Assembly (NCBI GenBank): GCA_964509695.1
Contig: CAZDXN010000002.1
Location: 6,621 to 70,620, forward strand
Origin: an uncultured Pseudomonadales bacterium
GTDB taxonomy: Bacteria > Patescibacteriota > Microgenomatia > UBA1400 > MFAQ01
Reading direction: 5' to 3'
DNA: 64,000 nt
The notes beneath the pieces were generated by a model. That model searched no databases, had not been told where the DNA came from, and was given only the letters and a program-made list of their open reading frames with translations. The position numbers and the translations under genes are program-made. Below are positions 1 through 64,000 of this stretch, one piece after another; position 1 is the first letter of the stretch, and every line of letters starts with the position of its first letter.

Positions 1-19
1 TTACGCTGTTGCACTTAGT

Positions 20-367
20 TTGAAGTTACCGTTCTATGCTGTTGGGGTGGTAGTGGGCTTAGTAAGTCTTCTCTTGTCATTTGAGAGCCTTTGGAGTGTC
101 GATCTAAAGACAGAACATTTGGATGACGTCTATTTGTTGTCGATCGTGATTGGTTGGATGATGACTTTGTTTGGCTTCGTGGTCTCTTTTTGGCCGGTAG
201 CCCCTTTTATGGGGGGACTCTTGTTAACGGCTTGTTTTTACTCATTGCTTGGAATATTGGAGCAAAGATTGGTAAACAAGATGGGGGCAGCGAATTATTT
301 GGAATTTTTAATTTTTAATTTGATTATTGTCCTGATTGCTTTTTTTACAGCGTCCTGGAGGGGATGA
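20..367 (+). CDS. small polytopic membrane protein, function unknown; the frame is open back to position 2, so the start may lie upstream of the window
   Basis: The ORF-track protein is almost entirely hydrophobic helices (FYAVGVVVGLVSLLLSF, IFNLIIVLIAFFTA). No family motif recognised. Confidence 0.4.
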   Translation: MKLPFYAVGVVVGLVSLLLSFESLWSVDLKTEHLDDVYLLSIVIGWMMTLFGFVVSFWPVAPFMGGLLLTACFYSLLGILEQRLVNKMGAANYLEFLIFNLIIVLIAFFTASWRG

Positions 368-506
368 TTAATTTTCAATTTTCAATTTTCAGATTTAGAG
401 TGACGAAGTGGGGTAGTGGCCTATAATGGTTTAAGGCCTATAATTAACGGTGTTTTCACGAATTCCTATAGTTTTCACGCCCACCAGCTGGCGAGTTGGC
501 GTCTGT

Positions 507-515
507 TGTGGATAA
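507..515 (-). promoter_or_regulatory. perfect DnaA-box consensus (TTATCCACA read on the minus strand)
   Basis: The plus strand reads tgtggataa. It sits between two copies of the palindrome ccagctggcg (484-493 and 524-533). A one-mismatch box (tgtagataa) is at 937-945. Confidence 0.3.
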
Positions 516-1137
516 CTGCTAATCCGCCAGCTGGCGGAGGCACGAATAGGTTTAATTGATGCAGAATGATATGGTCGGGAAGGTAGGAGCCCCGACTCTC
601 AATTTATTTGAATTTTGCCTTGTATTCTGTTCTCTTCTCGGGAACTGACGCTGCTATTATTCAGAATTAATTTCTGGTGATTAATTAAATGACCCCGTTA
701 ACACTCCTCTACCATTGGGGAGTTATCCCTTATCTGTTGTTTGTAGGTATAGACGCTATGTCGTGGAATGTAGGATTCACGACGTAATGAAGATTGATGG
801 TGTTGGGAGAAGTGGTCTTTATATCTTTGTTAATAGCGGATAAAATCCCGAAACCTTTCGTTCATTAATCATTCTGTGACCATAAGCCCCGGATTCTTTT
901 TGCTACTCCGATGGTATCCGCTCTAATAATTGTATTTGTAGATAAACCCGAATCTTTTGCGCTTTAATCAATTGAAGTATTTGATTTGTATGATTAACTA
1001 GTCACGGAATATTGTTGAAGCCTTTTTAGAGCCATTGTACGGGCTTGGAGCCGTGATTTAGCCTCAAAAATCCCGTCGTCCCACAACATTGGCCGAAGGT
1101 TTTGAATGTCTCGACGGGACGTTGACAATTGTCTTGT

Positions 1138-1196
1138 CGTTCCCGCGGAAGCGGGAATCTATACAAATAGATTCCGGGTCAAGCCCGGAATGACAG
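1138..1196. repeat. MITE-like double-hairpin repeat (GGAATCTATA / ATAGATTCC...GGAATGAC family)
   Basis: Hairpins ttcccgc-ggaa-gcgggaa and attccggg-tcaag-cccggaat are joined by ctatacaaatag. The same architecture occurs at 21148, 22296 and 22388. Confidence 0.7.
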
Positions 1197-1327
1197 ATTA
1201 ATATTCTTTAACTTACGATTACTTGGAAATAATTATTGTTGTAATATTATGGGCTTGGTACCTTTTGTTTGTGTTTTGATGTCGTACATTCTATGATGGA
1301 GCTGGTGAGGTTTTACTCCCCTACTAA

Positions 1328-2272
1328 ATGGCAAAGACAAAAGCTGACGATGTTTCATTGGAAAGATTAATTAATCGATACTTGTCATATATCGAAATCG
1401 AGAAGAACTATTCTCCTTATACTATAGAAAAATATAAACACTATCTTGAAACCTTCCAGAAGTGGTTTCTGAAACATTACCAGCAAGAATACATTCAGAG
1501 ACTGACATCGGAAATAGTAAGAAGCTATCGAATATTTTTGTCACATCATGAGAACGATCAAGGTCGAACAATGTCGATTTCAACTCAGAGTTACTACATC
1601 ATTGGATTGAGGGCGTTTTTGCGATATTTGGCTAGAAAAGGAATTAAGTCACTGGCGCCAGAAAAAATTGACTTGCCCAAAGCTGAAAGTCATTCTCTAA
1701 AGTTTCTTTCCCGAGAGCAGGTAGAGCGATTGTTAGAGATGCCAAACTTACAGAAAATTGAAGGATTGCGCGATCGGGCGATTCTTGAAGTATTGTTTAG
1801 TACGGGACTGCGGGTTTCGGAGATGATGAAGCTTGATCGGGACAAGATTGATCTGAAGCAGCGGGAGTTTGGAATTATAGGGAAAGGCCGACGACCCCGG
1901 GTCGTTTTCTTGACAGAGCGGGCCGCGACTTGGTTGGAACGATATATGAAGAGTCGTGAGGATTCGAACAAGCCATTGTGGATTCGATTATCGGGTAAGA
2001 AAACGGATCCAACCAGTTCGAGTGAGAAAATGCGCTTGACGGTACGAACAATTCAGCGGATTGTCGAAAAATATCGTCTCATGGCCGGTCTTCCTGTCAA
2101 GGTTTCTCCCCACGTATTGCGCCATTCATTCGCAACCTCTCTCCTTCAAAATGGAGCTGATCTTCGGAGTGTTCAGGAAATGTTGGGGCACAAGAATGTG
2201 TCAACGACCCAAATCTATACACACGTCACCAACCCTCAACTAAAGCAAATACATGATAAATTTTTGAAATAG
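1328..2272 (+). CDS. site-specific tyrosine recombinase, XerC/XerD family
   Basis: N-terminal SAM-like core-binding domain. C-terminal catalytic motifs GLRVSE, HVLRHSFATSLLQNGADLRSVQEMLGH and IYTHV (R-H-R-Y set). Confidence 0.85.
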   Translation: MAKTKADDVSLERLINRYLSYIEIEKNYSPYTIEKYKHYLETFQKWFLKHYQQEYIQRLTSEIVRSYRIFLSHHENDQGRTMSISTQSYYIIGLRAFLRYLARKGIKSLAPEKIDLPKAESHSLKFLSREQVERLLEMPNLQKIEGLRDRAILEVLFSTGLRVSEMMKLDRDKIDLKQREFGIIGKGRRPRVVFLTERAATWLERYMKSREDSNKPLWIRLSGKKTDPTSSSEKMRLTVRTIQRIVEKYRLMAGLPVKVSPHVLRHSFATSLLQNGADLRSVQEMLGHKNVSTTQIYTHVTNPQLKQIHDKFLK

Positions 2273-2333
2273 GATCTGAGAGAGGCTGGTTGACTTACTA
2301 TAAATGAATCGATTTATTTATAGTTATAGTGGG

Positions 2334-2786
2334 TTAGCGGAGGGAGTTTCTGGCGGACCGTGCTTTTTGACGTTGATATTTTTCCTTGCCGGCCAAATGC
2401 CAGTCGGTGCTGCGGCCAGGAGGTAGTTTGTCCATGATTTCCTCAAACCTATCGAGAAGTGATCCCCAGTTTCCTTCTTCGATGAGCATTTCGATGATTT
2501 TCTTTGTTCGCGGTTTGGCGTTTTTTTCCCACGAAGCGACCCCACCAATGGTTGAAAACGATACATGTAATATTCTGGCGATCTCAATGGGCCTCTTTCC
2601 CCTACCCAAAAGAATGGCTATCATGAAACGTTTGGTTAACATTGTCTGTTCGGTCTGGGTAAGGATATCGGTAAAAAAATCTGAGACGTCTGAGGTGGAT
2701 TTGAGTCGAGAAATTGATTCCCAGAATTGGATAAACATTTCTGATTCTATAGTTTTGTCTAGCTTTTTTCTTGAAACCTGTGCCAC
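2334..2786 (-). CDS. TrpR / YerC-YecD-like DNA-binding protein
   Basis: LTQTEQTMLTKRFMIAILLGRGKRPIEIARILHVSFSTI resembles the Trp-repressor-like HTH family. Confidence 0.55.
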   Translation of the reverse strand: MAQVSRKKLDKTIESEMFIQFWESISRLKSTSDVSDFFTDILTQTEQTMLTKRFMIAILLGRGKRPIEIARILHVSFSTIGGVASWEKNAKPRTKKIIEMLIEEGNWGSLLDRFEEIMDKLPPGRSTDWHLAGKEKYQRQKARSARNSLR

Positions 2787-2840
2787 TTAATCAAGTATAA
2801 ATGAATCGATTGATTTTGACAAATAAATGCTAGTGGGGGC

Positions 2841-3263
2841 TTAGGTTATTTCCAGAAAGATCTTGCGATGAGTTGGGATCATTGGCTGGGGTGGTTCAAA
2901 GTAGAATTTTTGTTTTTCTGATTCCTTTACCTGTGATTTGACTACTCTAACTAAATAAACTAAATGAATTACGTGCCCACGTGGTTCTTGAAGATCCTCA
3001 TCGAGTTGAAGCAGCTTGAATTGCTCACAAGCAAGATTGACATTGACTTCTTCCTTGGCGATACGTTTGATACTTTCAGCCACGGTTTCATTCAGGAGTA
3101 GAAAACTACCAGGGACGTGCCACATTCCGACATATGGATCTTTGTCTCGTTTGGTAAATAGAACCCCCCCCACTTCGTTTTTTATCCAGAGGTCAATTGC
3201 AATTCTGGGTGCGAGTTTGAAACTTTCGACGAATTGGGCGTAGGGTAGTTTTTGGACTGGCAT
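2841..3263 (-). CDS. NUDIX-family hydrolase; start placed at the internal Met MPVQKL because the ORF-track 5' extension overlaps gyrA
   Basis: Degenerate Nudix box PGSFLLLNETVAESIKRIAKEEVNV. The ATG at 3263 lies 2 nt from the gyrA stop. Confidence 0.5.
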   Translation of the reverse strand: MPVQKLPYAQFVESFKLAPRIAIDLWIKNEVGGVLFTKRDKDPYVGMWHVPGSFLLLNETVAESIKRIAKEEVNVNLACEQFKLLQLDEDLQEPRGHVIHLVYLVRVVKSQVKESEKQKFYFEPPQPMIPTHRKIFLEIT

Positions 3264-3264
3264 G

Positions 3265-5913
3265 TTATTTCTTTTCTTCGAGAATTTCGGTGTCGGAGAC
3301 GGTCGCGACTGCGGCGACGCTGTCACCCGATTTTCCAAAGCGCATCAAGATCACCCCTTGAGTGGAGCGTTGGAGCTGAGGAATATTTCTGATGGGGAGT
3401 TTGATCGCTTGACCCTCCCGGGTCGTGATTAGAAGTTCAATATCCTTTTCGGTGATACTAAGGGCGTTGGCGATCAGGCCGGTTTTGTCGGCAATTTCGG
3501 CGACCTTGACCCCCTGCCCGCCACGCTTTTGGGTGGGATATTGGGTTAGCGGGGTTCGTTTCCCCATCCCCTTCTCGGTGACGATAAGAAGGTCGGTGAA
3601 GATTTTTTTCTTTTTATTTTCACTTATAGTTGTGGGATCAAAGCTCTTCATGGCGACGACGTAGTCTTCTGAGGCCAACATAATTCCGCGAACTCCCATG
3701 GTGTCCCGACCGGTAGCCCGAACGTCCCCTTCCGGGAATCTGATTGATTTCCCGTGTTTGGTGACCAGTAAAATATGGTCGGTTCCGACGGTGCGATTAA
3801 CCCAGACCAATTGATCACTCTTCTCCAGTTTTAGGGCAATTAATCCGTTGTTTCTAATGTTTTGGTAATCCCCTATTTTGGTACGTTTGACAGTGCCGTC
3901 TTTGGTTGTAAAGAAGAGGTAGAATTTGTTGGAAAAAACTTCTTTGTTGACAGGAAGAAGTGATTGAATGGTTTCATCGGTTTCGATATTGATGAGATTG
4001 ATGATCGCCTGCCCCTTGCTGATTCGGCTTCCTTCCGGCAATTCCCAAGTCTTTAAACTAAAAACTCGGCCTTTGCTGGTAAAAACCAAGAGTGAATCGT
4101 GAGTGTTGGCGGCGGTAAGAAGACTAACTTCATCGGTATCCTTAACAGTCATACCGGCGACACCTTTGCCTCCCCTTCTCTGGCTCTTGAAGGTATCGAT
4201 GGGCATGCGTTTGATATAACCGGTTTTGGTTAGGGTGATAATGGTTTCTTCGTTGGGGATCAGATCCTCTTCGGAGAACTCGCCAACAGCATTTTTGTAA
4301 ATTTTGGTTTTTCGGGGATCACCGTAAATTTCAGAAAGTTCTTTGAGTTCGTCTTTGATTATTTGAAGTACCTGTTTCGGATTCTTTAGAACAGTAATGA
4401 GGAAGATAATCCGTTTCATCAGCTCGTCATACTCACCCTGAAGTTTAGCTCGCTCGAGGTGAGCCAGTTTCTTGAGTTGCATTTCTAGAATTGCTAAAGA
4501 TTGAAGTTCTGAGAAATCAAATTTGCTCATTAGGTTCGTCTTGGCCGCTTCGGTGCTCTCACTTTCTTTGATGGTTTTGATGACTTCGTCGATGACGTCC
4601 AGGGCCTTGAGCAAACCTTCCAGGATGTGGGCGCGCGCCTTGGCGTCCTTCAACTCGAATTGACTGCGACGGACGATAACCAGCTGACGGTGTTGACAAT
4701 ACTCGACGAGCATTTGCTTGAGGTTCATCAGGTGCGGAATTCCCTCGGAACTGAGGGCGACCATATTTCCAGGGAAACTACTTTGGAGTTCAGTGTGTTT
4801 GTAGAGGTTGTTGAGAACGCTCTTGGGTTTGGCGTCGCGCTTTAATTCGACGACGACGGTCATCCCCTTTCGGTCCGATTCGTCACGGAGATCAGAAATA
4901 CCGTCGAGCTTCTTCTTCTTCACCAGATCGGCGATGTGGGTGATGAGCTTGGCTTTGTTGACCTGATAAGGTAATTGGGTGATGACGATTTGGAAACGAC
5001 CACTCTTTTTTTCAATAATTTCGGCCACTCCCCGATTGACGATGCTGGCTTTGCCAGTGAGGTAGAGTTTTTTGATTTCGTTTTGGTCGAAGATTTGGCC
5101 GGCGGTTGGGAAATCGGGACCCTTGATGTGCTCGACGAGTTCTTCGATTTCGATGTTGGCTTCCAGCTTGCCAACTAAGACTTTGCTGTCAGCGGTTTCT
5201 AGGTCTTCCTCTTTTATTTCTCCGATTCCGGTGATGACGCTTTTATCAATTAAAGTGCTAATTGCCTTGACGACCTCATTGAGATTGTGGGGTGGAATTT
5301 TGGTGGCCATACCGACAGCAATGCCGTCCGAACCCATTAACAATAGGTTTGGAAGTTTTGCCGGTAATACTGTTGGTTCTTGCTGACTGCCATCAAAGTT
5401 GTCAATAAAATCAACCGTCTTTTTGTCGATGTCCTCAAGAAGAGGCTCGGCAATTTTGGAAAGACGAGCTTCGGTGTAACGCATAGCGGCGGGCATATCA
5501 CCATCGACGGAACCGAAGTTGCCCTGTCCATCAATCAGAGGGTAACGCATGGAAAAGTCCTGAGCCAAGCGGACCATGGTCTGGTAAACTGCCTGATCGC
5601 CGTGGGGGTGGAACTTACCCAAAACTTCTCCGACGACACGAGCCGACTTTTTGTAGGCCGATCGATAGGTTAGACCCATTTCCTTCATTGCGAAGAGAAT
5701 GCGGCGGTGAACCGGTTTCAAACCATCGCGGACATCGGGCAGGGCTCGGGCGACGATGACGGACATGGCGTAGTCGAGGTAGGACCGCTCCATTTCCTCG
5801 ATAATCTTGACCGGTTTGATCTGACCATAACTGGTCTCCTGCATACCCCAAGATTGTTCTATGTCTGATTCTTCGAGGGCCTCGACTGTTAGCTTCTTTT
5901 CTTCGTTATCCAT
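3265..5913 (-). CDS. gyrA: DNA gyrase subunit A
   Basis: 882 aa. [18 protein letters not shown], the active-site region AAMRYTE and C-terminal beta-pinwheel repeats. Confidence 0.97.
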
Positions 5914-6424
5914 GGCGAGCTACCCCTTCTTTGATAATTTTTTCGGCTTCTTCTTTTCCCTGCCAGCCGGAAACCTTGACCCACTTGCCGGGTTCGATTG
6001 ATTTGTAATTTTCGTAAAAGTGTTTGATTCGGTCTTTGACAATGGCGGGGAGATCATCAAGAGTTTCGATTTCTTTGTAAAATGGGTCGACCTTGACCTT
6101 GGGTAAGGCGATTATTTTGGGGTCAATCCCCTCTTCATCTTCGGTAATTAGCGTGCCGAGGAGCCTAACTTGGACGAGACAGCCTTGGAGAATCGGCTGG
6201 GAGGAAACGACCACGATGTCGAGAGGATCTTTGTCTTCGCTTAGGGTTCCCGGAATGAAGCCGTAGTTGAATGGGAATGAAAAGGCGGTGTAGTTAAAAC
6301 GATCGACTTCGATAATACCAAGTTCCGGGCGGTATTCATATTTTGCATTCGAGCCAATCGGGATTTCGATGATGGCATTATAAAGGCCGTCTTCGGCGGT
6401 GGCACTGATTTTTTTGAGGTCCAT
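5906..6424 (-). CDS. ppa: inorganic pyrophosphatase (family I)
   Basis: [29 protein letters not shown] motifs. Confidence 0.9.
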
Positions 6425-6463
6425 TTTTATTTAATATTCTATTAATTTGTAATTATTTTATTT

Positions 6464-6497
6464 CTATAGATTCCTACGCGAGTACGCTCGCAATGAC
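6464..6497. repeat. single unit of the ATAGATTCC-hairpin-AATGAC repeat family
   Basis: ctatagattcctac-gcgag-tacg-ctcgc-aatgac, in the ppa/gyrB intergenic region. Confidence 0.55.
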
Positions 6498-6503
6498 GGT
6501 TGG

Positions 6504-9141
<2,638 letters not shown>

Positions 9142-9167
9142 CTTTTTTTATATTGTACAGTTAAGTT

Positions 9168-10874
9168 ATGGACCTTATTAGTGTATTGGCTGAGGGTGGG
9201 AAGTTGACGGCGGACCAGGTCGCCAAAGCTCGGGTGGAAATTGCCAGTTCTGCAAAAAGTCAGCTGGATATAGTCAAAGAACTAGGAGTGACCGATGAAG
9301 AGACACTATCAAGGGCGAGAGCTGACGTTTGGGGAATCCCCTATTTTGACCAAGACAGTTTGGTCCTCTCTCCGGAGCTACTTAATCTGGTGCCAAAGTC
9401 AGTCGTAGATACTTATAAGGTGGTTCCCTTTTCTCATGATAGTAAAAATGGTGTTTTGACGGTGGTAATGAGTGATCCTCAAGATCTTTCGGCAATTGAT
9501 TTCTTGGAAAAGAGATCTGGAATGAGAGTCGGGGTCATGATGACCTCGGTGACGAGGTTGGCGGCATTGATAGATCAAAATTATGCCCAGAGTTTGATTG
9601 GAGAGGTGACTGAGGTTTTGAAAAAGGGAGAAGAGGAAGAAGAAGAAACATCGGGGGTAATTACGGCCGAGTCGATGGCTCGGATCATCAAAGAGCCAAA
9701 GATCGTGGAGATTGTCAAGAAAGTTTTGGAGTATGCTATTAAATTTCGAGCGACCGACGTCCACATAGAGCCTTTGGAAAACATAACCAGAGTCAGATAT
9801 AGAATTGACGGAATATTGGAGGAAAGACTTCGGCTGGATCGGCAGTATCATGCCGCTTTGGTTTCCAGAATCAAAATATTGGGTGGAATGAAGATTGATG
9901 AGAAACGGATGCCTCAAGATGGAAGATTTGCTTTTAAGTCGGATCAGGGCGAGGTCGACCTTCGCATCTCTAGTCTTCCGACAGCTCATGGGGAAAAGAT
10001 TGTGATGAGGCTTTTACCAAAAAGTCAAAAAATTCCGACCTTGCAAGAATTGGGTCTGAGGGGAAAGGCGTTGAAGAATTTGGAAGAAGCGGTTCTAATT
10101 CCCCACGGGATTATTTTGATCACCGGTCCGACCGGTTCTGGTAAGACGACAACCCTTTATTCACTGATCAGCAAGATTAATACTCCAAAGGTAAATATTG
10201 TCACCCTCGAGGATCCGATTGAATACCAAATGCATGGGGTGAACCAAGTTCAGATCAACCCTCAGGCGGGTCTAACCTTTGCTTCGGGGTTGCGATCTTT
10301 TCTACGTCAGGACCCGAATATCATCATGGTTGGCGAAATTCGCGATGAAGAAACGGCAGAACTGGCGATTCAGGCTTCGCTGACTGGTCACTTGGTTTTT
10401 TCAACACTGCACACGAACTCTGCGGCGGGGGCACTCCCCCGCTTGATTGATATGAAGGCGGAGCCGTTTCTTCTGGCTAGCTCGATGACGGCGATAGTAG
10501 CCCAGCGTGTTTTGAGAAAGATTTGTGAGAATTGTAAAACTGCGTATGTTCCAGATCCGACAGTTGTGGCCGATCTGAAGGCTATCTTGGGCGACTATTA
10601 CCAAAGCCTTGTCAAGGGGGCGGAATTTTCACTATCTAAAGGGAAGGGCTGTGACCAATGTGGACAGTCGGGCTATTTTGGAAGAGTGGCAATTTTCGAG
10701 GTTTTACCGGTCTCCTCTAATGTTGCGAAGATGATAATGCAGAGGTTGGACGCGGCGACAATTGAAAAACAGGCTGTTACCGAAGGAATGCTATTGATGA
10801 AGCAGGATGGATACATCAAGGTTCTTGAGGGTCTGACTACGATTGAGGAGGTATTAAGAGTGGCGCAGATTTAG
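9168..10874 (+). CDS. pilB: type IV pilus assembly ATPase (GspE/PilB family)
   Basis: N-terminal MshEN/T2SSE_N-like domains, Walker A GPTGSGKTT, Asp/His boxes and the tetracysteine CENC...CDQC. Confidence 0.9.
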   Translation: MDLISVLAEGGKLTADQVAKARVEIASSAKSQLDIVKELGVTDEETLSRARADVWGIPYFDQDSLVLSPELLNLVPKSVVDTYKVVPFSHDSKNGVLTVVMSDPQDLSAIDFLEKRSGMRVGVMMTSVTRLAALIDQNYAQSLIGEVTEVLKKGEEEEEETSGVITAESMARIIKEPKIVEIVKKVLEYAIKFRATDVHIEPLENITRVRYRIDGILEERLRLDRQYHAALVSRIKILGGMKIDEKRMPQDGRFAFKSDQGEVDLRISSLPTAHGEKIVMRLLPKSQKIPTLQELGLRGKALKNLEEAVLIPHGIILITGPTGSGKTTTLYSLISKINTPKVNIVTLEDPIEYQMHGVNQVQINPQAGLTFASGLRSFLRQDPNIIMVGEIRDEETAELAIQASLTGHLVFSTLHTNSAAGALPRLIDMKAEPFLLASSMTAIVAQRVLRKICENCKTAYVPDPTVVADLKAILGDYYQSLVKGAEFSLSKGKGCDQCGQSGYFGRVAIFEVLPVSSNVAKMIMQRLDAATIEKQAVTEGMLLMKQDGYIKVLEGLTTIEEVLRVAQI

Positions 10875-10928
10875 AAGTTACGAATCTACGAATTTAGGAA
10901 TTTAAGAAAAAAGAAAGAAGAATAAAAA

Positions 10929-11993
10929 ATGGGGAAGATAAATGATTTGTTGAAAATTGTTCTCGATAGCGGATCGTCTGATCTGCATTTGGTGGTGGGT
11001 TCACCGCCGACCTTACGAACTCACGGAAAACTAAGTTTTGTCGAAAATGAAATCGCTCTTGATTCCGCTACGGCGGCGCAATTGGTGATGGAGACCATGA
11101 AGCCGGACCAGAAAGAGCTTTTTTTGAAGCAGAAGGAGTGGGACTACTCCTATGCAATTCCCGGAGTGGCTCGTTTCCGGGTCAATGCCTATACCCAGAA
11201 GAGTACTGTCGCGGCGGCGTTTCGTTTGATACCGGAGATAATCCCGACAATCGACGACCTTGCCTTGCCGACAATTTGCCATACGTTCGCGCAGCTTCAT
11301 CAGGGGTTCATTCTAGTGACCGGACCGACAGGTCAGGGGAAAAGTTCAACCCTGGCGGCGATCCTAGAAGAAATTAACGCGACTAGGGCTGAGCATATCG
11401 TAACGATTGAGGATCCGGTCGAGTTCGTCTATCAAAACAAGAAATCGATCGTTTCGCAAAGGGAACTTGGCGGCGACACAGATTCATTCACCAGAGCCTT
11501 GAAGTCGGTTCTGCGAGAGGACCCAAACGTAGTCCTAGTGGGTGAAATGCGGGATTTGGAAACGATGAAAGCGGCGATGACGACAGCTGAGACGGGACAC
11601 CTGGTCTTTGCCACCTTGCATACAAATAGTGCTTCGCAAACAGTTGATCGGGTAATCGACTCATTCCCGCAGGAACAACAGGAGCAGATTAGATCTCAGC
11701 TGGCGACTTCACTGGAGGCGGTATTTTCTCAGCGATTGATACCGACTAAGGATGGCAAGCGGGCAGTGGCGGTGGAGGTGATGGTGTCGACTCCGGCGGT
11801 GAAAAGCAATATTCGCGAAGGAAAGACTCATCAGATTGATAACATTATTCAAACTAGTGCCGAGGTGGGCATGATTCTTTTGGAGTCGAGTTTGGCGAAT
11901 TTGGTGAACCGAGGGATAGTAGATAAGGACGTGGCGTATAAATATGCCAATCACCCGTCGGTGTTGGCCAGACTTATCGGAGAATTGAAATGA
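10929..11993 (+). CDS. pilT: twitching-motility retraction ATPase
   Basis: SDLHLVVGSPP, Walker A GPTGQGKSS, VGEMRDLET, TGHLVFATLHT. The TGA stop overlaps the pilC ATG. Confidence 0.9.
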   Translation: MGKINDLLKIVLDSGSSDLHLVVGSPPTLRTHGKLSFVENEIALDSATAAQLVMETMKPDQKELFLKQKEWDYSYAIPGVARFRVNAYTQKSTVAAAFRLIPEIIPTIDDLALPTICHTFAQLHQGFILVTGPTGQGKSSTLAAILEEINATRAEHIVTIEDPVEFVYQNKKSIVSQRELGGDTDSFTRALKSVLREDPNVVLVGEMRDLETMKAAMTTAETGHLVFATLHTNSASQTVDRVIDSFPQEQQEQIRSQLATSLEAVFSQRLIPTKDGKRAVAVEVMVSTPAVKSNIREGKTHQIDNIIQTSAEVGMILLESSLANLVNRGIVDKDVAYKYANHPSVLARLIGELK

Positions 11994-13192
11994 AAAGATT
12001 TAGCTATCGTGTCATTGGCGAATCGAATAAGCAGGAAGGAGGATTGGTCGAAGCTAACAATTTGCCTCAGGCGGCAGCCATCCTCAGGGGGAAGAAGATG
12101 ACGATTGTTTCTCTTCGAGAACTTAAGGGAAGTACCTTTGACGAACTCTTTGCATCGGTCGGAAAACCGAAGTTCGAGGAAATCTCAAACTTCACTAGAC
12201 AGCTTTCGACGATGATCGCCTCCGGCCTGCCTTTGGTCGAGGCATTGCGGATATTGAAAGATCAAAGTAAGCCGAAAATGGCGGCGATAATCGAGAAGGT
12301 TTTGGCCGAGGTTGAGGGAGGGTCTTCGCTTGGAGCGGCCTTGGAAAAGACCGAGGGAACCTTCAATAGTGTCTACGTGGCCTTGGTCAAGGCGGGAGAG
12401 TCGGCCGGGATGTTGGATGAGATCATGAGCAAGATGGCTGATACTTTGGACAAACAACGCGAGTTTCGAAACAAAACCAAGGGGGCCTTGATCTATCCGG
12501 CAATCGTGTCGGTTGGAATGGTTTTGGTGGCGACAGTCATGATGATTTTTGTGGTCCCCAAAATGACCCAAATGTACAAGGACTTTGGAGCCAAATTGCC
12601 CTTGCCGACCCTGATTCTGATTGGGATTTCTGATTTTATGGTCAATTACTGGTATCTCCTTTTCGGATTATTGGCAGTGGGGCTGTTTTTTTTCCGTCGT
12701 TGGGCAAAGACACCGGTTGGGGTGTTGATAGTGGAACAGACTATTTTCAAAATTCCGGTCTGGGGAGTGCTCAAGAAGGATGTGATGCTGGCTGAATTTT
12801 CCCGGACGATGGGAATGCTCTCTTCGGCGGCGATTCCGATTCTGGACGGTTTGAGAATCGTGGCCGATACTCTGGGGAGTCAGATATACGGCGACCAGAT
12901 CCGGCGAGCAGCCAATCGAGTGGAGAAAGGTTCGACTCTGGCGGATGCAATCGCTACGGCTTCTGAATTTCCGCCAATATTGTCGCAGATGATCGCTGTA
13001 GGAGAGCAAACGGGAAAGGTTGATCAGATATTGGGAAGATTGGCTGACTTTTATGAATCTCAGTCGGAGCTGAAGGTAAAAGCCCTAACCACGGCAATCG
13101 AGCCAATTATTATGGTAGTTATGGGAATTGGAGTTGGATTTTTGGTGATGGCGGTGATCATGCCGATATACAATTTGACGAACCAGTTCTAG
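11990..13192 (+). CDS. pilC: type IV pilus platform protein (GspF/PilC family)
   Basis: Two T2SSF repeats and three TM segments. Position between pilT and the pilin gene. Confidence 0.9.
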   Translation: MKRFSYRVIGESNKQEGGLVEANNLPQAAAILRGKKMTIVSLRELKGSTFDELFASVGKPKFEEISNFTRQLSTMIASGLPLVEALRILKDQSKPKMAAIIEKVLAEVEGGSSLGAALEKTEGTFNSVYVALVKAGESAGMLDEIMSKMADTLDKQREFRNKTKGALIYPAIVSVGMVLVATVMMIFVVPKMTQMYKDFGAKLPLPTLILIGISDFMVNYWYLLFGLLAVGLFFFRRWAKTPVGVLIVEQTIFKIPVWGVLKKDVMLAEFSRTMGMLSSAAIPILDGLRIVADTLGSQIYGDQIRRAANRVEKGSTLADAIATASEFPPILSQMIAVGEQTGKVDQILGRLADFYESQSELKVKALTTAIEPIIMVVMGIGVGFLVMAVIMPIYNLTNQF

Positions 13193-13224
13193 AGAGGTGG
13201 GTAAGATTAGGCATAAATTGCCAT

Positions 13225-13253
13225 TTGACAAGGATGGTATAAGTGTCTACATT
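13225..13253 (+). promoter_or_regulatory. candidate sigma70-type promoter for the major pilin gene (TTGACA-17 nt-TACATT)
   Basis: Hexamers read directly at 13225-13230 and 13248-13253, about 40 nt upstream of the pilin ATG. Confidence 0.35.
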
Positions 13254-13291
13254 GGATACAGAGACCAATTATTATAAATTGTCTAAATAAA

Positions 13292-13885
13292 ATGAAGCTT
13301 TTGAGGTCAAGAGGTTTTACAATGATTGAGCTATTAATTGTGATTGGTGTCTTAGGAATTTTGGCCACTGGTCTTTTGGCGGCGGTAGATCCGTTTGAGC
13401 AGTTGAAGAAAGCCAGAGATACGAATAATCGTCAGGCAGCTGTTTCCCTGCAAACGGCGTTTATTCGCTACTATGCAACTCACGGCCAACTCCCATGGGA
13501 TCTGGCAACTTTACCGGATGCAGATTGTGCTCCTAGTCTCTTTGGTGCAGGTAGAGCAGTGGGTTCCTTGGTGAATGTTGCTGGTATGAAGGACTGTGTG
13601 ACTTTGTTGGAGAACGATGGAGAACTGAAAAGTGGTTTCGTAACCGCGTTGGGTGACGTGGTGGCTGGCTCAATGAATGTTAACTCTCCTACTGTAGGAA
13701 GTGCAACGGTTTGTTTTCCGGTATCCAGTAAAGCAATCTTTGCCGAGAGTAATACGAAGTTTACTATCTCTGGTGCGGATCGAACCGCTGAGGACCCTCC
13801 CGCGTGTACTGATGCATCGAAGGCTGCTCTTAGTGGGCAAAAAGTTTCTGATAATCCGCCTAGTTGTTATCTTTGTATTAAATAG
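13292..13885 (+). CDS. type IV (major) pilin with a class III signal peptide
   Basis: Leader MKLLRSRG|FTMIELLIVIGVLGILA (G-F-T-x-x-E). Own promoter candidate and a strong downstream terminator. Confidence 0.8.
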   Translation: MKLLRSRGFTMIELLIVIGVLGILATGLLAAVDPFEQLKKARDTNNRQAAVSLQTAFIRYYATHGQLPWDLATLPDADCAPSLFGAGRAVGSLVNVAGMKDCVTLLENDGELKSGFVTALGDVVAGSMNVNSPTVGSATVCFPVSSKAIFAESNTKFTISGADRTAEDPPACTDASKAALSGQKVSDNPPSCYLCIK

Positions 13886-13907
13886 CTCATCTAGTGTATT
13901 TTCCAAG

Positions 13908-13936
13908 GACGGCCTTACGGCCGTCTTTGTGGTTTT
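13908..13936 (+). terminator. rho-independent terminator after the pilin gene
   Basis: gacggcc-ttac-ggccgtc followed by tttgtggtttt. Confidence 0.7.
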
Positions 13937-13957
13937 AATCTGATATAGTAATCGTAA

Positions 13958-14752
13958 ATGGTTTTGGGGTTAATATTTTTACTTGGGTTAGTTATTGGAA
14001 GTTTTCTGAATGTGGTGATTTATCGGACCACTCACGGAACCTCTCCCCTTTCCGGTCGATCGGTTTGTCCTAAATGTAAAGAGAAGATTTCCTGGAAACA
14101 TAACATTCCCTTGATTTCTTTTTTCCTGCTGCAGGGGAAATGTGCCAATTGTAAAACGAAGATTAGTTGGCAGTACCCTGTGGTTGAATTTATGACCGGG
14201 ATAATGTTTGTTTGGTGGTTTCTAGTGGGTAGAAGCTTCTTTCTGTTGTTTGGAGAGCCGTGGAGTGTACTACAGCCTGTCTTTTGGCTCGTGGTGGGGA
14301 TGCTGCTCTTGGTAATTTTTATCACCGATCTTCGATTTGGCTTAATCCCCGATCAGGTCAGTCTTCCCCTGTTTGTTCTCGCTTTGGGATATCGATTGGG
14401 TTTGGTGACGAGTCAGCAAATGCAAAGCTCGGATTTGGTCAACGCGGTAATTTCCGGTTTGGTGTTGATGCTGTTTTTTTACAGCCTGTGGTACTTCACC
14501 AAGGGACGCGGGTTTGGGTTTGGGGATGTAAAATTGGCTCCCTCTTTGGGACTACTGTTGGGTTGGCCGAGAACTTTGGTTGGTGTGTTTATTGGCTTCC
14601 TTCTTGGAGCGGTGGTGGCTGTTGTCTTGTTGATACTCGGTCGGAAGAGGTTCGGTCAGACGATTCCTCTTGGTCCATTTTTGGTTTTGGGGACTGTCGC
14701 GGCTTTGTTGTGGGGACAGCAGTTGTGGTCTTGGTACTTTGGGTTGTTATAA
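13958..14752 (+). CDS. pilD: prepilin peptidase (A24 family)
   Basis: N-terminal Zn-binding CPKC...CANC. Polytopic membrane domain with the FGFGDVKL aspartate motif. Confidence 0.9.
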   Translation: MVLGLIFLLGLVIGSFLNVVIYRTTHGTSPLSGRSVCPKCKEKISWKHNIPLISFFLLQGKCANCKTKISWQYPVVEFMTGIMFVWWFLVGRSFFLLFGEPWSVLQPVFWLVVGMLLLVIFITDLRFGLIPDQVSLPLFVLALGYRLGLVTSQQMQSSDLVNAVISGLVLMLFFYSLWYFTKGRGFGFGDVKLAPSLGLLLGWPRTLVGVFIGFLLGAVVAVVLLILGRKRFGQTIPLGPFLVLGTVAALLWGQQLWSWYFGLL

Positions 14753-15246
14753 TGAAATTAATGGTTATTAAAAGTCGCGGCTTTACGCTGATGGAACTTA
14801 TGATCGTGGTGGCGATCATAATGATATTGGCGGCAGTAGGATTCTCAAATTATGTTTTTAGTCTGAAGAAGTCCCACGACGCGGCTCGGAAGAGCGATTT
14901 GGCGACGATAGCCAAGGGCTTGGAAGCTTTTGCTAATGATTTTACGGACTATCCCGATGATGACGACGCGGGAGGCATAAAGGCCTGTGACTCTGGGGCG
15001 GGTCTGGTCGCTTGTTCTTGGGGTGATCCGATGACGGCTAAGCCAAATGGAACGGTTCAAACGTATCTAATCAAGATCCCCAAGGACCCGGTGGACGGGC
15101 AGTATTATTACTATATAAAGACCACTGATGGTTTTGAATTGTATGCAGGCTTGGAAAATACCTCGGATCCAAGCTATAAGTTGACAGGAATTTCTTGTGG
15201 TGATTTAGAATGTAGTTATACACTTACCCAAGGAGGAGTGAAATGA
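14752..15246 (+). CDS. pilin-like protein (minor pilin / pseudopilin)
   Basis: The real start MKLMVIKSRG|FTLMELMIVVAIIMILAAV overlaps the pilD stop (ATAATG). The upstream part of ORF 14260-15246 is an out-of-frame overlap of pilD. Confidence 0.75.
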   Translation: MKLMVIKSRGFTLMELMIVVAIIMILAAVGFSNYVFSLKKSHDAARKSDLATIAKGLEAFANDFTDYPDDDDAGGIKACDSGAGLVACSWGDPMTAKPNGTVQTYLIKIPKDPVDGQYYYYIKTTDGFELYAGLENTSDPSYKLTGISCGDLECSYTLTQGGVK

Positions 15247-15677
15247 AAGAACTCAAAACTTATGGATTCACGCTGATTGAGCTGGTCATAGTGATGGCGA
15301 TCATTGCTACCTTGACGGCTTTGGCCACTTTTAATTTCTCTCAGGCCAGAGTGAGGGCACGGGATATCCAGAGAAAAAACGAACTGAAGGCCATTCAAAA
15401 CGCCTTGGAGCTGTATAAAAATGACAAAATGCCACAGGAATATCCGGCAACAGCCGATCTCGAGTCAGCATTGGTGACTACGTATATGCCGAAATTGCCT
15501 GTGGACCCGAAGGAGAAGGCGGCTGACAATAGTTGGATGGACTATGCCTACGCGTGGGTCGACAGCTTGCACTACACCCTTCAGGCTTGTCTGGAAAATA
15601 CAAGTGATCCGGATAAGACGGTAACCCCCTGTGGACCAACTAGTGAGGGATATATTTATCAATTAACTCAACCTTAG
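15243..15677 (+). CDS. pilin-like protein
   Basis: MKELKTYG|FTLIELVIVMAIIATLTA. ATGA overlap with the previous gene. Confidence 0.75.
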   Translation: MKELKTYGFTLIELVIVMAIIATLTALATFNFSQARVRARDIQRKNELKAIQNALELYKNDKMPQEYPATADLESALVTTYMPKLPVDPKEKAADNSWMDYAYAWVDSLHYTLQACLENTSDPDKTVTPCGPTSEGYIYQLTQP

Positions 15678-15688
15678 AATAAGAATCT

Positions 15689-16129
15689 ATGAAGTTAAGA
15701 AGTTACGAATCTGAGAAAAAGGGGTTTACGCTGTTGGAGTTGTTGGTGGTGATAGGGATCATTGCTTTGCTGGTGGGTATTGCGACAGTAAGTTATAGCG
15801 CGGCTCAAGCGAGAACTCGTGATGCGCGCAGACGGGCCGATCTGAATTCGATGAAGGACGCTTTGGAGCAATATTACTCGGCTACTAGTTTTGTTTATCC
15901 AGCAACTTGTAGTACGGCCGCAACGGATTTCCTGAAAAGTTCTTGGCCGGTGGATCCGGGGGCGACGATGTCCTATGACGACTTTTGCGATGCTGATAGC
16001 TATTACATTTGCGCAACAATGGAAGTGACAACTGCAGGAAATGCTTCTGCTGCGGCCACTGACGCTGATGGAACTGGTCTGGTTTGGGACAGCAACGGGG
16101 CTTATTATTGTGTGGGAAATCTACAATGA
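15689..16129 (+). CDS. pilin-like protein
   Basis: MKLRSYESEKKG|FTLLELLVVIGIIALLVG. Confidence 0.75.
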   Translation: MKLRSYESEKKGFTLLELLVVIGIIALLVGIATVSYSAAQARTRDARRRADLNSMKDALEQYYSATSFVYPATCSTAATDFLKSSWPVDPGATMSYDDFCDADSYYICATMEVTTAGNASAAATDADGTGLVWDSNGAYYCVGNLQ

Positions 16130-16142
16130 TTAATAAGAAGCT

Positions 16143-16523
16143 ATGAATCTACGAATTTACGAATTTAAGAATAAAGGGTTTACGTTTATTGAATTGTTGG
16201 TGTCGGTGACGATCATGGCGGTGATGATGGCGGTGGCAATTGTGTCTTATTCGAGTACCAATGTGAGGAGCAGAGACACGAAACGAAAGGCAGATATGGA
16301 GACAATTCGATCGGCCTTGGAGATTTGCAGATCGAATACCGGTGAGTATCCGGCGGTGATTTACAATTCGGTGGTCTGCAGTGACACGACGGTTACACTC
16401 CAAAATACTCCCACCGATCCCAAACCTCCTGCTGTTTATGTTTACACCCCTCTAACCACCACAACGTATACCCTGACTTGCACCTTAGAGCTGGCTGGAA
16501 CCTGCTCGTATTCAAATCCATGA
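16143..16523 (+). CDS. pilin-like protein
   Basis: MNLRIYEFKNKG|FTFIELLVSVTIMAVMMA. Confidence 0.75.
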   Translation: MNLRIYEFKNKGFTFIELLVSVTIMAVMMAVAIVSYSSTNVRSRDTKRKADMETIRSALEICRSNTGEYPAVIYNSVVCSDTTVTLQNTPTDPKPPAVYVYTPLTTTTYTLTCTLELAGTCSYSNP

Positions 16524-17017
16524 AGCCCGCCTACGTAGGATACTTCGGTGAGGTGAGGGGTTTTACCCTGATCGAGTTGCTGATTACGTCGACAATTATC
16601 ATTTTGTTCTCGGGATCGGCACTAGCGGCTTTTTTGAACTATCAGGATTTTAGAACTACGAATGACGCGGCGAACTCAGTAGCCGAGAGACTTCGAACGA
16701 TTCAGATCAAGGCGACTGCCGTAGAGATCCCCGCTGGTTGCGCAACTGTATCTAATTATGTTGTTAGTTACAGCGGCGCGAATTTAACCGTTACGGCCAC
16801 TTGCCCCGGAATTGGTTCTGTGGAAGTGCCCAGCTTGTCGTTGAGTCTAGTAAATAGTGTTTTCCAGAATTCGGGAACGATTACTTTTGACAGCCGGACA
16901 GTCTCGGCGACAGCGGGGCAGGTGGATATTTGTGGAAATAAAAAACTATTTAGAATTACAGTGAGTGGTTCGGCAAATGTGGGTAAACCAGTCAATGATC
17001 CGGCTGGTTGTCCGTAA
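16520..17017 (+). CDS. pilin-like protein; start moved to the ATG overlapping the previous stop
   Basis: MKPAYVGYFGEVRG|FTLIELLITSTIIILFSG. ATGA overlap at 16520-16523. Confidence 0.7.
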   Translation: MKPAYVGYFGEVRGFTLIELLITSTIIILFSGSALAAFLNYQDFRTTNDAANSVAERLRTIQIKATAVEIPAGCATVSNYVVSYSGANLTVTATCPGIGSVEVPSLSLSLVNSVFQNSGTITFDSRTVSATAGQVDICGNKKLFRITVSGSANVGKPVNDPAGCP

Positions 17018-17032
17018 CTGGTAAACTAAATC

Positions 17033-17425
17033 ATGATTAGAAGGAAGATGGGCGGACAGTTGATGGTAGAGATTTTAGTGGGATTGGGGGTGATTACAAT
17101 GGCTTTGGTGGCGAGCCTCGTCGCGGTGACTCACGCCTCGCGATTGGCTAGGGCGAGTAGGAACAAACTCGAGGCGACCAGATACGGAGAACAAGTACTC
17201 GAGTCACTGCGGAATACTCGCGACCAAGATAAGGCGCTTTTTTTCGCAAATGCGACCTGCCCGATGTGTGAGTCGTTTGTGGTTGGAACTGTCTATGGGT
17301 GCACTTTTTCGGTGTGTGAGTTTTCTCCTACTCGTGCTGACGTGACGGTGAAAATAACCTGGAGCGATGGTGATAGTAACGCCTCTATTTCTATACCGAC
17401 GGTGTTAACTCTGTATGATCTATGA
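17033..17425 (+). CDS. divergent pilin-like protein
   Basis: MIRRKMGG|QLMVEILVGLGVITMALVA keeps the Gly, the Glu at +5 and the hydrophobic helix. Confidence 0.55.
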   Translation: MIRRKMGGQLMVEILVGLGVITMALVASLVAVTHASRLARASRNKLEATRYGEQVLESLRNTRDQDKALFFANATCPMCESFVVGTVYGCTFSVCEFSPTRADVTVKITWSDGDSNASISIPTVLTLYDL

Positions 17426-17982
17426 TTAAAAAACTCAAAAACTCAAAAACTCAAAAACTCAAAATTGGCGGTTTTACGCTGATGGAACTAATAGTGGCGG
17501 TGGGGATTATTGGGCTGTTGGCGGCGACGGGGGCGGCGATTTTTTTCCGATCACTTCGCGGTTCATCTCAAACCGAGATCAGGCAGACTTTGGATGGGAG
17601 GGTGCGACTGATTACCAGTAGTTTGTCCCGCTTCTTGCTAGAGGGAGAAATCTTCTCTCTTGATAGTCTGGATAGAACGAGCTGTTTATTGTCCGGACAG
17701 GTTAGTGGGGATTCTTTGGAGGTAGTTGGTTTGGATAATTCGATTTCAACTATATCGGTGACAAATGGTGTGATTTCGTCTGCGTCAGCAGAGATTAACC
17801 CGGAGAGCGTGACCGTGGAACACCAGGGAGTTTTGGGATACTATTTTATTTGGTACTGTGGCAATGGAGTGCCAGATAGGTTGGTGATGAAGTTTTCCGC
17901 GACGTATTCCGGTCAGCAGGGGGATACGGGGGTGAGTGGTGATTATGATATTGAGGTGACGATGAGGAACAGTGGGCAGTAA
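17422..17982 (+). CDS. pilin-like protein
   Basis: KLKIGG|FTLMELIVAVGIIGLLAA. The leader is encoded by a 4x tandem aaaactc heptamer (17430-17460). Confidence 0.7.
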   Translation: MIKKLKNSKTQKLKIGGFTLMELIVAVGIIGLLAATGAAIFFRSLRGSSQTEIRQTLDGRVRLITSSLSRFLLEGEIFSLDSLDRTSCLLSGQVSGDSLEVVGLDNSISTISVTNGVISSASAEINPESVTVEHQGVLGYYFIWYCGNGVPDRLVMKFSATYSGQQGDTGVSGDYDIEVTMRNSGQ

Positions 17983-18033
17983 TTTAGTAGTGACACGGTG
18001 CCACAGTGACACGGGGTATTGTAGAATGAAATT

Positions 18034-18783
18034 ATGAAGCGTTCTTCAAGTTCTGGTCAGGCGGCTCTGATATTGATTATGATCATGGCGGTCGTGGGGG
18101 CGGCGTCTGTGGGCGTGGCCAGTCGGTCGGTGGAGAACTTGCGTTCGAGTGAGATTGAGGGGACCAGTACTCAGTCGCTCAAGGAAGCTGAGTCTGCTCT
18201 AGAGCTGGCTCTTCAGACCGGTGGCGATATATCTTCCGATAACTATTCGGCGCAGTTTACGGTTGGTGGTGGAGATGGTTTTGTATCAGATCAGGTTGAG
18301 GCGGGCGATGTAGTGCAGGTTTCATTGGTTGGGGCGGCGGGAGTGACCGGAATGAATATTTATTGGAATTCTGGTGCGGCAGTCAAGGTTGAGGTTTTGA
18401 ACTCCGGTGGTGGAGGCGCTTACTCAGTAAAATACTATACTGCGGATCAGGATGGAATCAGAAGGGACTTGAACAAGTTTTCCAGTCCTTCGGGAGGTAG
18501 CTCGCTTTTTAAGGGAAAAACTTTTGGAAATAGACTAACCATTAATCCGTTTTCCCCGCCAGCGGGGCAAACAGCGCAGATGGTGAGGATCACTCTACTC
18601 TATCAGGGTAGTTTGGTTGGAGTTGAGCCTATCGGTGGGACTTTGGTTGGACAGATGGTGACTGTAAATGCGGCTGGTACCGCAGGAGATTCGACCACAA
18701 CCTTGGAGTTAAATAAATTTTCAGATAGAGTTCCGGTTGTCTTTGACAATGTATTATTTACTAACGGGAGTTTAAGTCAATAA
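18034..18783 (+). CDS. PilX-N-like pilus-associated protein
   Basis: N-terminus SGQAALILIMIMAVVGAASVGVA followed by a Gly/Ser/Thr-rich beta-type region. Position inside the pilus locus. Confidence 0.45.
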   Translation: MKRSSSSGQAALILIMIMAVVGAASVGVASRSVENLRSSEIEGTSTQSLKEAESALELALQTGGDISSDNYSAQFTVGGGDGFVSDQVEAGDVVQVSLVGAAGVTGMNIYWNSGAAVKVEVLNSGGGGAYSVKYYTADQDGIRRDLNKFSSPSGGSSLFKGKTFGNRLTINPFSPPAGQTAQMVRITLLYQGSLVGVEPIGGTLVGQMVTVNAAGTAGDSTTTLELNKFSDRVPVVFDNVLFTNGSLSQ

Positions 18784-18787
18784 GAAT

Positions 18788-19798
18788 ATGCCTGCTTTTT
18801 TTGGATTGGATATTGGAAGTAGTTCGATAAAACTAATACAACTTTCCGGAAAAAATATTTCTTCGGCGGTGATTTGTGCTAATCCCACCGGAAAAATCGG
18901 CGTTGACTTGGTTCCATCTGAGCAAAACTCTCTAATTGATGCCGTTAAGGCCATGCTGGTGACGAATAAAGTCAAGAATAAGAAGGTGGTGGTCTCGATT
19001 CCGGAATCGTTGGTCTATACGCGGGTGATGAGTTTTCCGGTAATGTCGTCACCGGAGTTGGCGACGGCGATTAGATGGGAGGCAGAACAAGTAATTCCCT
19101 ACCCGATTGACAAATTGGAACTTTCTTGGGTAGTGATGTTTAAACCAAAAAACAGTTCGAGTACTGAGAAGATGAAGGTCTTGGTAGTGGCCGTGCCTAG
19201 CAAAATTTCTAATGCCTATGTTAACTTTCTGGACTTGCTTGGTTTGGAAGTGGTCCGTGTCGAAAATGAAACAGTATCTCTGGTGAGGAGTTTGCTGATA
19301 GCCAGAAAGGTTGTCGGTGTCAGTTTGATAGTAGACATTGGGTTTAATAATACCAAGATGGTGATAGCAGACACGCTTCAAATTTATACAAACTATCTTT
19401 CTACCTTGGGGGGAATGGCTTTTACGAGGATTATAGCGGAAGCCTTTAAACTGGCTGTTGGTCAGGCCGAGGAATACAAACGAACATATGGTTTGGATAA
19501 GACTCAGTTTGAAGGGAAGCTCTATGCGGCTATGGAACCGGTACTTTCCGGTCTGGTGGGAGATATCAAAAAAGTGGTTGCTAGCTATCTCTCGACTTAT
19601 CCAGATCGAAAGATTGATAGACTGATCTTGGCCGGGGGAGGTGCTTATTTGAAGGGGCTAGTCCCCGTGTTGACCGCTCAGACCGGATTGGAAGTGGGTA
19701 TCGGGAACGCCTTTGAGGGGTTTAAGGTTCTCGAAAATATCAGAAGTCTTGGTACGGTGTACGCTGTGGCGACTGGGTTAGCGACCGAGGAGGAATAA
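18788..19798 (+). CDS. pilM: type IV pilus assembly protein PilM (actin-like ATPase fold)
   Basis: FFGLDIGSSSIKLIQL, the LIVDIGFNNTKMV phosphate motifs and LILAGGGA. Confidence 0.8.
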   Translation: MPAFFGLDIGSSSIKLIQLSGKNISSAVICANPTGKIGVDLVPSEQNSLIDAVKAMLVTNKVKNKKVVVSIPESLVYTRVMSFPVMSSPELATAIRWEAEQVIPYPIDKLELSWVVMFKPKNSSSTEKMKVLVVAVPSKISNAYVNFLDLLGLEVVRVENETVSLVRSLLIARKVVGVSLIVDIGFNNTKMVIADTLQIYTNYLSTLGGMAFTRIIAEAFKLAVGQAEEYKRTYGLDKTQFEGKLYAAMEPVLSGLVGDIKKVVASYLSTYPDRKIDRLILAGGGAYLKGLVPVLTAQTGLEVGIGNAFEGFKVLENIRSLGTVYAVATGLATEEE

Positions 19799-20337
19799 TG
19801 AAAATAAATATTGTCCGGCAGGACTCTCTAAAATTTCGTAAAGCGGCTCGAATCAGGACTATTAATGCGATAGTGACGATCGGCAGTATCAGTCTTTTTG
19901 CTCTTTCGGTATTCATAACATCAGGTCAATTTATTTATTTGGGTTTTCGCAGCCGTCAGCTGTCCGATCAGATTAAAACTTTGGGAGACCTATATAACGC
20001 TAGAAGCAAAGACCAAGTCGAGTATATTGCGATAAAAAGAATAATTGACAGGGTTGATCAAATTCAAAGCAGCAGGTTCAAATACCGGGATTTTTTGAAT
20101 GTAATTTATAGGCTATTGCCGAGTAACGCCAAGTTATCCAGTGTTGATTTTGGTAAACCCGGAGTGGTGGTGGTTGGGATCAGACTGCAAACGCTTGATG
20201 ATTATGACGCGATTTTGGTGAATATAAATAACGGTCAGTTGGATAATGATTTTTTGTTTTCGGCGGCGGCTCAACCAAACCTACGAATGGATAAGGCAGG
20301 ACAATATCTGGTCACGTTAGAATTAAAGATAAAATAA
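19798..20337 (+). CDS. PilN-like bitopic pilus alignment protein
   Basis: Single TM (IVTIGSISLFALSVFITSG) and a coiled region. Coupled to the pilM stop (TAATG). Confidence 0.5.
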   Translation: MKINIVRQDSLKFRKAARIRTINAIVTIGSISLFALSVFITSGQFIYLGFRSRQLSDQIKTLGDLYNARSKDQVEYIAIKRIIDRVDQIQSSRFKYRDFLNVIYRLLPSNAKLSSVDFGKPGVVVVGIRLQTLDDYDAILVNINNGQLDNDFLFSAAAQPNLRMDKAGQYLVTLELKIK

Positions 20338-21110
20338 TGACAACTACACAACTTGGTACAGAAAAGGTCTTTGGATTCATCTTACCTACTGGCGCTAATG
20401 GTCGGTTGGTGAAGCAAACGGTGATGGCGTTTTTGATGGCTGGGTTTTTGCTTTCTTTGTTCGTCTTTTTTATCGCTCCTAGGTTTTCAGAATTGGCGGT
20501 TGAAACCAAGAAGGTAAAGGATCTGGAGATGAAGAGTGATAATTTGACTAAGAGTCTGGATGCTTTGGACAACTTTCGTCAAAATGTAAGTGGTTTGGCT
20601 CGCGAAAGTGTCTATTTGGCTGTTCCGACGAAGTTTGATCCGGGGTATATATTGCTTTCTTTGAGAAAACTGGCTACTGAGAACCAAGTAAACTTGGTAA
20701 CATACAGTCTGGCTGGAGGAGAACTAAAGGAAGTTGCCGATAAAAAGTCTATCATTGGAGCTGTTCCTCACTTGGTCAAGGTAGAGATTTCAGGAACACC
20801 TCTAAATCTAATTAATTTTGTTGATACTCTCGATCACTATCTACCGGTTGTTTCGGTGGCCGACTTATCAATTTCAGAGGTTTCCCAGGTGATTACTAGC
20901 GGCGCTAATTATTCTAAGCTTACAATGAGTTTGAATTTTTACCATATGCCTTTATCCTTGGCTTCTGCAGAGCTGTTGACGGGAAAATTGCTGACCCAAA
21001 AAGATATTGATACAATCAATTCCTTGAGCAAATACAAACGCTTGGGGAGTTCTTCTTCGGGGGTAGGCGTTCCTGCCGGATCAGGCAAGGAAAACATCTT
21101 CGGGTTTTAG
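20337..21110 (+). CDS. PilO-like bitopic pilus alignment protein
   Basis: Single TM (VMAFLMAGFLLSLFVFFIA) followed by a coiled coil. Call rests on position after the pilN-like gene. Confidence 0.4.
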   Translation: MTTTQLGTEKVFGFILPTGANGRLVKQTVMAFLMAGFLLSLFVFFIAPRFSELAVETKKVKDLEMKSDNLTKSLDALDNFRQNVSGLARESVYLAVPTKFDPGYILLSLRKLATENQVNLVTYSLAGGELKEVADKKSIIGAVPHLVKVEISGTPLNLINFVDTLDHYLPVVSVADLSISEVSQVITSGANYSKLTMSLNFYHMPLSLASAELLTGKLLTQKDIDTINSLSKYKRLGSSSSGVGVPAGSGKENIFGF

Positions 21111-21147
21111 TTTTGGGCCAACCTCCTAGGTTGTCCAATTTTTTTCT

Positions 21148-21206
21148 GTCATTCCCGACCTGATCGGGAATCTATTTGAATGGATCCCCGCTTTCGCGGG
21201 GATGAC
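21148..21206. repeat. MITE-like double-hairpin repeat (GTCATTCC...GGATGAC termini)
   Basis: gtcattcccga-cctga-tcgggaatctatttgaatggatccccgc-tttc-gcggggatgac. Near-identical to the core of the 92-bp units at 22238-22447. Confidence 0.75.
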
Positions 21207-21248
21207 AATTGCCTGAGAGGATGACCCTGGTAGGATATAATCTTTGAT

Positions 21249-21881
21249 ATGGATCTTTATCAGGGAATGACAAAAGGCAACACTGTTCTACTTGTAATCG
21301 ACCCCGTCAACTCTTGCGCTCACGAAAAATGTGAAACACCGGAGTGGAACATCCATTTTTCAAAAATAAGGGAAATGCTTCCTAAATTAGCGAAATTTAT
21401 TTCTGACTACAGAAAAAAGGTCGGTGGAATGGTCGTCTTTATCACAATCACCCCCTGGAACAAGGAAAATTTGCCGGATAACATTAACGAGCTATATAAA
21501 GATCCGAAAGCTTTATACTACTCCGACGATAACACGGGCTTTGACGAACAGTTTTATTGTGTCAAACCGGAAAAAGAGGATTTGGTTTTTGTGAAAAATG
21601 CCTATGACGCCTTTACTAACAAGGAGGTGGTGGCGGAGTTTGAAAAACGGGGAATCAGATACGTAGTCATGGCTGGAATGTTTACTGATGGATGTGTGTT
21701 GGCAACAACAGTGAATGGATTCTCTAGGGGATATAACTTTGTGATCCTTAAAGATTTGATTGAAACCACAGACGACCCGAAACGCCAAAGACTGCAAAAA
21801 CTTCTGACCAACTATACTTTCCCAGTATTATACGGAAAAACAATTGCGGCAAGGGAGTTTTTGGATAGTTGGAGGAGGTAG
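21249..21881 (+). CDS. isochorismatase-family cysteine hydrolase
   Basis: VLLVIDPVNSC and MAGMFTDGCVLATTVNG (catalytic Asp...Lys...Cys arrangement). Confidence 0.75.
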   Translation: MDLYQGMTKGNTVLLVIDPVNSCAHEKCETPEWNIHFSKIREMLPKLAKFISDYRKKVGGMVVFITITPWNKENLPDNINELYKDPKALYYSDDNTGFDEQFYCVKPEKEDLVFVKNAYDAFTNKEVVAEFEKRGIRYVVMAGMFTDGCVLATTVNGFSRGYNFVILKDLIETTDDPKRQRLQKLLTNYTFPVLYGKTIAAREFLDSWRR

Positions 21882-21892
21882 ATTTTATTTGT

Positions 21893-21920
21893 ATAGATTC
21901 CCGATTAGATCGGGAATGAC
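21893..21920. repeat. single unit of the ATAGATTCC-hairpin-GGAATGAC family
   Basis: tatagattcccgat-tag-atcgggaatgac, abutting the 3' end of the GIY-YIG gene. Confidence 0.65.
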
Positions 21921-21924
21921 ACTG

Positions 21925-22212
21925 TTAATTCAAATCACCAGATAGGTCGCTCCAATCGGGGTTTGTTTTTTCGATTAGTTCGATTTTCCATTTTCGATTC
22001 CATTTTTTCAGCTGTTTTTCTCTTGCGATTGCTTCGGTTGGATTATTGTATTCTTCGAAATACACCAAACTATGTACTGTGTATTTTTCGGTGAATCCCT
22101 TTATTAAATCTGCTTGGTGAAGGGAGACTCTTGTTCTCAGGTCCCCCGTTATCCCAATGTACAAAGTCCCATTTTTGTAACTTGCCAGGATATAAATGAA
22201 ATATCTCTTCAC
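21925..22212 (-). CDS. small stand-alone GIY-YIG nuclease-domain protein (UPF0213/COG2827 type)
   Basis: YFIYILASYKNGTLYIGITGDLRTRVSLH...REKQLKKWNRKWK. Confidence 0.85.
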   Translation of the reverse strand: MKRYFIYILASYKNGTLYIGITGDLRTRVSLHQADLIKGFTEKYTVHSLVYFEEYNNPTEAIAREKQLKKWNRKWKIELIEKTNPDWSDLSGDLN

Positions 22213-22237
22213 GAGATTATTGTACTTTTTTTGTATA

Positions 22238-22447
22238 GATCCCCGCTTTCGCGAGGATGACCTTGTGGTTTAGAATGTTGGTGGAGAAAACGCTGTCATT
22301 CCCGACTTGATCGGGAATCTATTTGAATGGATCCCCGCTTTCGCGAGGATGACCTTGTGGTTTAGAATGTTGGTGGAGAAAACGCTGTCATTCCCGACTT
22401 GATCGGGAATCTATTTGAATGGATCCCCGCTTTCGCGAGGATGACAA
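22238..22447. repeat. tandem direct repeat, 92-bp unit x about 2.3, each unit carrying the double-hairpin MITE-like core
   Basis: Units start at 22238, 22330 and 22422. Copies 1 and 2 read identical. Confidence 0.9.
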
Positions 22448-22454
22448 ATATGGA

Positions 22455-22748
22455 TTAGTTTTCGGTGGGGGGGTCGAAGGTCGGAGCCTCTTCTTTGGAA
22501 GAGATGGTACGGTTGCCTTCGTCGACGACGTCGATGTTGACGCGGATACCTTTTTTGATGGCGATGATGCGGCCAATTTGACGAATAGCCTTGATGACCT
22601 TGCCGGATTTGCCGATGACGCGCCCCATGTCTTCGGGGTTGACCTTGATACTAAGGCTGGTCGTGCCATTTTCCTCGGTCTCGTTGATAACCACGTCTTC
22701 GGGGTGATTGACGATGTTGGGGACGATATACTCAAGAAGCTGTTTCAT
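22455..22748 (-). CDS. KH-domain RNA-binding protein (YlqC/UPF0109)
   Basis: DMGRVIGKSGKVIKAIRQI (GxxG KH motif). Conserved position next to rpsP. Confidence 0.85.
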   Translation of the reverse strand: MKQLLEYIVPNIVNHPEDVVINETEENGTTSLSIKVNPEDMGRVIGKSGKVIKAIRQIGRIIAIKKGIRVNIDVVDEGNRTISSKEEAPTFDPPTEN

Positions 22749-22749
22749 T

Positions 22750-23010
22750 TTAGTGGTTCGATTGGCTCACCATCTGCGATTTGGCCATCAGACTTTTGAC
22801 GGTAGGGGTGGGCTGGGCTCCTTTCGCAAGCCATGATTGGTAAAGGACCTTGTCAATCTTGAGTTGGTCAACTGGTTGGTGCGGGTTGTATGAGCCTAAC
22901 TGTTCGATGATGTTTCCGGTGAGCTTTTCACGGTCGAGAGCGACGACGACACGGTACTGACGGTGGTTGATTTTGCCGACCGGGGTAAGTTTGATTTTCA
23001 ACATAGGCAT
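22750..23010 (-). CDS. rpsP: 30S ribosomal protein S16
   Basis: MLKIKLTPVGKINHRQYRVVVA...GSYNP. Confidence 0.9.
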   Translation of the reverse strand: MPMLKIKLTPVGKINHRQYRVVVALDREKLTGNIIEQLGSYNPHQPVDQLKIDKVLYQSWLAKGAQPTPTVKSLMAKSQMVSQSNH

Positions 23011-23012
23011 GA

Positions 23013-23696
23013 TTATACCACCTGCTGGGCCTTTTTGGCTGCTTGCTGTTCTGCTTCCTGTTTGCTTCTCCCTTTTCCCCGTCCAGTTTCTAGGTCGTTC
23101 ACAAAAACGGCGACCTCGAAGATTTTCTCATGATCAGGGCCCTCCTGATTGACGACTTTGTAGACCGGGGAGACCAAGCCTTGGCTTTGAATCTTCTCCT
23201 GATAGAGAGATTTGGGATCCTTTAGCTCATTTTGAGTCAGAATTTCCTTGGCTTGGGGAATGATGAACTTGGCGATAAAATGGGAGGCATGTTCGAGACC
23301 ACCGTCCTTGAAGATGGCCCCGATCAAGGCCTCAAGGGAATTTTCGAGAAGTGAGGGATTTTCCCGACCGCCACCCATAGCCTCGCCCTTGCTCATGTGA
23401 AGCTCTTCTCCTAGTCCAATAAGCTTGGCGACTCGACTAAGTGATTCGGTGCGGACGATGGCGCTTCTGGCGGCCGTCAGGAAGCCCTCGGGGTCGTCAG
23501 GGCGGCTTTCGTAGAGGAAGTTGGTGATGACCAACTCTAGGACAGCATCGCCAAGAAACTCAAGGCGCTCATTGCTCTCTTTGACACCTCGTTCGTTCAG
23601 GCTACTTCTGTGAGTGAGTGAGGTAACTAGGATAGTTTGATCCTTGAAGATATAGTCAATTCTTTTTTGAAGGTCGTCGTGGTTACTGGGATTCAT
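23013..23696 (-). CDS. rnc: ribonuclease III
   Basis: NERLEFLGDAVLELVI signature plus a C-terminal dsRBD (GPDHEKIFEV...GRGKGRSKQEAEQQAA). Confidence 0.93.
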   Translation of the reverse strand: MNPSNHDDLQKRIDYIFKDQTILVTSLTHRSSLNERGVKESNERLEFLGDAVLELVITNFLYESRPDDPEGFLTAARSAIVRTESLSRVAKLIGLGEELHMSKGEAMGGGRENPSLLENSLEALIGAIFKDGGLEHASHFIAKFIIPQAKEILTQNELKDPKSLYQEKIQSQGLVSPVYKVVNQEGPDHEKIFEVAVFVNDLETGRGKGRSKQEAEQQAAKKAQQVV

Positions 23697-24063
23697 TGGT
23701 GGTTTCTCGATTGGTAAGAGCCAAAGCGGTGGCGAGGGCGCCGTTGACGAAGCTGCTGCTGCTGGCGCCGCCGTAGCGCTTGGCGATCTCGACGGCTTCG
23801 TCTAAGACGACTTTTGTAGGAACTTCTGGTTTATAAATCAGTTCGTAAAGCGCCAGTCTCATTACCGAGAGATCAACCCGGTTGATTTGGGACAAAGGCC
23901 ACTCGGGAGCGCATTTCTTGATGATTTCGTCGATCTCCTCCTGATGACTGAGAGAGTTTATGGCCAGCTGGTTGTCGACAAGCTGAGGGAGAAATGATTT
24001 AGCAAAGATCTGTTTGAAAGCTTTGATGCGATTGAGGTGACGAGGGTCGGCAGCAGTTTTCAC
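23683..24063 (-). CDS. nusB: NusB-like antitermination factor
   Basis: Size, helical composition, and the RLALYEL and DEAVEIAKRYG motifs. Confidence 0.75.
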   Translation of the reverse strand: MKTAADPRHLNRIKAFKQIFAKSFLPQLVDNQLAINSLSHQEEIDEIIKKCAPEWPLSQINRVDLSVMRLALYELIYKPEVPTKVVLDEAVEIAKRYGGASSSSFVNGALATALALTNRETTNESQ

Positions 24064-24078
24064 TTAGGAACGAGCTAA

Positions 24079-24228
24079 TTATTTGTGGCAGTTTTGGCAG
24101 AGAAAATGAGCCAGTTTTGGTTTCCCGCAATTCTTGCAGGTGAGGTATTTTTTTGCCTCGAGCTTGATTTGGGAGCGTCTCTTCCCCTGTCTTCTGGTGG
24201 ATAGTTTTCTCTTTGGTGTTGCGGCCAT
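24079..24228 (-). CDS. rpmF: 50S ribosomal protein L32; below the ORF-track size cut-off, translated by hand
   Basis: MAATPKRKLSTRRQGKRRSQIKLEAKKYLTCKNCGKPKLAHFLCQNCHK. Basic N-terminus plus a CxxC...CxxC zinc ribbon. Confidence 0.85.
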   Translation of the reverse strand: MAATPKRKLSTRRQGKRRSQIKLEAKKYLTCKNCGKPKLAHFLCQNCHK

Positions 24229-24294
24229 ATGTGGTTCCGCCAGAGGCGGATGACAAGTCAGTTTTAGTAATATATTTTAACTGACTAGTCAATT

Positions 24295-26304
24295 TTACCA
24301 AGTGAGGAGCGCCTTGGCAATGGCCGGAGCCTCCTTTTCGTTTTGGGCGATAAGATCAAGAGCGACTTCCCTAGCTTGACCAAAAAGTTTTTTGTTCCAA
24401 AAGTTCTTGAGTCTAACCGGTAACCAGCCGTGCTGTCTGGTGCCAAACAGTTCACCACTACCCCGGAGACGGAGATCCATTTTGGAAAGCATTAGTCCGG
24501 AATGATGTGTCTGGAGTAGGACTAATCGATCCTCCTCTTCCTGCTCGTCTTTGGTGGGAACGAGAAGGCAGTAGCTTTGGCGCTCTCCCCTCCCCACGCG
24601 ACCGCGAAGCTGATGGAGGGAAGCGAGTCCGAAACGCTCGGCTGAATGAATGATAATGACATCTGCTTCCGGAATGTCGATGCCGACTTCGATGATACTG
24701 GTACTAACGAGAATAGCCTGTTTGGCTTTTTTGAAACTTGCCATAGCCTCCCCTATTTTTTCGATGGCCATTTCACCATGGATCATAAAAATTGGAGAAT
24801 TCATATGATATTTTTTTTGATATTCTTGATAGGTTTTTTCGACTCCGTGGGTACTTTTTGATTTTTCTGATTCATGAATATGAGGACAGACCACAAAAAT
24901 CTTGCTCCCGGATGTGAGTTGGTCTTTGATCCATGAAGTGCTGTTTTGGTAGCGAGTTGGAGGAACGACCCAAGTTTTGACGGGAAGACGATTTTTTGGT
25001 TTTTGGGAAAGGGTAGAAATACTGACTTCACCGAAAATGCCCAGAGCCAAAGTGCGTGGAATTGGAGTGGCGGTTAGATTGAATAGATGAGGAGAAGGAT
25101 TTCGTTTGACGAGGACTTGTCTTTGTTCGACCCCGAACTTGTGTTGCTCATCAATGGCCACAGCGGCAAGAGGAATAGTTAAGTTTTGAGGAAGCTGATT
25201 TAAAAGAGCGTGGGTTCCAATAAATATGGTAGGTCTTTTGGGAATTTTTTTGAGAGGTTTGGTTCCGGTGACGAGAATGACTTGGGGTTTGGGCAGGCCG
25301 AACTTGAGGAAGGTCAGATAATGCTGCCGGGCGAGAATTTCGGTGGGAGAAAGCAGAGCAAATGAATAATGGTTGGCCAATAATTGGGCGGCATAAAAAT
25401 AAATGACGACGGTTTTACCCGAACCGGTTTCTCCCTGGATGAGGCGGTGAGTAAAACGGCTTTTGGTAAGATCAGAGTAGCCCGCCCGAATTGCCTTTTG
25501 TTGACCTGCGGTTAAGGTAAAAGGCAAGGCCTTGATCAAACAGTGATGGAGTTTTTGGTCAATCGTGATTGCCGGAGCTTGAGGGAGTTTCTTGAGTTCA
25601 ATTTGATTATTTAAATTGATGGCCAGGTGGTGGTTGAAAGCCAGTCGCAGATCGGCGGCGTTATGGGTCAAAGGATTTTTTGGGAAGTGAATCGAATTTA
25701 GACTGTCGGCATAAGTCATGAGTTTCAAGGGACCAGTAATTGAAGAGTCGAGCGGATCTCTGATCGAGAGCGATGTCAGCGCTAGGTGAATTTTTTGACG
25801 TAAGAAACGGGAGGTGAGTTTGGCGGTGAGCGGATAGATGGGGACCAAGCCATGGGTGTGAATTGAGGTCTGCCCCACCCGTTCGATGATTGGGGCAATG
25901 ATGGTCAGTTTGTCAGCCCAGAACGAAGTCTTGCCGGCAATCAGATACTTTTCTCCGGGAATGATGACTCGTGAGATGAAGCTGTTGTTGAACCAGGTAA
26001 GCTTGATTTTGCCTGTTGAATCGACCGCTTCCGCTTGGGTAATCAGTTTGCCGGATTTAGAGGTAAAATGTTTTGGTTCGCCGATGGTGGCGGTAAAGCT
26101 GACGTCTATTTTGACTGCCAGCTGGTTGATTGGAGTAGAAATACGATAGTCCAAGTATCGACAGGGGTAATGATGGATCAGGTCGTGGATGGTGGTTAGA
26201 TCGAGGCGAGCGAGAATCTTTTGGTAGGACGGTCCGATGCCAGCGATTTGGTCCAGAGAATCGGCCGGAGATTTCCGATTATCAGCCATAAAATAACGGC
26301 GCAA
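24295..26304 (-). CDS. recG: ATP-dependent DNA helicase RecG
   Basis: Wedge/OB N-terminus, Walker A GETGSGKT, the DEQHKFG box and helicase C motifs (QLRGRVGRG). Confidence 0.92.
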   Translation of the reverse strand: MRRYFMADNRKSPADSLDQIAGIGPSYQKILARLDLTTIHDLIHHYPCRYLDYRISTPINQLAVKIDVSFTATIGEPKHFTSKSGKLITQAEAVDSTGKIKLTWFNNSFISRVIIPGEKYLIAGKTSFWADKLTIIAPIIERVGQTSIHTHGLVPIYPLTAKLTSRFLRQKIHLALTSLSIRDPLDSSITGPLKLMTYADSLNSIHFPKNPLTHNAADLRLAFNHHLAINLNNQIELKKLPQAPAITIDQKLHHCLIKALPFTLTAGQQKAIRAGYSDLTKSRFTHRLIQGETGSGKTVVIYFYAAQLLANHYSFALLSPTEILARQHYLTFLKFGLPKPQVILVTGTKPLKKIPKRPTIFIGTHALLNQLPQNLTIPLAAVAIDEQHKFGVEQRQVLVKRNPSPHLFNLTATPIPRTLALGIFGEVSISTLSQKPKNRLPVKTWVVPPTRYQNSTSWIKDQLTSGSKIFVVCPHIHESEKSKSTHGVEKTYQEYQKKYHMNSPIFMIHGEMAIEKIGEAMASFKKAKQAILVSTSIIEVGIDIPEADVIIIHSAERFGLASLHQLRGRVGRGERQSYCLLVPTKDEQEEEDRLVLLQTHHSGLMLSKMDLRLRGSGELFGTRQHGWLPVRLKNFWNKKLFGQAREVALDLIAQNEKEAPAIAKALLTW

Positions 26305-26312
26305 GAGTAGAA

Positions 26313-28997
26313 ATGACCAAGATTAGGGATCCAATGAAGATCAAGATGGTGAAAAGTTTCCGTTTCTTTCTTGAGAATAGCATTGGTTTGATTATATCAA
26401 ACGCGGAGGCTAAGATAGAGTTAATGATTCAGGGAAGGTATCGCCGAAGAAGGTTTAGGTGGCCAAGTTTATCAAAGTTTCGCTTTAAGCTGAATTTGGG
26501 GAAGTGGTTGTTTTTTTTGGTGGTTCTGGGGTTTTTGTCCCTTGCCGGCTTGGTTATTTGGTTTTCGCGGGACTTACCCGATCCGAATAAGATCGTCAGA
26601 GACAGTGGCTACTCTTCGGTAATTCTGGATCGAACTGGAAAAGAGGTTTTGTACGACATCTTTGTTGACCAAAATAGAAAATTTACTCCCTTGGCTGATG
26701 TCCCCGACTATTTGAGAAAGGCGACGATTTCAATTGAAGACAAGGATTTTTACAAACACGGTGGATTTGATCCCTTAGCTGTCTTTCGTATCACCAAGAA
26801 CCTGATAATCAGCCGTCGTTTGATCGGTGGCTCGACCCTGACTCAGCAATTGGTAAAGAACGTTCTGTTGACGAATGAGCGGACGGTTACTCGGAAAATC
26901 CGGGAATTTGTCTTGTCACTTCGGATTGAAAAGAGATTTACCAAGGACGAGATTTTGCAAATGTATCTTAATGAGGCTCCCTACGGCGGAACGTCCCGTG
27001 GCGTGTCTAGCGCGGCGCAGATGTATTTTGGCAAGGAAGCCCGCGATCTTAATTTGATCGAGAGCATAATTTTGGCGGGTATTCCACAGGCGCCAACAAG
27101 ATATTCCCCCATACTATCGAGCCATTCGAAAGCATATATTACCCGGGCGCGGGAGGTGGCTAGGAGAATGCGTGAAGATGGATATATCGACGCCGCAACG
27201 GAAAAACAAGTGGTAGAGTCCTTGGACAAAGTAGAGTTTCGACCGAATTCAGCGAGTTTGCAAGCGGGCCATTTTGTAATGTATGTCAAACAGCAGCTGG
27301 ATGACCTATTTGGTTCGGGAATCATGGATTCTGGTGGGCTTAAAGTAACCTCAACGCTCGATCTGCCTTTACAAATGGCGTCCGAGAAAATAGTCGCTGA
27401 AGAAATTGCAAAAGTGGAAAAGACTTTGCAGATTAGTAATGGCGCCAGCGTGATCATCAATCCGAATAACGGTGAGATATTGTCAATGGTGGGTTCGCGA
27501 GGATATTTTGATAAGGATATAGACGGTCAGGTGAATGTGGTCACCAGACTGAGACAACCGGGGTCTTCGATCAAGCCTTTGGTGTACGCGACTGCTTTTT
27601 CAAAAGGATTTACTCCGGCGACAATGCTAGCCGATGTGGTGACGGAGTTTCCGGGAAAAGACGAGAAGACGCCCTATATTCCAAAGGATTATGACGGTAA
27701 AGAAAAGGGTCCGGTGAAGCTGAGGGAGGCTCTGGGGAGTTCGTTGAATGTACCGGCGGTAAAACTACTGGCTTTGACTGGTGTTCGTGATGTTTTGATG
27801 CAAGGAGCGAAGATGGGGATTGCCAGTCTAGATCCTTCGGTGGAGACACAATTAAGATTGGGTTTGTCGATTGCTTTGGGCGGTGGTGAGGTCCGCCTCT
27901 TGGATTTGACATCGGCCTACGGCGCTTTTGCCAATGGTGGCATGAAGGTAAACCCGATTGCTATTTTGAAGGTGGAGGACAAAGCGGGTAAGGTGATATA
28001 TGAAAATAAGACAGTTTTTCCCGACCGAGTAATCGATGAAAAAGTAGCTTTTTTGATCAATCAGGTCCTGTCTGACAACAACGCCCGCCTGCTTACCTTT
28101 GGGATAAATTCATATTTGAATCTCGGTAGCCGCGCGGTAGCTGTAAAAACCGGAACCACTAACGATATGCGAGACAACTGGACTTTGGGTTGGAGTCGTG
28201 ATGTGGTGGTTGGGGTGTGGGTGGGAAATAATAATAATAGTCAAATGAAAAATGTCGCCAGCGGTGTCTCCGGAGCGGCGCCGATTTGGCGACGGGAAAT
28301 GTTGGAAGTACTCTCGAAAATTCCTGATCGTCCATGGGATATTCCCAAGGGTATAAATCAAGTTGAGGTGGATAAAATTTCAGGCTATCCTGCCCATGAT
28401 GGTTTCGAAAGCTATAAAGAGTGGTTTGTGGATGGAACGGTTCCGACCGGAGATGACCCGATCCATAAAAGAATTCAGGTATGTAAGGGGCAAACGGAGA
28501 AGTTGGCGAATGCTGCCGCTGTGGCTTCTGGAAACTATGACTGGAAAGAGATAATTGTGGTGGCCGAAAAAGACCCATTGACCGATCGTGATTTGTGGCA
28601 GAGGGCAATCGACGGTTGGGTGGCGACTAAGTCGGCCGATCCTCGCTTTAAAATTCCGACCGAATACTGCGAAAGCAATAATTCGATCGGAGTAAATATT
28701 ACCAATCCGACTTCTAAAAACAAGTTTTCGAGTGATGGATTTGAGGTTAGGTTTGACGTATTTTCCGATAAACAGGTTGATTGGACCGAGGTATATTTAG
28801 ACGATTCCTTGAAACAACGGATTACGGCTCAACCGTATCGATTGAGTATTTCATCCCTGACAAACGGAAATCATAAAGTACGAGTGGTGGTTCACAATAC
28901 CGATAACCAGCAAGCGGAGCAAACGACCGAATTTGCCATCAATGAGGATTGGCTCTCCCCTACTCCTTCTGCATCCTCTTCAGCAACGACTCCTTAA
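26313..28997 (+). CDS. class A penicillin-binding protein (glycosyltransferase + transpeptidase); the true start may be a downstream Met
   Basis: GT51 motifs SIEDKDFYKHGG and GGSTLTQQL. Transpeptidase motifs SSIKP (SxxK) and KTGTT. TM helix WLFFLVVLGFLSLAGLVIW. Confidence 0.9.
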   Translation: MTKIRDPMKIKMVKSFRFFLENSIGLIISNAEAKIELMIQGRYRRRRFRWPSLSKFRFKLNLGKWLFFLVVLGFLSLAGLVIWFSRDLPDPNKIVRDSGYSSVILDRTGKEVLYDIFVDQNRKFTPLADVPDYLRKATISIEDKDFYKHGGFDPLAVFRITKNLIISRRLIGGSTLTQQLVKNVLLTNERTVTRKIREFVLSLRIEKRFTKDEILQMYLNEAPYGGTSRGVSSAAQMYFGKEARDLNLIESIILAGIPQAPTRYSPILSSHSKAYITRAREVARRMREDGYIDAATEKQVVESLDKVEFRPNSASLQAGHFVMYVKQQLDDLFGSGIMDSGGLKVTSTLDLPLQMASEKIVAEEIAKVEKTLQISNGASVIINPNNGEILSMVGSRGYFDKDIDGQVNVVTRLRQPGSSIKPLVYATAFSKGFTPATMLADVVTEFPGKDEKTPYIPKDYDGKEKGPVKLREALGSSLNVPAVKLLALTGVRDVLMQGAKMGIASLDPSVETQLRLGLSIALGGGEVRLLDLTSAYGAFANGGMKVNPIAILKVEDKAGKVIYENKTVFPDRVIDEKVAFLINQVLSDNNARLLTFGINSYLNLGSRAVAVKTGTTNDMRDNWTLGWSRDVVVGVWVGNNNNSQMKNVASGVSGAAPIWRREMLEVLSKIPDRPWDIPKGINQVEVDKISGYPAHDGFESYKEWFVDGTVPTGDDPIHKRIQVCKGQTEKLANAAAVASGNYDWKEIIVVAEKDPLTDRDLWQRAIDGWVATKSADPRFKIPTEYCESNNSIGVNITNPTSKNKFSSDGFEVRFDVFSDKQVDWTEVYLDDSLKQRITAQPYRLSISSLTNGNHKVRVVVHNTDNQQAEQTTEFAINEDWLSPTPSASSSATTP

Positions 28998-30945
28998 TTT
29001 TATTCACCTCGTCTTGGGTAAGGTTTCTCTTTGAATCGTTGAAGTGAATGGTGAAAGTGTGTTTGTTTATAAGCGAAGTTCGATAAATGACTTTGGTGAT
29101 GAGCTTGCTCTCCTGTTTAATTAATTGAAGTATTTTTCCAATGGATTGATTTGACTGGATGGTGATGTCCTCGATCATGTCAGGATAATCGGAGATTGGG
29201 GTATAGGTGTAATTTGTATTGGCAAGCTCGGAGATAACTTTAAAATCAAGATTAGCCAGGTAAACATTGTCGGTCAAACCAAAGCTGGTTTTGATGGTGG
29301 GGTTGATCGCGCCGTAAATACCGAGGAAGTGCTTGTCAGAATAAATCTCCGCTGTCTGGTTTTTTTGCCAGGGATTTGAGTCTTTAGTTAGGAGAACAAA
29401 ACTAACGTTGGTGAGATGTAACGATTGGAGTATGGCTTCGAGGTAACCTTTGGCGTGGCGGTAATTGAGGCCTTGGGTGGCTATGGCTAAGATGGGATGT
29501 TCTTTTGGAGAATAGATATTTGAAAGCTCGAAAATATGGATGGGGAGATCTAACTTGCCTTGATTTTTTTCGAGGTCCATTAGCAGACTAGGAATTAAAC
29601 TTGGACGCATATATTCAAATTCGTTTGAAAGTGGGTTTGTCAAAATTACGGAGTGATCTCGCGCCATGAGAACTCTTTCAAACAGCTCTTTGCTTACTAG
29701 TGAATAGTTAAAAATTTCAGTGAAGCCAAGGTCGGAAAGATATTTTTTGGTTTGGTATTCCCAATCAAGAAGTGGATCTGAAGTAACGGAGAGATTGGCA
29801 GTGATTGGGAGTTTGCTCTCGAGGCGGAAGTAGCCATAGACTCGAGCAATCTCTTCGGCTAAGTCCTCAGGAATGGCAACGTCATGAAGGCGCCAAGAAG
29901 GAACGACGGCTTCAAATGAGGTGGTTGAGATTTTTTTTACAGAAAACCCGAGATTGGTAAGAATTGTGGAAGTCGTTTTTGAGTCGAAATCGTAGCCGAT
30001 CAGACGGTTGAGTTGTTTGAGATCCAACTTGATTGTTTTCGGAATAGGTTTTTGGAAATAGTAGTCAATTGAATCACCCGCTACCACGGCGGAAGCGTGT
30101 TTTACCAGAAGATTGACTCCTTCAATCAGTGTCGGAATGACCAGACGTGAGTCGGGTTGCTTCTCGAAGATTTGGGCGGCGAGAGTTCGCTCTTGGGTGT
30201 AGAGCGAGGTGCGTCTGATTTTTTTTGGATTGTAGGTCTGGACAAAAAGAACGGCTCTTTTGGTTCCCTCATCGATTTCGGAGAGCTTCCCTCCCATGAT
30301 GCCACATAAGTCAATCAGCCTACCCCTGCCGTCTTCGATAACAATATCACCACCTCTTAACTGGTGGGTTTTTCCATCTAAGGTAATTAATTTTTCACCC
30401 GCGCGGCTCTCTCGAAGGATCAACTGCTGACCAAGAATTTTATCGTAGTCAAAAATGTGGACCGGTTGGCCAAAACAAAGGGTGAGATAGTTGGTGATGT
30501 CGATGAGGTTATTGAGTGGTCTGACCCCGGAGAGTTCGAGCTGATCTTTGATTTCTTTGGGTGAATCCTTGACGGTCAGCTTGTCCAGAACAATAGCGGC
30601 GAAATGAAGAATTAGACCTTCGTCTTTGATGATTACTTCTAGGGGTAGTTTGCCGCCTTTTCTTTCGGGAAGAGCGTTGGGTTTGATGTTATAAGGACTG
30701 TTGATAAGTTTCGCTTTGATTCCAAACAAGGGCAAGATGGCGGCGGCTTCACGGGCGATGCCAAAGGCAGAAGCGGTATCAACGCGATTGGTGATCACCT
30801 CGATATCGTAGACGTAGTCATCCGCTAACCGGTGAAGATGATCGACAGATGGCCCGCATAGTGTCAATGCCTCGGCTATTTTTTCGGGAGTCGCCTGGGT
30901 ACTAAGGTATTTTCTTAGAGTCGAATCGGGTATCTTTATGTCCAT
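28960..30945 (-). CDS. pheT: phenylalanine--tRNA ligase beta subunit
   Basis: 661 aa with B3/4, B5 and FDX-ACB-like domain order. Directly downstream of pheS. Confidence 0.9.
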   Translation of the reverse strand: MDIKIPDSTLRKYLSTQATPEKIAEALTLCGPSVDHLHRLADDYVYDIEVITNRVDTASAFGIAREAAAILPLFGIKAKLINSPYNIKPNALPERKGGKLPLEVIIKDEGLILHFAAIVLDKLTVKDSPKEIKDQLELSGVRPLNNLIDITNYLTLCFGQPVHIFDYDKILGQQLILRESRAGEKLITLDGKTHQLRGGDIVIEDGRGRLIDLCGIMGGKLSEIDEGTKRAVLFVQTYNPKKIRRTSLYTQERTLAAQIFEKQPDSRLVIPTLIEGVNLLVKHASAVVAGDSIDYYFQKPIPKTIKLDLKQLNRLIGYDFDSKTTSTILTNLGFSVKKISTTSFEAVVPSWRLHDVAIPEDLAEEIARVYGYFRLESKLPITANLSVTSDPLLDWEYQTKKYLSDLGFTEIFNYSLVSKELFERVLMARDHSVILTNPLSNEFEYMRPSLIPSLLMDLEKNQGKLDLPIHIFELSNIYSPKEHPILAIATQGLNYRHAKGYLEAILQSLHLTNVSFVLLTKDSNPWQKNQTAEIYSDKHFLGIYGAINPTIKTSFGLTDNVYLANLDFKVISELANTNYTYTPISDYPDMIEDITIQSNQSIGKILQLIKQESKLITKVIYRTSLINKHTFTIHFNDSKRNLTQDEVNKIKESLLKRMQKE

Positions 30946-30978
30946 TTGTTATTGGTCTAATTGGTCAAATTTGTCAAA

Positions 30979-31986
30979 TTAGAATTGATTTAATATGCGG
31001 AGATCGGTGGTGTAGATATTGCGAATATCGGGAAGATTGTATTTCATGGAGAGAACTCGTTCGACTCCCCAACCGAAGGCAAAGCCGGAGTATTTTTTCG
31101 AATCGACGCCTCCATTTTTTAGGACGTTGGGGTGGACCATACCCGCCCCGCCCAATTCGACCCAGCCGGATTTACAGAGGCGACATTTTTCGTCATTTTT
31201 TATCCGTCCGGATCCGGCGCAAATGCCACAAGTGATATCAATCTCGAAGCTTGGTTCGGTGAATTGAAAGTGGTGCGGTCGTAAACGGACGCGCCTGTCC
31301 TTACCGAAGTAGTTTTTTACAAAATAGTCCCCCACCCCAATCAAGTGGGTAATGTTGATGTTTTTATCAATCAGTAATCCTTCAAATTGGTGGAACATGG
31401 GAGTGTGAGAGACGTCGATTTGCCGGCGGTAGGTCTTACCAATATTGATCATTTTGATTGGGGGGGTCTTCATAGTTTCCATCTCTCGGAGTTGGCCATT
31501 GCTGGTATGAGGAGTAAGGACGGTGTTTTCGGAGATGTAGAAAGTTTCCTGATCGTCGCGGGCGGGGTGGTCCTTGGGGATGTTGAGTCCTTCGGCGGCA
31601 TACCAGTCGGTGTCAATTTCCGGGTAGCGGCGGCGAATGAAACCAATCTTGGAAAAGATATCGCTGATTTCCTTGATGGCTTGGGTGATAAGGTGTAGAT
31701 GCCCGATGGGGGGAAGGATCCCTGGAATGGTGACGTCAAAAGATTCTCTTTCAGATTTTTGATTTATTTCATTTCGTTTTTCCTCGACAATCTGGACTGC
31801 CCTTTGTTTCTGGGAATTGAATTCTTTGCCTAACCTTGCTTTGTCTAATTTGTCTAATTGGTCAAATTTGAGATTGAAAACACCGTTTCGACCGAGACAT
31901 TCAGTCTCGGCTTTTTCAAGATCTGAAAGGGAGTTGATCGAAGTGACTTTTTTGACTAGATTTTTGATTTCGTTTTCGAGATACAT
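30979..31986 (-). CDS. pheS: phenylalanine--tRNA ligase alpha subunit
   Basis: Class II motifs HPARDDQETFY, FQFTEPSFEID and GWGVERV. Confidence 0.93.
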   Translation of the reverse strand: MYLENEIKNLVKKVTSINSLSDLEKAETECLGRNGVFNLKFDQLDKLDKARLGKEFNSQKQRAVQIVEEKRNEINQKSERESFDVTIPGILPPIGHLHLITQAIKEISDIFSKIGFIRRRYPEIDTDWYAAEGLNIPKDHPARDDQETFYISENTVLTPHTSNGQLREMETMKTPPIKMINIGKTYRRQIDVSHTPMFHQFEGLLIDKNINITHLIGVGDYFVKNYFGKDRRVRLRPHHFQFTEPSFEIDITCGICAGSGRIKNDEKCRLCKSGWVELGGAGMVHPNVLKNGGVDSKKYSGFAFGWGVERVLSMKYNLPDIRNIYTTDLRILNQF

Positions 31987-32001
31987 ATTGCTTTTATCTT
32001 A

Positions 32002-32024
32002 ACAAAAACCCCGCAACTGCGGGG
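32002..32024 (-). terminator. rho-independent terminator after rplT (minus strand)
   Basis: The minus strand reads ccccgc-agtt-gcgggg followed by tttttgtt. Confidence 0.7.
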
Positions 32025-32052
32025 TCTAAATACTATTTAGATCGGGCCGCAG

Positions 32053-32409
32053 CTATTTGGAGGTGGTAAATTTAAAGACTGAGGAAAAGACTTCCGGGAA
32101 CTTGACGGCCAGTGTGGAGAGACTTTTCCGATTGAGGCTGACTTTCTTCTCGACCAGGGCGTTGATGAACTTGCTATAAGAAATGGCACCGTCTTGAAGT
32201 TTGAGGGAAGCGGTAATTCTACCGATCCAGAGGGTTCGAAAGTCGCGTTTCTTGATCTGTCGGCTATTGTAGGCGTATTGGCCAGCGTGAAGATAGGCTT
32301 CCTTTGCCACTTTGTAGAGGCGGCGTTTGGTCATGCGATAGCCCTTGTTGGCGCTGAGGATTTTTTTGTGAGCGGCACGCCTCACGATTCCGGTTTTGAC
32401 TCTTGGCAT
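32053..32409 (-). CDS. rplT: 50S ribosomal protein L20
   Basis: MPRVKTGIVRRAAHKKIL...YRDRRQ-like basic N-terminus. infC-rpmI-rplT operon order. Confidence 0.95.
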   Translation of the reverse strand: MPRVKTGIVRRAAHKKILSANKGYRMTKRRLYKVAKEAYLHAGQYAYNSRQIKKRDFRTLWIGRITASLKLQDGAISYSKFINALVEKKVSLNRKSLSTLAVKFPEVFSSVFKFTTSK

Positions 32410-32447
32410 ATTTATTTATTTATCATTAAACATTTAATATAGCTCAT

Positions 32448-32645
32448 TTAGAGGTGGAGCATAGAGCGGATTTTTTTGGCGAGGACTCCGGTAACTTCGA
32501 CGTATTTGCGGTAACGTCTGATCATTTTTGAACTCTTCTTGCGGCGCAGATGTCTCATGGTTGGCATGCGACGCATGACTTTGCCGGTAGCTGTTATTTT
32601 GAATCGTTTGTAGACGATTTTTCTGGTTTTGTTCTTGGTTTTCAT
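32448..32645 (-). CDS. rpmI: 50S ribosomal protein L35
   Basis: 65 aa, very basic, KTKNKTRKIVYKRFKITATGKV. Confidence 0.9.
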   Translation of the reverse strand: MKTKNKTRKIVYKRFKITATGKVMRRMPTMRHLRRKKSSKMIRRYRKYVEVTGVLAKKIRSMLHL

Positions 32646-32668
32646 GTTGTTATTTTCCTTCGGCAGGC

Positions 32669-33178
32669 TCAGGACGATCGTTTTGGTTTGATTGTGGCCA
32701 GCATGAGCTTGCCAAGCATTTTTGGTTCTTGCTCGATTGAACTTATATCAGCAAGACTTTCTAAGGCTTTAGCCATGATTTTTTCACCGAATTCCTTTTT
32801 GGTGATTTCACGACCCTTGAATTTTACCACGAGGCGGACTTTATCGCCATTCTTGAGGAATTCCTTGACGCGGTTGAGTTTGATAAAAAGGTCGTTTTCG
32901 GCCATAAATGGATGAAGAATGATCTCTTTGGTTTCTTGAGCGGAGGCGGCTCCGGCACGGTCCTTTTTGTTTTCTTGGTATTTGAACTTGGAAAACTCGA
33001 TTAGTTTGACTACCGGTGGACTAGCCTTTTCGGCTACCTCAACGACGTCAACACCCAGAACCTTGGCTTTTTCGAGAGCCTCTTTTAGGGTCATGACCCC
33101 GAGTTGAGCGCTGTCTTGACCGATAACCCGAACAGTTTCGGATTTAATATATTGATTGATGCGGTGAAATTTTCCCAA
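32669..33178 (-). CDS. infC: translation initiation factor IF-3; start codon uncertain, as infC often uses an atypical start
   Basis: INQYIKSETVRVIG...LGVDVVEV... and a C-terminal domain GDKVRLVVKFKGRE. Confidence 0.9.
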   Translation of the reverse strand: MGKFHRINQYIKSETVRVIGQDSAQLGVMTLKEALEKAKVLGVDVVEVAEKASPPVVKLIEFSKFKYQENKKDRAGAASAQETKEIILHPFMAENDLFIKLNRVKEFLKNGDKVRLVVKFKGREITKKEFGEKIMAKALESLADISSIEQEPKMLGKLMLATIKPKRSS

Positions 33179-33227
33179 GGATTTTCTTAATTTGAACTAT
33201 CTGGCCTTAATTTTAGCAAAAAAAACC

Positions 33228-34091
33228 TTAGAGGACAATCCCCTCTCGTTTTTCCTCCCCCTTGAAGGGCAAGACATACATGTCCTGACCAAAATCGCTA
33301 ATTCCAACAAACTCGGCTCGGCCGGAGACAATCTCTTCCATTGGTTGACACTGACGGCAACCGTTGGTGGGACATTTGAAGCGTTCCAATTGTCTGGCTA
33401 ACTTTATTTGCTTGGCGACCTTAAGAATCTTTGTCTCCGCTTCTTTGAGGTCCGGCAGGGTTTTTTCGGTGAGGCTATCGTTCATTTCCAGATACCAGTA
33501 ACTGGCCTTGGCCACCTTTCTCTTTTGGCAGTGGTGGACCAGAAGATGGTAGATCGGAAGTTGCATTGATTTTTCGTCCTCCTCGCTCTTGCTGGTTTTG
33601 AAATCGATGATGTGAACCGAGTCGGATTCAGAGAGGTACTCGAGCCAGTCGATTTTGCCGCAGAGAATGATATTGTCCTCCTCGGAAAGCCAGAAATAGG
33701 GCAGTTCCATGTCAATTTTTACAGCCAAATTTAATAGGGGTCCTGGGTTATCGTCGAGGCGCTTGAGCATATTTGTTCCCCGTTGTTTGTAACGATATTC
33801 AGTTTCGATGTCGAAAAAACCACCTCGGCGGCCGGTGACTTTGGTCCAGACGTTTTCGAATTTGGGGTAGAGGGGTTCATGGAAACGGTTTTTGGTAGGC
33901 AAAAAAGAGAGGGACTCGATGACTTCGTGAACGACAGAGCCCAAGGATAGAGGTGGAGACACCAGCTGAACCTTGTGATTGTTTTTGGGGTCGCGATAGA
34001 CATTTTTCAGAAAGTAGGCTCGAGGGCAGGTTAGAAAATCAGAGATCGATGAATGAGAGACCCAGGTGGCGGTGTATTTATCTTTGGCCAT
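33228..34091 (-). CDS. PD-(D/E)XK nuclease with a Cas4/AddB-like 4-Cys cluster
   Basis: N-terminal Cys in LTCPRAYFLK, GKIDWLE...IIDFKTS (D...D-x-K) and C-terminal CPTNGCRQCQ. Confidence 0.65.
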   Translation of the reverse strand: MAKDKYTATWVSHSSISDFLTCPRAYFLKNVYRDPKNNHKVQLVSPPLSLGSVVHEVIESLSFLPTKNRFHEPLYPKFENVWTKVTGRRGGFFDIETEYRYKQRGTNMLKRLDDNPGPLLNLAVKIDMELPYFWLSEEDNIILCGKIDWLEYLSESDSVHIIDFKTSKSEEDEKSMQLPIYHLLVHHCQKRKVAKASYWYLEMNDSLTEKTLPDLKEAETKILKVAKQIKLARQLERFKCPTNGCRQCQPMEEIVSGRAEFVGISDFGQDMYVLPFKGEEKREGIVL

Positions 34092-34114
34092 GAGATTACT
34101 ATAGCAGTCGGTTT

Positions 34115-35479
34115 GTGTTTGGGGTATACAATTGGAACTATATAAGAGAAATACTTAGGGCAGATCAGACGAAGATGTATCGTAGAGCAAAGGAAGTACT
34201 TCCCGGCGGGACCGACTCTAATTTTCGGGCTTGGGGCGAAAACACTGTTTATATTGATCGGGGCCGTGGTTCCCATATTTGGGATTTGGATGGCAATGAA
34301 TATATCGATTTGCGAATGGGCTATGGACCGGTGATTCTGGGGCATGCCGACGAGCGGGTTGACGACTATGTGAACGAGCGAATGCGTCGGGGGGTTAGCT
34401 TCTCACTGACATTGGAGGACGAAGTTTTGGCAATGGAACTTCTGTGTGAACTTAACGGTTGGCCGAAGAAAGCGCGGATGACCGTTTCGGGGACTGAGGC
34501 GACGATGCACGCGATGCGGGTGGCCCGGGCTGTGACCGGCAGGACGAAGATAGTCAAATTTGAGGGCCAGTACCACGGGGTTCACGATTATGCACTGGTG
34601 AGTGTGACTCCCAATCCGAATCAGATGGCTGGGTTGGGATCTATCGAGAACCCGGTTGCTTTGGCTTGGGGCCGGGGAATTCCGGAGGCGGTGACGAGAA
34701 CAATGATTCCGGCCCGGTATAACGCGCTTGATGTCTTGCACCGGATCTTTGAACGTGAGGGGAATGATATTGCCGCGATCATTGTCGAGCCGGTACTGGG
34801 CAATGCCCAAGGAATAATGCCGCAACCGGGATTTCATGAGGCGATTCGGGCATTGACGAGGGAGTTTGGGGCGCTCCTCATTTTTGATGAGGTAAAGACG
34901 GGATTTCGCTTCGGGAGAGGTGGGGCGGCTGAGTACTTTGGGATAACGCCGGATTTGGCCACCTACGCCAAGGCGATGGGCAATGGATATCCAGCGGCGG
35001 CGTTTGCCGGGACTGAGGAGGCAATGAGCGTCCTTCCGGATAAGGTGAGTCATGGTGGCACGTACGCAGGAAATCGAGTGGCGGCGGCGGCGACAGTGAA
35101 GACGCTCTCGATTCTTCGAGATACCGACGCCCTAGAAGTGATTCGGAAGACGGGTGAACAGATTCAGGCGGGTCTATCCGAAGTAATTGGGCGACGGGGG
35201 TTGCCGCACGTGTTTACCGGTCACCCCTCGATGTTTGGAATAATATTTGCCGAAAAGGCGCCGACTGAGTACCGTCAGTGGGCGGACACCGATCATGAAT
35301 TGTATGATGCGGTGGCCGTGGGGATGCATGAGCGCGGGGCGATGCCCGAGCCGGATTCGAGGGAACCGTGGTTTGTCTGCGAAGCCCACGCAAAGGGAAA
35401 TGATGTTGACCAAATTGTGTCAATTTTTGCCCAGTCTCTCGACGCGGCACTTGAGAGTCGGGTCCGTAGTCGGATGTAG
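34115..35479 (+). CDS. class III PLP aminotransferase (glutamate-1-semialdehyde aminomutase-like); start codon uncertain
   Basis: SGTEATMHAMRVARAVTGR, and FDEVKTGFR with the PLP lysine. Noticeably GC-richer than its neighbours. Confidence 0.8.
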   Translation: MFGVYNWNYIREILRADQTKMYRRAKEVLPGGTDSNFRAWGENTVYIDRGRGSHIWDLDGNEYIDLRMGYGPVILGHADERVDDYVNERMRRGVSFSLTLEDEVLAMELLCELNGWPKKARMTVSGTEATMHAMRVARAVTGRTKIVKFEGQYHGVHDYALVSVTPNPNQMAGLGSIENPVALAWGRGIPEAVTRTMIPARYNALDVLHRIFEREGNDIAAIIVEPVLGNAQGIMPQPGFHEAIRALTREFGALLIFDEVKTGFRFGRGGAAEYFGITPDLATYAKAMGNGYPAAAFAGTEEAMSVLPDKVSHGGTYAGNRVAAAATVKTLSILRDTDALEVIRKTGEQIQAGLSEVIGRRGLPHVFTGHPSMFGIIFAEKAPTEYRQWADTDHELYDAVAVGMHERGAMPEPDSREPWFVCEAHAKGNDVDQIVSIFAQSLDAALESRVRSRM

Positions 35480-35484
35480 TGATT

Positions 35485-35560
35485 TGGTGGGCCCGATTGG
35501 ATTCGAACCAATGACCTTTTCAATGTCAATGAAACGCGCTACCAACTGCGCCACGGTCCC
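35485..35560 (-). tRNA. tRNA-Val (anticodon GAC), CCA encoded
   Basis: Hand-folded cloverleaf: GGGACCG/TG/GCGC-AGTTGGTA-GCGC/G/TTTCA-TTGACAT-TGAAA/AGGTC/ATTGG-TTCGAAT-CCAAT/CGGGCCC/A/CCA. One A:G mismatch at 4:69. Confidence 0.8.
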
Positions 35561-35716
35561 TTCAGGACATATATTTTACAATTAAAGCCTTGATTTGCCT
35601 ACCAACACCTGTTTTATAGAACTTTTACTGAATACATTATCTTTCCCTACCTCCGCCAAAGAAGGAACTTGGATAACCTCTGAGGTTGTCCGACTTACAG
35701 TCAGAAAGAAAAGATT

Positions 35717-35752
35717 TGTATAAATTGCTTCACGAATACGTTCGCAATGACG
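35717..35752. repeat. degenerate unit of the hairpin-AATGAC repeat family
   Basis: tgtataaattgcttca-cgaa-tacg-ttcg-caatgacg. Compare 6464-6497. Confidence 0.4.
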
Positions 35753-35759
35753 TGGGAGT

Positions 35760-36326
35760 TTAACCTGCTGATCGGGAGGTGGAGTGTTCACCGCTCATCA
35801 TGTAGGAAGTACCACCCTTTTTGGTGTTTTCCCAGAAGGCGCCACCTTTTTGGGCAGAGCGTTTTTTGAAAACAGAGAGCCAAGAGTTGGCTTCGGTGAC
35901 GTTTTTCCTGATCAGAGCGATGATTTGTTTGATGTGTTCGAAGAAGGAGACGTGATAAATACCCGGAGTGACAACTTGGGCTTGAATCGCACCAGTGACA
36001 TTCTGGTCATACTTGACGATCTGTTTGGCAAGGGCCTGAAGTTCGTGTCTAATTTCCTCAATTTGCTTCTCAATTTGCTTGTCTTTGGCGGAGTAAACCT
36101 GCTCCCATTCTTTGAGCCGGGCTTGGTGAAACTGGGCAACACGCTGTTTCTCGACTTCTTTTTGGCGGTTAAATTCGGCGAAGGGATTGGCACCAAAGGG
36201 AGATTCAAAGCGATTCCCCATCGGGGATGCCTGATTGTTCTTTAGGGTCTCGAGGAAGTTGTTGACCTTGGGAAAGGTGGATTTTGTGCTGGAGCTGGTT
36301 TTGCTAGTACTGCCTAATTGGTTCAT
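35760..36326 (-). CDS. hypothetical coiled-coil protein
   Basis: 188-aa ORF with a Ser/Thr-rich N-terminus and a charged coiled-coil centre (KQIEKQIEEIRHELQALAKQI). No catalytic motif recognised. Confidence 0.5.
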   Translation of the reverse strand: MNQLGSTSKTSSSTKSTFPKVNNFLETLKNNQASPMGNRFESPFGANPFAEFNRQKEVEKQRVAQFHQARLKEWEQVYSAKDKQIEKQIEEIRHELQALAKQIVKYDQNVTGAIQAQVVTPGIYHVSFFEHIKQIIALIRKNVTEANSWLSVFKKRSAQKGGAFWENTKKGGTSYMMSGEHSTSRSAG

Positions 36327-36340
36327 GCTGTCCTATAATA

Positions 36341-37132
36341 TCAAAGTTTTAAGAGGGTGTCAACGGCCTTGCGTTTCAGGAGAATGCTTTCGAGATACGG
36401 TCGGTTCTCGGTTTTGACATCGGCGGCTCCCTGAAGTGATTTTACCTCATCTTCTGATACTGTCAATTTCATGTCCTTGGCAATGGCAAAAAGGAGAAAG
36501 TCGAGTGTCAGACTCTCGGTGGCGGTCTTTTGATACTCTTCCCGAAGCTGTTCCGCGGTCCTGTTTATAGATTTGAGATAGTCGGTGACGGACAAATTTA
36601 GAGTTTCGGTTTGACTGACGAGACGGCCGAGGGAGCGGTTCACTTCTTCGCTAACAAGGGCTTCGGGGATGTCCATTTTGACTGAGTTGAGGAGGGTGTC
36701 GAAAACAAGCTTGAGTTTTTTGTCGTCGTTTTCCGACTTGGCCTTGGCGATGGCGACCGTGATTTTGGTCTGATAATCCCCTAGTTCGAATTCGGGATAG
36801 AGAGGAAATTCGAGGGTAAAAATCCAATCGGGTTTACTTGTATCTTCTTTGGTGAGGTGGGGGTTGGCGATTACTTTGAGTTTCAAGTCCTTGACGGCTT
36901 GATCAATGGCGTGTCCCAGAAGATGGGTTATGGTTTTTTCTTTTAATCTCTGTGGGTCAAGGCTGTTTTTGACGAGATTTAGTGGCGCTTTTCCCTTGCG
37001 GAAGCCTTTGACGGTAGTTTCTTCTGCGAGGTGGGCCAGAGTGTGCTGTAGTTGCTGCTCGACCTCTTTACTGGGGACGATGATAGTTACAATTGCGGTG
37101 CTTTTTTCTTGTTTCTCGAGTTTGATTTCCAT
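36341..37132 (-). CDS. tig: trigger factor, short form (ribosome-binding N domain plus C domain, no obvious PPIase domain)
   Basis: TF signature VKGFRKGKAP in the N domain. 263 aa. Confidence 0.7.
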   Translation of the reverse strand: MEIKLEKQEKSTAIVTIIVPSKEVEQQLQHTLAHLAEETTVKGFRKGKAPLNLVKNSLDPQRLKEKTITHLLGHAIDQAVKDLKLKVIANPHLTKEDTSKPDWIFTLEFPLYPEFELGDYQTKITVAIAKAKSENDDKKLKLVFDTLLNSVKMDIPEALVSEEVNRSLGRLVSQTETLNLSVTDYLKSINRTAEQLREEYQKTATESLTLDFLLFAIAKDMKLTVSEDEVKSLQGAADVKTENRPYLESILLKRKAVDTLLKL

Positions 37133-37140
37133 GCAGGCGA

Positions 37141-38889
37141 TTATACAGTAAGTATTTGAGCTGTTAAAATATGAGGGCTAAGCCGAGGTGGCGAAATTGG
37201 CAGACGCGCATGGTTTAGGACCATGTGGGGAAACCCTTGGAGGTTCAAGTCCTCTCCTCGGCACAATAGAGTACTTTTTAAGTAGCTTTTCAAATTATCC
37301 CGATTTGACGAGCTATTTTTAGGTTCAAGCGGTCCATTTTTATCATTACTACCTTTTGCAACCTCTTTTAACTTCAAAAAGATAAATCTAGGCTGATATT
37401 CAAGTTTTTGATCTAGTAAGATCGGGTTCAAGCCGATTGCCTTGAATATCACTTTTTTGTCCTCAGAATCGCCAGATTCAAACCGTTCTTTAGCAAGTAA
37501 CGCAAACTCAAAGGAGTCTTTGGCGACTTCAGACCAATCATCACCGTTATTATTTGCTTGGGCTAATTGTCTGGCAATTTGCTCTTTCTCCATCATAAGC
37601 TCGCGTTTTCTGTCGGCAAACTCCGAGTCAGATAGGAGGCTTCCGTCATTCTCGGGTGAGATCTTCAGGGCGATCAGATTGTCGATCCTGCGATTTACAC
37701 CATCCAAGGCGCTTTGGAGGGCTTCTAAGCTGGTTTTGTTAACCTCCTGATACTTATCCTTCGTTTCATCGAGTGCTTCATAAGCCCAGTCGATAAATTC
37801 TTTATCTTCAATCTCAAAGTGAGACAAATCACTCGAAAACTGACCTTCAAGCTTGGAGGTTGATATGTAGGGCTGACTGCATTTTATTTCACCCTTTTTT
37901 GTACAGCTATAGTAACCAAATATTTGCTCCGTTCCATTCTTATATTTCTTTTTATGTTCTTGGGCTGTAATGCAGTAATGACACTCGCCACATTTCATGA
38001 TGCCATTGAGAGCAAAATCATGTTTTTGCAATCTGGCCTTGGATCTTCCATCTAAAATATCTTGCAATAAGTTGAATTCCGCGTCGGTAATCATGGCTTG
38101 ATGTTGCCCTTGATAGAGTTTGCCGTTATAAATAAATCTGCCGGTGTAAAACGGATCACGCAATATTCGGTGCATCCAACTTTTCACAATAGGTTTACCA
38201 GATTTAGTACTCCGTATTCCGAGGATCTTGGCTTCCCGCATGAGCGCTTCAACGCTATAGTTGCCAGTTAGTGCTAGGTCAAATAACTTTCTCATGAGCG
38301 GAAAGTACACAGGATGAGGTGATATGTCTCTTAAGCCTTGCGGTTTCTCATGGTTATTTCTATATCCTGGTCTCGCTTTGCCCGGAAATACGCCTCGTTC
38401 TGCTTTAAGTTTTAACGCCTCAGTTACATTGACGCTTTTATTGTCGTTTTCAAGCTTGGCCTGCGTACACAGCAGGTTAAGCATAAATTTATCGCTTGGA
38501 TTATTCCGAAATGACTGATATGGGGTCACGACTTCGAGTAACTTGCCTTGATCCATTAGATAAATGATGCGACCGGTATCCACAGTATTTCTGGATAAAC
38601 GAGATGGATTAAGCAGTACGATAGTATTTACGTCTCCGTCCTCGATCATTTGTATGAGTTTTCCAAATACTGGCCTACCTGGGACTTTTGCTGTTCGTTG
38701 CTCTTGCAAGGGTTCACCAATAAGTTCCACGCCTCGCTGTTTTATGAGTGAAGTCAGGTTTGTTATTTGATCTGGAAGCGATTGGATTTGTCGTTCATCT
38801 GACTCACTACTTTTACGACAATACATCATGTAGCGTGGTGACACAGGAAGTTGTGTATTGTTTTGATTTTTATATTCTGTCAGACGCAT
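37141..38889 (-). CDS. large serine recombinase (integrase); start placed at the Met preceded by AAGGAG
   Basis: Resolvase domain YCRKSSESDERQ (catalytic Ser) and NPSRLSRN. Recombinase domain, zinc ribbon CGECHYC...YYSC and a C-terminal coiled coil. The last roughly 40 codons run antisense through tRNA-Leu. Confidence 0.85.
   Translation of the reverse strand: MRLTEYKNQNNTQLPVSPRYMMYCRKSSESDERQIQSLPDQITNLTSLIKQRGVELIGEPLQEQRTAKVPGRPVFGKLIQMIEDGDVNTIVLLNPSRLSRNTVDTGRIIYLMDQGKLLEVVTPYQSFRNNPSDKFMLNLLCTQAKLENDNKSVNVTEALKLKAERGVFPGKARPGYRNNHEKPQGLRDISPHPVYFPLMRKLFDLALTGNYSVEALMREAKILGIRSTKSGKPIVKSWMHRILRDPFYTGRFIYNGKLYQGQHQAMITDAEFNLLQDILDGRSKARLQKHDFALNGIMKCGECHYCITAQEHKKKYKNGTEQIFGYYSCTKKGEIKCSQPYISTSKLEGQFSSDLSHFEIEDKEFIDWAYEALDETKDKYQEVNKTSLEALQSALDGVNRRIDNLIALKISPENDGSLLSDSEFADRKRELMMEKEQIARQLAQANNNGDDWSEVAKDSFEFALLAKERFESGDSEDKKVIFKAIGLNPILLDQKLEYQPRFIFLKLKEVAKGSNDKNGPLEPKNSSSNRDNLKSYLKSTLLCRGEDLNLQGFPHMVLNHARLPISPPRLSPHILTAQILTV
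37182..37263 (+). tRNA. tRNA-Leu (anticodon UAG), class II long variable arm, no encoded CCA
   Basis: GCCGAGG/TG/GCG-AAATTGGCAGA-CGC/G/CATGG-TTTAGGA-CCATG/TGGGGAAACCCTT/GGAGG-TTCAAGT-CCTCT/CCTCGGC/A. Acceptor stem perfect. Confidence 0.9.
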
Positions 38890-39079
38890 AAGTACTCCTT
38901 TCTTCAATCTCGGCATTATTCCGTTTATTCTGTGAACGCTTCTGCTTTGGTCTGATAAGAACTTCCATCATGTTGAGAAAATGATTTGCCAATTCGGTTG
39001 CCTCCTCATCGTTGAGAGTGATTTCATATTTGTCTTTATATAGCTTCTTAAACTTATCTAAATACTCTTTACTAATCAT
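38870..39079 (-). CDS. small hypothetical protein upstream of, and overlapping, the recombinase start
   Basis: MISKEYLDKFKKLYKDKYEITLNDEEATELANHF... Operon position suggests an excision/directionality-type accessory role, which is inference only. Confidence 0.35.
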   Translation of the reverse strand: MISKEYLDKFKKLYKDKYEITLNDEEATELANHFLNMMEVLIRPKQKRSQNKRNNAEIEERSTYASDRI

Positions 39080-39101
39080 GGCTGTACTCTTAAATAAACT
39101 A

Positions 39102-39178
39102 CAACTATAGTTACAGAATAGCAATTATAGTTGCAGTTGTCAAGCGTTTTTCAAGGCTAAATTACAACTATAGCTATA
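39102..39178. promoter_or_regulatory. three copies of a palindromic operator-like motif in a divergent promoter region
   Basis: CAACTATAGTTACAG (39102), CAATTATAGTTGCAG (39122) and CAACTATAGCTATAG (39164). AACTATAGTT is a perfect palindrome. Confidence 0.5.
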
Positions 39179-39198
39179 GTGAATTTTAGGCACAATAA

Positions 39199-39495
39199 AT
39201 GTCCTATAACTTGATGAAAATGAGATTCTTTGATAAACTATCGTCAAATTACGAGTGCTATACTACGATTATGAATATGATTCCAGATGAAAAAAGTCAA
39301 AAGGCTTTCGGCAAAAACTTGAGATTAGTAAGAGAGGATAAAAACCTCTCTCAAGAAGAAGTCGCAACGCTGAGTAAAATTTCTACCACGCACTACGCAG
39401 GTATCGAACGCGGGGAAGAAAATCCCACTTTTTCAGTGATCGAAAGCATCTGTAAAACACTCAAAATCAAGTCTTCTCAAGTGCTTCCATTTTAA
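39199..39495 (+). CDS. XRE-family helix-turn-helix regulator; the true start may be the internal MNMIPDEK
   Basis: FGKNLRLVREDKNLSQEEVATLSKISTTHYAGIERGEENPTFSVIESICKTL. Confidence 0.8.
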   Translation: MSYNLMKMRFFDKLSSNYECYTTIMNMIPDEKSQKAFGKNLRLVREDKNLSQEEVATLSKISTTHYAGIERGEENPTFSVIESICKTLKIKSSQVLPF

Positions 39496-39559
39496 TTTTT
39501 GCTCACAGGGGAAACTTCCTGTATACTCTCAACTAAATCCTGCCTATTAAGGTCGGATT

Positions 39560-42151
39560 ATGCCAAATATAACCATCTTCCATTCAGTTATCTTCAATTA
39601 CGTAACATCTTTCCTTGTTTCTTTGAGTCCCTACATTGTTCCGTTAAAGGTAGTGCTTCTGGCTCTATTGTTTCTGTATGGTTGTTATCAATTATTCCGG
39701 ATCTATCTGATTACCAAGCAGCTAAAAGAGAAAAGTATTCTTTTTGAACTCCAACCACTCAAGAACACTGAGCAATCTTCCTATACCACTCAACAGTTAT
39801 TTGCCATTTTACATGGACTGGCCAAACAACGCACATTTTTGCACAGATTTTTTGATGTCACTAAAAACTACGCTTTCGAAATCGTCTCTACTAAAGATGG
39901 AGGTATCACGTATTACACCCGCATTGGTGAAGATGAGGCTGATTTGGTTAAAAAAACGCTACTATCATACTTGCCGGGAATCAGTGTTAAAGAAACAACT
40001 GATTATCTCGAGCAACTCACAAACCAGCACAAACGAATTTCAAACTATAAACTTGCCGGACATTTTGCCTACCCGCTCAAGCATCAGGACGATTTAACAC
40101 TCCACGATCCGATAGCCTATCTCACGGGTAGCATGACCAAGCTTAGCGAAGATGACTTGATTGCTTTTCAGGTAGTACTCTCACCGCTTCGCAAATCTAC
40201 TCTTTCCGCCGTTTCGCGCATTTCACATCTGATTTATTCAGGTAAAGATTTAGTCTCAAATATTCGTGATGAAGCCAGCTCAAATCCTTTTACGGCAGTA
40301 CTCAAGCTAATATTTCTCCTTATTGTCCGAATTGTTATGCTCCCGATCGGCATTCTGGTATTTATTGCCACAGATGGTCGGGAAGGTCCGGTGTTACGAC
40401 TTCCCACAGACCAATTACCACTAAAAACCATAAATCCGTACCAGCAGGAATTAGAACAAATGGTAAAGGGTAAGCTCGATCAACAGCTCTTTACTACCTC
40501 GATTCGTCTGATGGTAGCAAGTAATAACTACTCTGAACTGCGAAGGCGGGAGCGTGGTTTTCAGTCTGCCTTATCAACCTTGAATAATTCAGAATATCAG
40601 GCACTTGTCCCATCGTTTCGCTTACGAGTAAAATTCTTTGACCAAATAATGGAAGCTGTTTACAAACTGCGTATATTACTTCCTACTAGATCATTTATTC
40701 TCTCAGCTACTGAAATCTCCGATCTATATCACTTTCCCTATACCAGTACGACCAAAACTGAGGATTTGCTCAAGCAACATAGCAAAGAACTTCCGGCACC
40801 TCTTTCACTCAAACAAAAAACTGCTCTCGATATTTATTTTGCTAAAAATACCTATGGTGGGACTGAAACCAAAATTGGACTAACTGCTGATGAGAGAAGA
40901 AGGCATGTCTATATTCTTGGAGCTACCGGAACTGGTAAATCTACGATGCTGTTATCGATGATTAAACAGGATGTCGATAACAACAAAGGCTTGTGTGTTG
41001 TCGATCCCCACGGTGATTTGATCGAGCAAATAATCTCCGTCATTTCTCGGGATCGCATTGCTGATGTCGTTTACTTTAACCCCGATGACATTGGCTATCC
41101 GATGGGAATTAATTTACTTGAGTTAACCCCAGGACTGAGTGAAGAGGATACAATCCGCGAGAAAGAATTTATTGCCGAAAGTATTATTTCCGTCTTTCAT
41201 AAAATCTACTCCGATAAGTATTCCGGCCCTCGTATGGAGTACATCCTGAGAAATACTATCCATACGGCCTTTACGATTCCTGACGCAACACTATTTACCA
41301 TATACAAACTTCTTATAAATACTCACTTCAGAACGTCTGTTGTACGGAACCTTACAGACGAAAACCTCAAGGACTTCTGGAACTACGAGTTCAAAAAAGC
41401 CGGAGATTACCAAAAGGTAAAAATGATTTCCCCCATTACCAACAAAATTGGGCGGTTTCTGTTTTCGCCAACTGCCAAGAGAATACTTGAACAAGGTAAG
41501 TCTACGATTAACTTTGATACGATTATGAACGAAGGTAAAATCCTGCTCTGTAATCTTTCCAAAGGCAAGATTGGAGAGGACAATTCGGAAGTCTTTGGAG
41601 TACTTATTATGGCCAAAATCCAATTGGCCGCCTTAAAGAGAGCCAGGATGAAACAGGAAGATAGAAAAGACTTCTATTTGTATGTTGATGAGTTCCAGAA
41701 CTTTGCTACACCTGCATTCGCTCAAATCCTCTCAGAAGCTCGTAAATACAGATTAGGTGCGATTCTTGCTCATCAAACTACCTCACAGCTCGAAGATATA
41801 TCGCTGGTAAACATTACCCTGGCTAACACCGGAACAGTCATTTGCTTTAGGACGGCTAACCCAGAGGACGAGCGGGTGATCTTGCCACAATTTAGGCCAT
41901 ATGTTGAACAAGGTGAAATTGCCAGTCTACCCTCATATCACTTTTATATGAGACTTGGGGCACTTAATCCTGAAGAGCCGTTTTCTGGCTCAACAATTCC
42001 AGTTAAGATCGAATACAGTCAAAATAGGATGAATGAGGTTATTGAATCGTCGAGAAAATTGTACGCAAAAAAATTCACTCAATCAGTTGAACAATCCAGA
42101 AAATCACAAGAAAAACAGACTTCTAAGAGGGTATATTCTGCTGTTCCATAA
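39560..42151 (+). CDS. type IV secretion coupling protein (VirD4/TraD/TraG-like ATPase)
   Basis: N-terminal TM helices, Walker A ILGATGTGKST, Walker B FYLYVDEFQNF, and LAHQTTSQL. Confidence 0.85.
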   Translation: MPNITIFHSVIFNYVTSFLVSLSPYIVPLKVVLLALLFLYGCYQLFRIYLITKQLKEKSILFELQPLKNTEQSSYTTQQLFAILHGLAKQRTFLHRFFDVTKNYAFEIVSTKDGGITYYTRIGEDEADLVKKTLLSYLPGISVKETTDYLEQLTNQHKRISNYKLAGHFAYPLKHQDDLTLHDPIAYLTGSMTKLSEDDLIAFQVVLSPLRKSTLSAVSRISHLIYSGKDLVSNIRDEASSNPFTAVLKLIFLLIVRIVMLPIGILVFIATDGREGPVLRLPTDQLPLKTINPYQQELEQMVKGKLDQQLFTTSIRLMVASNNYSELRRRERGFQSALSTLNNSEYQALVPSFRLRVKFFDQIMEAVYKLRILLPTRSFILSATEISDLYHFPYTSTTKTEDLLKQHSKELPAPLSLKQKTALDIYFAKNTYGGTETKIGLTADERRRHVYILGATGTGKSTMLLSMIKQDVDNNKGLCVVDPHGDLIEQIISVISRDRIADVVYFNPDDIGYPMGINLLELTPGLSEEDTIREKEFIAESIISVFHKIYSDKYSGPRMEYILRNTIHTAFTIPDATLFTIYKLLINTHFRTSVVRNLTDENLKDFWNYEFKKAGDYQKVKMISPITNKIGRFLFSPTAKRILEQGKSTINFDTIMNEGKILLCNLSKGKIGEDNSEVFGVLIMAKIQLAALKRARMKQEDRKDFYLYVDEFQNFATPAFAQILSEARKYRLGAILAHQTTSQLEDISLVNITLANTGTVICFRTANPEDERVILPQFRPYVEQGEIASLPSYHFYMRLGALNPEEPFSGSTIPVKIEYSQNRMNEVIESSRKLYAKKFTQSVEQSRKSQEKQTSKRVYSAVP

Positions 42152-42181
42152 TTAGCCTACCGGTAGGTTAATTCTTTTTTT
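42152..42181 (+). terminator. rho-independent terminator after the coupling-protein gene
   Basis: ttagcctacc/ggtaggttaa near-perfect palindrome followed by ttcttttttt. Confidence 0.6.
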
Positions 42182-42253
42182 AGTTTAGACCGATAGATAG
42201 GCATTTTCTATTTTTACTTTTACCTCTTATTCCTTATATATAAGGGAAGAGAA

Positions 42254-43060
42254 GTGATACAATCACTTCAAGCTGCCCAAACTACAACTATGGACGGCCA
42301 CAAACTAACAGACTCTCAAACAAATATTCTCCACTATCTCTATCGATTCCGGTTTCTTACCAGTATTCAACTGTCTAAAATTCTTAATCAAACAATCCGA
42401 TATACCAACTATCATCTCAAGGTACTCTCAGAAAAAAACTTCATCGCCAAACACTATAATCGAACACTCGGCCTCGCTAATCAACCAGCCGTTTACTATC
42501 TAGCCTCAGGAAGCATAAAGGCTTTACAAGATCAGAAAGATATAGACAATCAAGCCCTTAAACGCATTTACCGCGAAAAAAACCGTTCCCAACAATTTAT
42601 TGCTCACGCGTCATTTTTAGCCGATTATTTTCTATTCATAAGAGTCGATTCTGAAAAGTCACAACAAATACTTCACTTCTTTACCAAAACAGATCTATTG
42701 GCACATCCGTACTTTATTCATCCTTTGCCAGATGCTTATTTTGCCAGAGTAGATAAAATAAGTATGACAAAGCGCTACATGGTAGAAGTGGTCGAAGATA
42801 GTTCTCCGCGGTTTGCACTCCGGAAACGAATTGAGCAATACTGCGACTATATTGATGATGGAAAATTCACCGAGGTCACAGGCCATGATTTCCCAACCCT
42901 ACTATTTATCTGTCCAGGCTATGCCAGCTTAATCTATCTCAAAAAACACATTGCCCGCATATACGAAGAAACCTCACTTGATCAAGTTGATATCTACCTC
43001 GCTACCCGTGAGGGTGCATTTTCTGGCAGTTGGGAAAGGGTCGAAGCTGAAGATAGTTAG
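42254..43060 (+). CDS. replication-relaxation family protein (candidate relaxase-like / DNA-processing protein), GTG start
   Basis: N-terminal wHTH LTDSQTNILHYLYRFRFLTSIQLSKIL, typical of that family. Position after the coupling protein. Confidence 0.6.
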   Translation: MIQSLQAAQTTTMDGHKLTDSQTNILHYLYRFRFLTSIQLSKILNQTIRYTNYHLKVLSEKNFIAKHYNRTLGLANQPAVYYLASGSIKALQDQKDIDNQALKRIYREKNRSQQFIAHASFLADYFLFIRVDSEKSQQILHFFTKTDLLAHPYFIHPLPDAYFARVDKISMTKRYMVEVVEDSSPRFALRKRIEQYCDYIDDGKFTEVTGHDFPTLLFICPGYASLIYLKKHIARIYEETSLDQVDIYLATREGAFSGSWERVEAEDS

Positions 43061-43257
43061 TAATCTTCGCTACGGCCAAGAAACCGATTCAGTTCCTTAC
43101 GACCTTCTTCAGTTTGGCGAAACTCCCAAAATAGTTTTGAACCCTTGTTGCTTATGAAGGGTATGAACTCGGGTAGTTTGTCCATCTCGATTTTACGAAA
43201 CTCCTGTAATCTCATGTCTACTGTATAACCTTTAAAAACTGGTAGTATTCTGATCAT
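43057..43257 (-). CDS. hypothetical small protein
   Basis: 66-aa ORF, no motif recognised. Confidence 0.3.
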   Translation of the reverse strand: MIRILPVFKGYTVDMRLQEFRKIEMDKLPEFIPFISNKGSKLFWEFRQTEEGRKELNRFLGRSEDY

Positions 43258-43316
43258 ATATTTTTCCTTTCTTGGATACCCATCCGCGGGGTGGTTAGCC
43301 CCGCGGTAGGTAACTT

Positions 43317-43631
43317 TTATAACTTGGCACTTGGTACAACCTGACTAATTGGCTTCTCGCCGAAATATAAATCCCGCTCGATCCCTAACCCAAACCTACC
43401 CGTATAGCTTTGGAGTTCTTCGAGTGAGAACGAACCCCACTCATCATTCCAATCGCCGAAGATCGAGACATATCCGAAAAATTCCTTTGACTCCGGATCG
43501 TATTCCGTAGCGTACCAAGTCCCCGCACCAGTCGGATTAAAAAACTTCGCAACCACTATTGGATCTGCACTGTCCTCCTGTCTCCCTATCTTGGCGAACC
43601 TTGTTAGTAGTTCCTTGGTTAATAGCTTCAT
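43317..43631 (-). CDS. DUF2958-like protein, common on conjugative elements
   Basis: VAKFFNPTGAGTWYATEYDPESKEFFGYVSIFGDWNDEWGSFSLEELQS...GLGIERDLYF matches the pattern I recall for DUF2958. Confidence 0.6.
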   Translation of the reverse strand: MKLLTKELLTRFAKIGRQEDSADPIVVAKFFNPTGAGTWYATEYDPESKEFFGYVSIFGDWNDEWGSFSLEELQSYTGRFGLGIERDLYFGEKPISQVVPSAKL

Positions 43632-43727
43632 AATTTTTCACCTCCCTTTTTTGGCTCTCCCCGAAAATTAATTGTTGGGAAGCATGCCCATGCTTCCCAT
43701 ACCTGGGCAATTGAAAGCGGGGTGAAA

Positions 43728-43795
43728 TTTTGCAAGGGCAATCCCGCCCTGGCGGGAGCAGTTTATTGGAGGCGAAGCCGAAAACCCTTGCAAAA
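43728..43795 (+). ncRNA. candidate structured RNA element upstream of avd (closing helix plus two internal hairpins)
   Basis: ttttgcaaggg (43728-38) is the exact reverse complement of cccttgcaaaa (43785-95). It encloses tcccgc-cctg-gcggga and ggc-gaa-gcc. Confidence 0.3.
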
Positions 43796-43845
43796 AGAGG
43801 GGCAAGGCCCTTATTTGTTGCCGGTTATTTTGTCATAATGGAACC

Positions 43846-44190
43846 ATGGAAAAGTTTATCCTACATCAAAAAACCTATGATTTTATTCTTTATCTGTACC
43901 CCATCATCAACCGTTTGCCTAAAAATCATCGTCTTATACTCGGAAGGAAGCTTGAAGAATTAGCACTCGATCTTCTCATGTCTCTCATGAAAGCCAATAA
44001 AGCGCGGGAAGAAAAGAGAAAGCGGTTACAACTTGAAACATCGGACACGCTGGATTATCTGCGTATCGTGCTTCGGCTGGCGAAAGACACCCGTCTTATT
44101 AGTGTCAAACAGTATGCACATAGTGCCGAAAAGCTCAACGAAATCGGGCGCATGCTTTCCAGTTGGATGGGGTCAATCCGCAGTGTATGA
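43846..44190 (+). CDS. avd: DGR accessory variability determinant (Avd; four-helix-bundle / 23S rRNA-IVS protein family)
   Basis: 114 aa. N-terminus HQKTYDFILYLYPIINRLPKNHRLILGRKLEELALDLL. Basic helical protein immediately 5' of the TR. Confidence 0.85.
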   Translation: MEKFILHQKTYDFILYLYPIINRLPKNHRLILGRKLEELALDLLMSLMKANKAREEKRKRLQLETSDTLDYLRIVLRLAKDTRLISVKQYAHSAEKLNEIGRMLSSWMGSIRSV

Positions 44191-44221
44191 TACAAGAGGG
44201 AAAGATCAGTCAAAACGCAAC

Positions 44222-44341
44222 ACGCCTTTCTCCGCGGCGGCAATTGAAATAACACGTCCAACGCTGGGGCGTTTACAGCGAATCTGAACAACACGCCGGG
44301 GAATACGAACAACAACATCGGGTTTCGTTGCGCCAGCGATC
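44222..44341 (+). repeat. DGR template repeat (TR)
   Basis: 120 nt colinear with 49370-49489. It has 32 adenines and 11 in-phase AAY codons. Confidence 0.93.
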
Positions 44342-44540
44342 TTGCTCACTTTGCCCGTACCCGCAAAGTACGCGCCAGAACGTGTGGTATGTATTTACGG
44401 ATACATATCCGGGGTTTTATGGATCACAGCGGTCTTTTCCTTTCCGATAGTGGGTTTGGGAAAACATCATGCCTGTATTTTTACTATTCTCGACAAGCGG
44501 ATGGTAAAGTAAATGGGTGATAACAAGATAGGGTACGAAA

Positions 44541-44577
44541 GACAAACCCTGCGACAAAAGCGGGGTTTGTCGTTTTT
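44541..44577 (+). terminator. terminator-like hairpin plus U-tract ending 1 nt before the RT start codon (TR-RT spacer)
   Basis: gacaaaccctgc-gacaaaa-gcggggtttgtc (12 bp with one G:U), then gttttt, then ATG at 44578. Confidence 0.5.
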
Positions 44578-45669
44578 ATGTATACACACCTCTATGACCT
44601 GGAAAATTTATTGTATGCGTATGCGCAGGCACAACAGGATAATCGCTATAAGCGAAAGATTTGTGCGTTCACTTTTTCACTTGAGGAAAATCTCTTTGAT
44701 TTGAGGTGGGAATTGAGCCGGGGCCTCTATGTGCCGCGTCCGTATACCTACTTCATGCTTCATGATCCAAAGACGCGCAGCATCGCCGCGCCGAATTTTC
44801 GTGATAGAGTTGTCCAACATGCATTGGTCAATGTCATTCAACCTCTTTTTGAACGTCAATTTATTTACGACTCCTATGCTTGCCGCACGAACAAAGGCAC
44901 ACATTTTGCCGCCAAGCGACTGAAGAAGTTTCTCATGGCGGCTCGGTCTTTCCATGGCAAAGATACCCCAATCTATGTGCTTCAGTGTGACATTCGCAAA
45001 TTCTTCCAGAGTGTTTCTTGGGATATTCTTCTTAAGATTATCGGCAAAACTATTTCCTGCCAGAAAACAGTGTCTCTGATTAAGACGATCGTTACTACCC
45101 ACCACAATGTTGTACCTGCCCAAACACCTCTTTGTTCGCAATTATCACTTTTTTCTTCCAGTGAAAACCCTGCGGAAACAAGTATTTCAGTTGCGCAGAG
45201 AACAGGTTTACCGATCGGCAATCTGACGAGCCAGCTCTTTGCGAATGTTTACCTCAATGCGTTGGATCACTTTATTAAAGACCGCCTGCGTATCCGCTGG
45301 TACGGACGATACATGGACGACTTCTTTGTGTTGCACCACGACCGAGCGTATCTAAAACAGCTTTGCGACACGATTAATACTTTTCTTCAGCAGAAACTCC
45401 ATCTTTGCCTGCATCCAAAGAAATTAACGATTAAAAATGTTTCTAGCGGCGTGCCGTTTGTCGGATACCGGATATTTTACGACCATGTGCTGGTTCGGGG
45501 AAATACGCTTCGACGCATTGAGCGTAGCTATCGCTCTAAAGTAAAACAGGCCAAGCACGGCCGGTTGACCAGTCAAAAACTCGCTCAAACCAAGGCTTCC
45601 ATTATCGGTCATTTCAAGCACGCAAACAGCTACGGTTTGACCAAAAAGTTATTTGAGAAAAATGAATAG
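44578..45669 (+). CDS. DGR reverse transcriptase
   Basis: RT motifs include RYMDDFFVL (YxDD) and LPIGNLTSQLFANVYL, the [LIV]GxxxSQ signature that replaces the QG motif in DGR RTs. No maturase/X or endonuclease domain. Confidence 0.9.
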   Translation: MYTHLYDLENLLYAYAQAQQDNRYKRKICAFTFSLEENLFDLRWELSRGLYVPRPYTYFMLHDPKTRSIAAPNFRDRVVQHALVNVIQPLFERQFIYDSYACRTNKGTHFAAKRLKKFLMAARSFHGKDTPIYVLQCDIRKFFQSVSWDILLKIIGKTISCQKTVSLIKTIVTTHHNVVPAQTPLCSQLSLFSSSENPAETSISVAQRTGLPIGNLTSQLFANVYLNALDHFIKDRLRIRWYGRYMDDFFVLHHDRAYLKQLCDTINTFLQQKLHLCLHPKKLTIKNVSSGVPFVGYRIFYDHVLVRGNTLRRIERSYRSKVKQAKHGRLTSQKLAQTKASIIGHFKHANSYGLTKKLFEKNE

Positions 45670-45743
45670 ACGGTCTCTCTTGCAATTCTCGCGAATTGTT
45701 GATATTATTAGACTAATAAGTAGACTGATTTTAGACTAATTAT

Positions 45744-46958
45744 ATGGCCGTCACAATATCAAAAAATCCGTTCCGAACGCCGTTTTTATCCCACTTTATT
45801 TTTACTCCTGATCTATTACCGTTCTCTGATGAGGAAATTGTAAAGCGCGATCAAGATCTTGCCGAATTTGAACAGATTTTTTTGAACCCGGATATAGAAA
45901 AAAACCTGATCAGTAAAAATGAACTTTTGGCCTCCTATGCGATTTCCAAAGCTGAACATTCGACACTTACCTTGGCGGAAGCACAAAACGTCTATACCGT
46001 AGTGCTTGCCGCACAGGAGTATGTCTTTATTCGGGAAAAGTTAAACGCCGGCAAACGGCTCACGCAAAAAGATCACGACAAGTTGGAGTTTTTTAATATT
46101 GCGAAAACGTTTCGAGAGTTTAATCAAGTTCCGTTTTCCCTCGATATGCTATCCCCACATTTTATCCAAAACCTCCATGCCTCCCTTACGCAAGGTATGG
46201 ACGTGTTTAAAACATATCTTAGTGAGTTCACGGTGTACAAATCCGGTAACTGGCGGGACAATGATCGCATACGTGTGGGCGAGTATGCTCCCGCGCCGCA
46301 TATACAAATTGCCAGTGGTGTGGATGAACTTATCGCCTGGGTGAAAACGCATCCATCCCCCGTAGGAATTGCTATCTTTCATACTGCATTCTACGCATTG
46401 CACCCGTTTCACAACGGTAACAAGCGGATTTGTCGTATCCTGGAGCATTTGTTATTTCGGAGCATTGGCCTGAATCGGAAAAACCTCTACAGTACCTCTT
46501 ACTATTACCACAAAGAAAAACTCAGATATTATAAATATCTTCTTTACAGCCTCGAGCGCAACAACCTCAACCACTTTGTCAACTTCATTCAGGAATCATT
46601 AATGTTATCCATGCTTTCGGTGATCAAAATGAGCCTGGAATCAAAACGTCACGAGTATCTTACCAAACATACAACAGGTGATTTGATCTTACGGAATATC
46701 TTAAAGCCTTTGGTGAAACGTGAGGAACTACAGTTTAAACACCTTCTCAAACCTGTCGGTCATAAAATGGCACGACAAACTTTTGTGTCCAACTTAAAGC
46801 GCGCAGGGCAAGAAAACATTATCGTCAAAAGAGAGTCCGGGCGTTCTACCTATTACCGCCTGGCATTGATAACCCAGGAGGAAAACGTCGTTGCCCAGTG
46901 GCTGACATTTATCAAAGAACGGTTATCCTTTGTTCCCGATGATTTTCTTCTCGCATAA
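45744..46958 (+). CDS. Fic/DOC-family protein with a non-canonical active-site motif
   Basis: HPFHNGNKRICR versus the canonical HPFx[D/E]GNGRxxR. Confidence 0.7.
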   Translation: MAVTISKNPFRTPFLSHFIFTPDLLPFSDEEIVKRDQDLAEFEQIFLNPDIEKNLISKNELLASYAISKAEHSTLTLAEAQNVYTVVLAAQEYVFIREKLNAGKRLTQKDHDKLEFFNIAKTFREFNQVPFSLDMLSPHFIQNLHASLTQGMDVFKTYLSEFTVYKSGNWRDNDRIRVGEYAPAPHIQIASGVDELIAWVKTHPSPVGIAIFHTAFYALHPFHNGNKRICRILEHLLFRSIGLNRKNLYSTSYYYHKEKLRYYKYLLYSLERNNLNHFVNFIQESLMLSMLSVIKMSLESKRHEYLTKHTTGDLILRNILKPLVKREELQFKHLLKPVGHKMARQTFVSNLKRAGQENIIVKRESGRSTYYRLALITQEENVVAQWLTFIKERLSFVPDDFLLA

Positions 46959-47055
46959 CCTGTCGGTAGATTAGTGGCTTGCACTTGCGCTTGCATACCC
47001 CAGACATAAATACTACTATGATAATGTACGGGATTGGACATCAATCCTGGTTTTT

Positions 47056-47403
47056 GTGTACCGTCGGACACATATGAAAAACGAAGCCAATATACCCACT
47101 AAAATCGCCATTTTTCAAGGCAAAAAAGTGCGCAAGATTATTTTCAATAATGAGTGGTGGTTTGTAATAGTCGATGTGGTTTCCGCTCTTACCGATTCCG
47201 CACAACCCGATGGTTATGTTAAAGATATGCGACGTCGAGATAATGAACTTTCCAAAGGGTGGGGGCAAATTGCCACCCCCCTTTCTGTAGAAACTGCTGG
47301 TGGAAAACAAAAACTGAATTGTGCCAATACAGAAGGATTATTCAGGGAATTCAATTTAAACCCGTCGAATTCGATGGATTTAGGAATGAGGTTTACACTA
47401 TGA
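47056..47403 (+). CDS. Bro-N / antirepressor-like DNA-binding domain protein, possibly 3'-truncated
   Basis: FQGKKVRKIIFNNEWWFVIVDVVSALT...ANTEGLFR. The sequence becomes unrelated at the point where homologues normally continue. Confidence 0.5.
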   Translation: MYRRTHMKNEANIPTKIAIFQGKKVRKIIFNNEWWFVIVDVVSALTDSAQPDGYVKDMRRRDNELSKGWGQIATPLSVETAGGKQKLNCANTEGLFREFNLNPSNSMDLGMRFTL

Positions 47404-47413
47404 AAAAACTACC

Positions 47414-48247
47414 ATGACCACTCAAAAAACACACAAAATTTCGGTAAAAGGGATAGAAATCGTAATCTTTGTTAATGAAGAGTCTGACTATATTTCTCTG
47501 ACTGATATCGCTAAATTTAAAGACAAAGAACGAACAGAATACGTGATCCAAAATTGGATGAGAAATCGTGATACTATCGAATTTTTGGGAATTTGGGAAC
47601 ATTTGAACAATCCAAGTTTTAAACACATCGAATTCGATGTGTTTAAAAATAATGCAGGATCAAATAGTTTTTCCCTTACACCAAAACGCTGGATAAAATC
47701 AGTTAATGCTATTGGGTTAATTAATAAATCTGGTCGATACGGTGGCGGTACCTTTGCTCACAAGGATATTGCATTTGAGTTCGCGTCCTGGATCTCAGCA
47801 GAATTCAAACTCTACATCATTAAAGAATTCCAACGCCTGAAAAATGAAGAACAAAAAAAGATTGAATCTGGTTGGGATGTCAAACGAATTCTCACCAAGA
47901 TCAACTACAAAATCCACACTGATGCCATTAAAGAACATTTGATCCCTAAAAACATCTCTAGCAATAGGGCTAACATTGTCTACGCTAACGAAGCAGATGT
48001 ATTAAATGTAGCCTTGTTTGGCAAAACTGCTAAAGAATGGCGAGACGAAAACACCAGTAAAGATGGGAATATCCGTGATTTTGCAGATGTCACTCAACTG
48101 GTCGTGCTGGCTAACCTGGAGGGGATGAACGCCGAGCTTATCCGCCAAGGCATGATGCAACCTGACCGACTGGTACAACTTAATCAGATTGCTATTGTCC
48201 AGATGCGGTCATTGCTTGATAATAGCAGTGTAAAGAAATTACTATGA
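47414..48247 (+). CDS. KilA-N domain protein
   Basis: YISLTDIAKFK...NWMRNRDTIEFLGIWEHLNNPSFK...GRYGGGTFAHKDIAFEFASWISAEFKLYIIKEFQRLK. Confidence 0.8.
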   Translation: MTTQKTHKISVKGIEIVIFVNEESDYISLTDIAKFKDKERTEYVIQNWMRNRDTIEFLGIWEHLNNPSFKHIEFDVFKNNAGSNSFSLTPKRWIKSVNAIGLINKSGRYGGGTFAHKDIAFEFASWISAEFKLYIIKEFQRLKNEEQKKIESGWDVKRILTKINYKIHTDAIKEHLIPKNISSNRANIVYANEADVLNVALFGKTAKEWRDENTSKDGNIRDFADVTQLVVLANLEGMNAELIRQGMMQPDRLVQLNQIAIVQMRSLLDNSSVKKLL

Positions 48248-49395
48248 CAAAAATTATTGAGCGATTGAAGCACTACCTCTTTACCCCCCGTTTCCACTTT
48301 TCGCGGTTTCAATTTAATCTGGTCGCCCTTCTTTTTATCACCGTCGGTTTCATTACCGGCACGTATCTCACGCTCAAGGGCATCACGAGCATCTTTGCGC
48401 TCAATGATACAAATAAAACCTGGACGTTTAATACCGCCAATGCCGGTAGCTACACGTATGATTCAACGCTGGTCACGGTGGATGATACAGGAGCGCATTC
48501 GGTGGCCAACAAACTCACCAATCCCGCCTTTGCGTCGGATAATTCCTCCTGGAGTACGGGAGCGGTGCCAGCCTCTGGCTGGGTGGAAGTGCCGGGCAAC
48601 AGCACGTACTCCACAACAAACTTTTTGGCCATGAAATATGAAGCCAAATGTGCGGCGACCTCTGACGCCACAACAGGCTTGACCAGTCCTGACTCGGGGT
48701 ATCACACGTACTCGGATAGCACCACCACCTGTACGTCAGGCAACAGCAAACAAGTCGTCTCGGTGGCCTCCGGCTACCCGATTGCCAACGTTTCACAAAC
48801 CAACGCCATCACCCGCTGTAGTACGGTATCCTTAAACGGCAACGCTGCGCACCTTATTACCAACGCCGAGTGGATGACGGTAGCTCGAAACGCCGAAGCC
48901 CAGGCGGGTAACTGGAGTTTGGGAAGTGTGGGAAGCGGGTATCTTTTCGCCGGACACAATGACAACGCCCCGGCCCTGGCGCTTGCTGCCTCAACCACCG
49001 ACACCGGCAACAATGCCTGCGCCTACACCGATACGGCAGGAACAACGGAAGCGCCAAGTAGCTGTCCCACCAATACCGGCAATAACACGTCCGGGACTGC
49101 CGGCAATCAAAAGCGCGTTTTAACGCTCTCAAACGGCGCATACATTTGGGATATCCCCGGCAACGTCTGGGAATGGACCAATGATACGATTCAAGGCAAA
49201 GACCAGCCGACCAATGCCTCTCCGGGCTTTGCCTGGCGGGAGTTTACCGCGCTGACCACCTACGGCACGCTCACCTACGACAAAGTCCGTCCTTTGGCGA
49301 GTACGTACGACGCCACGTACGGCGTAGGGCGCATGTATTCCGACGGAACTTCCTCTAATACCACCGTCTACGCCTTTCTCCGCGGCGGCGCTTGA
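48244..49395 (+). CDS. DGR target protein, N-terminal part as read with the standard code: TM anchor plus FGE-sulfatase/C-type-lectin-fold domain, ending at a TGA inside the VR
   Basis: TM FNLVALLFITVGFITGTYLTL. GNVWEWTND (FGE/CLec signature). Ends ...YAFLRGGA-TGA. Confidence 0.8.
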   Translation: MTKIIERLKHYLFTPRFHFSRFQFNLVALLFITVGFITGTYLTLKGITSIFALNDTNKTWTFNTANAGSYTYDSTLVTVDDTGAHSVANKLTNPAFASDNSSWSTGAVPASGWVEVPGNSTYSTTNFLAMKYEAKCAATSDATTGLTSPDSGYHTYSDSTTTCTSGNSKQVVSVASGYPIANVSQTNAITRCSTVSLNGNAAHLITNAEWMTVARNAEAQAGNWSLGSVGSGYLFAGHNDNAPALALAASTTDTGNNACAYTDTAGTTEAPSSCPTNTGNNTSGTAGNQKRVLTLSNGAYIWDIPGNVWEWTNDTIQGKDQPTNASPGFAWREFTALTTYGTLTYDKVRPLASTYDATYGVGRMYSDGTSSNTTVYAFLRGGA

Positions 49396-49489
49396 AATGA
49401 CGCGTCCGTCGCTGGGGCGTTTACAGCGAGTCTGGGCGGCACGCCGGGGGATACGGGCGGCTACATCGGGTTTCGTTGCGCCAGTGATC
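49370..49489 (+). repeat. DGR variable repeat (VR)
   Basis: Gap-free match to the TR at offset 5148. 17 substitutions at TR adenines and 1 at a C near the 3' end. Encodes ...GYIGFRCASD. Confidence 0.93.
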
Positions 49490-52400
49490 CCGTAGCCATC
49501 TCTCAATCTTTCTCCTCTTCTTCCGGCCGCGCCGGCGGCGGAAATACCGTTACTATAGGCTCTATTTCAGACGGGAAAATCTACCAAAGTGTGAACGTCG
49601 GCGATACCTCCACGTATGATTTCTCGGCCTATGTCTATGACGCCACCACCGGCAACGTCGGCGGGACGGTGACATCCTCTATCGCCCAGCTCTACTACAA
49701 CGGCGCAACCATCGCAACCACATACACCGATGCGGGTTCGGGCTGGTGGAAACTGACGGGGACGTTGACCGGCGCCAACGCCTCCCGCGAGTACGGCGTC
49801 TTGGTCAAAGCCGGGAAAACCGTGAAGGTTGATGATTTTACGTTATCCAAACAAGGTACCTACAGCGTCTATACAACAAGCGCCTATTCCAACGCGCAGG
49901 TCAATACTTGGGATACGTTTTGCGAAGGGACACTGGTTGGTTCCACCTGCACCACGGACTCGACCGCCACCGGTAACGCGGCAATCAAGTACCAGCTTTG
50001 TACCGATGACGGCTCCACCTGCCAATCCGGTTCGTCTTGGAAATACTGGACAGGGTCTGCGTGGGCTGCGGCGACTGACACCACAACGACAGTCAACAGT
50101 GCTGCCCAACTGACACAATCTGCGATGCAGGCGCTCCCGATTACCTCCCAAAAAATTTCGGTGAAAGCGATCTTGACGTTTGGCGGGAGTGATACGCCAC
50201 TCCTCCCCCACGTTTCGATAGGACTGACCACGGATACCACGGCTCCAACGACCAATGCTTCAGCAATCGCCATGACCCGCTCAAGCGGCGGAACGAGTAT
50301 GTCCAGTAACGACTGGAGCAAAGGCTCATCACCATACTTTTCCTGGACGGCTGGGGCGGATAACGCGGGCGGATCTGGACTCAAGGGGTACTGTTTATAC
50401 TTGGGAACTGATTCTGCGGGAGCACCATCGACAAGTAAGGGACTTTTGGGCACTTCGCCCGTTTCCACAACCGGTACTACCTGCCAGTTTATCGTCTCGG
50501 CAACCAGCGTCGATCTGGCTACCAGCGGCTACATCGGGACGGCACTCACCACCTCCAGTTCACCGTACTATTTTAATATCAAAGCTGTGGATAACTCTGG
50601 AAATATTTTTTCCGGCACGAGTGTCCAGTTTCAATTCCGGTTTGACAACACCGTGCCGACAAATACATCCTACATCTCCTGTGCGTCCGGCTCGTTTTCC
50701 AACGTGGCGGATATGAATTTTAGCTGGCCTATTTCCGGAAGCGCTGCCTCTTCCGATGCCAATGCCGGACTTTTAGGCTGGCAGTACCAGATCAACTCGA
50801 CGTCGGGAACGTGGCTCGGGACAACCACGGAGGCACTCCTTGGAGTGACCAACTATATTCCCTCTTCGGCCACGTCCCGCACCCTGTCGCAATCCCAGGA
50901 TGGCAGCTCCATCGTCACCGGAACCAACGTGGTGTATTTCCGCACGGTGGACGCGGCGGGCAACCCATCGGCCGACTCTACCATCCGCACCTGTAACCTC
51001 TCGTATGGCGGAGCTGCTCCGTCATTTGGCGGGACGGATACCGTGACGGTGACACCCACCACGTCGACCGCAAACTCATACGCGCTTTCCTGGCCGGCAG
51101 CTACCGCCACATCCGGTCAAACGGTAGCCCATTACTACTACATGGTCAATACTTCGCCTCCAAGCACGCTTGCCACCCTTCAGGGAAACGCGTCCACCTA
51201 TATCGACAACGGAACCACAAGGACTGTCTCTGCTGCGGCTCTTCCGAGCGTGAACAAGGGAAGCAATACGGTGTATGTGGTGGCGATTGATAATGCAAGT
51301 ACGCCCAATTACTCGCCCAGTAACGTCATTTCCGGCACGTTTACCTTGAGTTCAACCGATCCGGACAACGTTGGGAGTCTGGTGGCTTCCGACAGCAGTA
51401 TCAAATCGTCATCCCAGTGGAACGTCACGCTGACCTGGGTTGCACCCACATATCAAGGAGCAGGAAACCTAACGTATCTGGTCAAACGGTCAACAGATAA
51501 CAGCACCTTTACGCAAGTCGGAACCTCAACAGGTTTGTCCTATGTGGACAACGCTCCCTCATCAGCGCTGTACTACTACAAAGTGTATACCAAGGACGGC
51601 GCCAGTGCTCAAAGTTCGGGAACAAACGCCGTATCGATAACGCCGACCGGAAAATGGACGAGCGCACCGAGCCTTTCCACCGGTCCGGATGCCGGCAGTC
51701 TCACGACCAAAAAAGCGACGATCACCTGGACAACGTCCCGGTCTGCCGATTCAAAAATCCAGTACGGAACAACCTCGGGAAGCTACGGATCGGTCGAGCC
51801 GAGTAATTCATCGCAAGTCTCTTCCCATTCGATTCAGTTGACCGGTCTCAATCCGGGCACCACCTATTATTACAAAGCCAAATGGACTGACGAAGACGGC
51901 AACACGGGTACATCTGGTGAGAAAAGTTTTTCGACAACCTCGGCCCCAACCGTGAAAGACGTTTTGGCCAAAAGCATCGGACTGACGACGACCACGATTC
52001 AATACACCAGTCTCAACGCCAGCAAGGTGAAGATTTATTACGGCACCACCACATCCTTTGGCGGATCAAAAGAGGTGTCCACCTCGACCTCGGAAACAAC
52101 CTATACCACAGAACTCACGGGGTTATCTGACGGCACGAAGTATTACTACAAGATCAATACTTTTGATTCTGATAGCACGGAGTACGAAGGAACAACGCTC
52201 GACTTTACCACCCTGCCCCGGCCAAAAATTACCAATGTCCGTATTCAGCAAGTCGCCAACACCGCGCAGTCCACCATTCTCATTACCTGGACCACCAACA
52301 CCGACGTGTCTTCCATCGTCACCTACTACCCCGAAGGCCAGACCGGGTACGCCAGGGATGAAGTCAACGTGGCGCTCACCCGCGGTGACCACCGGATGAT

Positions 52401-52905
52401 TGTGCGGGGTCTTCTGCCGCAAACGGATTACCTGCTCGTAGTGAAGGGTCGGGATAAGATTGGCAACGAAGCGGTGAGCGACTCCCAACGGCTGACCACC
52501 GCTACCGATACCCGACCGCCACAGATTTCAGACCTGCATGTGGAGGGAAGTAACATTCCGGCAGTCACTCAGACTGCCCAAGAACAAACCGCCCAGCTCA
52601 TCGTGTCCTGGAATACCGACGAGCCTGGTAGCTCTCAAGTAGAGTTTGGCGAAGGGACGGGAACGACGTATGCCCAAAAAACCCAGGAGGACAGCAATCT
52701 GACGTTCAATCACATCGTCATTATCTCCAATCTTACGCCATCAAAAGTGTATCATGTGCGATCCGTCTCCAAAGACAAGGCTGGAAATATCGGCAACTCC
52801 ATTGACACGGTCACGATTACCCCCAAAGCGACGGAAAATGCGCTTAACCTTGTCATCACGAATTTACAGGGGGCCTTTGGCTTTTTAGGAGGCTTGAAAA
52901 AATAA
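49396..52905 (+). CDS. in-frame continuation of the DGR target: rest of VR, jelly-roll/CBM-like region, Ser/Thr-rich region, four Fn3/PAP-N-like repeats. The ORF track starts it at GTG 49591.
   Basis: Same frame as 48244-49395 with no stop in 49396-49590. Four repeats of the type ITWTT..S...V.YG......H...L.GL.P.T.Y.Y......D..GN span about 51700-52840. Confidence 0.75.
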   Translation, partial: NDASVAGAFTASLGGTPGDTGGYIGFRCASDPVAISQSFSSSSGRAGGGNTVTIGSISDGKIYQSVNVGDTSTYDFSAYVYDATTGNVGGTVTSSIAQLYYNGATIATTYTDAGSGWWKLTGTLTGANASREYGVLVKAGKTVKVDDFTLSKQGTYSVYTTSAYSNAQVNTWDTFCEGTLVGSTCTTDSTATGNAAIKYQLCTDDGSTCQSGSSWKYWTGSAWAAATDTTTTVNSAAQLTQSAMQALPITSQKISVKAILTFGGSDTPLLPHVSIGLTTDTTAPTTNASAIAMTRSSGGTSMSSNDWSKGSSPYFSWTAGADNAGGSGLKGYCLYLGTDSAGAPSTSKGLLGTSPVSTTGTTCQFIVSATSVDLATSGYIGTALTTSSSPYYFNIKAVDNSGNIFSGTSVQFQFRFDNTVPTNTSYISCASGSFSNVADMNFSWPISGSAASSDANAGLLGWQYQINSTSGTWLGTTTEALLGVTNYIPSSATSRTLSQSQDGSSIVTGTNVVYFRTVDAAGNPSADSTIRTCNLSYGGAAPSFGGTDTVTVTPTTSTANSYALSWPAATATSGQTVAHYYYMVNTSPPSTLATLQGNASTYIDNGTTRTVSAAALPSVNKGSNTVYVVAIDNASTPNYSPSNVISGTFTLSSTDPDNVGSLVASDSSIKSSSQWNVTLTWVAPTYQGAGNLTYLVKRSTDNSTFTQVGTSTGLSYVDNAPSSALYYYKVYTKDGASAQSSGTNAVSITPTGKWTSAPSLSTGPDAGSLTTKKATITWTTSRSADSKIQYGTTSGSYGSVEPSNSSQVSSHSIQLTGLNPGTTYYYKAKWTDEDGNTGTSGEKSFSTTSAPTVKDVLAKSIGLTTTTIQYTSLNASKVKIYYGTTTSFGGSKEVSTSTSETTYTTELTGLSDGTKYYYKINTFDSDSTEYEGTTLDFTTLPRPKITNVRIQQVANTAQSTILITWTTNTDVSSIVTYYPEGQTGYARDEVNVALTRGDHRMIVRGLLPQTDYLLVVKGRDKIGNEAVSDSQRLTTATDTRPPQISDLHVEGSNIPAVTQTAQEQTAQLIVSWNTDEPGSSQVEFGEGTGTTYAQKTQEDSNLTFNHIVIISNLTPSKVYHVRSVSKDKAGNIGNSIDTVTITPKATENALNLVITNLQGAFGFLGGLKK

Positions 52906-52909
52906 CATT

Positions 52910-53671
52910 ATGACCAACGCCACGATTCATATTGCTCATGTTTCCAAATCATTCCACGTCGGAGTGCAGGATGTGCCGGTACTGAGAGATATCTCCTTTG
53001 AGGTATATCCCAATGATTTCTGCGTCATTTTTGGCCCATCGGGGTGCGGCAAATCCACGCTCCTGCATACGATTTTGGGGCTGGAAGCGCCAAGTGCGGG
53101 AACCTGCACGTTTCTTTCTCAAAATTTGTATGAGGGCATGGATGAGGACGAGCGGAGCGATTTTCGCAAAAACCACGTGGGCATGGTTTATCAACAGCCC
53201 AACTGGATTAAGTCGCTCACTGTTTTAGAAAATGTGGCCTTTCCATTGATACTGATGGGGAAACCAAAGGGTGAAAGTTTGGAAAAGGCAAACGCCATGC
53301 TCGAGGTCATGGGGATGCGTGACTGGTCGGGGTACGCTCCGACGGAACTCTCGAGCGGTCAGCAACAAAAAGTGGCTCTGGTTCGGGCGCTTGTGACCAA
53401 TCCCGAAGTCATTATTGCCGACGAACCAACCGGAAACCTGGATTTTGAATCGGGTCAGGAACTCATGCAGTTGCTCGTCACTCTCAACAAGGAACAGGCA
53501 AAAACGGTTCTCATGGTCACCCATGACTTGGAATACTTAAAATTCGCCAAAACGGTGGTCAAGATGTTTGACGGCGCCATCGCCGGAGAATACGCGGAAA
53601 AAGACAAAGAAACGTTACTGAAAGAGATTAAAGGGAAACGAGGGAACGGAAATATAATATGCCAACGCTGA
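52910..53671 (+). CDS. ABC transporter ATP-binding protein (MacB/LolD/FtsE-like)
   Basis: Walker A GPSGCGKST, signature LSSGQQQ, Walker B IIADEPTGNLD. Confidence 0.9.
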   Translation: MTNATIHIAHVSKSFHVGVQDVPVLRDISFEVYPNDFCVIFGPSGCGKSTLLHTILGLEAPSAGTCTFLSQNLYEGMDEDERSDFRKNHVGMVYQQPNWIKSLTVLENVAFPLILMGKPKGESLEKANAMLEVMGMRDWSGYAPTELSSGQQQKVALVRALVTNPEVIIADEPTGNLDFESGQELMQLLVTLNKEQAKTVLMVTHDLEYLKFAKTVVKMFDGAIAGEYAEKDKETLLKEIKGKRGNGNIICQR

Positions 53672-55698
53672 AAGAAAAAACCACCATATCTTTCATCAAC
53701 CTTAAAACCGACTTCTGGAAGCTGGCGACATTTGTGCTGCTTCTCATCGTGTATCTTCTGGCCAAGATGGCAACGTCTCTCGTCTTCATGTTGGAAACAA
53801 AAACCCACGGACTCGGACAAAAACTCACCAAAAACTCATTCTTTGCAAAAGTCTTGCTCAAATCAAAGAACGCGTATGACCGCATCACCGTTATTTTGGA
53901 TCATCAACAACCCGGATCCATTTCCAGAATCGAACTCATCGAACTTTCGTTGCGGAACATGAAATCAAAAAAAACACGGACGTATATCACCATCGGCGGC
54001 ATGACGATTGGTATTGGCACGATTGTTTTTCTCGTTTCCCTGGGCTATGGGGTGGAACAGCTCGTCGTGACCCGCGTGGCCAGACTCGAGGAGATGAAAC
54101 AAGCGGACGTTTCTCCTCAAGCCGGAGGAAAAGTAAAGATTACCGATAAGACGCTCTCCAATTTTAAAGAAATTCCATCCGTAGATATGGCGCTTCCCTT
54201 GATCGCGGTCGTGGGACGGGTCAGTTATTTAAACTCGGTCACGGACATGGCGGTGTATGGCGTCACGACCGATTATCTTAAGCAATCCGCCATTAAACCG
54301 GTGGACGGAAAAGTGTTTGAGAGTAACGACCTTTCTTTTGACGTGTCTCACCTCAAAGGGCAGGTAGCCGGCGTGTCAACGGACAGAAAAACCGGGACGA
54401 TAGGTGAAAAAATCCAGGACGTCGATTTTACCATTGATCCGGGAACGTGGATTCGCGTCCGCGAGAATCCGTCAACGACTGGCAAAATTATTGGGTATAC
54501 CAAACGCGTGGAAGGGTCTCCGCAAGGAGAAGAAATCTGGGGAGGGAAATATGAATCAGATACCGGCGTGGGGACATTTGGAGAAACGGAAGACGGAAAA
54601 ACGATCGGGAAATGGATACAATCTGACGTGCTGCTCTGGAAAAGCGAAAAATGCGATCCGGCCACTCAAGGTGACTGCGAGGGTGGAAAGTATTTGGTGG
54701 CCCGAGGTGAGGACAACAAGCAAATTCAAAAAACAGGATATATTGCCGAAATAGGGATCAAACTCTCCGGTGTCAACTTGAGTGAGCCGAAAGTTTTGGG
54801 AGTAACTACGGACGCGTCGGGTAGCGCACAGGTAAATTGGGTCGAGATTGCGTCGGAAGCGGGCATTATGAAACCGCCGGATACAAAAACCGTTGATCTT
54901 TCCACGTCTGCCAAACGCGAGGCGGTGGTGAATCGGGCCATGCTCTCGGTGTTGGGCATTAAAGAGGCTGAAGCCCTTGGTAAAAAGTTTATGACCTCGT
55001 TTGTGGTGGTTGGCGATCTGTTAAGCGACTCCACGGCAAATATCGAATCGTCTCAAGCGGAATACACGATTGTCGGCGTGATCCCCGAAGAAAAAACACC
55101 ATTTTTTTACGTGCCATTTCTTGATCTCCGGAGTTTAGGCATTGCGAATTATTCCCAAGCCAAAGTGGTGGTGAAAGATCAAAATGAACTTGTCAAAACC
55201 AGACGGCAAATTGAGTCCATGGGGTATATGACCCGCTCGGTAGCTGATACCGTAGCGCAAATCAATTCGTTGTTTGCAACGGCAAGAACCGTGCTCATGT
55301 TGCTGGGAATGGTGGCGCTTTCCGTTGCGGCACTGGGGATGTTTAACACGCTCACCGTTTCTCTCCTGGAGCGTACACGGGAAGTTGGCCTGATGAAAGC
55401 GATGGGCATGAAATCATCAGAGGTGCAGGAATTGTTTTTGACAGAATCGATGATTATGGGATTTTTCGGCGGAATTTTGGGAATCATGCTTGGCGGGGTC
55501 TTAGGAATACTCGTCAGCATCATGCTATCGTTCTTTGCCGTTATCAAGGGTGTGGGGTTTGTGAACATTTCCTATATCCCTCTCCCGTTTATTCTCGTGA
55601 TTATCTTCTTATCTCTATTGGTGGGATTGGTGACCGGTATTTATCCGGCACGAAGAGCGACAAAAATATCAGCATTAAATGCGTTGCGATACGAATAA
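53659..55698 (+). CDS. MacB-like ABC permease (large extracytoplasmic domain plus C-terminal FtsX domain)
   Basis: 679 aa. TM1, then an extracytoplasmic region of about 430 aa, then three C-terminal TMs with REVGLMKAMGM. Overlaps the ATPase gene by 13 nt. Confidence 0.8.
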   Translation: MPTLKEKTTISFINLKTDFWKLATFVLLLIVYLLAKMATSLVFMLETKTHGLGQKLTKNSFFAKVLLKSKNAYDRITVILDHQQPGSISRIELIELSLRNMKSKKTRTYITIGGMTIGIGTIVFLVSLGYGVEQLVVTRVARLEEMKQADVSPQAGGKVKITDKTLSNFKEIPSVDMALPLIAVVGRVSYLNSVTDMAVYGVTTDYLKQSAIKPVDGKVFESNDLSFDVSHLKGQVAGVSTDRKTGTIGEKIQDVDFTIDPGTWIRVRENPSTTGKIIGYTKRVEGSPQGEEIWGGKYESDTGVGTFGETEDGKTIGKWIQSDVLLWKSEKCDPATQGDCEGGKYLVARGEDNKQIQKTGYIAEIGIKLSGVNLSEPKVLGVTTDASGSAQVNWVEIASEAGIMKPPDTKTVDLSTSAKREAVVNRAMLSVLGIKEAEALGKKFMTSFVVVGDLLSDSTANIESSQAEYTIVGVIPEEKTPFFYVPFLDLRSLGIANYSQAKVVVKDQNELVKTRRQIESMGYMTRSVADTVAQINSLFATARTVLMLLGMVALSVAALGMFNTLTVSLLERTREVGLMKAMGMKSSEVQELFLTESMIMGFFGGILGIMLGGVLGILVSIMLSFFAVIKGVGFVNISYIPLPFILVIIFLSLLVGLVTGIYPARRATKISALNALRYE

Positions 55699-55780
55699 TC
55701 TGGTTCTCAACAAACGAATTTGCATTCCTTGATCTTGTCTGATATACTAACGATCAGTTCTTTGGGAAACTCAAGAACTC

Positions 55781-55807
55781 TGCCACCATCATAGGGTGGC
55801 ATTTTTG
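55781..55807 (+). terminator. rho-independent terminator after the ABC operon
   Basis: tgccacc-atcatag-ggtggca followed by tttttgt. Confidence 0.65.
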
Positions 55808-55833
55808 TACATGACCATTCAAGGAGGTGAATT

Positions 55834-56166
55834 ATGAAAAAGATTATTGTCCTAAACGCACTCATTATCATTTCACTGCTTCTGGCAGTTCCCGTGTATG
55901 CGGCATCAGCCGATGTGACCAAGATTGAAACATTTATCAAAAGCGCCATTCAGGTGTTAGTCACGCTTGCCGGTCTTATTTCCGCCGGGTTCTTTGTCTG
56001 GGGCGGGGTCGGATACATGACGAGTTCCGGCAACCCGGAAATGCTTGATCGTTCCAAAAAAACCATTTGGTATTCAGCGATTGGTTTAGCGGTTGTACTT
56101 GGAGCATTTGTTCTCACAAACATTGTCTCTGATTTAGCAACCGGAGCATTCGGGGTAACGCCGTAA
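55834..56166 (+). CDS. VirB2/TrbC-like conjugative pilin
   Basis: Signal peptide ...VPVYAASA, then two hydrophobic helices around GYMTSSGNPEMLDRSKKTI. Strong SD aaggagg 7 nt upstream. Confidence 0.65.
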   Translation: MKKIIVLNALIIISLLLAVPVYAASADVTKIETFIKSAIQVLVTLAGLISAGFFVWGGVGYMTSSGNPEMLDRSKKTIWYSAIGLAVVLGAFVLTNIVSDLATGAFGVTP

Positions 56167-56195
56167 CCCCCTCAATCTTTGGCCTATGAATCACT

Positions 56196-57488
56196 ATGAA
56201 ACGAATCGTATTGGCACTCAGCACCATACTGATACTCCTTCTTGCACCCTCAGTGGCATATGCCGCAACGAATGCACCCTCGGAGGTAACGGCGTTTACG
56301 AGTGACGCCCTTTCCATCATTACGATGATTTCGGGCGCAGCAGCGGTCTTTTTTTTAATTCGCGGCGGATACGTCTACATCACCTCAACGGGTCGGCCTG
56401 ATGCACTTGAAGATGCAAAGAAAACGATCCGCAACGCTTTACTCGGACTCGTACTCGTCATTGCAGCCAACGGGATTGTGTCCCTACTCCAAGGGGCGCT
56501 AGTAGGCAATGGGGACGCTGGCACGATAACGAATCTCCCATTAACCCAAATTGAAAGCGTCCCGCCAAACGAGGGATTAACCCAAGTTCTTATCGATGCC
56601 GTCAATGGCTTTATCCAAAACATCGTTGAAAGCTCAACCAAGCCTATTGTAGATGGCATCATGAGCTTTCTATCAACCACGCCGACACTTTTAACCAATG
56701 CAACTATCGTCAAGTTCTGGCTGATTATCCTAGGAATTACCGACACCTTGTTTGTCCTGGTGATAGCGCTTCTGGGACTGCAGTTTATGAGTGCTTCTAC
56801 CTTTGGTTTTGAAGAAATTGAGTTTAAACATCTCCTGCCCAGGATTGGACTTGCTTTTCTGGCTGCGAATGTTTCACTGTTTCTTGCCGACTATGCCATC
56901 CAAGCCAGTAACGCCTTGGTATCTGGGGTTCTCTCGGCCACCGGCGGTCTGAGCCAAGCCTGGATAAGTAATGCAATAACTGTATCAAATCTCACCAACG
57001 GTACGGCGCCGTTTATTATCCTGATTTTTCTGCTTATTTTTCTGATTATTTCCATTGTTTTACTCCTTATGTATATCAGCCGGTTGATTGTCATTTCACT
57101 CGGGGCAGTGCTTTCACCCTTGGTATTTCTGTTATGGGCAATGCCCAAAACTTCTGACTTTGCGGAAATGGCCATCAGGGGCTATTTTGTGTCCGTGTTT
57201 ACGATTTTTGTACATGTGGTCACCATTCAACTGGCTGCAGCTTTTCTTACCTTACCAGAACAGACCGGTAATTCGCTCATTTCCATTGCGGTGGCAATAG
57301 GCCTTCTGTTAACGCTTCTGAAAATCCCCACCTTTTTGATGCAACTGATTCTTTTTTCGTCCCGCGTCGGATCGGTAAAGCAAATGGGCAACCACATTAT
57401 CAATGTCATGAGCGCAGACAGCGCCGGTAACACCGTCAGCCACGGAATGAAATCAGTTAAAACCCCCAGAAAGTCGGTTGACCTATGA
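56196..57488 (+). CDS. fusion of a VirB2-like pilin module to a VirB6/TrbL-like polytopic channel protein
   Basis: The N-terminal roughly 100 aa are paralogous to the 55834 product (YITSTGRPDALEDAKKTI vs YMTSSGNPEMLDRSKKTI). At least 6 further TM helices follow. Confidence 0.6.
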   Translation: MKRIVLALSTILILLLAPSVAYAATNAPSEVTAFTSDALSIITMISGAAAVFFLIRGGYVYITSTGRPDALEDAKKTIRNALLGLVLVIAANGIVSLLQGALVGNGDAGTITNLPLTQIESVPPNEGLTQVLIDAVNGFIQNIVESSTKPIVDGIMSFLSTTPTLLTNATIVKFWLIILGITDTLFVLVIALLGLQFMSASTFGFEEIEFKHLLPRIGLAFLAANVSLFLADYAIQASNALVSGVLSATGGLSQAWISNAITVSNLTNGTAPFIILIFLLIFLIISIVLLLMYISRLIVISLGAVLSPLVFLLWAMPKTSDFAEMAIRGYFVSVFTIFVHVVTIQLAAAFLTLPEQTGNSLISIAVAIGLLLTLLKIPTFLMQLILFSSRVGSVKQMGNHIINVMSADSAGNTVSHGMKSVKTPRKSVDL

Positions 57489-57967
57489 GAACCACAATTA
57501 TTCCGGCACAAATTACCACGGTCGAGGACAAAATTGCTGGATCGCTCAACATGACGCAAATTTTGATCATGATCGTGCCGATTTTGTGGACGGCCCTAGT
57601 CTATGCCGTATTTTATCCAAGCACCAAGATTGTTCCGTATAAATTTGTACTGGTATTTGTTGTCACTGCAATTTGTTTTATTTTGGTGCTAAGAATCAAA
57701 GACAAAATTATCGCCGAATGGCTGGGGGTACTGACCAAGTACCGGATGCGCCCAAAATATTATTTGTTTAATAAAAACACGTTAGTAAACCGTACTCTGG
57801 ACATGCCCGACATTCCATTTGAAATTAATCTTGCCAAAAAACATACAGTTAAGCCTGTTCCGGCTAAAACTAACGAGATCAAGCTGTCAGATCTGGTAAG
57901 ACTTGCGCATCTGGTTGATTCCGGGAGAATCGCTTTGCGATATCAATTTAAAAAGAGACTGGTATGA
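57485..57967 (+). CDS. PrgI / VirB3-like small membrane protein
   Basis: IPAQITTVEDKIAGSLNMTQILIMIVPILWTALVYAVFY and a second TM. Located just upstream of the VirB4-like gene. Confidence 0.55.
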   Translation: MRTTIIPAQITTVEDKIAGSLNMTQILIMIVPILWTALVYAVFYPSTKIVPYKFVLVFVVTAICFILVLRIKDKIIAEWLGVLTKYRMRPKYYLFNKNTLVNRTLDMPDIPFEINLAKKHTVKPVPAKTNEIKLSDLVRLAHLVDSGRIALRYQFKKRLV

Positions 57968-58584
57968 AAAATATATTTAAAAGATTATCCAAAGTAAGCA
58001 GCCGCCAACAAATTCAGATCAAAGAAGTGGTGGATAATATCCTGGTACTTCCAGGTAACGAATACCGGCAAATTCTGGAAACCTCGTCGGTGAACTTTGA
58101 GCTCAAAAGCGAAGACGAACAGGACGTAATGATTGATAGCTTCCAAAACTTTCTCAATGCGCTCCCTTGTCAAATTCAAATCTTAGTCCGGGTAAGAGAA
58201 ATCGATATTGATAAATACGTTGAGGATATTTCTAAAACTAAGGAAAAAGAAACCGTTACGGCGTATAAAAGACAGATTGACGGCTACTGCGCCTTTGTTA
58301 AAAAGTTAGTCTCCGGTAACAAGATTCTTTCCCGGCGCTTTTACATTGTTGTGCCATACAAACATACTGACCGCCACCAAGATTGGAAACTGATTAAAGA
58401 ACATTTAGCCCTAGAAAAAGACATCATTATCAAAGGCTTGGAACGGATGCAAATGAAGGCCAGATCGTTATCAGGACTGGAAATTCTTAACCTTTTTTAC
58501 ACCTTCTACAACAGCGAAAGCATGAAAACCCAAGCGCTGACCAAAGAAACCGTAGAAGCATTTCTGAAAAACAACTATGTTTAA
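57964..58584 (+). CDS. T4SS-associated hypothetical protein, translationally coupled to the VirB4-like gene (8-nt overlap)
   Basis: 206 aa, no NTPase motif. Call rests on gene order only. Confidence 0.4.
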   Translation: MKNIFKRLSKVSSRQQIQIKEVVDNILVLPGNEYRQILETSSVNFELKSEDEQDVMIDSFQNFLNALPCQIQILVRVREIDIDKYVEDISKTKEKETVTAYKRQIDGYCAFVKKLVSGNKILSRRFYIVVPYKHTDRHQDWKLIKEHLALEKDIIIKGLERMQMKARSLSGLEILNLFYTFYNSESMKTQALTKETVEAFLKNNYV

Positions 58585-60376
58585 CATCAAGAAAAAAATT
58601 AACAATCTAAAACCAGTTAAATCCTGGAAAAGACGGCAAAAGAAAAAGGCGCTCAGAAACCAAGCTGTCAAAATTGCCTTTGGCGAGCAAGACCAGTTGG
58701 ATCTCATCTCGTATGCCGGACTTAAAGAAGAATCAAGCTATTTGCAGATTAACGACCGTTATGTGCGAACCCTGTTTGTATCCGGTTATCCATACATTGC
58801 CTCAACCGGCTGGCTGTCGATGCTCATTAACTTTAACCACGATATTGATATCAGCTACCACATTGAACAGGTTGATCCCATGATTGCGCTTCCTAAACTC
58901 AATAGAAAAATTACTGAGCTCGAATCCACTAAACGTACCATGCTTAAAGAAGGACGGGTCATTGGCAGCGAAATTACCGATCCTCTTGAATCGGCCATGG
59001 AACTCAAAGACAAAATCCAGCGGGGTATGGAAAAGCTCTTTCAAATCTCTATCTACATGACGATTACCGCTGAAAATCTCAACGAATTAAACAAAACCAC
59101 CAAACTGTTGGAAACGGTGATGCAAACCAGGCTATTTTATATAAAACCAGCCACTTTCCAACAAATAGAAGCCTTGCAATCAATTCTCCCCAGATCAGAA
59201 AATAAATTAGCCCAGAAGCGAAACTTGGACAGTTCCAGCACTGCCTTAACTTTCCCATTTGTCTCTTCGGAGCTCGTCCAAGAATCCGGTATTCTGTACG
59301 GCATTAACAAATCAAATAATTCACTGGTTATTGTAGATCGCTATAGTTTAAATAACGCCAACTCGATTATTTTTGCTCAATCTGGATCCGGTAAAAGTTA
59401 TACCGCCAAGGTCGAGATATTGCGACACCTCATGCAAGGCACGAAAGTGATCATTATTGATCCTGAACGCGAGTATAAACAGTTGGCAGCCAGTGTGAAC
59501 GGCACATATATTAAACTTTCCAGCACTTCCAAAGAAAAAATAAATCCCTTCGCGTATTCAAGGCGAGCAGTCACCGACGAAAATAACCTATCCGAGCAAA
59601 TTCAGGATCTCACCGAGCTAATATCTCTCATGGTAGGCTCGCTCACTTCAGAAGAAAGGGGTGCGGTGGATAAAGCCTTACTTCAAACATACAAAAACTT
59701 GGGTCTGACTCCGAGAAAAAATGCTAAAACACCGGAACAACTTGCGTATCCTCTCCTCAAGGACTTTTATAAAACTTTGAAGGCCATGAAGCAGAAAGAC
59801 CTCTGCAACCGGCTCGAACGATTTGTAAAGGGATCGCTCTCTACCGTTTTTGACTCACAAACGAACATTAAGCTGGATAACCGGCTGATTGTTTTTGATA
59901 TTAAGGATTTGAATGAGTCACTGCGGTCAATCATGATGATGGTTGTTGCAAATTTCGTTAATAACGAAGTTAAGCAAAATCCCCAAAAGCGAATGCTCGT
60001 TATTGATGAAGGATGGATGCTTCTTCAAGAACCGGAAAGCGCCAGATTTATCTCGGGTCTAGTCAGACGGGCCAGAAAATATTATTTGGGAGTAACGATC
60101 ATTACTCAGCAAGCTAATGACTTTTTAAATCAAGAATATGGTAAAGCCATCGCTAGCCAATCATCATTAAGAATTCTGATGCGCCAGGACACGACCACAA
60201 TCAAAAAAGTAGCCGATGAGTTCCATCTTTCCGGCTACGAACAACATTACTTACTAACGTGTGATCGGGGTGAGGCGCTTCTGATTGCTGATCAAAATCA
60301 TGTCGCGGTAAAGGTGGTAGCTTCGGATGAAGAACACCCACTTCTGACAACTGATCCCCGGGAAGTGTATATCTAG
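58577..60376 (+). CDS. VirB4/TraE/TrsE-like conjugation ATPase
   Basis: N domain RYVRTLFVSGYPYIASTGWL, Walker A FAQSGSGKSY, Walker B MLVIDEGW, and ITQQANDF. Confidence 0.88.
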   Translation: MFNIKKKINNLKPVKSWKRRQKKKALRNQAVKIAFGEQDQLDLISYAGLKEESSYLQINDRYVRTLFVSGYPYIASTGWLSMLINFNHDIDISYHIEQVDPMIALPKLNRKITELESTKRTMLKEGRVIGSEITDPLESAMELKDKIQRGMEKLFQISIYMTITAENLNELNKTTKLLETVMQTRLFYIKPATFQQIEALQSILPRSENKLAQKRNLDSSSTALTFPFVSSELVQESGILYGINKSNNSLVIVDRYSLNNANSIIFAQSGSGKSYTAKVEILRHLMQGTKVIIIDPEREYKQLAASVNGTYIKLSSTSKEKINPFAYSRRAVTDENNLSEQIQDLTELISLMVGSLTSEERGAVDKALLQTYKNLGLTPRKNAKTPEQLAYPLLKDFYKTLKAMKQKDLCNRLERFVKGSLSTVFDSQTNIKLDNRLIVFDIKDLNESLRSIMMMVVANFVNNEVKQNPQKRMLVIDEGWMLLQEPESARFISGLVRRARKYYLGVTIITQQANDFLNQEYGKAIASQSSLRILMRQDTTTIKKVADEFHLSGYEQHYLLTCDRGEALLIADQNHVAVKVVASDEEHPLLTTDPREVYI

Positions 60377-60378
60377 CC

Positions 60379-60984
60379 ATGAATCCAAAGTTAGTTTTTG
60401 CCCTCTGGTCGTTTCGCAAGGAATTAAAATACGTTCTTCTGGCATTTATTACCCTACTGATGCTCCCTGTGTTTGCAGTGGTTCTTCTCACTCAAGTTGG
60501 AATCAACCTAATTTCTGATAAACTCGTCGATCAAAATCCCCAAACTCAAAGTATTCAGATTAAAGATCCTGCTACCGGTGAGGTGGTCAAAGAGATTAAG
60601 CCGACCATAGTTTGGCCAACCAAAGGAGTCATTACCCTAGAATTTGGTGAGACAAGCATGTATCAGATATTTCATACCGGCATCGATATTGCCGGGAAAC
60701 TCAACGATCCGGTTAATCCGGCCATGGACGGCACAGTGATCTTCGCCGGAGAGATCTTCTGGGGATATGGTAAGCACATCATGATTGATCACGGAAACAA
60801 TATAACGAGCACCTATGCTCATCTAGACAAGATTTACGTCTACAAAGGCCAGAAAGTAACTATTACTGACACCATTGGGAAAGAGGGACAGACGGGTTGG
60901 GCCACAGGACCACATCTACACTTTGAAACAAGAATATATGGGATTCCAGTAAATCCGAGAGTATTTTTGGGATATGGAAATTGA
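60379..60984 (+). CDS. M23-family peptidoglycan endopeptidase (T4SS cell-wall hydrolase role inferred)
   Basis: N-terminal TM. HTGIDIAG and GPHLHFE zinc-ligand motifs. Confidence 0.85.
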   Translation: MNPKLVFALWSFRKELKYVLLAFITLLMLPVFAVVLLTQVGINLISDKLVDQNPQTQSIQIKDPATGEVVKEIKPTIVWPTKGVITLEFGETSMYQIFHTGIDIAGKLNDPVNPAMDGTVIFAGEIFWGYGKHIMIDHGNNITSTYAHLDKIYVYKGQKVTITDTIGKEGQTGWATGPHLHFETRIYGIPVNPRVFLGYGN

Positions 60985-61031
60985 AGAATTGTGGTGTCAA
61001 TTTATATATTTAATCCGTCAAGTAAAAACAG

Positions 61032-61061
61032 TTGACAGCTAGTGATTAACTCATGTATAGT
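61032..61061 (+). promoter_or_regulatory. candidate promoter TTGACA-18 nt-TATAGT, placed so the transcript would be leaderless or nearly so
   Basis: Hexamers at 61032-61037 and 61056-61061. The ATG of the LexA-like gene is at 61070. Confidence 0.4.
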
Positions 61062-61069
61062 GATAATCT

Positions 61070-61696
61070 ATGCATCAGATACAGGAAAAAATATTAGAAC
61101 TCGCTAAGACAAAAGACATCTTGGATCTTGGTATCCGACCGCTCGGTCGAGAAATAGGTATCGATCAACCCCAACTCGTAAAACATCATTTGAATCAGCT
61201 TCAGAAAAAAGGACTCATCAAGGCTAGATCTCGTTCCGATATTCAACAAATTCTTCAGCACAGCTCTTCTCTCCAACCATCGTTTGTAGAAATACCTGTG
61301 GTAGGTGCCGCTAACTGTGGTCCTGCTACGCTTTTTGCAGATGAGCATGTAGAAGAATATATTACAGTTTCCGAATCATTCTTGAAGAAGAAGGATAATG
61401 TTTTTGCACTCATTGCCAAGGGAGACTCCATGAATAGGGCTCAGATCAACGGCAACAACATTGAGGAGAATGATTATGTCGTGGTTGACGGCAATGCAAA
61501 AACTCCAAATTCTGGCGATTACATCCTATCTGTGATAGATAATTGCGCTAATATCAAAAAATATGCACGAACAAAGGATGGCAACATAGCCTTACTTTCC
61601 GAATCTACATCCAACCATCCACCCATTTACATAGGGGAAAATGACCAGTTCATAGTGAACGGCAAAATAATACAAGTTATAAAAGGAGCAAAATAA
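61070..61696 (+). CDS. LexA/CI-like repressor (wHTH plus S24 self-cleaving peptidase domain)
   Basis: N-terminal wHTH (LVKHHLNQLQKKGLI). S24 motifs: VVGAANCG, AKGDSMNRA (Ser) and ANIKKY (Lys). Confidence 0.8.
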   Translation: MHQIQEKILELAKTKDILDLGIRPLGREIGIDQPQLVKHHLNQLQKKGLIKARSRSDIQQILQHSSSLQPSFVEIPVVGAANCGPATLFADEHVEEYITVSESFLKKKDNVFALIAKGDSMNRAQINGNNIEENDYVVVDGNAKTPNSGDYILSVIDNCANIKKYARTKDGNIALLSESTSNHPPIYIGENDQFIVNGKIIQVIKGAK

Positions 61697-61697
61697 T

Positions 61698-62201
61698 ATG
61701 TCATACAAAAACAAAACTTATGTAGCTTTTGATGGAGACACTGATATGTGGGCGTATAGGCTAATGACGGCATGGAAATCTAATGAAAATATGGATTTCA
61801 ATTTTTATAATGCTCATGACCTAAATTCCGCGCGCGACACTAGTACAGAAGAATCGATAAAATCACAGCTCCGAGAGAGGATGGCAAATGCCAAGCAAAT
61901 GGTTTTGTTGGTTGGAGAAAAAACAAAAAATCTTCGTAAGTTTGTACCATGGGAAATTGAGCTAGCAAGAAAGAAAGATGTATCGATTATTGTTGTTAAT
62001 CTCAACGGAGATCGTGAGTATGACTCTACGCTCTGTCCATCTGCTGTGGGCACTGAAGTCTATACAATGCATGTGTCTTTTAATGCAAAAATTATCCAGT
62101 ATGCCTTGGACAATTTTCCTTCTAGATATCAAGATCATAAAAATGAGTTTCCGGGAAATTATTTTTATAAAGAAACTGTTTATAAAGAACTGGGTCTATG
62201 A
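61698..62201 (+). CDS. TIR-like domain protein (DUF1863 / ThsB-like)
   Basis: KTYVAFDGDTD...FNFYNAHDL...RDTSTEESIKSQLRERMANAKQMVLLVGEKT...FVPWEIELA. Paralogue of the 63055 product. Confidence 0.6.
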   Translation: MSYKNKTYVAFDGDTDMWAYRLMTAWKSNENMDFNFYNAHDLNSARDTSTEESIKSQLRERMANAKQMVLLVGEKTKNLRKFVPWEIELARKKDVSIIVVNLNGDREYDSTLCPSAVGTEVYTMHVSFNAKIIQYALDNFPSRYQDHKNEFPGNYFYKETVYKELGL

Positions 62202-63052
62202 CAAGCATATTAGCTTATAAAACAACTTTACTTTCTCGACAAACCTTGATTAAATTTGTTACTGCTTTTGTACAGTCGTTTGGTACTCTCGCAATTGCAC
62301 TAGGTGTTTTAGATATATTGTTTCCCAACACACTTGGGTTGAAATACCATGGCCTAGTGACTTTTACTACAGCATCTTTGGTATGGGCTGTAATTAGTAT
62401 TCATCCTCGATTTGAAATTTCTCGTCGGCTTTTAGTGCCGGACACCATAATCAAAATTAAAGTAGGAGATTTATTTAAGGAAGATGCTGATCTCATTATT
62501 GGTATGAACGACACCTTTGACACGGAAAAAGGAAACATCATCAAAGCAAAATCAATCCAAGGTCAATTTTTAGCAACAGTTTATAATGATGACACATCTA
62601 GATTAAACACAGATTTAACTACAGCACTTAACGGCATATCAGGGACTCGTGATAGTCAGAAATCTCAAGGAAAGAAAACACGTTACCCTATCGGTACAGT
62701 TGCAACTCTGACGGCAGGAACAAAAAAGTATTACTGCTCCGCGTACAGTTATATGGGAAACGATCTTAAAGCACAATCAGATATTAAAAAACTTTCCACG
62801 AGCTTAGATATGCTCTGGGGAGAAATTAGGCTAAAAGGTCAGCGAGGAAAAGTAGCAATGGCAGTTCTCGGATCGGATTTAGCAAGAATTGGTACAGCGT
62901 CACATTCTAATTTAATAAAGCTTATTGTTTCCTCATTCTTGTTGGCGTCGCGTGAAAGCCCTATCAGCGAACAATTAACGATTGTAGTTTATCCAAGCAA
63001 TCTGGAAAAGGTGAATATGTTGGAGTTAAACGATTTTTTACAAAACTTTTAA
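62198..63052 (+). CDS. two-TM plus Macro-like domain protein (type II Thoeris ThsA-like effector candidate)
   Basis: TM helices FVTAFVQSFGTLAIALGVLDILF and GLVTFTTASLVWAVISI. These are followed by IKIKVGDLFKEDADLIIGMNDTFDT, which resembles the macro-domain N-terminal strand and binding loop. Confidence 0.5.
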   Translation: MTSILAYKTTLLSRQTLIKFVTAFVQSFGTLAIALGVLDILFPNTLGLKYHGLVTFTTASLVWAVISIHPRFEISRRLLVPDTIIKIKVGDLFKEDADLIIGMNDTFDTEKGNIIKAKSIQGQFLATVYNDDTSRLNTDLTTALNGISGTRDSQKSQGKKTRYPIGTVATLTAGTKKYYCSAYSYMGNDLKAQSDIKKLSTSLDMLWGEIRLKGQRGKVAMAVLGSDLARIGTASHSNLIKLIVSSFLLASRESPISEQLTIVVYPSNLEKVNMLELNDFLQNF

Positions 63053-63054
63053 AT

Positions 63055-63612
63055 ATGGCATACAGAAACGGCACTTATATTGCGTTCCATGCAAACGACA
63101 CTCCCAACCCAACGGAGTCTGATATGAAATACTACAACACCTTGAGAATGTGGAAGGTGCGGGAGGACAGCGACTTCAGTTTTATAAATAGTCACGAAAA
63201 AACCGGATCAGTACGGGATACTAGTCAAAAAGAAACGCTTAAACGATCTCTAAGAGAGCGTTTGAACAATTCAAAAAACATGATTCTAATCATTGGCAAT
63301 ACCACTTACCAAGATACAGATTGGGTTCCATTTGAAATAGAACACGCGGTAGATGTCTGCAAAATTCCGATAATCGCTGCTTACCCTGCATACACATCAA
63401 TACTCGCTCCTTCAGAGTTGTCTAATTGGTGGCCTAAATCTTTGGCGGATAGAATAAATAATCGAACAGCTCATGTTATTCATATTCCTTTTAAACAGAA
63501 TCCTATTACGACTGCTGTTTCCCAGTTTAATTTTGATAATTTTCCGCTTGGTGAAGGATTGGGATATTACAATCGAGAAGCTTATATAAACTGGGGGTTA
63601 ATTAATAATTAA
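63055..63612 (+). CDS. TIR-like domain protein (DUF1863 / ThsB-like), second copy
   Basis: GTYIAFHAND...FSFINSHEK...RDTSQKETLKRSLRERLNNSKNMILIIGNTT...WVPFEIEHA. Confidence 0.6.
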   Translation: MAYRNGTYIAFHANDTPNPTESDMKYYNTLRMWKVREDSDFSFINSHEKTGSVRDTSQKETLKRSLRERLNNSKNMILIIGNTTYQDTDWVPFEIEHAVDVCKIPIIAAYPAYTSILAPSELSNWWPKSLADRINNRTAHVIHIPFKQNPITTAVSQFNFDNFPLGEGLGYYNREAYINWGLINN

Positions 63613-63618
63613 TAACAT

Positions 63619-64000
63619 ATGGCATTTGATGAATCAAAATATCGAAAAGGTTATTCAATCGGAGTTGGAGGAGTTGTAATACACGACAAAAAAGTTCTTC
63701 TTGTTAGGCGTGTTCGAGGTGAAGACACCGGTGAGTGGGCAATCCCCGGAGGATTTGTTGAAAAAAAAGAAAAAATAGAAGATGCGATAGCTAGAGAAGT
63801 TGAAGAGGAAACTAACATCAAGGTTAAAGTAGAAGGATTGATAGCCGTAAGGAATAGACTTTATAAAGATGAAAATAGTGTGTATTTCATATTTCTCCTT
63901 AAATCGACTACTGAGAAATTAGAATTAGAAAAATCAGAAGTAGACAAAGCAAAATTTTTCACTTTAACTGAAATAAAAAAACTTAAATGCTTACAGACCC
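63619..64000 (+). CDS. NUDIX hydrolase, 3'-partial (runs off the window; absent from the ORF track)
   Basis: Hand translation gives MAFDESKYRKGYSIGVGGVVIHDKKVLLVRRV...WAIPGGFVEKKEKIEDAIAREVEEETNIKV. Nudix box Gx5Ex7REVxEExN. Confidence 0.75.
   Translation, partial: MAFDESKYRKGYSIGVGGVVIHDKKVLLVRRVRGEDTGEWAIPGGFVEKKEKIEDAIAREVEEETNIKVKVEGLIAVRNRLYKDENSVYFIFLLKSTTEKLELEKSEVDKAKFFTLTEIKKLKCLQT

Follow-up and report, generated by a model that had tools for sequence, protein, structure and literature searches.

The tRNA-Leu(UAG) gene in the window (the whole stretch of 64,000 nucleotides analyzed) very probably marks the insertion site of a 27.73-kb integrative conjugative element (ICE) in the chromosome of a member of Candidatus Collierbacteria (Microgenomates, CPR/Patescibacteria), which was inserted by a large serine recombinase (LSR) and thereby splits its own LSR gene. 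The element boundaries and the split gene are established by comparison with related loci, and present-day excision, conjugative transfer, and a functional effect of the exchanged recombinase tail are presumed. In the proposed mechanism, the LSR would insert the element into the last nucleotides of the tRNA gene by strand exchange within GCAC (tRNA positions 71–74), leaving the tRNA intact and no tRNA segment duplicated, because the chromosomal gene lacks part of the CCA end. Since attP lies inside the LSR gene, integration splits it: codons 1–552 stay at attL and are read through the antisense strand of the tRNA and the promoter to a chance stop in the −10 box of tig, the native 35-codon tail is left at attR, 27.7 kb away, and excision would restore an LSR of 587 aa.

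Element Boundaries and att Sites

Empty sites were found in four related Candidatus Collierbacteria contigs (L015–L018), in which a 199-aa gene, a tRNA-Leu gene identical in sequence to that of the window, and a tig copy (88–94% identical) lie adjacent with nothing between them. These loci join window position 37265/6 to the window-equivalent position 65002 within 1–6 nt and, because the latter point lies 1 kb past the window end, the insertion measures 27.73 kb. The right boundary was read from a public contig (L001) that shares 10,946 identical nt with the window and reaches 8.3 kb further, placing the attR core at window-equivalent positions 64991–64994, 991 bp beyond the window end. attL reads CCTCGGCAC followed across the junction by AATAGAG, attR reads GATGGTGCAC followed by TACATAT, and the empty sites read CCTCGGCAC followed by A(C/A/T).., the only sequence common to attL and attR being the 4 bp GCAC. 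No long repeat is expected, and the short core fits, because the enzyme is a serine recombinase. Two further attL/attR pairs share GTGCAC (L022, with attL and attR on the same contig) and TGTGC (attL of L006 and attR of L023, different contigs linked by an orphan LSR-tail ORF common to both); their intersection, GTGC, is the reverse complement of GCAC. Furthermore, the GC skew ranges from +0.10 to +0.27 up to ~37 kb, is near zero or negative over the element, and is +0.11 to +0.29 again at ~64.6–65 kb.

The earlier note had proposed an element inserted to the right of the tRNA and a comparison with related genomes, and the empty tRNA-Leu sites bear this out, the element starting right at the 3′ terminus of the tRNA gene. 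The tRNA-Leu call itself was reproduced with ARAGORN, its 3′ end being corrected from 37263 to 37264, and attR lies beyond position 64000, as suspected. The accessory region does not extend to the left of the tRNA: genes on this side represent core functions (tig, DUF5660, aminotransferase), and those on the right are accessory, as deduced from Pfam matches.

Immediately after GCAC, the sequence (C/A)ATA(C/G)AG(A/T)ACTTTTTAAATAG is conserved in 11 loci despite differing tRNA acceptor stems. The attP core, (A)T(G/T)GTGCACCAT, is a near-perfect palindrome inside the LSR gene, 35 codons before the native stop, and is centered on GC, a symmetric dinucleotide. As known from work on Bxb1 and phiC31, LSRs generally depend on asymmetry of the central dinucleotide for polarity; the symmetric center therefore counts against the preferred explanation, and the exact position of the crossover is presumed.

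A Recombinase Gene Split by Integration

The LSR frame, described in the earlier note as reading antisense through the entire tRNA, indeed stays open until the TAA at 37141–37143, 8 nt from the tig ATG at 37132, encoding 591 aa in the integrated form. By direct reading, this stop falls inside the 6/6 TATAAT −10 match of the tig-side promoter-like site (TTAACA-16-TATAAT, minus strand, 37167..37140, 11/12 matches), which, like the tRNA-side site (TATACA-17-TAAAAT, plus strand, 37142–37170), represents a consensus match only. Codons 1–552 are owned by the element, residues 552–578 are antisense to the tRNA, and residues 580–591 derive from the 49-bp promoter spacer between tRNA and tig. The further claim that the integrase C-terminus is host-specified and would be altered on excision also holds, residues 553–591 being encoded by host DNA and a 35-aa native tail being located at the other end.

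The native last 35 codons (TIWDDVRTYLTSSIDPKEKASLIIAFAHFKKEEKV) were identified at attR (window-equivalent 64885–64990), 27.7 kb from the rest of the gene and just upstream of a PLD-like gene; past the window end, L001 carries a 77-aa gene, the PLD-like gene, this orphan tail, and the attR core. The reconstructed attP-form ORF comprises 587 aa, and its tail matches those of the unsplit homolog P0108 and of the orphan ORF in the mini-element L022. A tail-profile search returned 22 orphan mini-ORFs of the native tail in other genomes; one orphan-tail ORF is recorded on a contig of 384,795 bp, which is also the length of the contig bearing L006. With dN/dS values between 0.05 and 0.35 (0.13/1.70, 0.03/0.61, and 0.34/0.97 in three comparisons over 29 codons), the native tail is conserved and under purifying selection.

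More than 1500 LSR homologs were found, the best 120 being 59–91% identical. Among 106 homologs carrying KSSLWC, 66 feature an antisense-tRNA tail and 33 stop 1–2 residues past the motif. The unsplit homologs P0062 (L019/L020) and P0108 (L021) sit in apparent chromosomes, which the simple model leaves unexplained.

Gene Content of the Element

The features of the locus are listed in Table 1. The backbone runs in the order LSR, orf84, HTH regulator, coupling protein, MOB_C relaxase, DUF2958, cargo, pilins, VirB6-like, VirB3-like, TraC-like, VirB4, M23, cargo, 77-aa gene, PLD, and tail. Judged by its domains, this backbone corresponds to a conjugative element of the monoderm (MPF-FATA-like) type, and by the gene criteria commonly applied (coupling protein, MOB_C relaxase, VirB4, pore genes), the conjugation module postulated in the earlier note is complete.

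Table 1. Features of the tRNA-Leu locus and the inserted element (window coordinates).
Feature	Position	Strand	Basis or remark
tig, trigger factor gene, short 263-aa form	36341..37132	−	Trigger_N + Trigger_C; host left flank
Divergent promoter-like sites, 49-bp tig/tRNA spacer	37140..37170		Consensus matches only
LSR, integrated form, 591 aa	37141..38916	−	Resolvase 31–176, Recombinase 206–291, Zn_ribbon_recom 303–364 (Pfam)
Host-encoded LSR C-terminal tail, residues 553–591	37141..37260	−	Translation; boundary set by empty sites
tRNA-Leu(UAG), intact	37182–37264	+	ARAGORN (tag anticodon); left half of attB
attL core GCAC (tRNA G71, C72, A73, C74)	37261..37264	.	Common to attL and attR; strand exchange probably within
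attP right arm, overlapping last element-encoded LSR codons (...NLKSYLKSTLL)	37265..37310	.	Conserved sequence
Conserved 84-aa ORF (orf84), overlapping LSR start, just upstream	38870..39124	−	tblastn 54–86% identical, 10/11 loci searched
HTH_3 (Cro/CI-type) regulator, divergent from LSR	39199..39495	+	Pfam
Type IV coupling protein, VirD4/TraG-like, 863 aa	39560..42151	+	TrwB_AAD_bind, TraG-D_C, T4SS-DNA_transf
Replic_Relax protein (PF13814), MOB_C relaxase class	42254..43060	+	Pfam
DUF2958 protein, element backbone	43317..43631	−	Pfam; locus comparison
Diversity-generating retroelement, cargo: bAvd 43846–44190, template repeat 44222–44341, reverse transcriptase 44578–45669	43846..45669	+	
Fic, Bro-N, KilA-N domain proteins, cargo	45744..48247	+	Pfam
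Retroelement target gene, FGE-sulfatase/C-type lectin fold; variable repeat 49370–49489	48244..49489	+	
1104-aa FN3/Ig-repeat surface protein (GC ~55%) and MacB-type ABC transporter, cargo	49591..55698	+	
Mating-pore genes: T4SS pilin, pilin-TrbL/VirB6-like fusion, PrgI/VirB3-like, TraC-like, VirB4, M23 wall hydrolase	55834..60984	+	
LexA-like S24 peptidase repressor	61070..61696	+	
Thoeris-type defence cargo: ThsB(TIR), ThsA(Macro), ThsB(TIR)	61698..63612	+	Pfam
NUDIX gene, cut by window end	63619..64000	+	

The 84-aa ORF, next to a promoter-like site at 39143..39115 (consensus match only), has no Pfam or PHROG family above threshold and possibly represents a regulator or directionality factor. 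Of the 11 loci searched, 10 carry the HTH_3 gene beside the LSR (58–90% identical), the exception being the truncated remnant L012. In six related loci, the coupling protein is 82–91% and the Replic_Relax protein 69–90% identical; in CONJscan terms, PF13814 corresponds to MobC (PMC5357655), and its fold is of the PD-(D/E)XK type (PMC3424549). VirB4 scores above the NCBIfam cut-off for the CD1110 family (368.9 vs. 325 bits). The genes from pilin to VirB4 recur in L006, and M23 and VirB4 recur in L023, where NERD and AAA_13 genes fill the matching stretch between a 76-aa gene and M23. Template and variable repeats of the retroelement differ at 18 positions, of which 17 are adenines in the template.

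Spread of the Element Family and Alternative Explanations

The LSR abuts a tRNA-Leu gene in all ten related loci with a recovered LSR 3′ end (anticodons tag in three, gag in five, and cag and aag in one each), indicating that tRNA-Leu targeting holds across the family. The window element and its relative L007 share LSRs of 92%, coupling proteins of 91%, and HTH regulators of 90% identity, whereas the host proteins Tig and DUF5660 are only 36% and 44% identical; horizontal spread of the family is thus established at the level of sequence comparison. Family members were not found in IMG/VR, nor was a description of a large family of split-integrase tRNA-Leu elements in the papers searchable here. 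Two relatives (L012 and L021) are degenerate.

It is conceivable, albeit unlikely, that the LSR-inserted region is now a fixed, domesticated island whose T4SS serves episymbiosis (protein or DNA exchange with a host bacterium) instead of self-transfer. T4SSs are widespread and chromosomal in Patescibacteria, and their co-option has been proposed (PMC12102498); likewise, degenerate relatives exist, and the excised form of the window element was not found in metagenome contigs or IMG/VR, the one attP junction among the metagenome contigs originating from another genome. However, backbone genes are ~90% identical between hosts whose tig genes are 36% identical, relaxase, coupling protein, and VirB4 are present and apparently intact, related genomes are devoid of the element, and the tail under purifying selection would become part of the translated LSR only upon excision.

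An integrase beside an intact tRNA 3′ end, with the first C of CCA kept, resembles tyrosine-integrase islands, in which the tRNA is reconstituted, either by a tyrosine-type mechanism or from a 3′ half carried by the element, and a displaced repeat remains at attR. Such an origin is highly improbable and was rejected for this locus: the window holds a single copy of the tRNA 3′ segment, as the earlier note had stated, and a search allowing up to three mismatches found no second one there or in the next 8.3 kb; attL and attR have no more than 4 bp in common; Pfam scans of 28 element ORFs revealed no tyrosine integrase; and the acceptor stems are host-specific, whereas the stretch immediately following GCAC is conserved along with the element. 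Since a displaced tRNA 3′ repeat is the tyrosine-integrase pattern, the expectation that a direct repeat of the tRNA 3′ half would define attR was wrong for a serine recombinase.

Scarcely any credence is given to an accident of gene packing, i.e., a chromosomal recombinase beside a tRNA with a frame open by chance and no insertion. An open stretch of 40 codons has an estimated likelihood of ~15% in random sequence, and the host-encoded antisense tail is conserved neither in length nor in sequence across the LSR family. However, the read-through is not due to chance, because the LSR overlaps tRNA-Leu antisense in the same type of junction in 10/10 related loci; the four empty sites and the missing native tail recovered at the opposite end of the element led to the rejection of this reading. 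A prophage or phage satellite using a serine integrase is similarly improbable: Bro-N, KilA-N, the LexA/CI-like repressor, the HTH regulator, and the retroelement also occur in phages, and one weak PHROG match links the TraC-like protein to terminase (E = 2.3e-5), but the same Pfam scans yielded no capsid, portal, tail, or lysis gene, a full T4SS with coupling protein and relaxase is present, and IMG/VR holds no relatives.

Comparison with Known Systems

Among characterized elements, streptococcal and clostridial ICEs of the Tn1549/Tn5252 families encode a single serine integrase targeting rumA (Ambroset et al. 2016, PMC4701971). As in the element described here, they combine a monoderm-type conjugation module with an LSR, the att site lies within the integrase gene, integration gives the integrase a C-terminus of different length and sequence, and the direct repeats are very short. 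In contrast, their target is a protein-coding gene whose 3′ end is exchanged reciprocally, whereas the target here is the tip of a tRNA gene that is left intact, and the host is a CPR bacterium. Tyrosine-integrase islands and ICEs (actinomycete AICEs; scheme of Williams 2002) share the tRNA 3′-end target, the abutting integrase, and the functional tRNA. Their enzymes belong to another superfamily, and a shared core of 20–45 bp restores the tRNA, with a displaced fragment of it remaining after insertion; in the family described here, the core is 4–6 bp and nothing is duplicated.

The SPbeta SprA/YokA-type phage recombinases are the nearest solved relatives of the LSR, with the same order of catalytic domain, recombinase domain, and zinc ribbon, but the sequence match over residues 29–469 is weak (E ~4e-10) and the targets differ. 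The target of SprA is spsM. A split-gene arrangement is not known for SprA, YokA, or the other large serine integrases of phages. The closest named LSR models were matched below their curated cut-offs (XisF 90 vs. 375 bits, CcrB 63 vs. 900 bits).

An integrase gene containing attP is found in SSV1-type archaeal viruses and in mycobacteriophage BPs, the latter showing integration-dependent immunity. The same applies to Myxococcus phage Mx8 (cited in PMC4701971). In these viruses, as in the present element, integration partitions or truncates the attP-spanning gene, so that the encoded protein differs between the integrated and the free state; unlike the LSR, however, their enzymes are viral tyrosine recombinases. 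The truncation in BPs has a demonstrated regulatory role, whereas for the LSR tail swap such a role can be hypothesized.

Finally, Patescibacteria T4SSs (an MPF-FATA-related clade) were described as chromosomal, and most of them were argued to lack relaxases and to be co-opted (PMC12102498, Microb Genom 2025), so that conjugative transfer of the present element is presumed. In its component set, the present system matches them (VirB4, VirB2-like pilins, VirB6/TrbL-like and PrgI/VirB3-like proteins, wall hydrolase) and, as in a minority of the genomes of that study, a coupling protein is accompanied by a MOB_C homolog nearby. Integrases and tRNAs have no occurrence in the text of that paper. 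Unlike the systems it describes, the T4SS of this study resides within an element whose boundaries are precisely defined and which relatives lack.

Boundaries of the inserted element

From position 35493 onward, the window is identical to NCBI contig JACPEU010000006.1 (GCA_016183355.1), and this contig (stretch L001) continues for 8.3 kb past the window end. The sole difference between the two sequences, comprising 15 substitutions and an 11-nt indel, was located at 35428-35492, beside a tRNA-Val gene near the contig end, and could be caused by strain microheterogeneity or represent an assembly-end artefact.

A search with the trigger factor gene (tig) of the left flank retrieved close relatives in Candidatus Collierbacteria. 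Four of their contigs (L015-L018; tig 88-94% identical) featured the gene order 199-aa gene, tRNA-Leu(tag), and tig, recombinase-free between. BLAST breakpoints in these empty sites placed window position 37265/6 next to window-equivalent position 65002 within 1-6 nt, giving an insertion size of 27.73 kb. The element ends attL and attR share GCAC alone, which in the tRNA corresponds to G71, C72, A73 (the discriminator), and C74. The joined element site (attP) is predicted to contain CCCAGATGGTGCACAATAGAGTAC, and the predicted host site (attB) reads ...CCTCTCCTCGGCAC followed by TACATATTATTGGAGG... The features described here are listed in the following table.

Coordinates and composition of the element, its attachment sites, and related loci (a colon marks the junction in attL, attR, and the empty sites)
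Feature	Position	Strand	Content or remark
Left flank, core genes			short trigger factor (tig), DUF5660, aminotransferase
LSR ORF, 591 aa	window 37141-38916	-	Resolvase, Recombinase, and Zn_ribbon_recom domains, all over Pfam cut-offs
tRNA-Leu(tag)	window 37182-37264	+	ARAGORN
attL			CCTCGGCAC : AATAGAGTAC
Right side, accessory genes			coupling protein, Replic_Relax, DGR, Fic, ABC transporter, T4SS genes, Thoeris
Cargo slot 1			DGR, Fic, Bro-N/KilA-N, FN3 protein, ABC transporter
DGR	window 43846-45669 and 48244-49489		bAvd, template repeat (44222-44341), reverse transcriptase, variable repeat (49370-49489)
FN3/Ig-repeat protein gene, 1104 aa	window 49591-52905		~55% GC
Cargo slot 2, near right end	window 61698-64000 and L001 10565-11050 (defence part)		LexA-like, ThsB-ThsA(Macro)-ThsB (Thoeris-like), NUDIX
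attR	L001 11937-11940 = window-equivalent 64991-64994		CAGATGGTGCAC : TACATATTATTGGAGG
Empty sites (L015-L018)			CCTCGGCAC : A(C/A/T)...TATTGGAGG
Mini-element	L022 6007-11710		orphan tail ORF, PLD, 80-aa gene, 582-aa gene, M78, HTH, 59-aa gene, LSR
Orphan-tail neighbourhood	L023		attR, tail, PLD, 76-aa gene, cargo, M23, VirB4
LSR remnant	L012 10001-10543		match to LSR residues 398-574
Second, distant LSR	L019 16620-18128	-	
tRNA-Arg(tcg)	L019 16623-16697	+	
Unsplit LSR	L019 10001-11716		junction near 11660-11700
Unsplit LSR	L020 3244-3312		
Unsplit LSR	L021 10001-11740		

The comparison with empty tRNA-Leu sites, which had been proposed in the earlier note, thus bore out the insertion. The same note had placed attR either past position 64000 or in a degenerate sequence, and attR was indeed located on L001, beyond the window end. 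The direct repeat of the tRNA-Leu 3' half, for which it had advised searching, was not found: with up to 3 mismatches allowed, the segment matched once in the window and nowhere in the 8.3 kb of L001 beyond it.

A tRNA island of the tyrosine-integrase type was considered, but was dropped, because a tyrosine recombinase gene (Pfam scans of 28 element ORFs gave no Phage_integrase match) and a distal copy of the tRNA 3' segment as a direct repeat were both missing. A common core of 4 bp without a tRNA 3' repeat is the signature of a serine recombinase, not of a tyrosine recombinase. That the tRNA was carried in by the element is ruled out, since the empty sites retain an identical tRNA beside tig. 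As the full CCA is not part of the chromosomal gene, no rebuilding of the tRNA is needed. A replication terminus as the cause of the GC-skew change is likewise ruled out: the skew amounts to +0.10 to +0.27 up to ~37 kb, is about zero or negative between 37 and 64 kb, and returns to strongly positive values (+0.11 to +0.29 at 11.5-12 kb of L001) past the element; the change in skew therefore marks an island.

Shared cores of 5-6 bp were obtained for two further attL/attR pairs, and what the cores of all three pairs have in common is GTGC (GCAC on the opposite strand). In L021 and in the reconstruction for L022, the attP core was ATGGTGCACCAT, a perfect palindrome, and in the element studied here it was ATTGTGCACCAT. 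In a symmetry-based approach to the central dinucleotide, motifs in the att arms were too weak to place it. CA or AC as the central dinucleotide would provide polarity; the near-perfect palindrome centres on GC instead.

The integrase gene and its native tail

The predicted product of the large serine recombinase gene (LSR) features the catalytic, recombinase, and zinc-ribbon domains expected of this enzyme class. The resolvase catalytic domain PF00239 was assigned to residues 31-176 (E = 1.5e-17, Pfam), and the translation includes the serine-containing motif YCRKSSESDERQ. The recombinase domain PF07508 (residues 206-291) and the zinc ribbon PF13408 (303-364), both exceeding their gathering scores, follow, and an alignment to YokA/SprA covers residues 29-469. 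The reading frame is open across the entire tRNA gene, with the Cys552 codon at 37261-37263. Residues 552-578 correspond to the antisense strand of the tRNA, and residues 580-591 to a 49-bp spacer in which both tig and the tRNA have promoter-like sites. In the integrated form, the stop codon (TAA) falls within the -10 box (TATAAT) of the promoter-like site for tig (37140-37145); therefore, transcription and translation of the LSR would meet both the tRNA gene and the promoter of tig head-on. An exact look-up of the 591-aa product in the protein index gave no match. The indexed gene calls of JACPEU010000006.1 include no gene at the LSR position (L003 8263-10001), perhaps owing to the overlap between ORF and tRNA.

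When the LSR was extended with the element side of attR, a single ORF of 587 aa was reconstructed, with the C-terminal end C-TIWDDVRTYLTSSIDPKEKASLIIAFAHFKKEEKV. Its stop codon overlaps an ATG within GTATGA; this ATG precedes the called start of the PLD-like gene (L001 11811) by 20 nt and is in frame with it. The unsplit homolog P0108 on L021 ends in C-TIWDETRTYSTSRIDSKEKTALLEAIEYFTKEV, and its tail is homologous to that of the reconstructed ORF. Accordingly, the native 3' end of the LSR was found at the opposite end of the element, and the joined form is one ORF. Both LSR parts were also identified on one contig in L022, a complete mini-element of 5.7 kb whose attL and attR have GTGCAC in common. 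Taken together, the reconstructions show that the integrase gene is split by integration. Two claims of the earlier note are upheld by these results, namely, that the LSR frame runs antisense through the whole tRNA to a stop at 37141, and that the host-encoded C-terminus would change upon excision.

A profile built from three tails detected 22 short ORFs of 37-75 aa, in each of which the conserved tail is preceded by an N-terminal part that varies. One of these orphan-tail ORFs, P0246, whose neighbourhood is L023, is recorded on a contig of 384,795 bp; the Gottesmanbacteria contig carrying the related locus L006 is also 384,795 bp long. Three comparisons over 29 codons of the tail yielded dN/dS values of 0.13/1.70, 0.03/0.61, and 0.34/0.97; therefore, the tail is selected as protein. 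Since only excision fuses it to the LSR, this selection represents indirect evidence that the elements still cycle.

Transfer genes and element backbone

Profiles for the transfer functions were recorded in the element. The relaxase matched PF13814 (Replic_Relax) with 38 bits versus a cut-off of 25.3 (Pfam). This family corresponds to MobC in CONJscan terms, i.e., the MOB_C relaxase class (PMC5357655), and its proteins adopt a PD-(D/E)XK fold (PMC3424549). The coupling protein exceeded the cut-offs for TrwB_AAD_bind, TraG-D_C, and T4SS-DNA_transf, and VirB4 scored 368.9 versus 325 with the NCBIfam CD1110-family model. Among the mating-pore genes, T4SS_pilin (twice), TrbC/VirB2, and TrbL_4 were over their Pfam gathering scores, and M23 was present; PrgI remained a little under its cut-off (26.4 versus 27), and the TraC-like assignment is a precomputed Pfam match. 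With an integrase and chromosomal att boundaries mapped against four empty sites, the predicted gene content matches what usually defines a monoderm-type (FATA-like) ICE, as judged from Pfam and NCBIfam profiles. No virion genes were detected in Pfam scans of the element ORFs, and no relatives were found in IMG/VR. For orf84 (the conserved 84-aa ORF beside the LSR), the 77-aa ORF, and the PLD-like and DUF2958 proteins, PHROG and NCBIfam searches, made in view of a possible excisionase or directionality factor, yielded nothing informative.

The backbone genes (LSR, orf84, HTH, coupling protein, Replic_Relax, and DUF2958) were recovered at 69-92% identity in contigs of Gottesman-, Collier-, and Shapirobacteria, whereas the host tig genes in loci sharing this backbone are only 30-36% identical, which points to recent transfer between distant hosts. 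The element-gene identity of ~90% next to a tig identity of 36%, together with purifying selection on the excision-form tail, provides indirect support for excision and self-transfer.

Cargo

The two cargo slots differ in content. In L023, NERD and AAA_13 genes (6856-10119) lie between the 76-aa gene and M23, corresponding to the NUDIX/Thoeris/LexA-like stretch of the element studied here. The template and variable repeats of the DGR differ by 18 mismatches, 17 of which are located at template adenines. Both repeats contain an in-frame TGA (RGGA*ND); the assembled DGR target ORF therefore ends within its own variable region (at 49395). Lectin-fold variable regions normally feature Trp at this position, and the TGA codon could be mutable to stop, Trp, or Cys. 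The GC content of the FN3/Ig-repeat protein gene deviates from that of the element (~40-45%), which suggests a separate acquisition.

The LSR family and its target sites

More than 1500 LSR homologs were detected, the best 120 of which share 59-91% identity and originate from Microgenomates and other CPR groups. Within these best 120, the C-termini have ...NLKNYLKSSLWC in common, followed by G/R-E-D-L-N-L..., which GCACCA and the T-arm yield when translated in antisense. For 106 homologs with the motif, an antisense-tRNA tail of varied length was observed in 66, a stop 1-2 residues later in 33, and a different continuation in 7. Antisense tRNA-Leu was present at the LSR end in all ten loci with a recovered LSR 3' end (gag in five, tag in three, and cag and aag in one each). 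The acceptor stems vary by host and the sequence right after GCAC is conserved with the element, so that the crossover lies at the tip of the tRNA in every one of these loci.

Several further loci deserve mention. In L012, an LSR is reduced to its last ~177 residues, which still abut tRNA-Leu(tag); an element in an equivalent site has apparently decayed here. The second LSR of L019, 30-38% identical to the one studied here, reads antisense through a whole tRNA-Arg gene; tRNA-tip targeting may thus be common among CPR serine integrases. Secondary targets other than tRNA genes also occur: the L022 mini-element occupies a palindromic site (TGCACATGTGCAC). In protein P0254, the N-terminus of DUF2958 is fused at ...GTWC to the LSR tail, which suggests that one element entered another through its DUF2958 gene.

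In L019, L020, and L021, the LSR genes are unsplit and attP is intact, and their neighbours (tig, tRNAs, RuvB, SecG, and UvrC) look chromosomal. The L021 copy lies beside an element in decay, in which an IS transposase gene (rve) adjoins the truncated remainder of a coupling-protein gene; the distance from this copy to an empty tRNA-Leu(gag) site is 7.7 kb. A simple model of integration and excision gives no account of these unsplit LSRs in chromosome-like contigs. A degenerate attP pattern matched metagenome contigs only once, in L020, which represents the same chromosome type as L019. In IMG/VR, neither of two attP patterns nor a protein scan for the LSR revealed an excised form.

Implications

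The element is an ICE driven by an LSR, the gene of which is split by integration. While it is of a known kind, its tRNA-tip target, CPR host range, and family size stand out. The earlier note, describing a conjugative-type element integrated at tRNA-Leu and carrying conjugation modules, was essentially right: the insertion is real, and genes for a coupling protein, a Replic_Relax/MOB_C relaxase, VirB4, and the mating pore are present.

The large, well-conserved LSR family uses the last four nucleotides of tRNA-Leu genes as its target and does no damage there, and its targeting spans several isoacceptors and several named CPR candidate groups. Within the searchable literature, these are the first precisely bounded mobile elements with CPR T4SS, and they bear on the question of whether these systems are conjugative or co-opted. 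The Patescibacteria-type T4SS could have a major vehicle in this LSR family, in which case many CPR T4SS clusters would be real conjugative elements with MOB_C relaxases.

A further possibility is that the split gene works as a molecular switch, by which the enzyme would sense its own integration state. The free element would encode the 587-aa integrase, with a conserved, selected, and helix-like C-terminal tail; the integrated element would encode a tail-less or junk-tailed LSR, the stability or directionality of which may be different. A conserved tail that is lost at integration offers a testable route to how activity could depend on integration state. The combined proposal, i.e., an undescribed tRNA-Leu-specific LSR clade acting as a major vehicle of the Patescibacteria-type T4SS, with a split-gene switch and as part of a tRNA-tip theme in CPR, is put forward as speculative and is rather unlikely to hold in full. 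A compact LSR with a short, universal, and non-disruptive target is a potential tool for the genetics of CPR, which are otherwise hard to manipulate.

Comparison with known systems

In open-access papers and bioRxiv preprints, no published description of this LSR family was found. A 2025 survey of Patescibacteria T4SS described them as chromosomal and mostly relaxase-less and proposed co-option; it listed 58 MOB_C homologs and was silent on integrases and tRNAs (PMC12102498). The closest precedent for the split-LSR element is provided by the rumA-targeting ICEs with a single serine integrase from streptococci and clostridia, in which, as here, att is located inside the integrase gene and integration alters the C-terminus (PMC4701971). 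Serine integrases are described as usually entering protein-coding ORFs, and tRNA genes as the domain of tyrosine integrases (PMC9303363, PMC10484663); tRNA receives no mention in the large LSR survey of Durrant et al. (bioRxiv 2021.11.05.467528). In contrast to the usual LSRs, the family described here targets the tip of tRNA-Leu and not a protein-coding gene.

Follow-up and report, generated by a model that had tools for sequence, protein, structure and literature searches.

The stretch of DNA analysed here (the window, 64,000 nucleotides) is part of a Candidatus Collierbacteria (CPR) chromosome and carries an integrative conjugative-type island. The components by which an ICE is recognised are found in it, namely a recombinase at a tRNA gene, a relaxase, a coupling protein and T4SS genes. 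A diversity-generating retroelement (DGR) is flanked by the island's relaxase module on one side and its T4SS module on the other, a position that is conserved in the related elements. The sign of the GC skew flips at ~38 kb. No match to the element was found in the viral contigs that were searched. The features of the island and of the DGR are as follows.

37141..43631, mixed strands: upstream island context (Pfam and tRNA search; synteny conserved in relatives)
37141-38916, minus strand: large serine recombinase, adjoining tRNA-Leu (Pfam)
39560-42151: T4SS coupling protein (Pfam)
42254-43060: Replic_Relax relaxase (Pfam)
43317-43631, minus strand: DUF2958 (Pfam)
43846..44190, plus strand: avd, accessory four-helix-bundle protein, 114 aa (Pfam bAvd, 83.6 bits)
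44222..44341, plus strand: template repeat (TR), 120 nt with 32 adenines; read in the target frame, 11 of its codons are AAY
44245..44247, plus strand: TR stop codon TGA, in frame with the target, at the Trp codon position of RGGxW
44342..44577, plus strand: TR-RT spacer, conserved and structured, a candidate for the 'Sp' region of the DGR RNA
44578..45669, plus strand: DGR reverse transcriptase (RT), 363 aa (Pfam RVT_1; LPIGNLTSQ and YMDD motifs)
45744..46958, plus strand: Fic-domain protein, cargo (Pfam Fic, 52.9 bits)
47056..47403, plus strand: Bro-N domain protein, cargo (Pfam Bro-N, 25.5 bits, marginal against the 25.6 cut-off)
47414..48247, plus strand: KilA-N domain protein (Pfam KilA-N, 72.3 bits), its TGA overlapping the target ATG (ATGA)
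48244..52905, plus strand: target gene, one frame of 1,553 codons, encoding a hydrophobic anchor at the N-terminus, then a C-type-lectin/FGE-like domain and Fn3/Ig-like repeats
49370..49489, plus strand: variable repeat (VR), codons 376-415 of 1,553
49393..49395, plus strand: TGA in the VR, OFF allele (TGG, Trp, ON in the sister assembly)
49464..49489, plus strand: VR 3' block, IMH-like, the last 26 nt, in which TR-adenine changes are absent in both assemblies (window and sister)
52910..63612, plus strand: downstream island context (Pfam matches precomputed on the identical sister contig)

The downstream context encodes an ABC ATPase, a MacB/FtsX permease, T4SS pilins, a TraC-like protein and a VirB4-like ATPase, as well as M23 and S24 peptidases and a ThsB-TIR / ThsA-Macro / ThsB-TIR set. 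The ABC and FtsX genes follow the target in all relatives, and the gene order avd-TR-RT-(Bro-N, KilA-N or nothing)-target is constant across the clade. Between RT and target, the slot holds Bro-N homologues in many relatives and KilA-N in L007, L010 and L014, while Fic was absent from the slot in every relative checked. The sequence-only reading of this locus had described the layout as unusually dispersed. Genes are indeed interposed, but the gap between RT and target is a variable cargo slot within an order conserved across the clade.

A complete diversity-generating retroelement

The Avd, RT, Fic, Bro-N and KilA-N genes recognised in the sequence-only reading have been confirmed with Pfam and NCBIfam, and the LPIGNLTSQ and YMDD motifs, which fit the DGR-clade patterns [ILV]GxxxSQ and YxDD, are present in the translation of the RT. 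Avd scores 96.3 bits against the NCBIfam model DivGenRetAVD and thereby passes its equivalog cut-off of 80. The best solved relative of the RT is the Bordetella bRT (PDB 8ub7, E 3.6e-46), whereas group II intron RTs, and chains whose deposition labels them as retron-type RT, reach E 8e-18 or weaker. The spacer between TR and RT was aligned across 26 relatives and contains 45 predicted pairs, 37 of them with compensatory changes; its MFE z-score is -3.68. A terminator-like 12-bp hairpin with a U run (44541-44576) closes the spacer directly 5' of the RT ATG. The spacer matched no family in Rfam.

The TR and the VR are the only copies of the repeat in the window. Their 120-nt alignment is gap-free, with an offset of 5148, and outside the repeat identity collapses on either flank. 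The alignment, mismatch counts and adenine counts given from the sequence alone were all reproduced, as were the AAY codons, 10 of the 11 being altered in the VR. When the mismatches are tabulated by TR base, 17 of the 18 fall on TR adenines (hypergeometric p=4.6e-11, for 32 A among 120 positions), with a spectrum of 14 A>G, 2 A>T and 1 A>C from TR to VR, and 15 of the 32 TR adenines are left intact. In the sister assembly, 20 of 22 mismatches between VR and TR are at TR adenines. The TR sequence is the same across four independent assemblies (the window, L001, L002 and L003). The sole non-adenine difference, C44337/T49485, is fixed and sits inside the VR 3' block, and the C/T difference near the 3' end is also present in several relatives. 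This shared difference is consistent with the IMH/IMH*-type mark that had been suggested, although no GC-rich hairpin was found within ~100 nt 3' of the VR.

The target is a predicted membrane-anchored surface protein of 1,553 residues, and a putative adhesin of a conjugative or episymbiotic apparatus. Its Pfam matches are fn3 and Pur_ac_phosph_N; on the intact sister protein FGE-sulfatase reaches 28.5 bits (cut-off 23.3), passing once the VR is included. The VR lies within the C-type-lectin/FGE-like domain, which places it in the first quarter of the protein and not at the C-terminus, and is followed by ~1,138 residues of Fn3/Ig-like repeats. It is non-C-terminal in all relatives with a complete target. 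The relatives share the architecture and have uninterrupted frames of ~1,513-1,565 codons, which indicates that full length is the functional state of the target. The fold was represented by the AF2 model of a homologue, P0002, which is 77% identical to the window protein (pLDDT 71, core >85). The best Foldseek matches of this model are TaqVP and Mtd, followed by FGE and EgtB; TaqVP (PDB 5vf4) matches the modelled N-terminal domain with E 4.5e-07 and a probability of 1.00. In this model the domain has the fold of TaqVP and Mtd, both DGR variable proteins. With an Avd, a bRT-like RT and a target of C-type-lectin fold, the element is therefore a complete DGR, as had been proposed from the avd - TR - RT arrangement with a VR 5.1 kb downstream.

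The activity of the DGR is seen in a comparison with a sister assembly (Ca. Collierbacteria JACPEU010000006.1) over positions 35493-63671 of the window (28.2 kb). Only 17 positions differ, all within the VR at 49379-49463 and 16 of them at TR adenines, and the TR is the same in both. The sequence-only reading had named a strictly clonal VR, identical in related genomes lacking the RT, as a finding that would speak against a DGR; this check comes out in favour of the DGR. One of the differences is the TGA of the window, which is TGG in the sister, where the target is intact (1,553 aa, MBI2325855.1). The two otherwise identical assemblies therefore represent one OFF and one ON allele. Because the sister differs only in the VR, the DGR is active, and its target has been toggled OFF in the window and ON in the sister. 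In other samples, a Logan contig of SRR12113420 begins at 49464, the first base past the last variable VR position; L171 and L167 differ solely at adenine sites towards the 3' end of the VR; and L174 differs from L007 at one adenine site.

That the locus is instead a group II intron or retron-type RT beside a chance repeat has next to no probability: the public annotation of the RT does read 'group II intron reverse transcriptase domain-containing protein' and the group II maturase model TIGR04416 is the top NCBIfam match by score, but it reaches 130 bits against a cut-off of 300, the retron St85 model reaches 49.8 bits against 235, all NCBIfam group II, retron and DRT models stay far under their cut-offs, bRT leads the other solved relatives by 28 orders of magnitude in E-value, an Rfam scan of 43000-50500 gave no match at E<=1, group II intron RNA included, and the Avd score, the adenine-specific mismatches (p of about 5e-11) and the restriction of between-strain differences to the VR all belong to a DGR.

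The stop codon in template and target

The TGA at 49393-49395 is the only internal stop in the target frame (48244-52905), and it cuts the target of the window into a product of 383 aa and a separate downstream piece. The TR carries the same codon, at a position that reads TGG in every other TR of the clade. Among 32 homologues the Trp of RGGxW is almost invariant, and its counterpart in human SUMF2 (PDB 1y4j) is the W of 'RGASW'. In the sequence-only translation the stop appeared as an asterisk, which is real; it had been left uninterpreted, although it is TR-templated and splits a conserved gene of 1,553 codons. The design rule for TRs, that adenine mutagenesis makes no stops, is broken by TGA here and by TAA in relatives. 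A stop-free TR is a rule of thumb and not a defining property, so the element is a variant that keeps its place among the DGRs.

The TGA is an ordinary stop of the standard genetic code. TGA terminates 18 of the 59 long ORFs in the window at their expected ends, including those of Avd, KilA-N and the ABC protein and those with ATGA overlaps, and the ORFs read under table 11 tile the window. A search of the window for a suppressor tRNA found none, the only tRNAs being tRNA-Val(GAC) and tRNA-Leu(TAG), and the Rfam scan of the whole window gave two tRNAs and no other match. The TGA-ended ORFs and the lack of a suppressor tRNA in the window speak against an alternative code (table 4 or 25) or a recoded element.

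It is likewise very improbable that the TGA is decoded, through genome-wide recoding to Trp or Gly or through efficient local readthrough, with the protein always full length and no switching. The codon does occupy the very position at which the protein needs Trp. Of the three stops UGA is the leakiest, being misread by tRNA-Trp, and low-level readthrough of this kind may occur. However, besides the TGA-ended ORFs and the missing suppressor tRNA, the TAA and TAG stops of the relatives cannot be read as Trp, and the sister codon became TGG along with other adenine sites.

The window VR is an assembly consensus, and an artefact, in which a chimeric consensus or misplaced TR reads produced a VR TGA that no real molecule carries, is slightly less improbable than decoding but still very unlikely. 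Populations do contain heterogeneous VRs, the VR is where the Logan assembly breaks, and four successive TR adenines are unmutated in the window (49395-49397 and 49399). Nevertheless, VR-specific mutated codons lie within 10 nt on either side of the TGA (GCT upstream, GAC downstream), so any k-mer that supports the TGA is derived from the VR and not from the TR. Independent assemblies of other lineages also show the same kind of TR-templated VR stop.

Stops in related elements and a proposed switch

Based on the established DGR mechanism, the avd-TR-spacer RNA would be reverse-transcribed by a complex of RT and Avd with misincorporation opposite template adenines, and the mutagenised cDNA would replace the VR in the C-type-lectin domain of the target. 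Because the TR holds a TGA at a near-invariant Trp codon, a rewrite across this codon would have three outcomes. If the A is kept, the stop would remain, and the end of the lectin domain would be lost together with the 1,138 residues downstream (OFF); A>G would restore Trp (ON), and A>C or A>T would give Cys. Each rewrite would re-diversify the VR and could flip the target ON or OFF, reversibly. The element's own substitution spectrum gives an expected OFF fraction of 0.42-0.55 for TGA, or roughly 40-55% of events; for TAA the expected fraction is 0.57. We consider it probable that this is an active DGR on a conjugative-type island in which the TR stop makes the DGR both a diversifier and a stochastic, reversible on/off switch. 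The stop may have been selected, as a contingency-locus design, or may only be tolerated because it is leaky.

Related elements arrive at the same state through a TAA at the Leu codon of AF-L-RGG. This TAA is present in the TR of at least four lineages (carriers are L133, L007/L174, L087, the L167 group, L122 and L020), and RT identity between the TAA-bearing deep lineages is 51-74%. The VR codons linked to it are TAG, TGA, TGA and TAG (OFF) and TTA (ON), and gene calls of the truncated products stop at '...YAF' or '...YGF'. Five of the seven sampled alleles are OFF. Internal TR stops occur in 4 of 16 TRs of the clade and in none of the 66 TRs outside the clade in which they were sought (Fisher p=0.001). 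The frame past the VR (~1,137 codons) is otherwise open in the window, L007, L087, L020 and the L167 group, which are the stop-bearing lineages with a complete target, VR lesions being set aside. In stop-bearing lineages these codons have a dN/dS of about 0.05-0.08 at dS >1.3, and between L122 and L020, both with TAA, synonymous divergence is saturated and the target has a dN/dS of ~0.08. Such ratios point to strong purifying selection on the post-VR codons.

The same mechanism could also operate with no function attached to the stop, and to this we give somewhat less than an even chance. The TR stop would then be neutral or slightly deleterious and leaky by adenine mutagenesis, with about half of the rewrites still yielding a sense codon, and the OFF state would be load or a first step of decay. 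The nearest RT relatives, L172 (87%) and L177 (79%), carry TGG and CTC in the TR and have intact targets. Hence the TGA arose by a recent G>A change in the window TR, on a terminal branch, and it could be a transient, slightly deleterious mutation. TR stops are scattered over the RT tree, and two OFF lineages have VR frameshifts (-2 nt in L007/L174, +1 nt in the L167 group) that look like decay. In the L167 group, an identical 5' half of the VR, in the OFF state, recurs across several samples. The observed share of OFF alleles is near the 0.42-0.57 expected from mutagenesis without selection for ON. Premature stops are also one of the reasons listed in surveys for discarding candidate DGRs, more than half of which were discarded (PMC5758913).

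Several observations do not fit a stop without function. The TAA recurs at the same codon in at least four deep lineages, L122 and L020 share it over saturated synonymous divergence with the target still conserved, and stop-bearing lineages keep the long frame past the VR open. No stop was found in the 66 TRs from outside the clade, and a single back-mutation (TGA>TGG or TAA>TTA) would lift the load.

Comparison with known systems

The element resembles the DGR of Bordetella phage BPP-1 (avd-TR-brt, target mtd) in the order of Avd, TR and RT, in the adenine-specific changes from TR to VR and in a VR 3' end that appears to be protected from change. The BPP-1 RT is its closest solved relative (8ub7), and its VR lies in a C-type-lectin fold matching Mtd. 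By comparison with BPP-1, the target here is downstream and not upstream of the RT, the VR is internal and not C-terminal, no hairpin was found after the VR, the TR contains an in-frame stop, and the DGR resides on a cellular ICE-like island and not in a phage.

DGRs of CPR/Patescibacteria and DPANN have reportedly been described by Paul and co-workers in 2017 (Nat Microbiol). The element shares with them the CPR host, a membrane-anchored target with a C-type-lectin VR, and a cellular, chromosomal DGR. Roux et al. 2021 (PMC8144416) describe a C-terminal VR as near-universal and explain it by intergenic cis elements that DGRs require; the whole clade described here has ~1,140 codons past the VR. 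Published analyses also state that TRs avoid nonsense outcomes, whereas the TR of this element itself encodes a stop and thereby contradicts the accepted rule that DGR templates avoid stop codons. Thermus aquaticus TaqVP, which the modelled N-terminal domain matches best in structure, has only ~15% sequence identity to it. TaqVP stands alone as a protein of ~380 residues, with its VR at the C-terminus and no Fn3 tail.

An ICE-borne DGR of Legionella pneumophila with the target LdtA was reportedly described by Arambula and co-workers in 2013 (PNAS). Both DGRs are ICE cargo that diversifies a surface-displayed protein. On the other hand, LdtA, a small lipoprotein, has its VR at the C-terminus, and the DGR described here occupies a conserved place between the relaxase and T4SS modules. 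We know of no TR-encoded stop reported for the LdtA DGR.

Contingency loci and phase variation operate through slippage at simple sequence repeats, and on the conjugative plasmid R64 a shufflon exchanges the tips of the PilV adhesin. By analogy, the DGR would work like such systems, in which a surface or adhesin gene of a mobile element switches ON and OFF, or between variants, stochastically, reversibly and at high frequency, and in which OFF alleles are often sampled while the gene stays under long-term purifying selection. It would differ from them in using retrohoming of mutagenised cDNA in place of slippage or site-specific inversion, and in coupling the ON/OFF state to a simultaneous re-randomisation of the binding site.

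A complete retroelement with a stop codon in its template

The retroelement and its target gene comprise the following features.

43846-44190: avd, an NCBIfam equivalog of DGR (diversity-generating retroelement) Avd at 96.3 bits against an 80-bit threshold, also matched by Pfam bAvd
44222-44341: template repeat (TR)
44578-45669: reverse transcriptase (RT), matched by RVT_1, with the motifs LPIGNLTSQ and YMDD
48244-52905: target gene
49370-49489: variable repeat (VR), inside the target gene

The TR and VR align without gaps over 120 nt, with an abrupt loss of similarity at each end. They differ at 18 positions, 17 of which are TR adenines (14 A>G, two A>T and one A>C; hypergeometric p = 4.6e-11 for 32 TR adenines), and the other 15 adenines are unchanged in the VR. 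The sole non-adenine mismatch is C44337/T49485. The TR contains 11 AAY codons, 10 of them altered in the VR. A sequence-only reading of this DNA had given the repeat length, the mismatches, the adenine tally and the AAY codons, and all of its figures have been reproduced. A third copy of the repeat was sought in the window, and only the TR and VR were found.

Among solved structures, the RT is closest to the bRT of a Bordetella phage (8ub7, E 3.6e-46), with E-values of 8e-18 or weaker for RTs of group II introns and for chains deposited as retron-type RTs. It also falls far under the NCBIfam thresholds for the group II, retron and DRT families. The RT is therefore of the DGR type, as had been claimed, and not that of a group II intron or retron. 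An Rfam search of the TR-RT region and the sequence after the VR returned no intron RNA and no other known RNA. The Avd equivalog, the bRT-like RT and the adenine-specific mismatches bear out the earlier proposal that avd, TR, RT and VR form a complete DGR, which is a known kind of element.

The 236-nt spacer between the TR and the RT is conserved in 26 relatives, with 45 structure pairs, 37 of which show compensatory changes. Its fold beats 200 of 200 shuffles (z = -3.68), and it may be the counterpart of the BPP-1 "Sp" region. The spacer terminates in a 12-bp GC-rich hairpin with a U run (44541-44576), which lies directly before the RT start codon and is kept, with compensatory changes, across the CPR (Patescibacteria) relatives that share the avd-TR-RT-target order (hereafter, the clade). 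This hairpin resembles an intrinsic terminator placed after the TR RNA and ahead of the RT gene. It could set where the DGR RNA ends on its 3' side, or act as an attenuator of RT expression. After the VR, where a BPP-1-type hairpin was sought, only weak or short inverted repeats are found.

The target is a single frame of 1,553 codons with one interruption, a TGA at 49393-49395 within the VR; the TR holds the same TGA at 44245-44247. This codon occupies the Trp position of the motif RGGxW. The Trp hardly varies among 32 aligned homologues and corresponds to the W of "RGASW" in human SUMF2. The Pfam FGE-sulfatase family passes its threshold for the N-terminal domain only when the VR is included, and the best matches to the AlphaFold model of a homologue with 77% identity are TaqVP and Mtd, two DGR variable proteins, followed by FGE and EgtB. 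These matches place the N-terminal domain in the C-type-lectin/FGE-like fold. About 1,138 residues with Fn3/Ig-like repeats (Pfam) follow the VR.

The TGA is a genuine stop, since the standard code is in use: TGA terminates 18 of the 59 long ORFs in the window, including those of Avd, KilA-N and the ABC ATPase, often in ATGA overlaps. The window tRNAs are Val(GAC) and Leu(TAG) only, and genome-wide TGA recoding or a suppressor tRNA is rejected on this tRNA scan of the window and the stop-codon usage. Selenocysteine is also unlikely, because the conserved residue is Trp, the stop of relatives is TAA or TAG, and a SECIS-like hairpin is lacking after the codon. In the window the TGA splits the target gene, leaving a product of 383 aa and the rest of the frame downstream. 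The 1,104-aa downstream ORF is not supported as a gene of its own, since it shares its frame with the upstream part, runs on from it without a break in relatives and lacks a start context.

OFF and ON alleles in otherwise identical genomes

We will use the terms "OFF" for alleles with a stop codon in the VR, which split the target gene, and "ON" for those with a sense codon there. An identical copy of the RT protein is encoded on JACPEU010000006.1 (GCA_016183355.1, Candidatus Collierbacteria), the sister contig. Across 35493-63671 (28.2 kb) the two sequences have identical TRs and show 17 differences, all at 49379-49463 in the VR, and 16 of these are at TR-adenine positions. In the sister, A49395>G converts TGA to TGG, and the gene is intact (1,553 aa, MBI2325855.1). 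Because the differences are confined to the VR and include TGA/TGG, the DGR is active in the window lineage, where it writes or erases the stop, and an OFF and an ON allele stand in genomes that otherwise do not differ over this stretch. The counter-case named in the sequence-only reading, a clonal VR identical across related genomes, is contradicted by the sister. A Logan contig of SRR12113420, reached via an exact ABC look-up, starts at 49464, the base after the last variable position, which is how a de Bruijn assembler behaves at a polymorphic stretch. Exact look-ups for further same-strain VR alleles returned no match for the 383-aa product and the sister contig only for KilA-N.

The A>G bias noted earlier is real, and stronger than in relatives. 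In the window and sister VRs (the latter at 14095-14214 of its contig), 31 of the 37 adenine changes are A>G, compared with 140 of 289 elsewhere in the clade (Fisher p = 4e-5). This excess could be a property of the RT or reflect selection for Gly, Asp, Ser and Ala. At VR codon 49378-49380 the window has CTC and the sister CGC, the TR base in the corresponding codon (44230-44232) being T and not A. The same TR-CTC/VR-CGC pair recurs in the related loci L013, L106, L103 and L121, with CAC in L017. Either the VR retains a native Arg codon if cDNA integration has its 5' junction downstream of that codon, or a site-specific non-adenine error occurs.

A large serine recombinase gene (37141-38916, minus strand, 591 aa; Resolvase, Recombinase and Zn ribbon domains) adjoins and partly overlaps tRNA-Leu (37182-37264); it is not called on the sister contig. 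Near 38000 the GC skew changes from strongly positive to slightly negative. The recombinase, tRNA-Leu and skew switch probably mark the left end of a conjugative island bearing the DGR. T4SS pilins and a VirB4-like ATPase are encoded downstream of the target, and from this context the target is a putative surface adhesin of the conjugative-type island. Scans of viral contigs with the TGA-type and TAA-type TRs gave no match and so no sign of a phage origin.

Left of 35493, in the 3' flank of tRNA-Val, window 35287-35492 and sister 1-217 differ by four SNPs in 179 nt and by some 30 nt of diverged sequence offset by 11 nt, whereas the right side is identical for 28 kb except in the VR. This contrast may point to recent acquisition of shared sequence, or to the tRNA as the boundary of a recombination event. 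The distal island (61698-63612) carries ThsB-TIR, ThsA-Macro and ThsB-TIR genes (Thoeris-like defence) and then a NUDIX gene, with an S24 LexA-like peptidase gene adjoining.

Template stops and selection in related elements

RT scans have turned up some 65 TRs belonging to this family, in CPR genomes as well as metagenomes, with hosts among Shapiro-, Pace-, Davies-, Roizmanbacteria and other groups. The conserved order is T4SS coupling protein, relaxase, DUF2958, avd, TR, RT, a cargo slot (Bro-N, KilA-N or nothing), target, ABC and FtsX. The layout had been described as unusually dispersed; Fic, Bro-N and KilA-N are indeed interposed, but the gene order is conserved in the clade and only the content of the slot varies. 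The 5.1-kb TR-VR spacing results from Fic, Bro-N and KilA-N jointly occupying this slot. No relative checked has a Fic gene there. The Fic protein (45744-46958) has the motif HPFHNGNKR, in which Asn replaces the usual Asp/Glu of HPFx[D/E]GN[G/K]R. The relatives with a complete target all have a frame of some 1,513-1,565 codons, in which the VR takes up roughly codons 360-420.

The RGGxW Trp codon is TGG in all TRs of the clade other than that of the window, and the two nearest RT relatives (87% and 79% identity) have TRs without a stop and intact targets, which makes the TGA a recent G>A change of the window TR. The TRs of L133, L007/L174, L087, the L167 group (14 contigs, several samples), L122 and L020 carry a second kind of stop, a TAA at the Leu position of AF-L-RGG. 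These TRs fall in at least three or four separate places of the RT tree, and the RTs from these places share 51-74% identity. The VR codons linked to them are TAG, TGA, TGA and TAG (OFF) and TTA (ON), and truncated target products in gene calls terminate in "...YAF" or "...YGF". In L087 the TR-templated stop is the sole interruption in 1,597 codons. In-frame internal TR stops are found in 4 of 16 ungapped pairs in the clade versus 0 of 66 outside it (Fisher p = 0.001). Apparent stops outside the clade in L076 and L156/L154 proved, on inspection of all three frames, to be wrong-frame calls. In the TRs of L119 (775-894) and L136 (972-1091), members of the group sister to the L020/L122 lineage, the Leu position reads AAA, a codon from which adenine mutagenesis can give all three stop codons and which is one step from TAA.

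Two OFF lineages carry VR indels besides the stop (-2 nt in L007/L174, +1 nt in the L167 group), and their VRs are still variable at adenine sites within each lineage. The indel-bearing VRs (L007 8324-8441, L174 5001-5118 and L167-L171) differ between samples in the 3' part only, which suggests partial-length rewriting with a 5' junction downstream of the indel.

Selection on the target has been estimated in frame over the 1,137 codons 3' of the VR.

dN/dS between lineages whose sampled VRs are all OFF (dS >1.3 in all three pairs)
Window and L007: 0.05
L007 and L087: 0.05
Window and L087: 0.08

By these ratios the codons after the VR are under strong purifying selection between OFF-sampled lineages. 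L122 and L020, which are sisters in the RT tree and both have TAA, are saturated at synonymous sites with a dN/dS of ~0.08. Such selection among stop-bearing lineages indicates that a TR stop is compatible with long-term upkeep of the full-length protein. The template stop lies at a mutable adenine, and full length is the conserved state of the target.

Selected or tolerated stops, and comparison with known DGRs

Following the established DGR mechanism, a retrohoming event that reaches the stop codon would give TGA if the adenine is kept, TGG by A>G, and TGY by A>C or A>T. The next event could overwrite any VR lesion, stop or indel, since the TR is the master copy. The predicted OFF fraction per rewrite is 0.42-0.55 for TGA and ~0.57 for TAA, using the adenine spectra of the clade (A kept 55%, G 23%, T 12%, C 10%) and of the window element (A kept 27/64, G 31, C 3, T 3).

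We tentatively consider that the TR nonsense codons (TGA at Trp, TAA at Leu) may be a selected design, a phase-variation device or contingency locus, a reading we regard as possible rather than probable. Such a device would combine an adenine-bearing stop at the 5' side of the VR with a VR far upstream in a 1,553-codon gene. Each retrohoming would re-randomise the ligand-binding site and redraw whether the adhesin is made at all, and the device would have been maintained or repeatedly re-evolved in several lineages. Alternatively, the stop may be a leaky, weakly deleterious mutation of the template; five of the seven sampled alleles with stop-bearing TRs are OFF, approximately the expectation from mutagenesis alone. 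If the stop is selected, DGRs can perform phase variation besides diversification. If it is tolerated, adenine mutagenesis shields template mutations from selection. In these episymbiotic CPR bacteria the DGR belongs to a conjugative-type island as one of its fixed modules, which makes the target a candidate host- or mate-recognition adhesin.

In published accounts of DGRs, the TR codon choice and even the RT bias avoid nonsense outcomes, and a large survey dropped candidates with premature stops (PMC5758913). A literature search of incomplete coverage found no natural TR-encoded stop or DGR-driven ON/OFF switching, which is absence of evidence only. With a stop in its template, OFF and ON genomes and recurrence in relatives, this locus is a natural, directly documented counter-example to truncation-avoiding templates. 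Related elements repeat the pattern yet keep more than 1,100 downstream codons under strong purifying selection. Whether the stop is selected or tolerated, "premature stop" filters in DGR surveys probably discard functional elements. A C-terminal VR has been called near-universal and attributed to the need for an intergenic cis-element (Roux et al., PMC8144416). The VR of the window clade is internal, and the argument that the cis-element requires a C-terminal VR needs re-examination. The clade thus shows two conserved departures from the textbook DGR, namely an internal VR in a giant gene and template-encoded stops that toggle this gene.

Follow-up and report, generated by a model that had tools for sequence, protein, structure and literature searches.

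DGRs have been described as avoiding stop codons and as acting on C-terminal variable repeats, so that their cis signals stay non-coding. Both rules are broken at a locus in a 64,000-nucleotide stretch of DNA from a tiny, uncultivated bacterium of the Patescibacteria (the window), which is thus a documented natural case and raises the question of what protein is being diversified there, and whether a gene interrupted by a stop codon within its own variable repeat is still in use. The joint explanation that we consider probable is that the DGR of an integrative conjugative element (ICE) both diversifies and toggles a single giant protein, a putative adhesin partnered with an ABC transporter, by means of a stop codon templated in the retroelement and a candidate homing hairpin located in frame.

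The mobile element and its DGR

The segment of the window from 37.2 to 64 kb is an ICE situated beside a tRNA-Leu gene in a Patescibacteria chromosome (Table 1). Housekeeping genes (gyrA/B, PilB/C, RecG, PBP, PheT and trigger factor) lie to the left of the tRNA gene, and a recombinase and conjugation genes lie to its right. The features by which an ICE is recognized are present: an integrase, a coupling protein, VirB4, a VirB6-like protein and a cell-wall hydrolase, with a T4SS of MPF-FATA-like type in which the Pfam families T4SS_pilin, TrbL_4, PrgI and VirB4-like ATPase are matched from 55834 onwards. The sole relaxase-type Pfam match in the element is the Replic_Relax domain protein. No repeat of the tRNA end that could be a second attachment site was found within the window, and the right end of the element lies beyond 64000.

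Table 1. Features of the element and its DGR locus, in window coordinates.
Feature	Position	Strand	Evidence
Large serine recombinase, integrase of the element; 3' end of ORF enters the tRNA gene	37141..38916	-	Pfam Resolvase, Recombinase, Zn_ribbon_recom
tRNA-Leu(TAG), left boundary of the element, probable integration site	37182..37264	+	ARAGORN
Type IV coupling protein (T4CP)	39560..42151	+	Pfam TrwB_AAD_bind, TraG-D_C, DUF87
Replication-relaxation family protein, candidate relaxase	42254..43060	+	Pfam Replic_Relax, 38 bits
DGR accessory protein bAvd	43846..44190	+	Pfam bAvd, 83.6 bits (cutoff 40)
Template repeat (TR); TGA at 44245-44247 in the VR frame	44222..44341	+	Direct repeat with VR
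12-bp hairpin and T run in TR-RT spacer; putative role in DGR RNA	44541..44571	+	Terminator-like scan
DGR reverse transcriptase (RT)	44578..45669	+	Pfam RVT_1, 78.7 bits; YMDD and SQ motifs read in translation
Fic, Bro-N and KilA-N genes, inserted between RT and target	45744..48247	+	Pfam; coordinates
DGR target gene, 1,553 codons, broken by TGA	48244..52905	+	Homologs, Pfam, AlphaFold2
Variable repeat (VR), residues 376-416; mutable positions 49390-49463	49370..49489	+	Direct repeat with TR
TGA stop at conserved Trp of RGG-x-W motif, copied from TR; TGG in second assembly	49393..49395	+	TR/VR comparison
GC-rich hairpin CCGGC-CGC-GCCGG inside ORF, 33 nt past VR end; candidate target-recognition hairpin/cruciform	49523..49535	.	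Family comparison
ABC ATPase, MacB/LolD/FtsE type	52910..53671	+	Pfam ABC_tran; best NCBIfam matches LolD, DevA and FtsE, all below cutoff
MacB-type permease, 679 aa	53659..55698	+	Pfam MacB_PCD, FtsX; NCBIfam
Terminator-like hairpin and T run, between permease and pilin genes	55781..55801	+	Consensus scan only
T4SS: VirB2-like pilin, pilin-TrbL/VirB6 fusion, PrgI-like protein, 206-aa protein, VirB4-like ATPase, M23 peptidase	55834..60984	+	Pfam

The DGR of the element is complete, comprising bAvd, TR and RT; the SQ motif of DGR reverse transcriptases, defined as (I/V/L)GxxxSQ (PMC3521204), reads IGNLTSQ here. The bAvd-TR-RT cassette and adenine-specific substitutions are shared with the prototype DGRs that have CLec targets (Mtd of Bordetella phage BPP-1, TvpA of Treponema, LdtA of Legionella). 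As in those systems, the VR closes a lectin-fold domain bearing the RGGxW...GFRC signature, and it is followed some tens of bases later by a candidate GC-rich hairpin. In contrast to the prototypes, the candidate hairpin and the GC-rich, IMH-like 3' end of the VR are located in the reading frame, the hairpin loop has 3 nt instead of the 4-nt GRNA, and the TR contains a nonsense-capable codon of the kind that prototype TRs avoid. The VR is also internal: it ends at residue 416 of 1,553 and is followed by 1,137 residues (about 1,140 in the preliminary description), an atypical arrangement since 87% of VRs are found at the end of the ORF (PMC11661182).

Off and on alleles of the target

The TR and VR of the window differ at 18 positions, 17 of which are adenines in the TR. 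The TR has TGA at the conserved Trp codon, so that TGN is written into the VR at this codon whenever retrohoming occurs. The same element is present in the assembly GCA_016183355.1, where 20,762 aligned nucleotides contain 17 mismatches, all inside the VR (49379-49463) and 16 of them at TR adenine positions, the alleles compared being assembly consensus sequences and not within-population frequencies. Its TR is identical to that of the window, TGA included; the VR, however, has TGG at this codon, and the target gene is called intact with 1,553 aa. The window accordingly holds an off allele (TGA, product truncated at residue 383) and GCA_016183355.1 an on allele (TGG, full-length protein). Because the differences are confined to the VR and fall at TR adenines, while the TR is shared and the codon is TGA in one allele and TGG in the other, the retroelement is active and switches the target protein between off and on. 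The contig of a third assembly starts at 49464, directly past the last mutable position of the VR. An allele turned off by a stop or an indel in the VR could be reopened by the next homing event.

Whether the switching is selected is a separate matter. It is possible, though rather doubtful, that in this target family the DGR serves as a phase-variation switch, with nonsense-capable codons kept in the TR so that homing redraws the binding site and sets the protein on or off approximately by coin toss. Off cells would then escape agents that recognize the target, and could later be reopened by the same machinery; retrohoming as a combined switch of specificity and of on/off state would be a new idea. 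Classical phase variation through slipped-strand repeats or invertible promoters likewise turns a surface protein on and off stochastically and reversibly, whereas the switch here is an adenine of the TR, coupled to a simultaneous change of ligand specificity.

A reading with not quite an even chance of being correct is that the stop arose recently by accident, when a G-to-A change in the untranslated TR was copied to the VR, in which case the target is becoming a pseudogene and the on/off behaviour is an unselected side effect. Consistent with an accident, only this one of 35 distinct TRs carries the TGA, the other 34 all having TGG at that codon, and a search of JGI metagenome and viral contigs found it in none other. 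Published analyses indicate that selection holds nonsense-capable adenines out of TRs, and stops or indels disrupt approximately 14 of 120 protein clusters of the target family, as well as six of 44 VRs. Against an accident, the RT, Avd and the 4.6 kb target ORF are otherwise intact, and the on allele of the second assembly derives from the same TR, which indicates that function is still recovered. The norm that TRs avoid stop-capable adenines is broken not only by this TGA but in eight other related loci, whose TRs have TAA (seven) or TAG (one) at the positions of two Leu codons of the VR; the VR contains the stop in three of these eight, and two loci with the same TR (L015 and L057) have a stop and Leu, respectively, at the VR codon. 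The TAA-bearing TRs are spread over four separate RT clades, suggesting tolerance or benefit rather than rapid purging.

The ABC partner and the conjugation genes

The order target, MacB-type ATPase and permease, T4SS module, as given in the preliminary description, is confirmed by Pfam. The target and ATPase genes are separated by only 4 nt and the ATPase and permease genes overlap by 13 nt, forming a tight cluster. A survey of related loci shows that this linkage is general: the ABC ATPase is found downstream of the target in 92 of 97 loci and the permease (FtsX) in 91 of 97. Linkage to T4SS genes is real but partial, as they occur downstream in 13 of the 72 loci with at least 8 kb of downstream sequence and are absent from the other 59. 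The constant partner of the target is the ABC pair, not the T4SS. Across Patescibacteria the trio occurs in two forms, one in which the FGE-type head is accompanied by a DGR and one with different heads and without a DGR. The locus defines a widespread Patescibacteria module in which a MacB-type ABC machine is combined with an Fn3 stalk whose head is interchangeable.

The ATPase and permease, with its MacB_PCD and FtsX domains, resemble the MacB, LolCDE and FtsEX systems (type VII, mechanotransmission). However, their NCBIfam scores are far below the equivalog cutoffs (LolD, 195 against 308; FtsE, 173 against 265; MacB, 77 against 966; LolC/E, 73 against 362), the permease has approximately 290 extra extracytoplasmic residues, and the gene constantly found beside it encodes a giant beta-sandwich protein. 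To our knowledge, no such partner is known for any MacB, LolCDE or FtsEX system. By analogy with LolCDE and FtsEX, the conserved stalk and tail of the target would work with the ABC machine in anchoring, extraction or force transmission.

The preliminary description had proposed that the diversified protein is a mating-pair adhesin of the ICE, recognizing recipients in a manner comparable to the shufflon switching of PilV. We regard this as unlikely, although several observations favour it. The trio is directly upstream of the T4SS genes in the window and in the 13 loci noted above, including three with other heads and no DGR (L044, L129 and L137), and T4CP, Replic_Relax or DUF2958 genes are found upstream in 18 of 29 DGR-bearing loci but only three of 34 others. 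No PrgB-like adhesin was seen in a survey of the T4SS of Patescibacteria, leaving that role vacant; the same survey reported that a relaxase is absent from most of these T4SS, which are believed to have other functions (PMC12102498). The 59 loci with no T4SS cluster downstream argue against a mating adhesin, as do the 136 nt and terminator-like hairpin that separate the trio from the pilin gene of the window. Moreover, in the one experimental precedent that we found, a DGR-diversified adhesin borne on a Bacteroides ICE was reported to be dispensable for transfer (bioRxiv 10.1101/2024.11.15.621889). The Bacteroides DGRs of that study are likewise carried by ICEs and diversify a surface adhesin, but they belong to another phylum with another envelope, and their target is the tip adhesin of a type V pilus instead of an ABC-partnered protein with an Fn3 stalk.

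Other likenesses are more distant. The PrgB-type aggregation substance of Gram-positive MPF-FATA systems is also a large surface protein encoded beside a T4SS of this type, but the target has no LPXTG, no sequence or domain similarity to PrgB was found, and it is paired with an ABC transporter. The R64 shufflon and PilV are similar only in principle, in that a surface adhesin is varied by a mobile element, through inversion there and retrohoming here; neither Rci, sfx repeats nor pilV is among the Pfam results for 37-64 kb, and there are no such repeat families in 43-53 kb. The module of head, stalk and ABC machine may be the cell-contact apparatus of Patescibacteria episymbionts, and it may also supply the adhesin that their T4SS loci reportedly lack.

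The target protein and its reading frame

The genetic code of the element is standard, and the TGA of the target is a true stop. The preliminary description had replaced it with Trp, and decoding as Trp (code 4) or readthrough, by which the window would encode the full protein, is suggested by its position exactly at the conserved Trp of RGG-x-W; this is nevertheless highly improbable. In frame, the 31 curated genes contain 126 TGG codons and a single TGA, the present one, at odds with codes 4 and 25, and nine of the 31 genes terminate with TGA, including KilA-N, whose stop overlaps the start of the target (ATGA). In addition, no tRNA with a UCA (suppressor) anticodon was found within the window by ARAGORN, the sister allele has TGG, and the TR carries TGA too. 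Two genes, a short DGR target of 383 aa followed by an independent Fn3 protein with its start at GTG 49591, are practically excluded, for although gene callers give split models here and in approximately 14 relatives, the ORFs 48244-49395 and 49591-52905 share a frame and are separated by the single TGA, the lectin-fold motif GFRCASDP and the 3' half of the VR are encoded past the stop, a single gene of 1,553 aa is called in the sister assembly, the starts of truncated relatives vary within or past their own disrupted VRs, and more than 100 full-length Patescibacteria homologs (approximately 1,500-1,630 aa) are continuous over 98-100% of the joined sequence.

The single protein consists of an N-terminal membrane helix, an FGE-type lectin-fold head that contains the VR, approximately ten beta-sandwich/Fn3 domains, and a short C-terminal helix. 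Much of the architecture proposed in the preliminary description holds. The N-terminal anchor corresponds to one strongly hydrophobic segment (residues 24-46), and the CLec/FGE head to a match to FGE-sulfatase (PF03781) at residues 164-413 that is barely above the cutoff (25.7 bits against 23.3) and a profile match to pFGE 1y4j (E=0.0098); the fold model of the head is weak (pLDDT 54.8 in a close homolog). The Fn3/purple-acid-phosphatase-N-like repeats are matched by Pur_ac_phosph_N in three stretches and by fn3 at residues 1337-1412 (approximately nt 51700-52830). For the 1,169 residues past the stop (codons 385-1553), AlphaFold2 gave a mean pLDDT of 85.4, with the beta-sandwich domains at residues 419-1525 and values below 50 in the first 32 modelled residues and the C-terminal tail; Foldseek matched this model to strings of Fn3/Ig domains. 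The segment described as jelly-roll or CBM-like is a confident beta-sandwich (residues 419-536) but matches no CBM family by sequence, and the supposed Ser/Thr-rich linker is modelled as beta-sandwich domains instead. The protein would be a surface adhesin with diversified ligand specificity.

The target gene is GC-richer than its surroundings (0.52-0.57 against 0.36-0.47; GC3, 0.62-0.65 against 0.30-0.50), as the preliminary description had noted, but this is no evidence for the mosaic origin deduced from it: in all 23 related loci the target exceeds its flanks in GC, whatever the GC content of the genome, and the excess is therefore a family trait. The antisense ORFs cited for mosaic origin, the three largest of those tested matching no Pfam family, would be by-products of GC-rich coding sequence and are no evidence of genes.

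The position of the VR also bears on the signals for homing. A hairpin 4-34 bp on the 3' side of the VR is required for homing (PMC3240598), and the C-terminal location of most VRs has been attributed to a requirement for intergenic cis elements (PMC8144416). With an internal VR, the candidate hairpin of the target falls within the ORF, and the VR may be internal because the stalk and tail would have to remain C-terminal. The stem in the window has only 5 bp and is not significant alone (P=0.15). A hairpin is missing from 11 of 43 distinct relatives and present at the same offset in 32, against 7.4 expected from synonymous resampling, a statistic inflated by the non-independence of the relatives. 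Compensatory changes are seen in the stem among relatives, which keep it even through an Ala-to-Thr change. The candidate homing hairpin would be written into the coding sequence as S-G-R-A-G.

The DNA past the tRNA-Leu gene carries a diversity-generating retroelement (DGR) with an internal variable repeat (VR), set in a conserved Patescibacteria module of a stalk protein and an ABC machine on a conjugative element. A template-encoded on/off toggle is documented at this locus, and a homing hairpin is probably present in frame.

Principal features, in positions of the window
Feature	Coordinates	Remarks
Housekeeping genes (gyrA/B, PilB/C, RecG, PBP, PheT, trigger factor)	1-37100	
tRNA-Leu	37182-37264	
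bAvd	43846-44190	upstream of the target; part of the complete DGR
Template repeat (TR), 120 nt	44222-44341	repeat comparison with the VR
Reverse transcriptase (RT)	44578-45669	YMDD and IGNLTSQ motifs
VR	49370-49489	matching repeat to the TR
ABC ATPase	52910-53671	Pfam
MacB_PCD and FtsX permease	53659-55698	Pfam

One target gene and its two alleles

The target (48244-52905) is a single reading frame of 1,553 codons, interrupted once by TGA at 49393-49395. Pfam assigns residues 164-413 to an FGE-sulfatase (lectin-fold) domain and residues 1154-1528 to purple-acid-phosphatase-N/Fn3 domains; together with the reading-frame check, this confirms the gene order and coordinates of the preliminary description. 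With the joined protein as query, 190 relatives were retrieved, and of the best 120, the majority measure 1,500-1,630 aa with 98-100% query coverage. Because these relatives are full-length and the lectin-fold signature runs on beyond the stop (RGGA-stop-ND...GFRCASDP), the target is one gene. Two separate genes are ruled out by the continuous homologs and by a second assembly, GCA_016183355.1, where gene calling gives a single protein of 1,553 aa. About 14 of the best 120 clusters are 1,100-1,175 aa long and start inside or just past their own VR, and the DNA of several of these has VR stops or 1-2-nt indels; the exact 1,104-aa ORF downstream of the stop has no match on record.

Of the 18 mismatches between the TR and VR of the window, 17 fall on TR adenines. 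Contig JACPEU010000006.1 of the second assembly encodes RT and ABC proteins letter-identical to those of the window, and is identical to window positions 42910-63671 over 20,762 nt save for 17 substitutions, all within 49379-49463 and 16 of them at TR-adenine positions. Its TR is the same as that of the window, TGA included, and its VR has TGG. One template therefore yielded both an on and an off allele in nature; the DGR is active, and the stop is templated and reversible. The seventeenth difference, at 49379 (TR 44231), is T, as in the TR, versus G in the Phe-Leu-Arg codon, close to where the repeat begins on its 5' side; it may reflect conversion tracts whose 5' end varies, or a hot spot. 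A non-adenine T/G difference recurs at this codon in four related loci (L012, L037, L080 and L089), with Leu (CTC/CTT) in the TR versus Arg (CGC/CGT) in the VR.

An independent assembly (locus L142, SRR12113420) corresponds to window positions 49464-63671 and is otherwise 100% identical; its contig starts directly past the last mutable VR position, which hints at VR heterogeneity that broke the assembly of that sample. Between 49390 and 49460, the two VR alleles of this element (window and L141) depart from the TR by the same nine substitutions, a rare A-to-C at 49391 among them, which exceeds our expectation for two fully independent events and suggests selection on those residues or patchy conversion. 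Outside the VR, the two assemblies diverge in one place only, a cluster of substitutions and gaps at 35428-35492 (compared with locus L138) beside tRNA-Val, where the other contig begins; it is probably a contig-end artefact.

Stop codons in the template

The TGA occupies the Trp position of a conserved RGG-x-W motif (Trp in 17 of 20 aligned relatives), and the TR likewise carries TGA there (44245-44247), between adenines that are mutated in the VR. The suggestion that this TGA is read as Trp was not sustained. Recoding is ruled out by stop-codon usage and by a tRNA scan of the window, which found no suppressor tRNA: TGA terminates 9 of the 31 curated genes, including an ATGA overlap directly upstream of the target, and in frame these genes contain 126 TGG codons versus one TGA. 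Translation follows the standard genetic code. TGG stands at this codon in each of the family's 34 other distinct TRs, and an exact search of JGI metagenome contigs and viral contigs for the TGA-bearing TR returned no matches.

A survey of 44 TR/VR pairs (35 distinct TRs) identified nonsense-capable TR codons in eight further loci, as TAA at the Leu of F-L-RGG (L002, L008, L015, L030, L057, L058 and L074) or as TAG (L017). At the corresponding codon the VR encodes Cys in L002 and Leu in L008, L030, L057 and L017, and is a stop in L015 (TAG), L058 (TGA) and L074 (TGA), each one A-to-G step off the template. L015 and L057 possess the same TR, with a stop in the VR of the former versus Leu in the latter. 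TAA-bearing TRs are spread over four separate RT clades, and published work has found that TRs avoid nonsense-capable adenines. This codon sits close to the 5' boundary of the repeat and may not be copied in every homing event, so the template stops of these relatives could equally well be explained by neutral drift in a TR that is never translated. A partial coverage of the literature turned up nothing on stops templated by the TR. Insertions and deletions of 1-2 nt, at or beside template adenine runs, cause frameshifts in the VRs of L009, L015, L074 and L084, which suggests that the RT is also prone to indel errors.

Internal position of the variable repeat

The C-terminal ~900 residues of the target co-occur with an ABC ATPase in 92, and with FtsX in 91, of the 97 loci that have enough downstream DNA, so the MacB-type pair noted after the target is a constant companion. 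Some relatives keep the stalk and the ABC pair with other heads, either as proteins of ~1,060 aa with a short N-terminal domain or as proteins of ~3,200 aa. We infer an exchangeable head; the stalk and tail would be confined to the C-terminus for work with the ABC machine, which would leave the VR internal. These other-head relatives have no lectin-fold head and no close DGR in their flanks (RT match of at least 40% identity), and a few, such as L044, have a distant RT/Avd. Their alternative heads match no Pfam family. In the ~3,200-aa ORFs (L026, L027, L034, L035 and L043), S-x-D-x-G-x-x-W-like motifs recur along a very long N-terminal region, and in the ~1,060-aa members (L044, L097, L124, L129 and L137), GY-x-FSEDLGW motifs recur in the short domain.

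An AlphaFold2 model of the 1,169 residues past the stop (codons 385-1553) has a mean pLDDT of 85.4, with low confidence in its first 32 residues; residues 419-1525 are modelled as ~10 beta-sandwich domains, and a short helix of low confidence comes after them. Foldseek matched this model to Fn3/Ig strings. The head was modelled from the N-terminal 646 residues of P0001, a homolog 88% identical to the target protein (pLDDT 54.8, usable for the beta-sandwich at 430-540 only). Of the jelly-roll/CBM-like segment in the preliminary description, the beta-sandwich is supported by AlphaFold2 and the CBM identity is not, residues 415-544 having no PDB or Pfam match. The C-terminal tail is weakly hydrophobic and matches no NCBIfam sorting signal.

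C-terminal VRs have been explained by a need for non-coding cis elements (Roux et al., PMC8144416), and homing requires a GC-rich hairpin 4-34 bp past the VR (Guo et al., PMC3240598). In the window, a GC-rich hairpin CCGGC-CGC-GCCGG (49523-49535) lies within the ORF and encodes S-G-R-A-G. Its offset is fixed, 55-57 nt when measured from the GFRC Gly codon and ~33 nt past the VR. Synonymous codon resampling predicted stems of at least 5 bp in 7.4 and of at least 6 bp in 1.9 of 43 distinct relatives, versus 32 and 21 observed, counts that overstate independence as the sequences are related; the window stem taken alone is not significant (P=0.15). The stem GGCCGC/GCGGCC becomes GGTCGC/GCGACC in L012, L078 and L089, which costs an Ala-to-Thr change, and CTGGCC/GGCCAG in L018. 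An alignment of 24 long-form sequences has 86.9% of its cells paired, versus 26-67% in slid registers. Another hairpin, of 12 bp with a T run (44541-44571), lies in the TR-RT spacer, 7 nt ahead of the RT start.

Conjugative element, host and composition

Past the tRNA-Leu gene are a large serine recombinase, a coupling protein, a Replic_Relax protein and DUF2958; past the permease, Pfam identifies a T4SS pilin, TrbL/VirB6, PrgI and a VirB4-like ATPase, followed by an M23 peptidase, an S24/LexA-like protein and a Thoeris-like ThsB-ThsA-ThsB set. These genes belong to an integrative conjugative element lodged in a chromosome; no attachment-site repeat of the tRNA end is present in the window. 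The 3' end of the recombinase ORF crosses the complement of the tRNA-Leu gene (37141-37264). Fic, Bro-N and KilA-N genes (45744-48247) lie between the RT and the target, whose start codon overlaps the KilA-N stop codon; in close relatives, this interval contains KilA-N alone (L015) or is empty (L056). The Thoeris-like set ThsB(TIR)-ThsA(Macro)-ThsB(TIR), at 61698-63612, is cargo of the conjugative element and adjoins the S24/LexA-like repressor (61070-61696).

All 54 related genome loci are from metagenome-assembled genomes, and host assignment rests on the genome labels: most are Patescibacteria lineages, mainly of the Microgenomates group, and the generic or other phylum labels of the remainder are taken as automatic misassignments. 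Patescibacteria are episymbionts that attach to host cells.

A T4SS cluster follows the trio of target, ATPase and permease in 13 of the 72 loci with at least 8 kb downstream, and in 8 of the 29 loci with a lectin head and a DGR; T4CP/Replic_Relax/DUF2958 genes are upstream in 18 of these 29 versus 3 of 34 other loci. Between the end of the trio and the pilin gene lie 136 nt that include a terminator-like hairpin. A survey of Patescibacteria T4SS recorded no PrgB-like adhesin and few relaxases (PMC12102498), and the literature, incompletely covered, yielded no report of target/ABC/T4SS linkage. Given the partial T4SS linkage, the terminator-like hairpin and the PrgB-less survey, the mating-adhesin role proposed for the target protein is possible, being neither refuted nor favoured. 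Attachment to host cells would be at least as likely for an episymbiont.

Of the antisense ORFs over the target, once cited for a mosaic origin, the three largest tested match no Pfam family. Ser, Thr, Gly and Ala constitute 42-53% of target residues. The target is GC-rich as described (GC 0.53-0.57; GC3 0.62-0.65), with GC3 of 0.57 for the ABC ATPase, 0.55 for the permease and 0.30-0.50 for the element backbone. Its GC content exceeds that of the flanks in all 23 related loci tested, at genome GC of 0.31-0.54, and the excess is therefore a family trait rather than a sign of mosaic origin.
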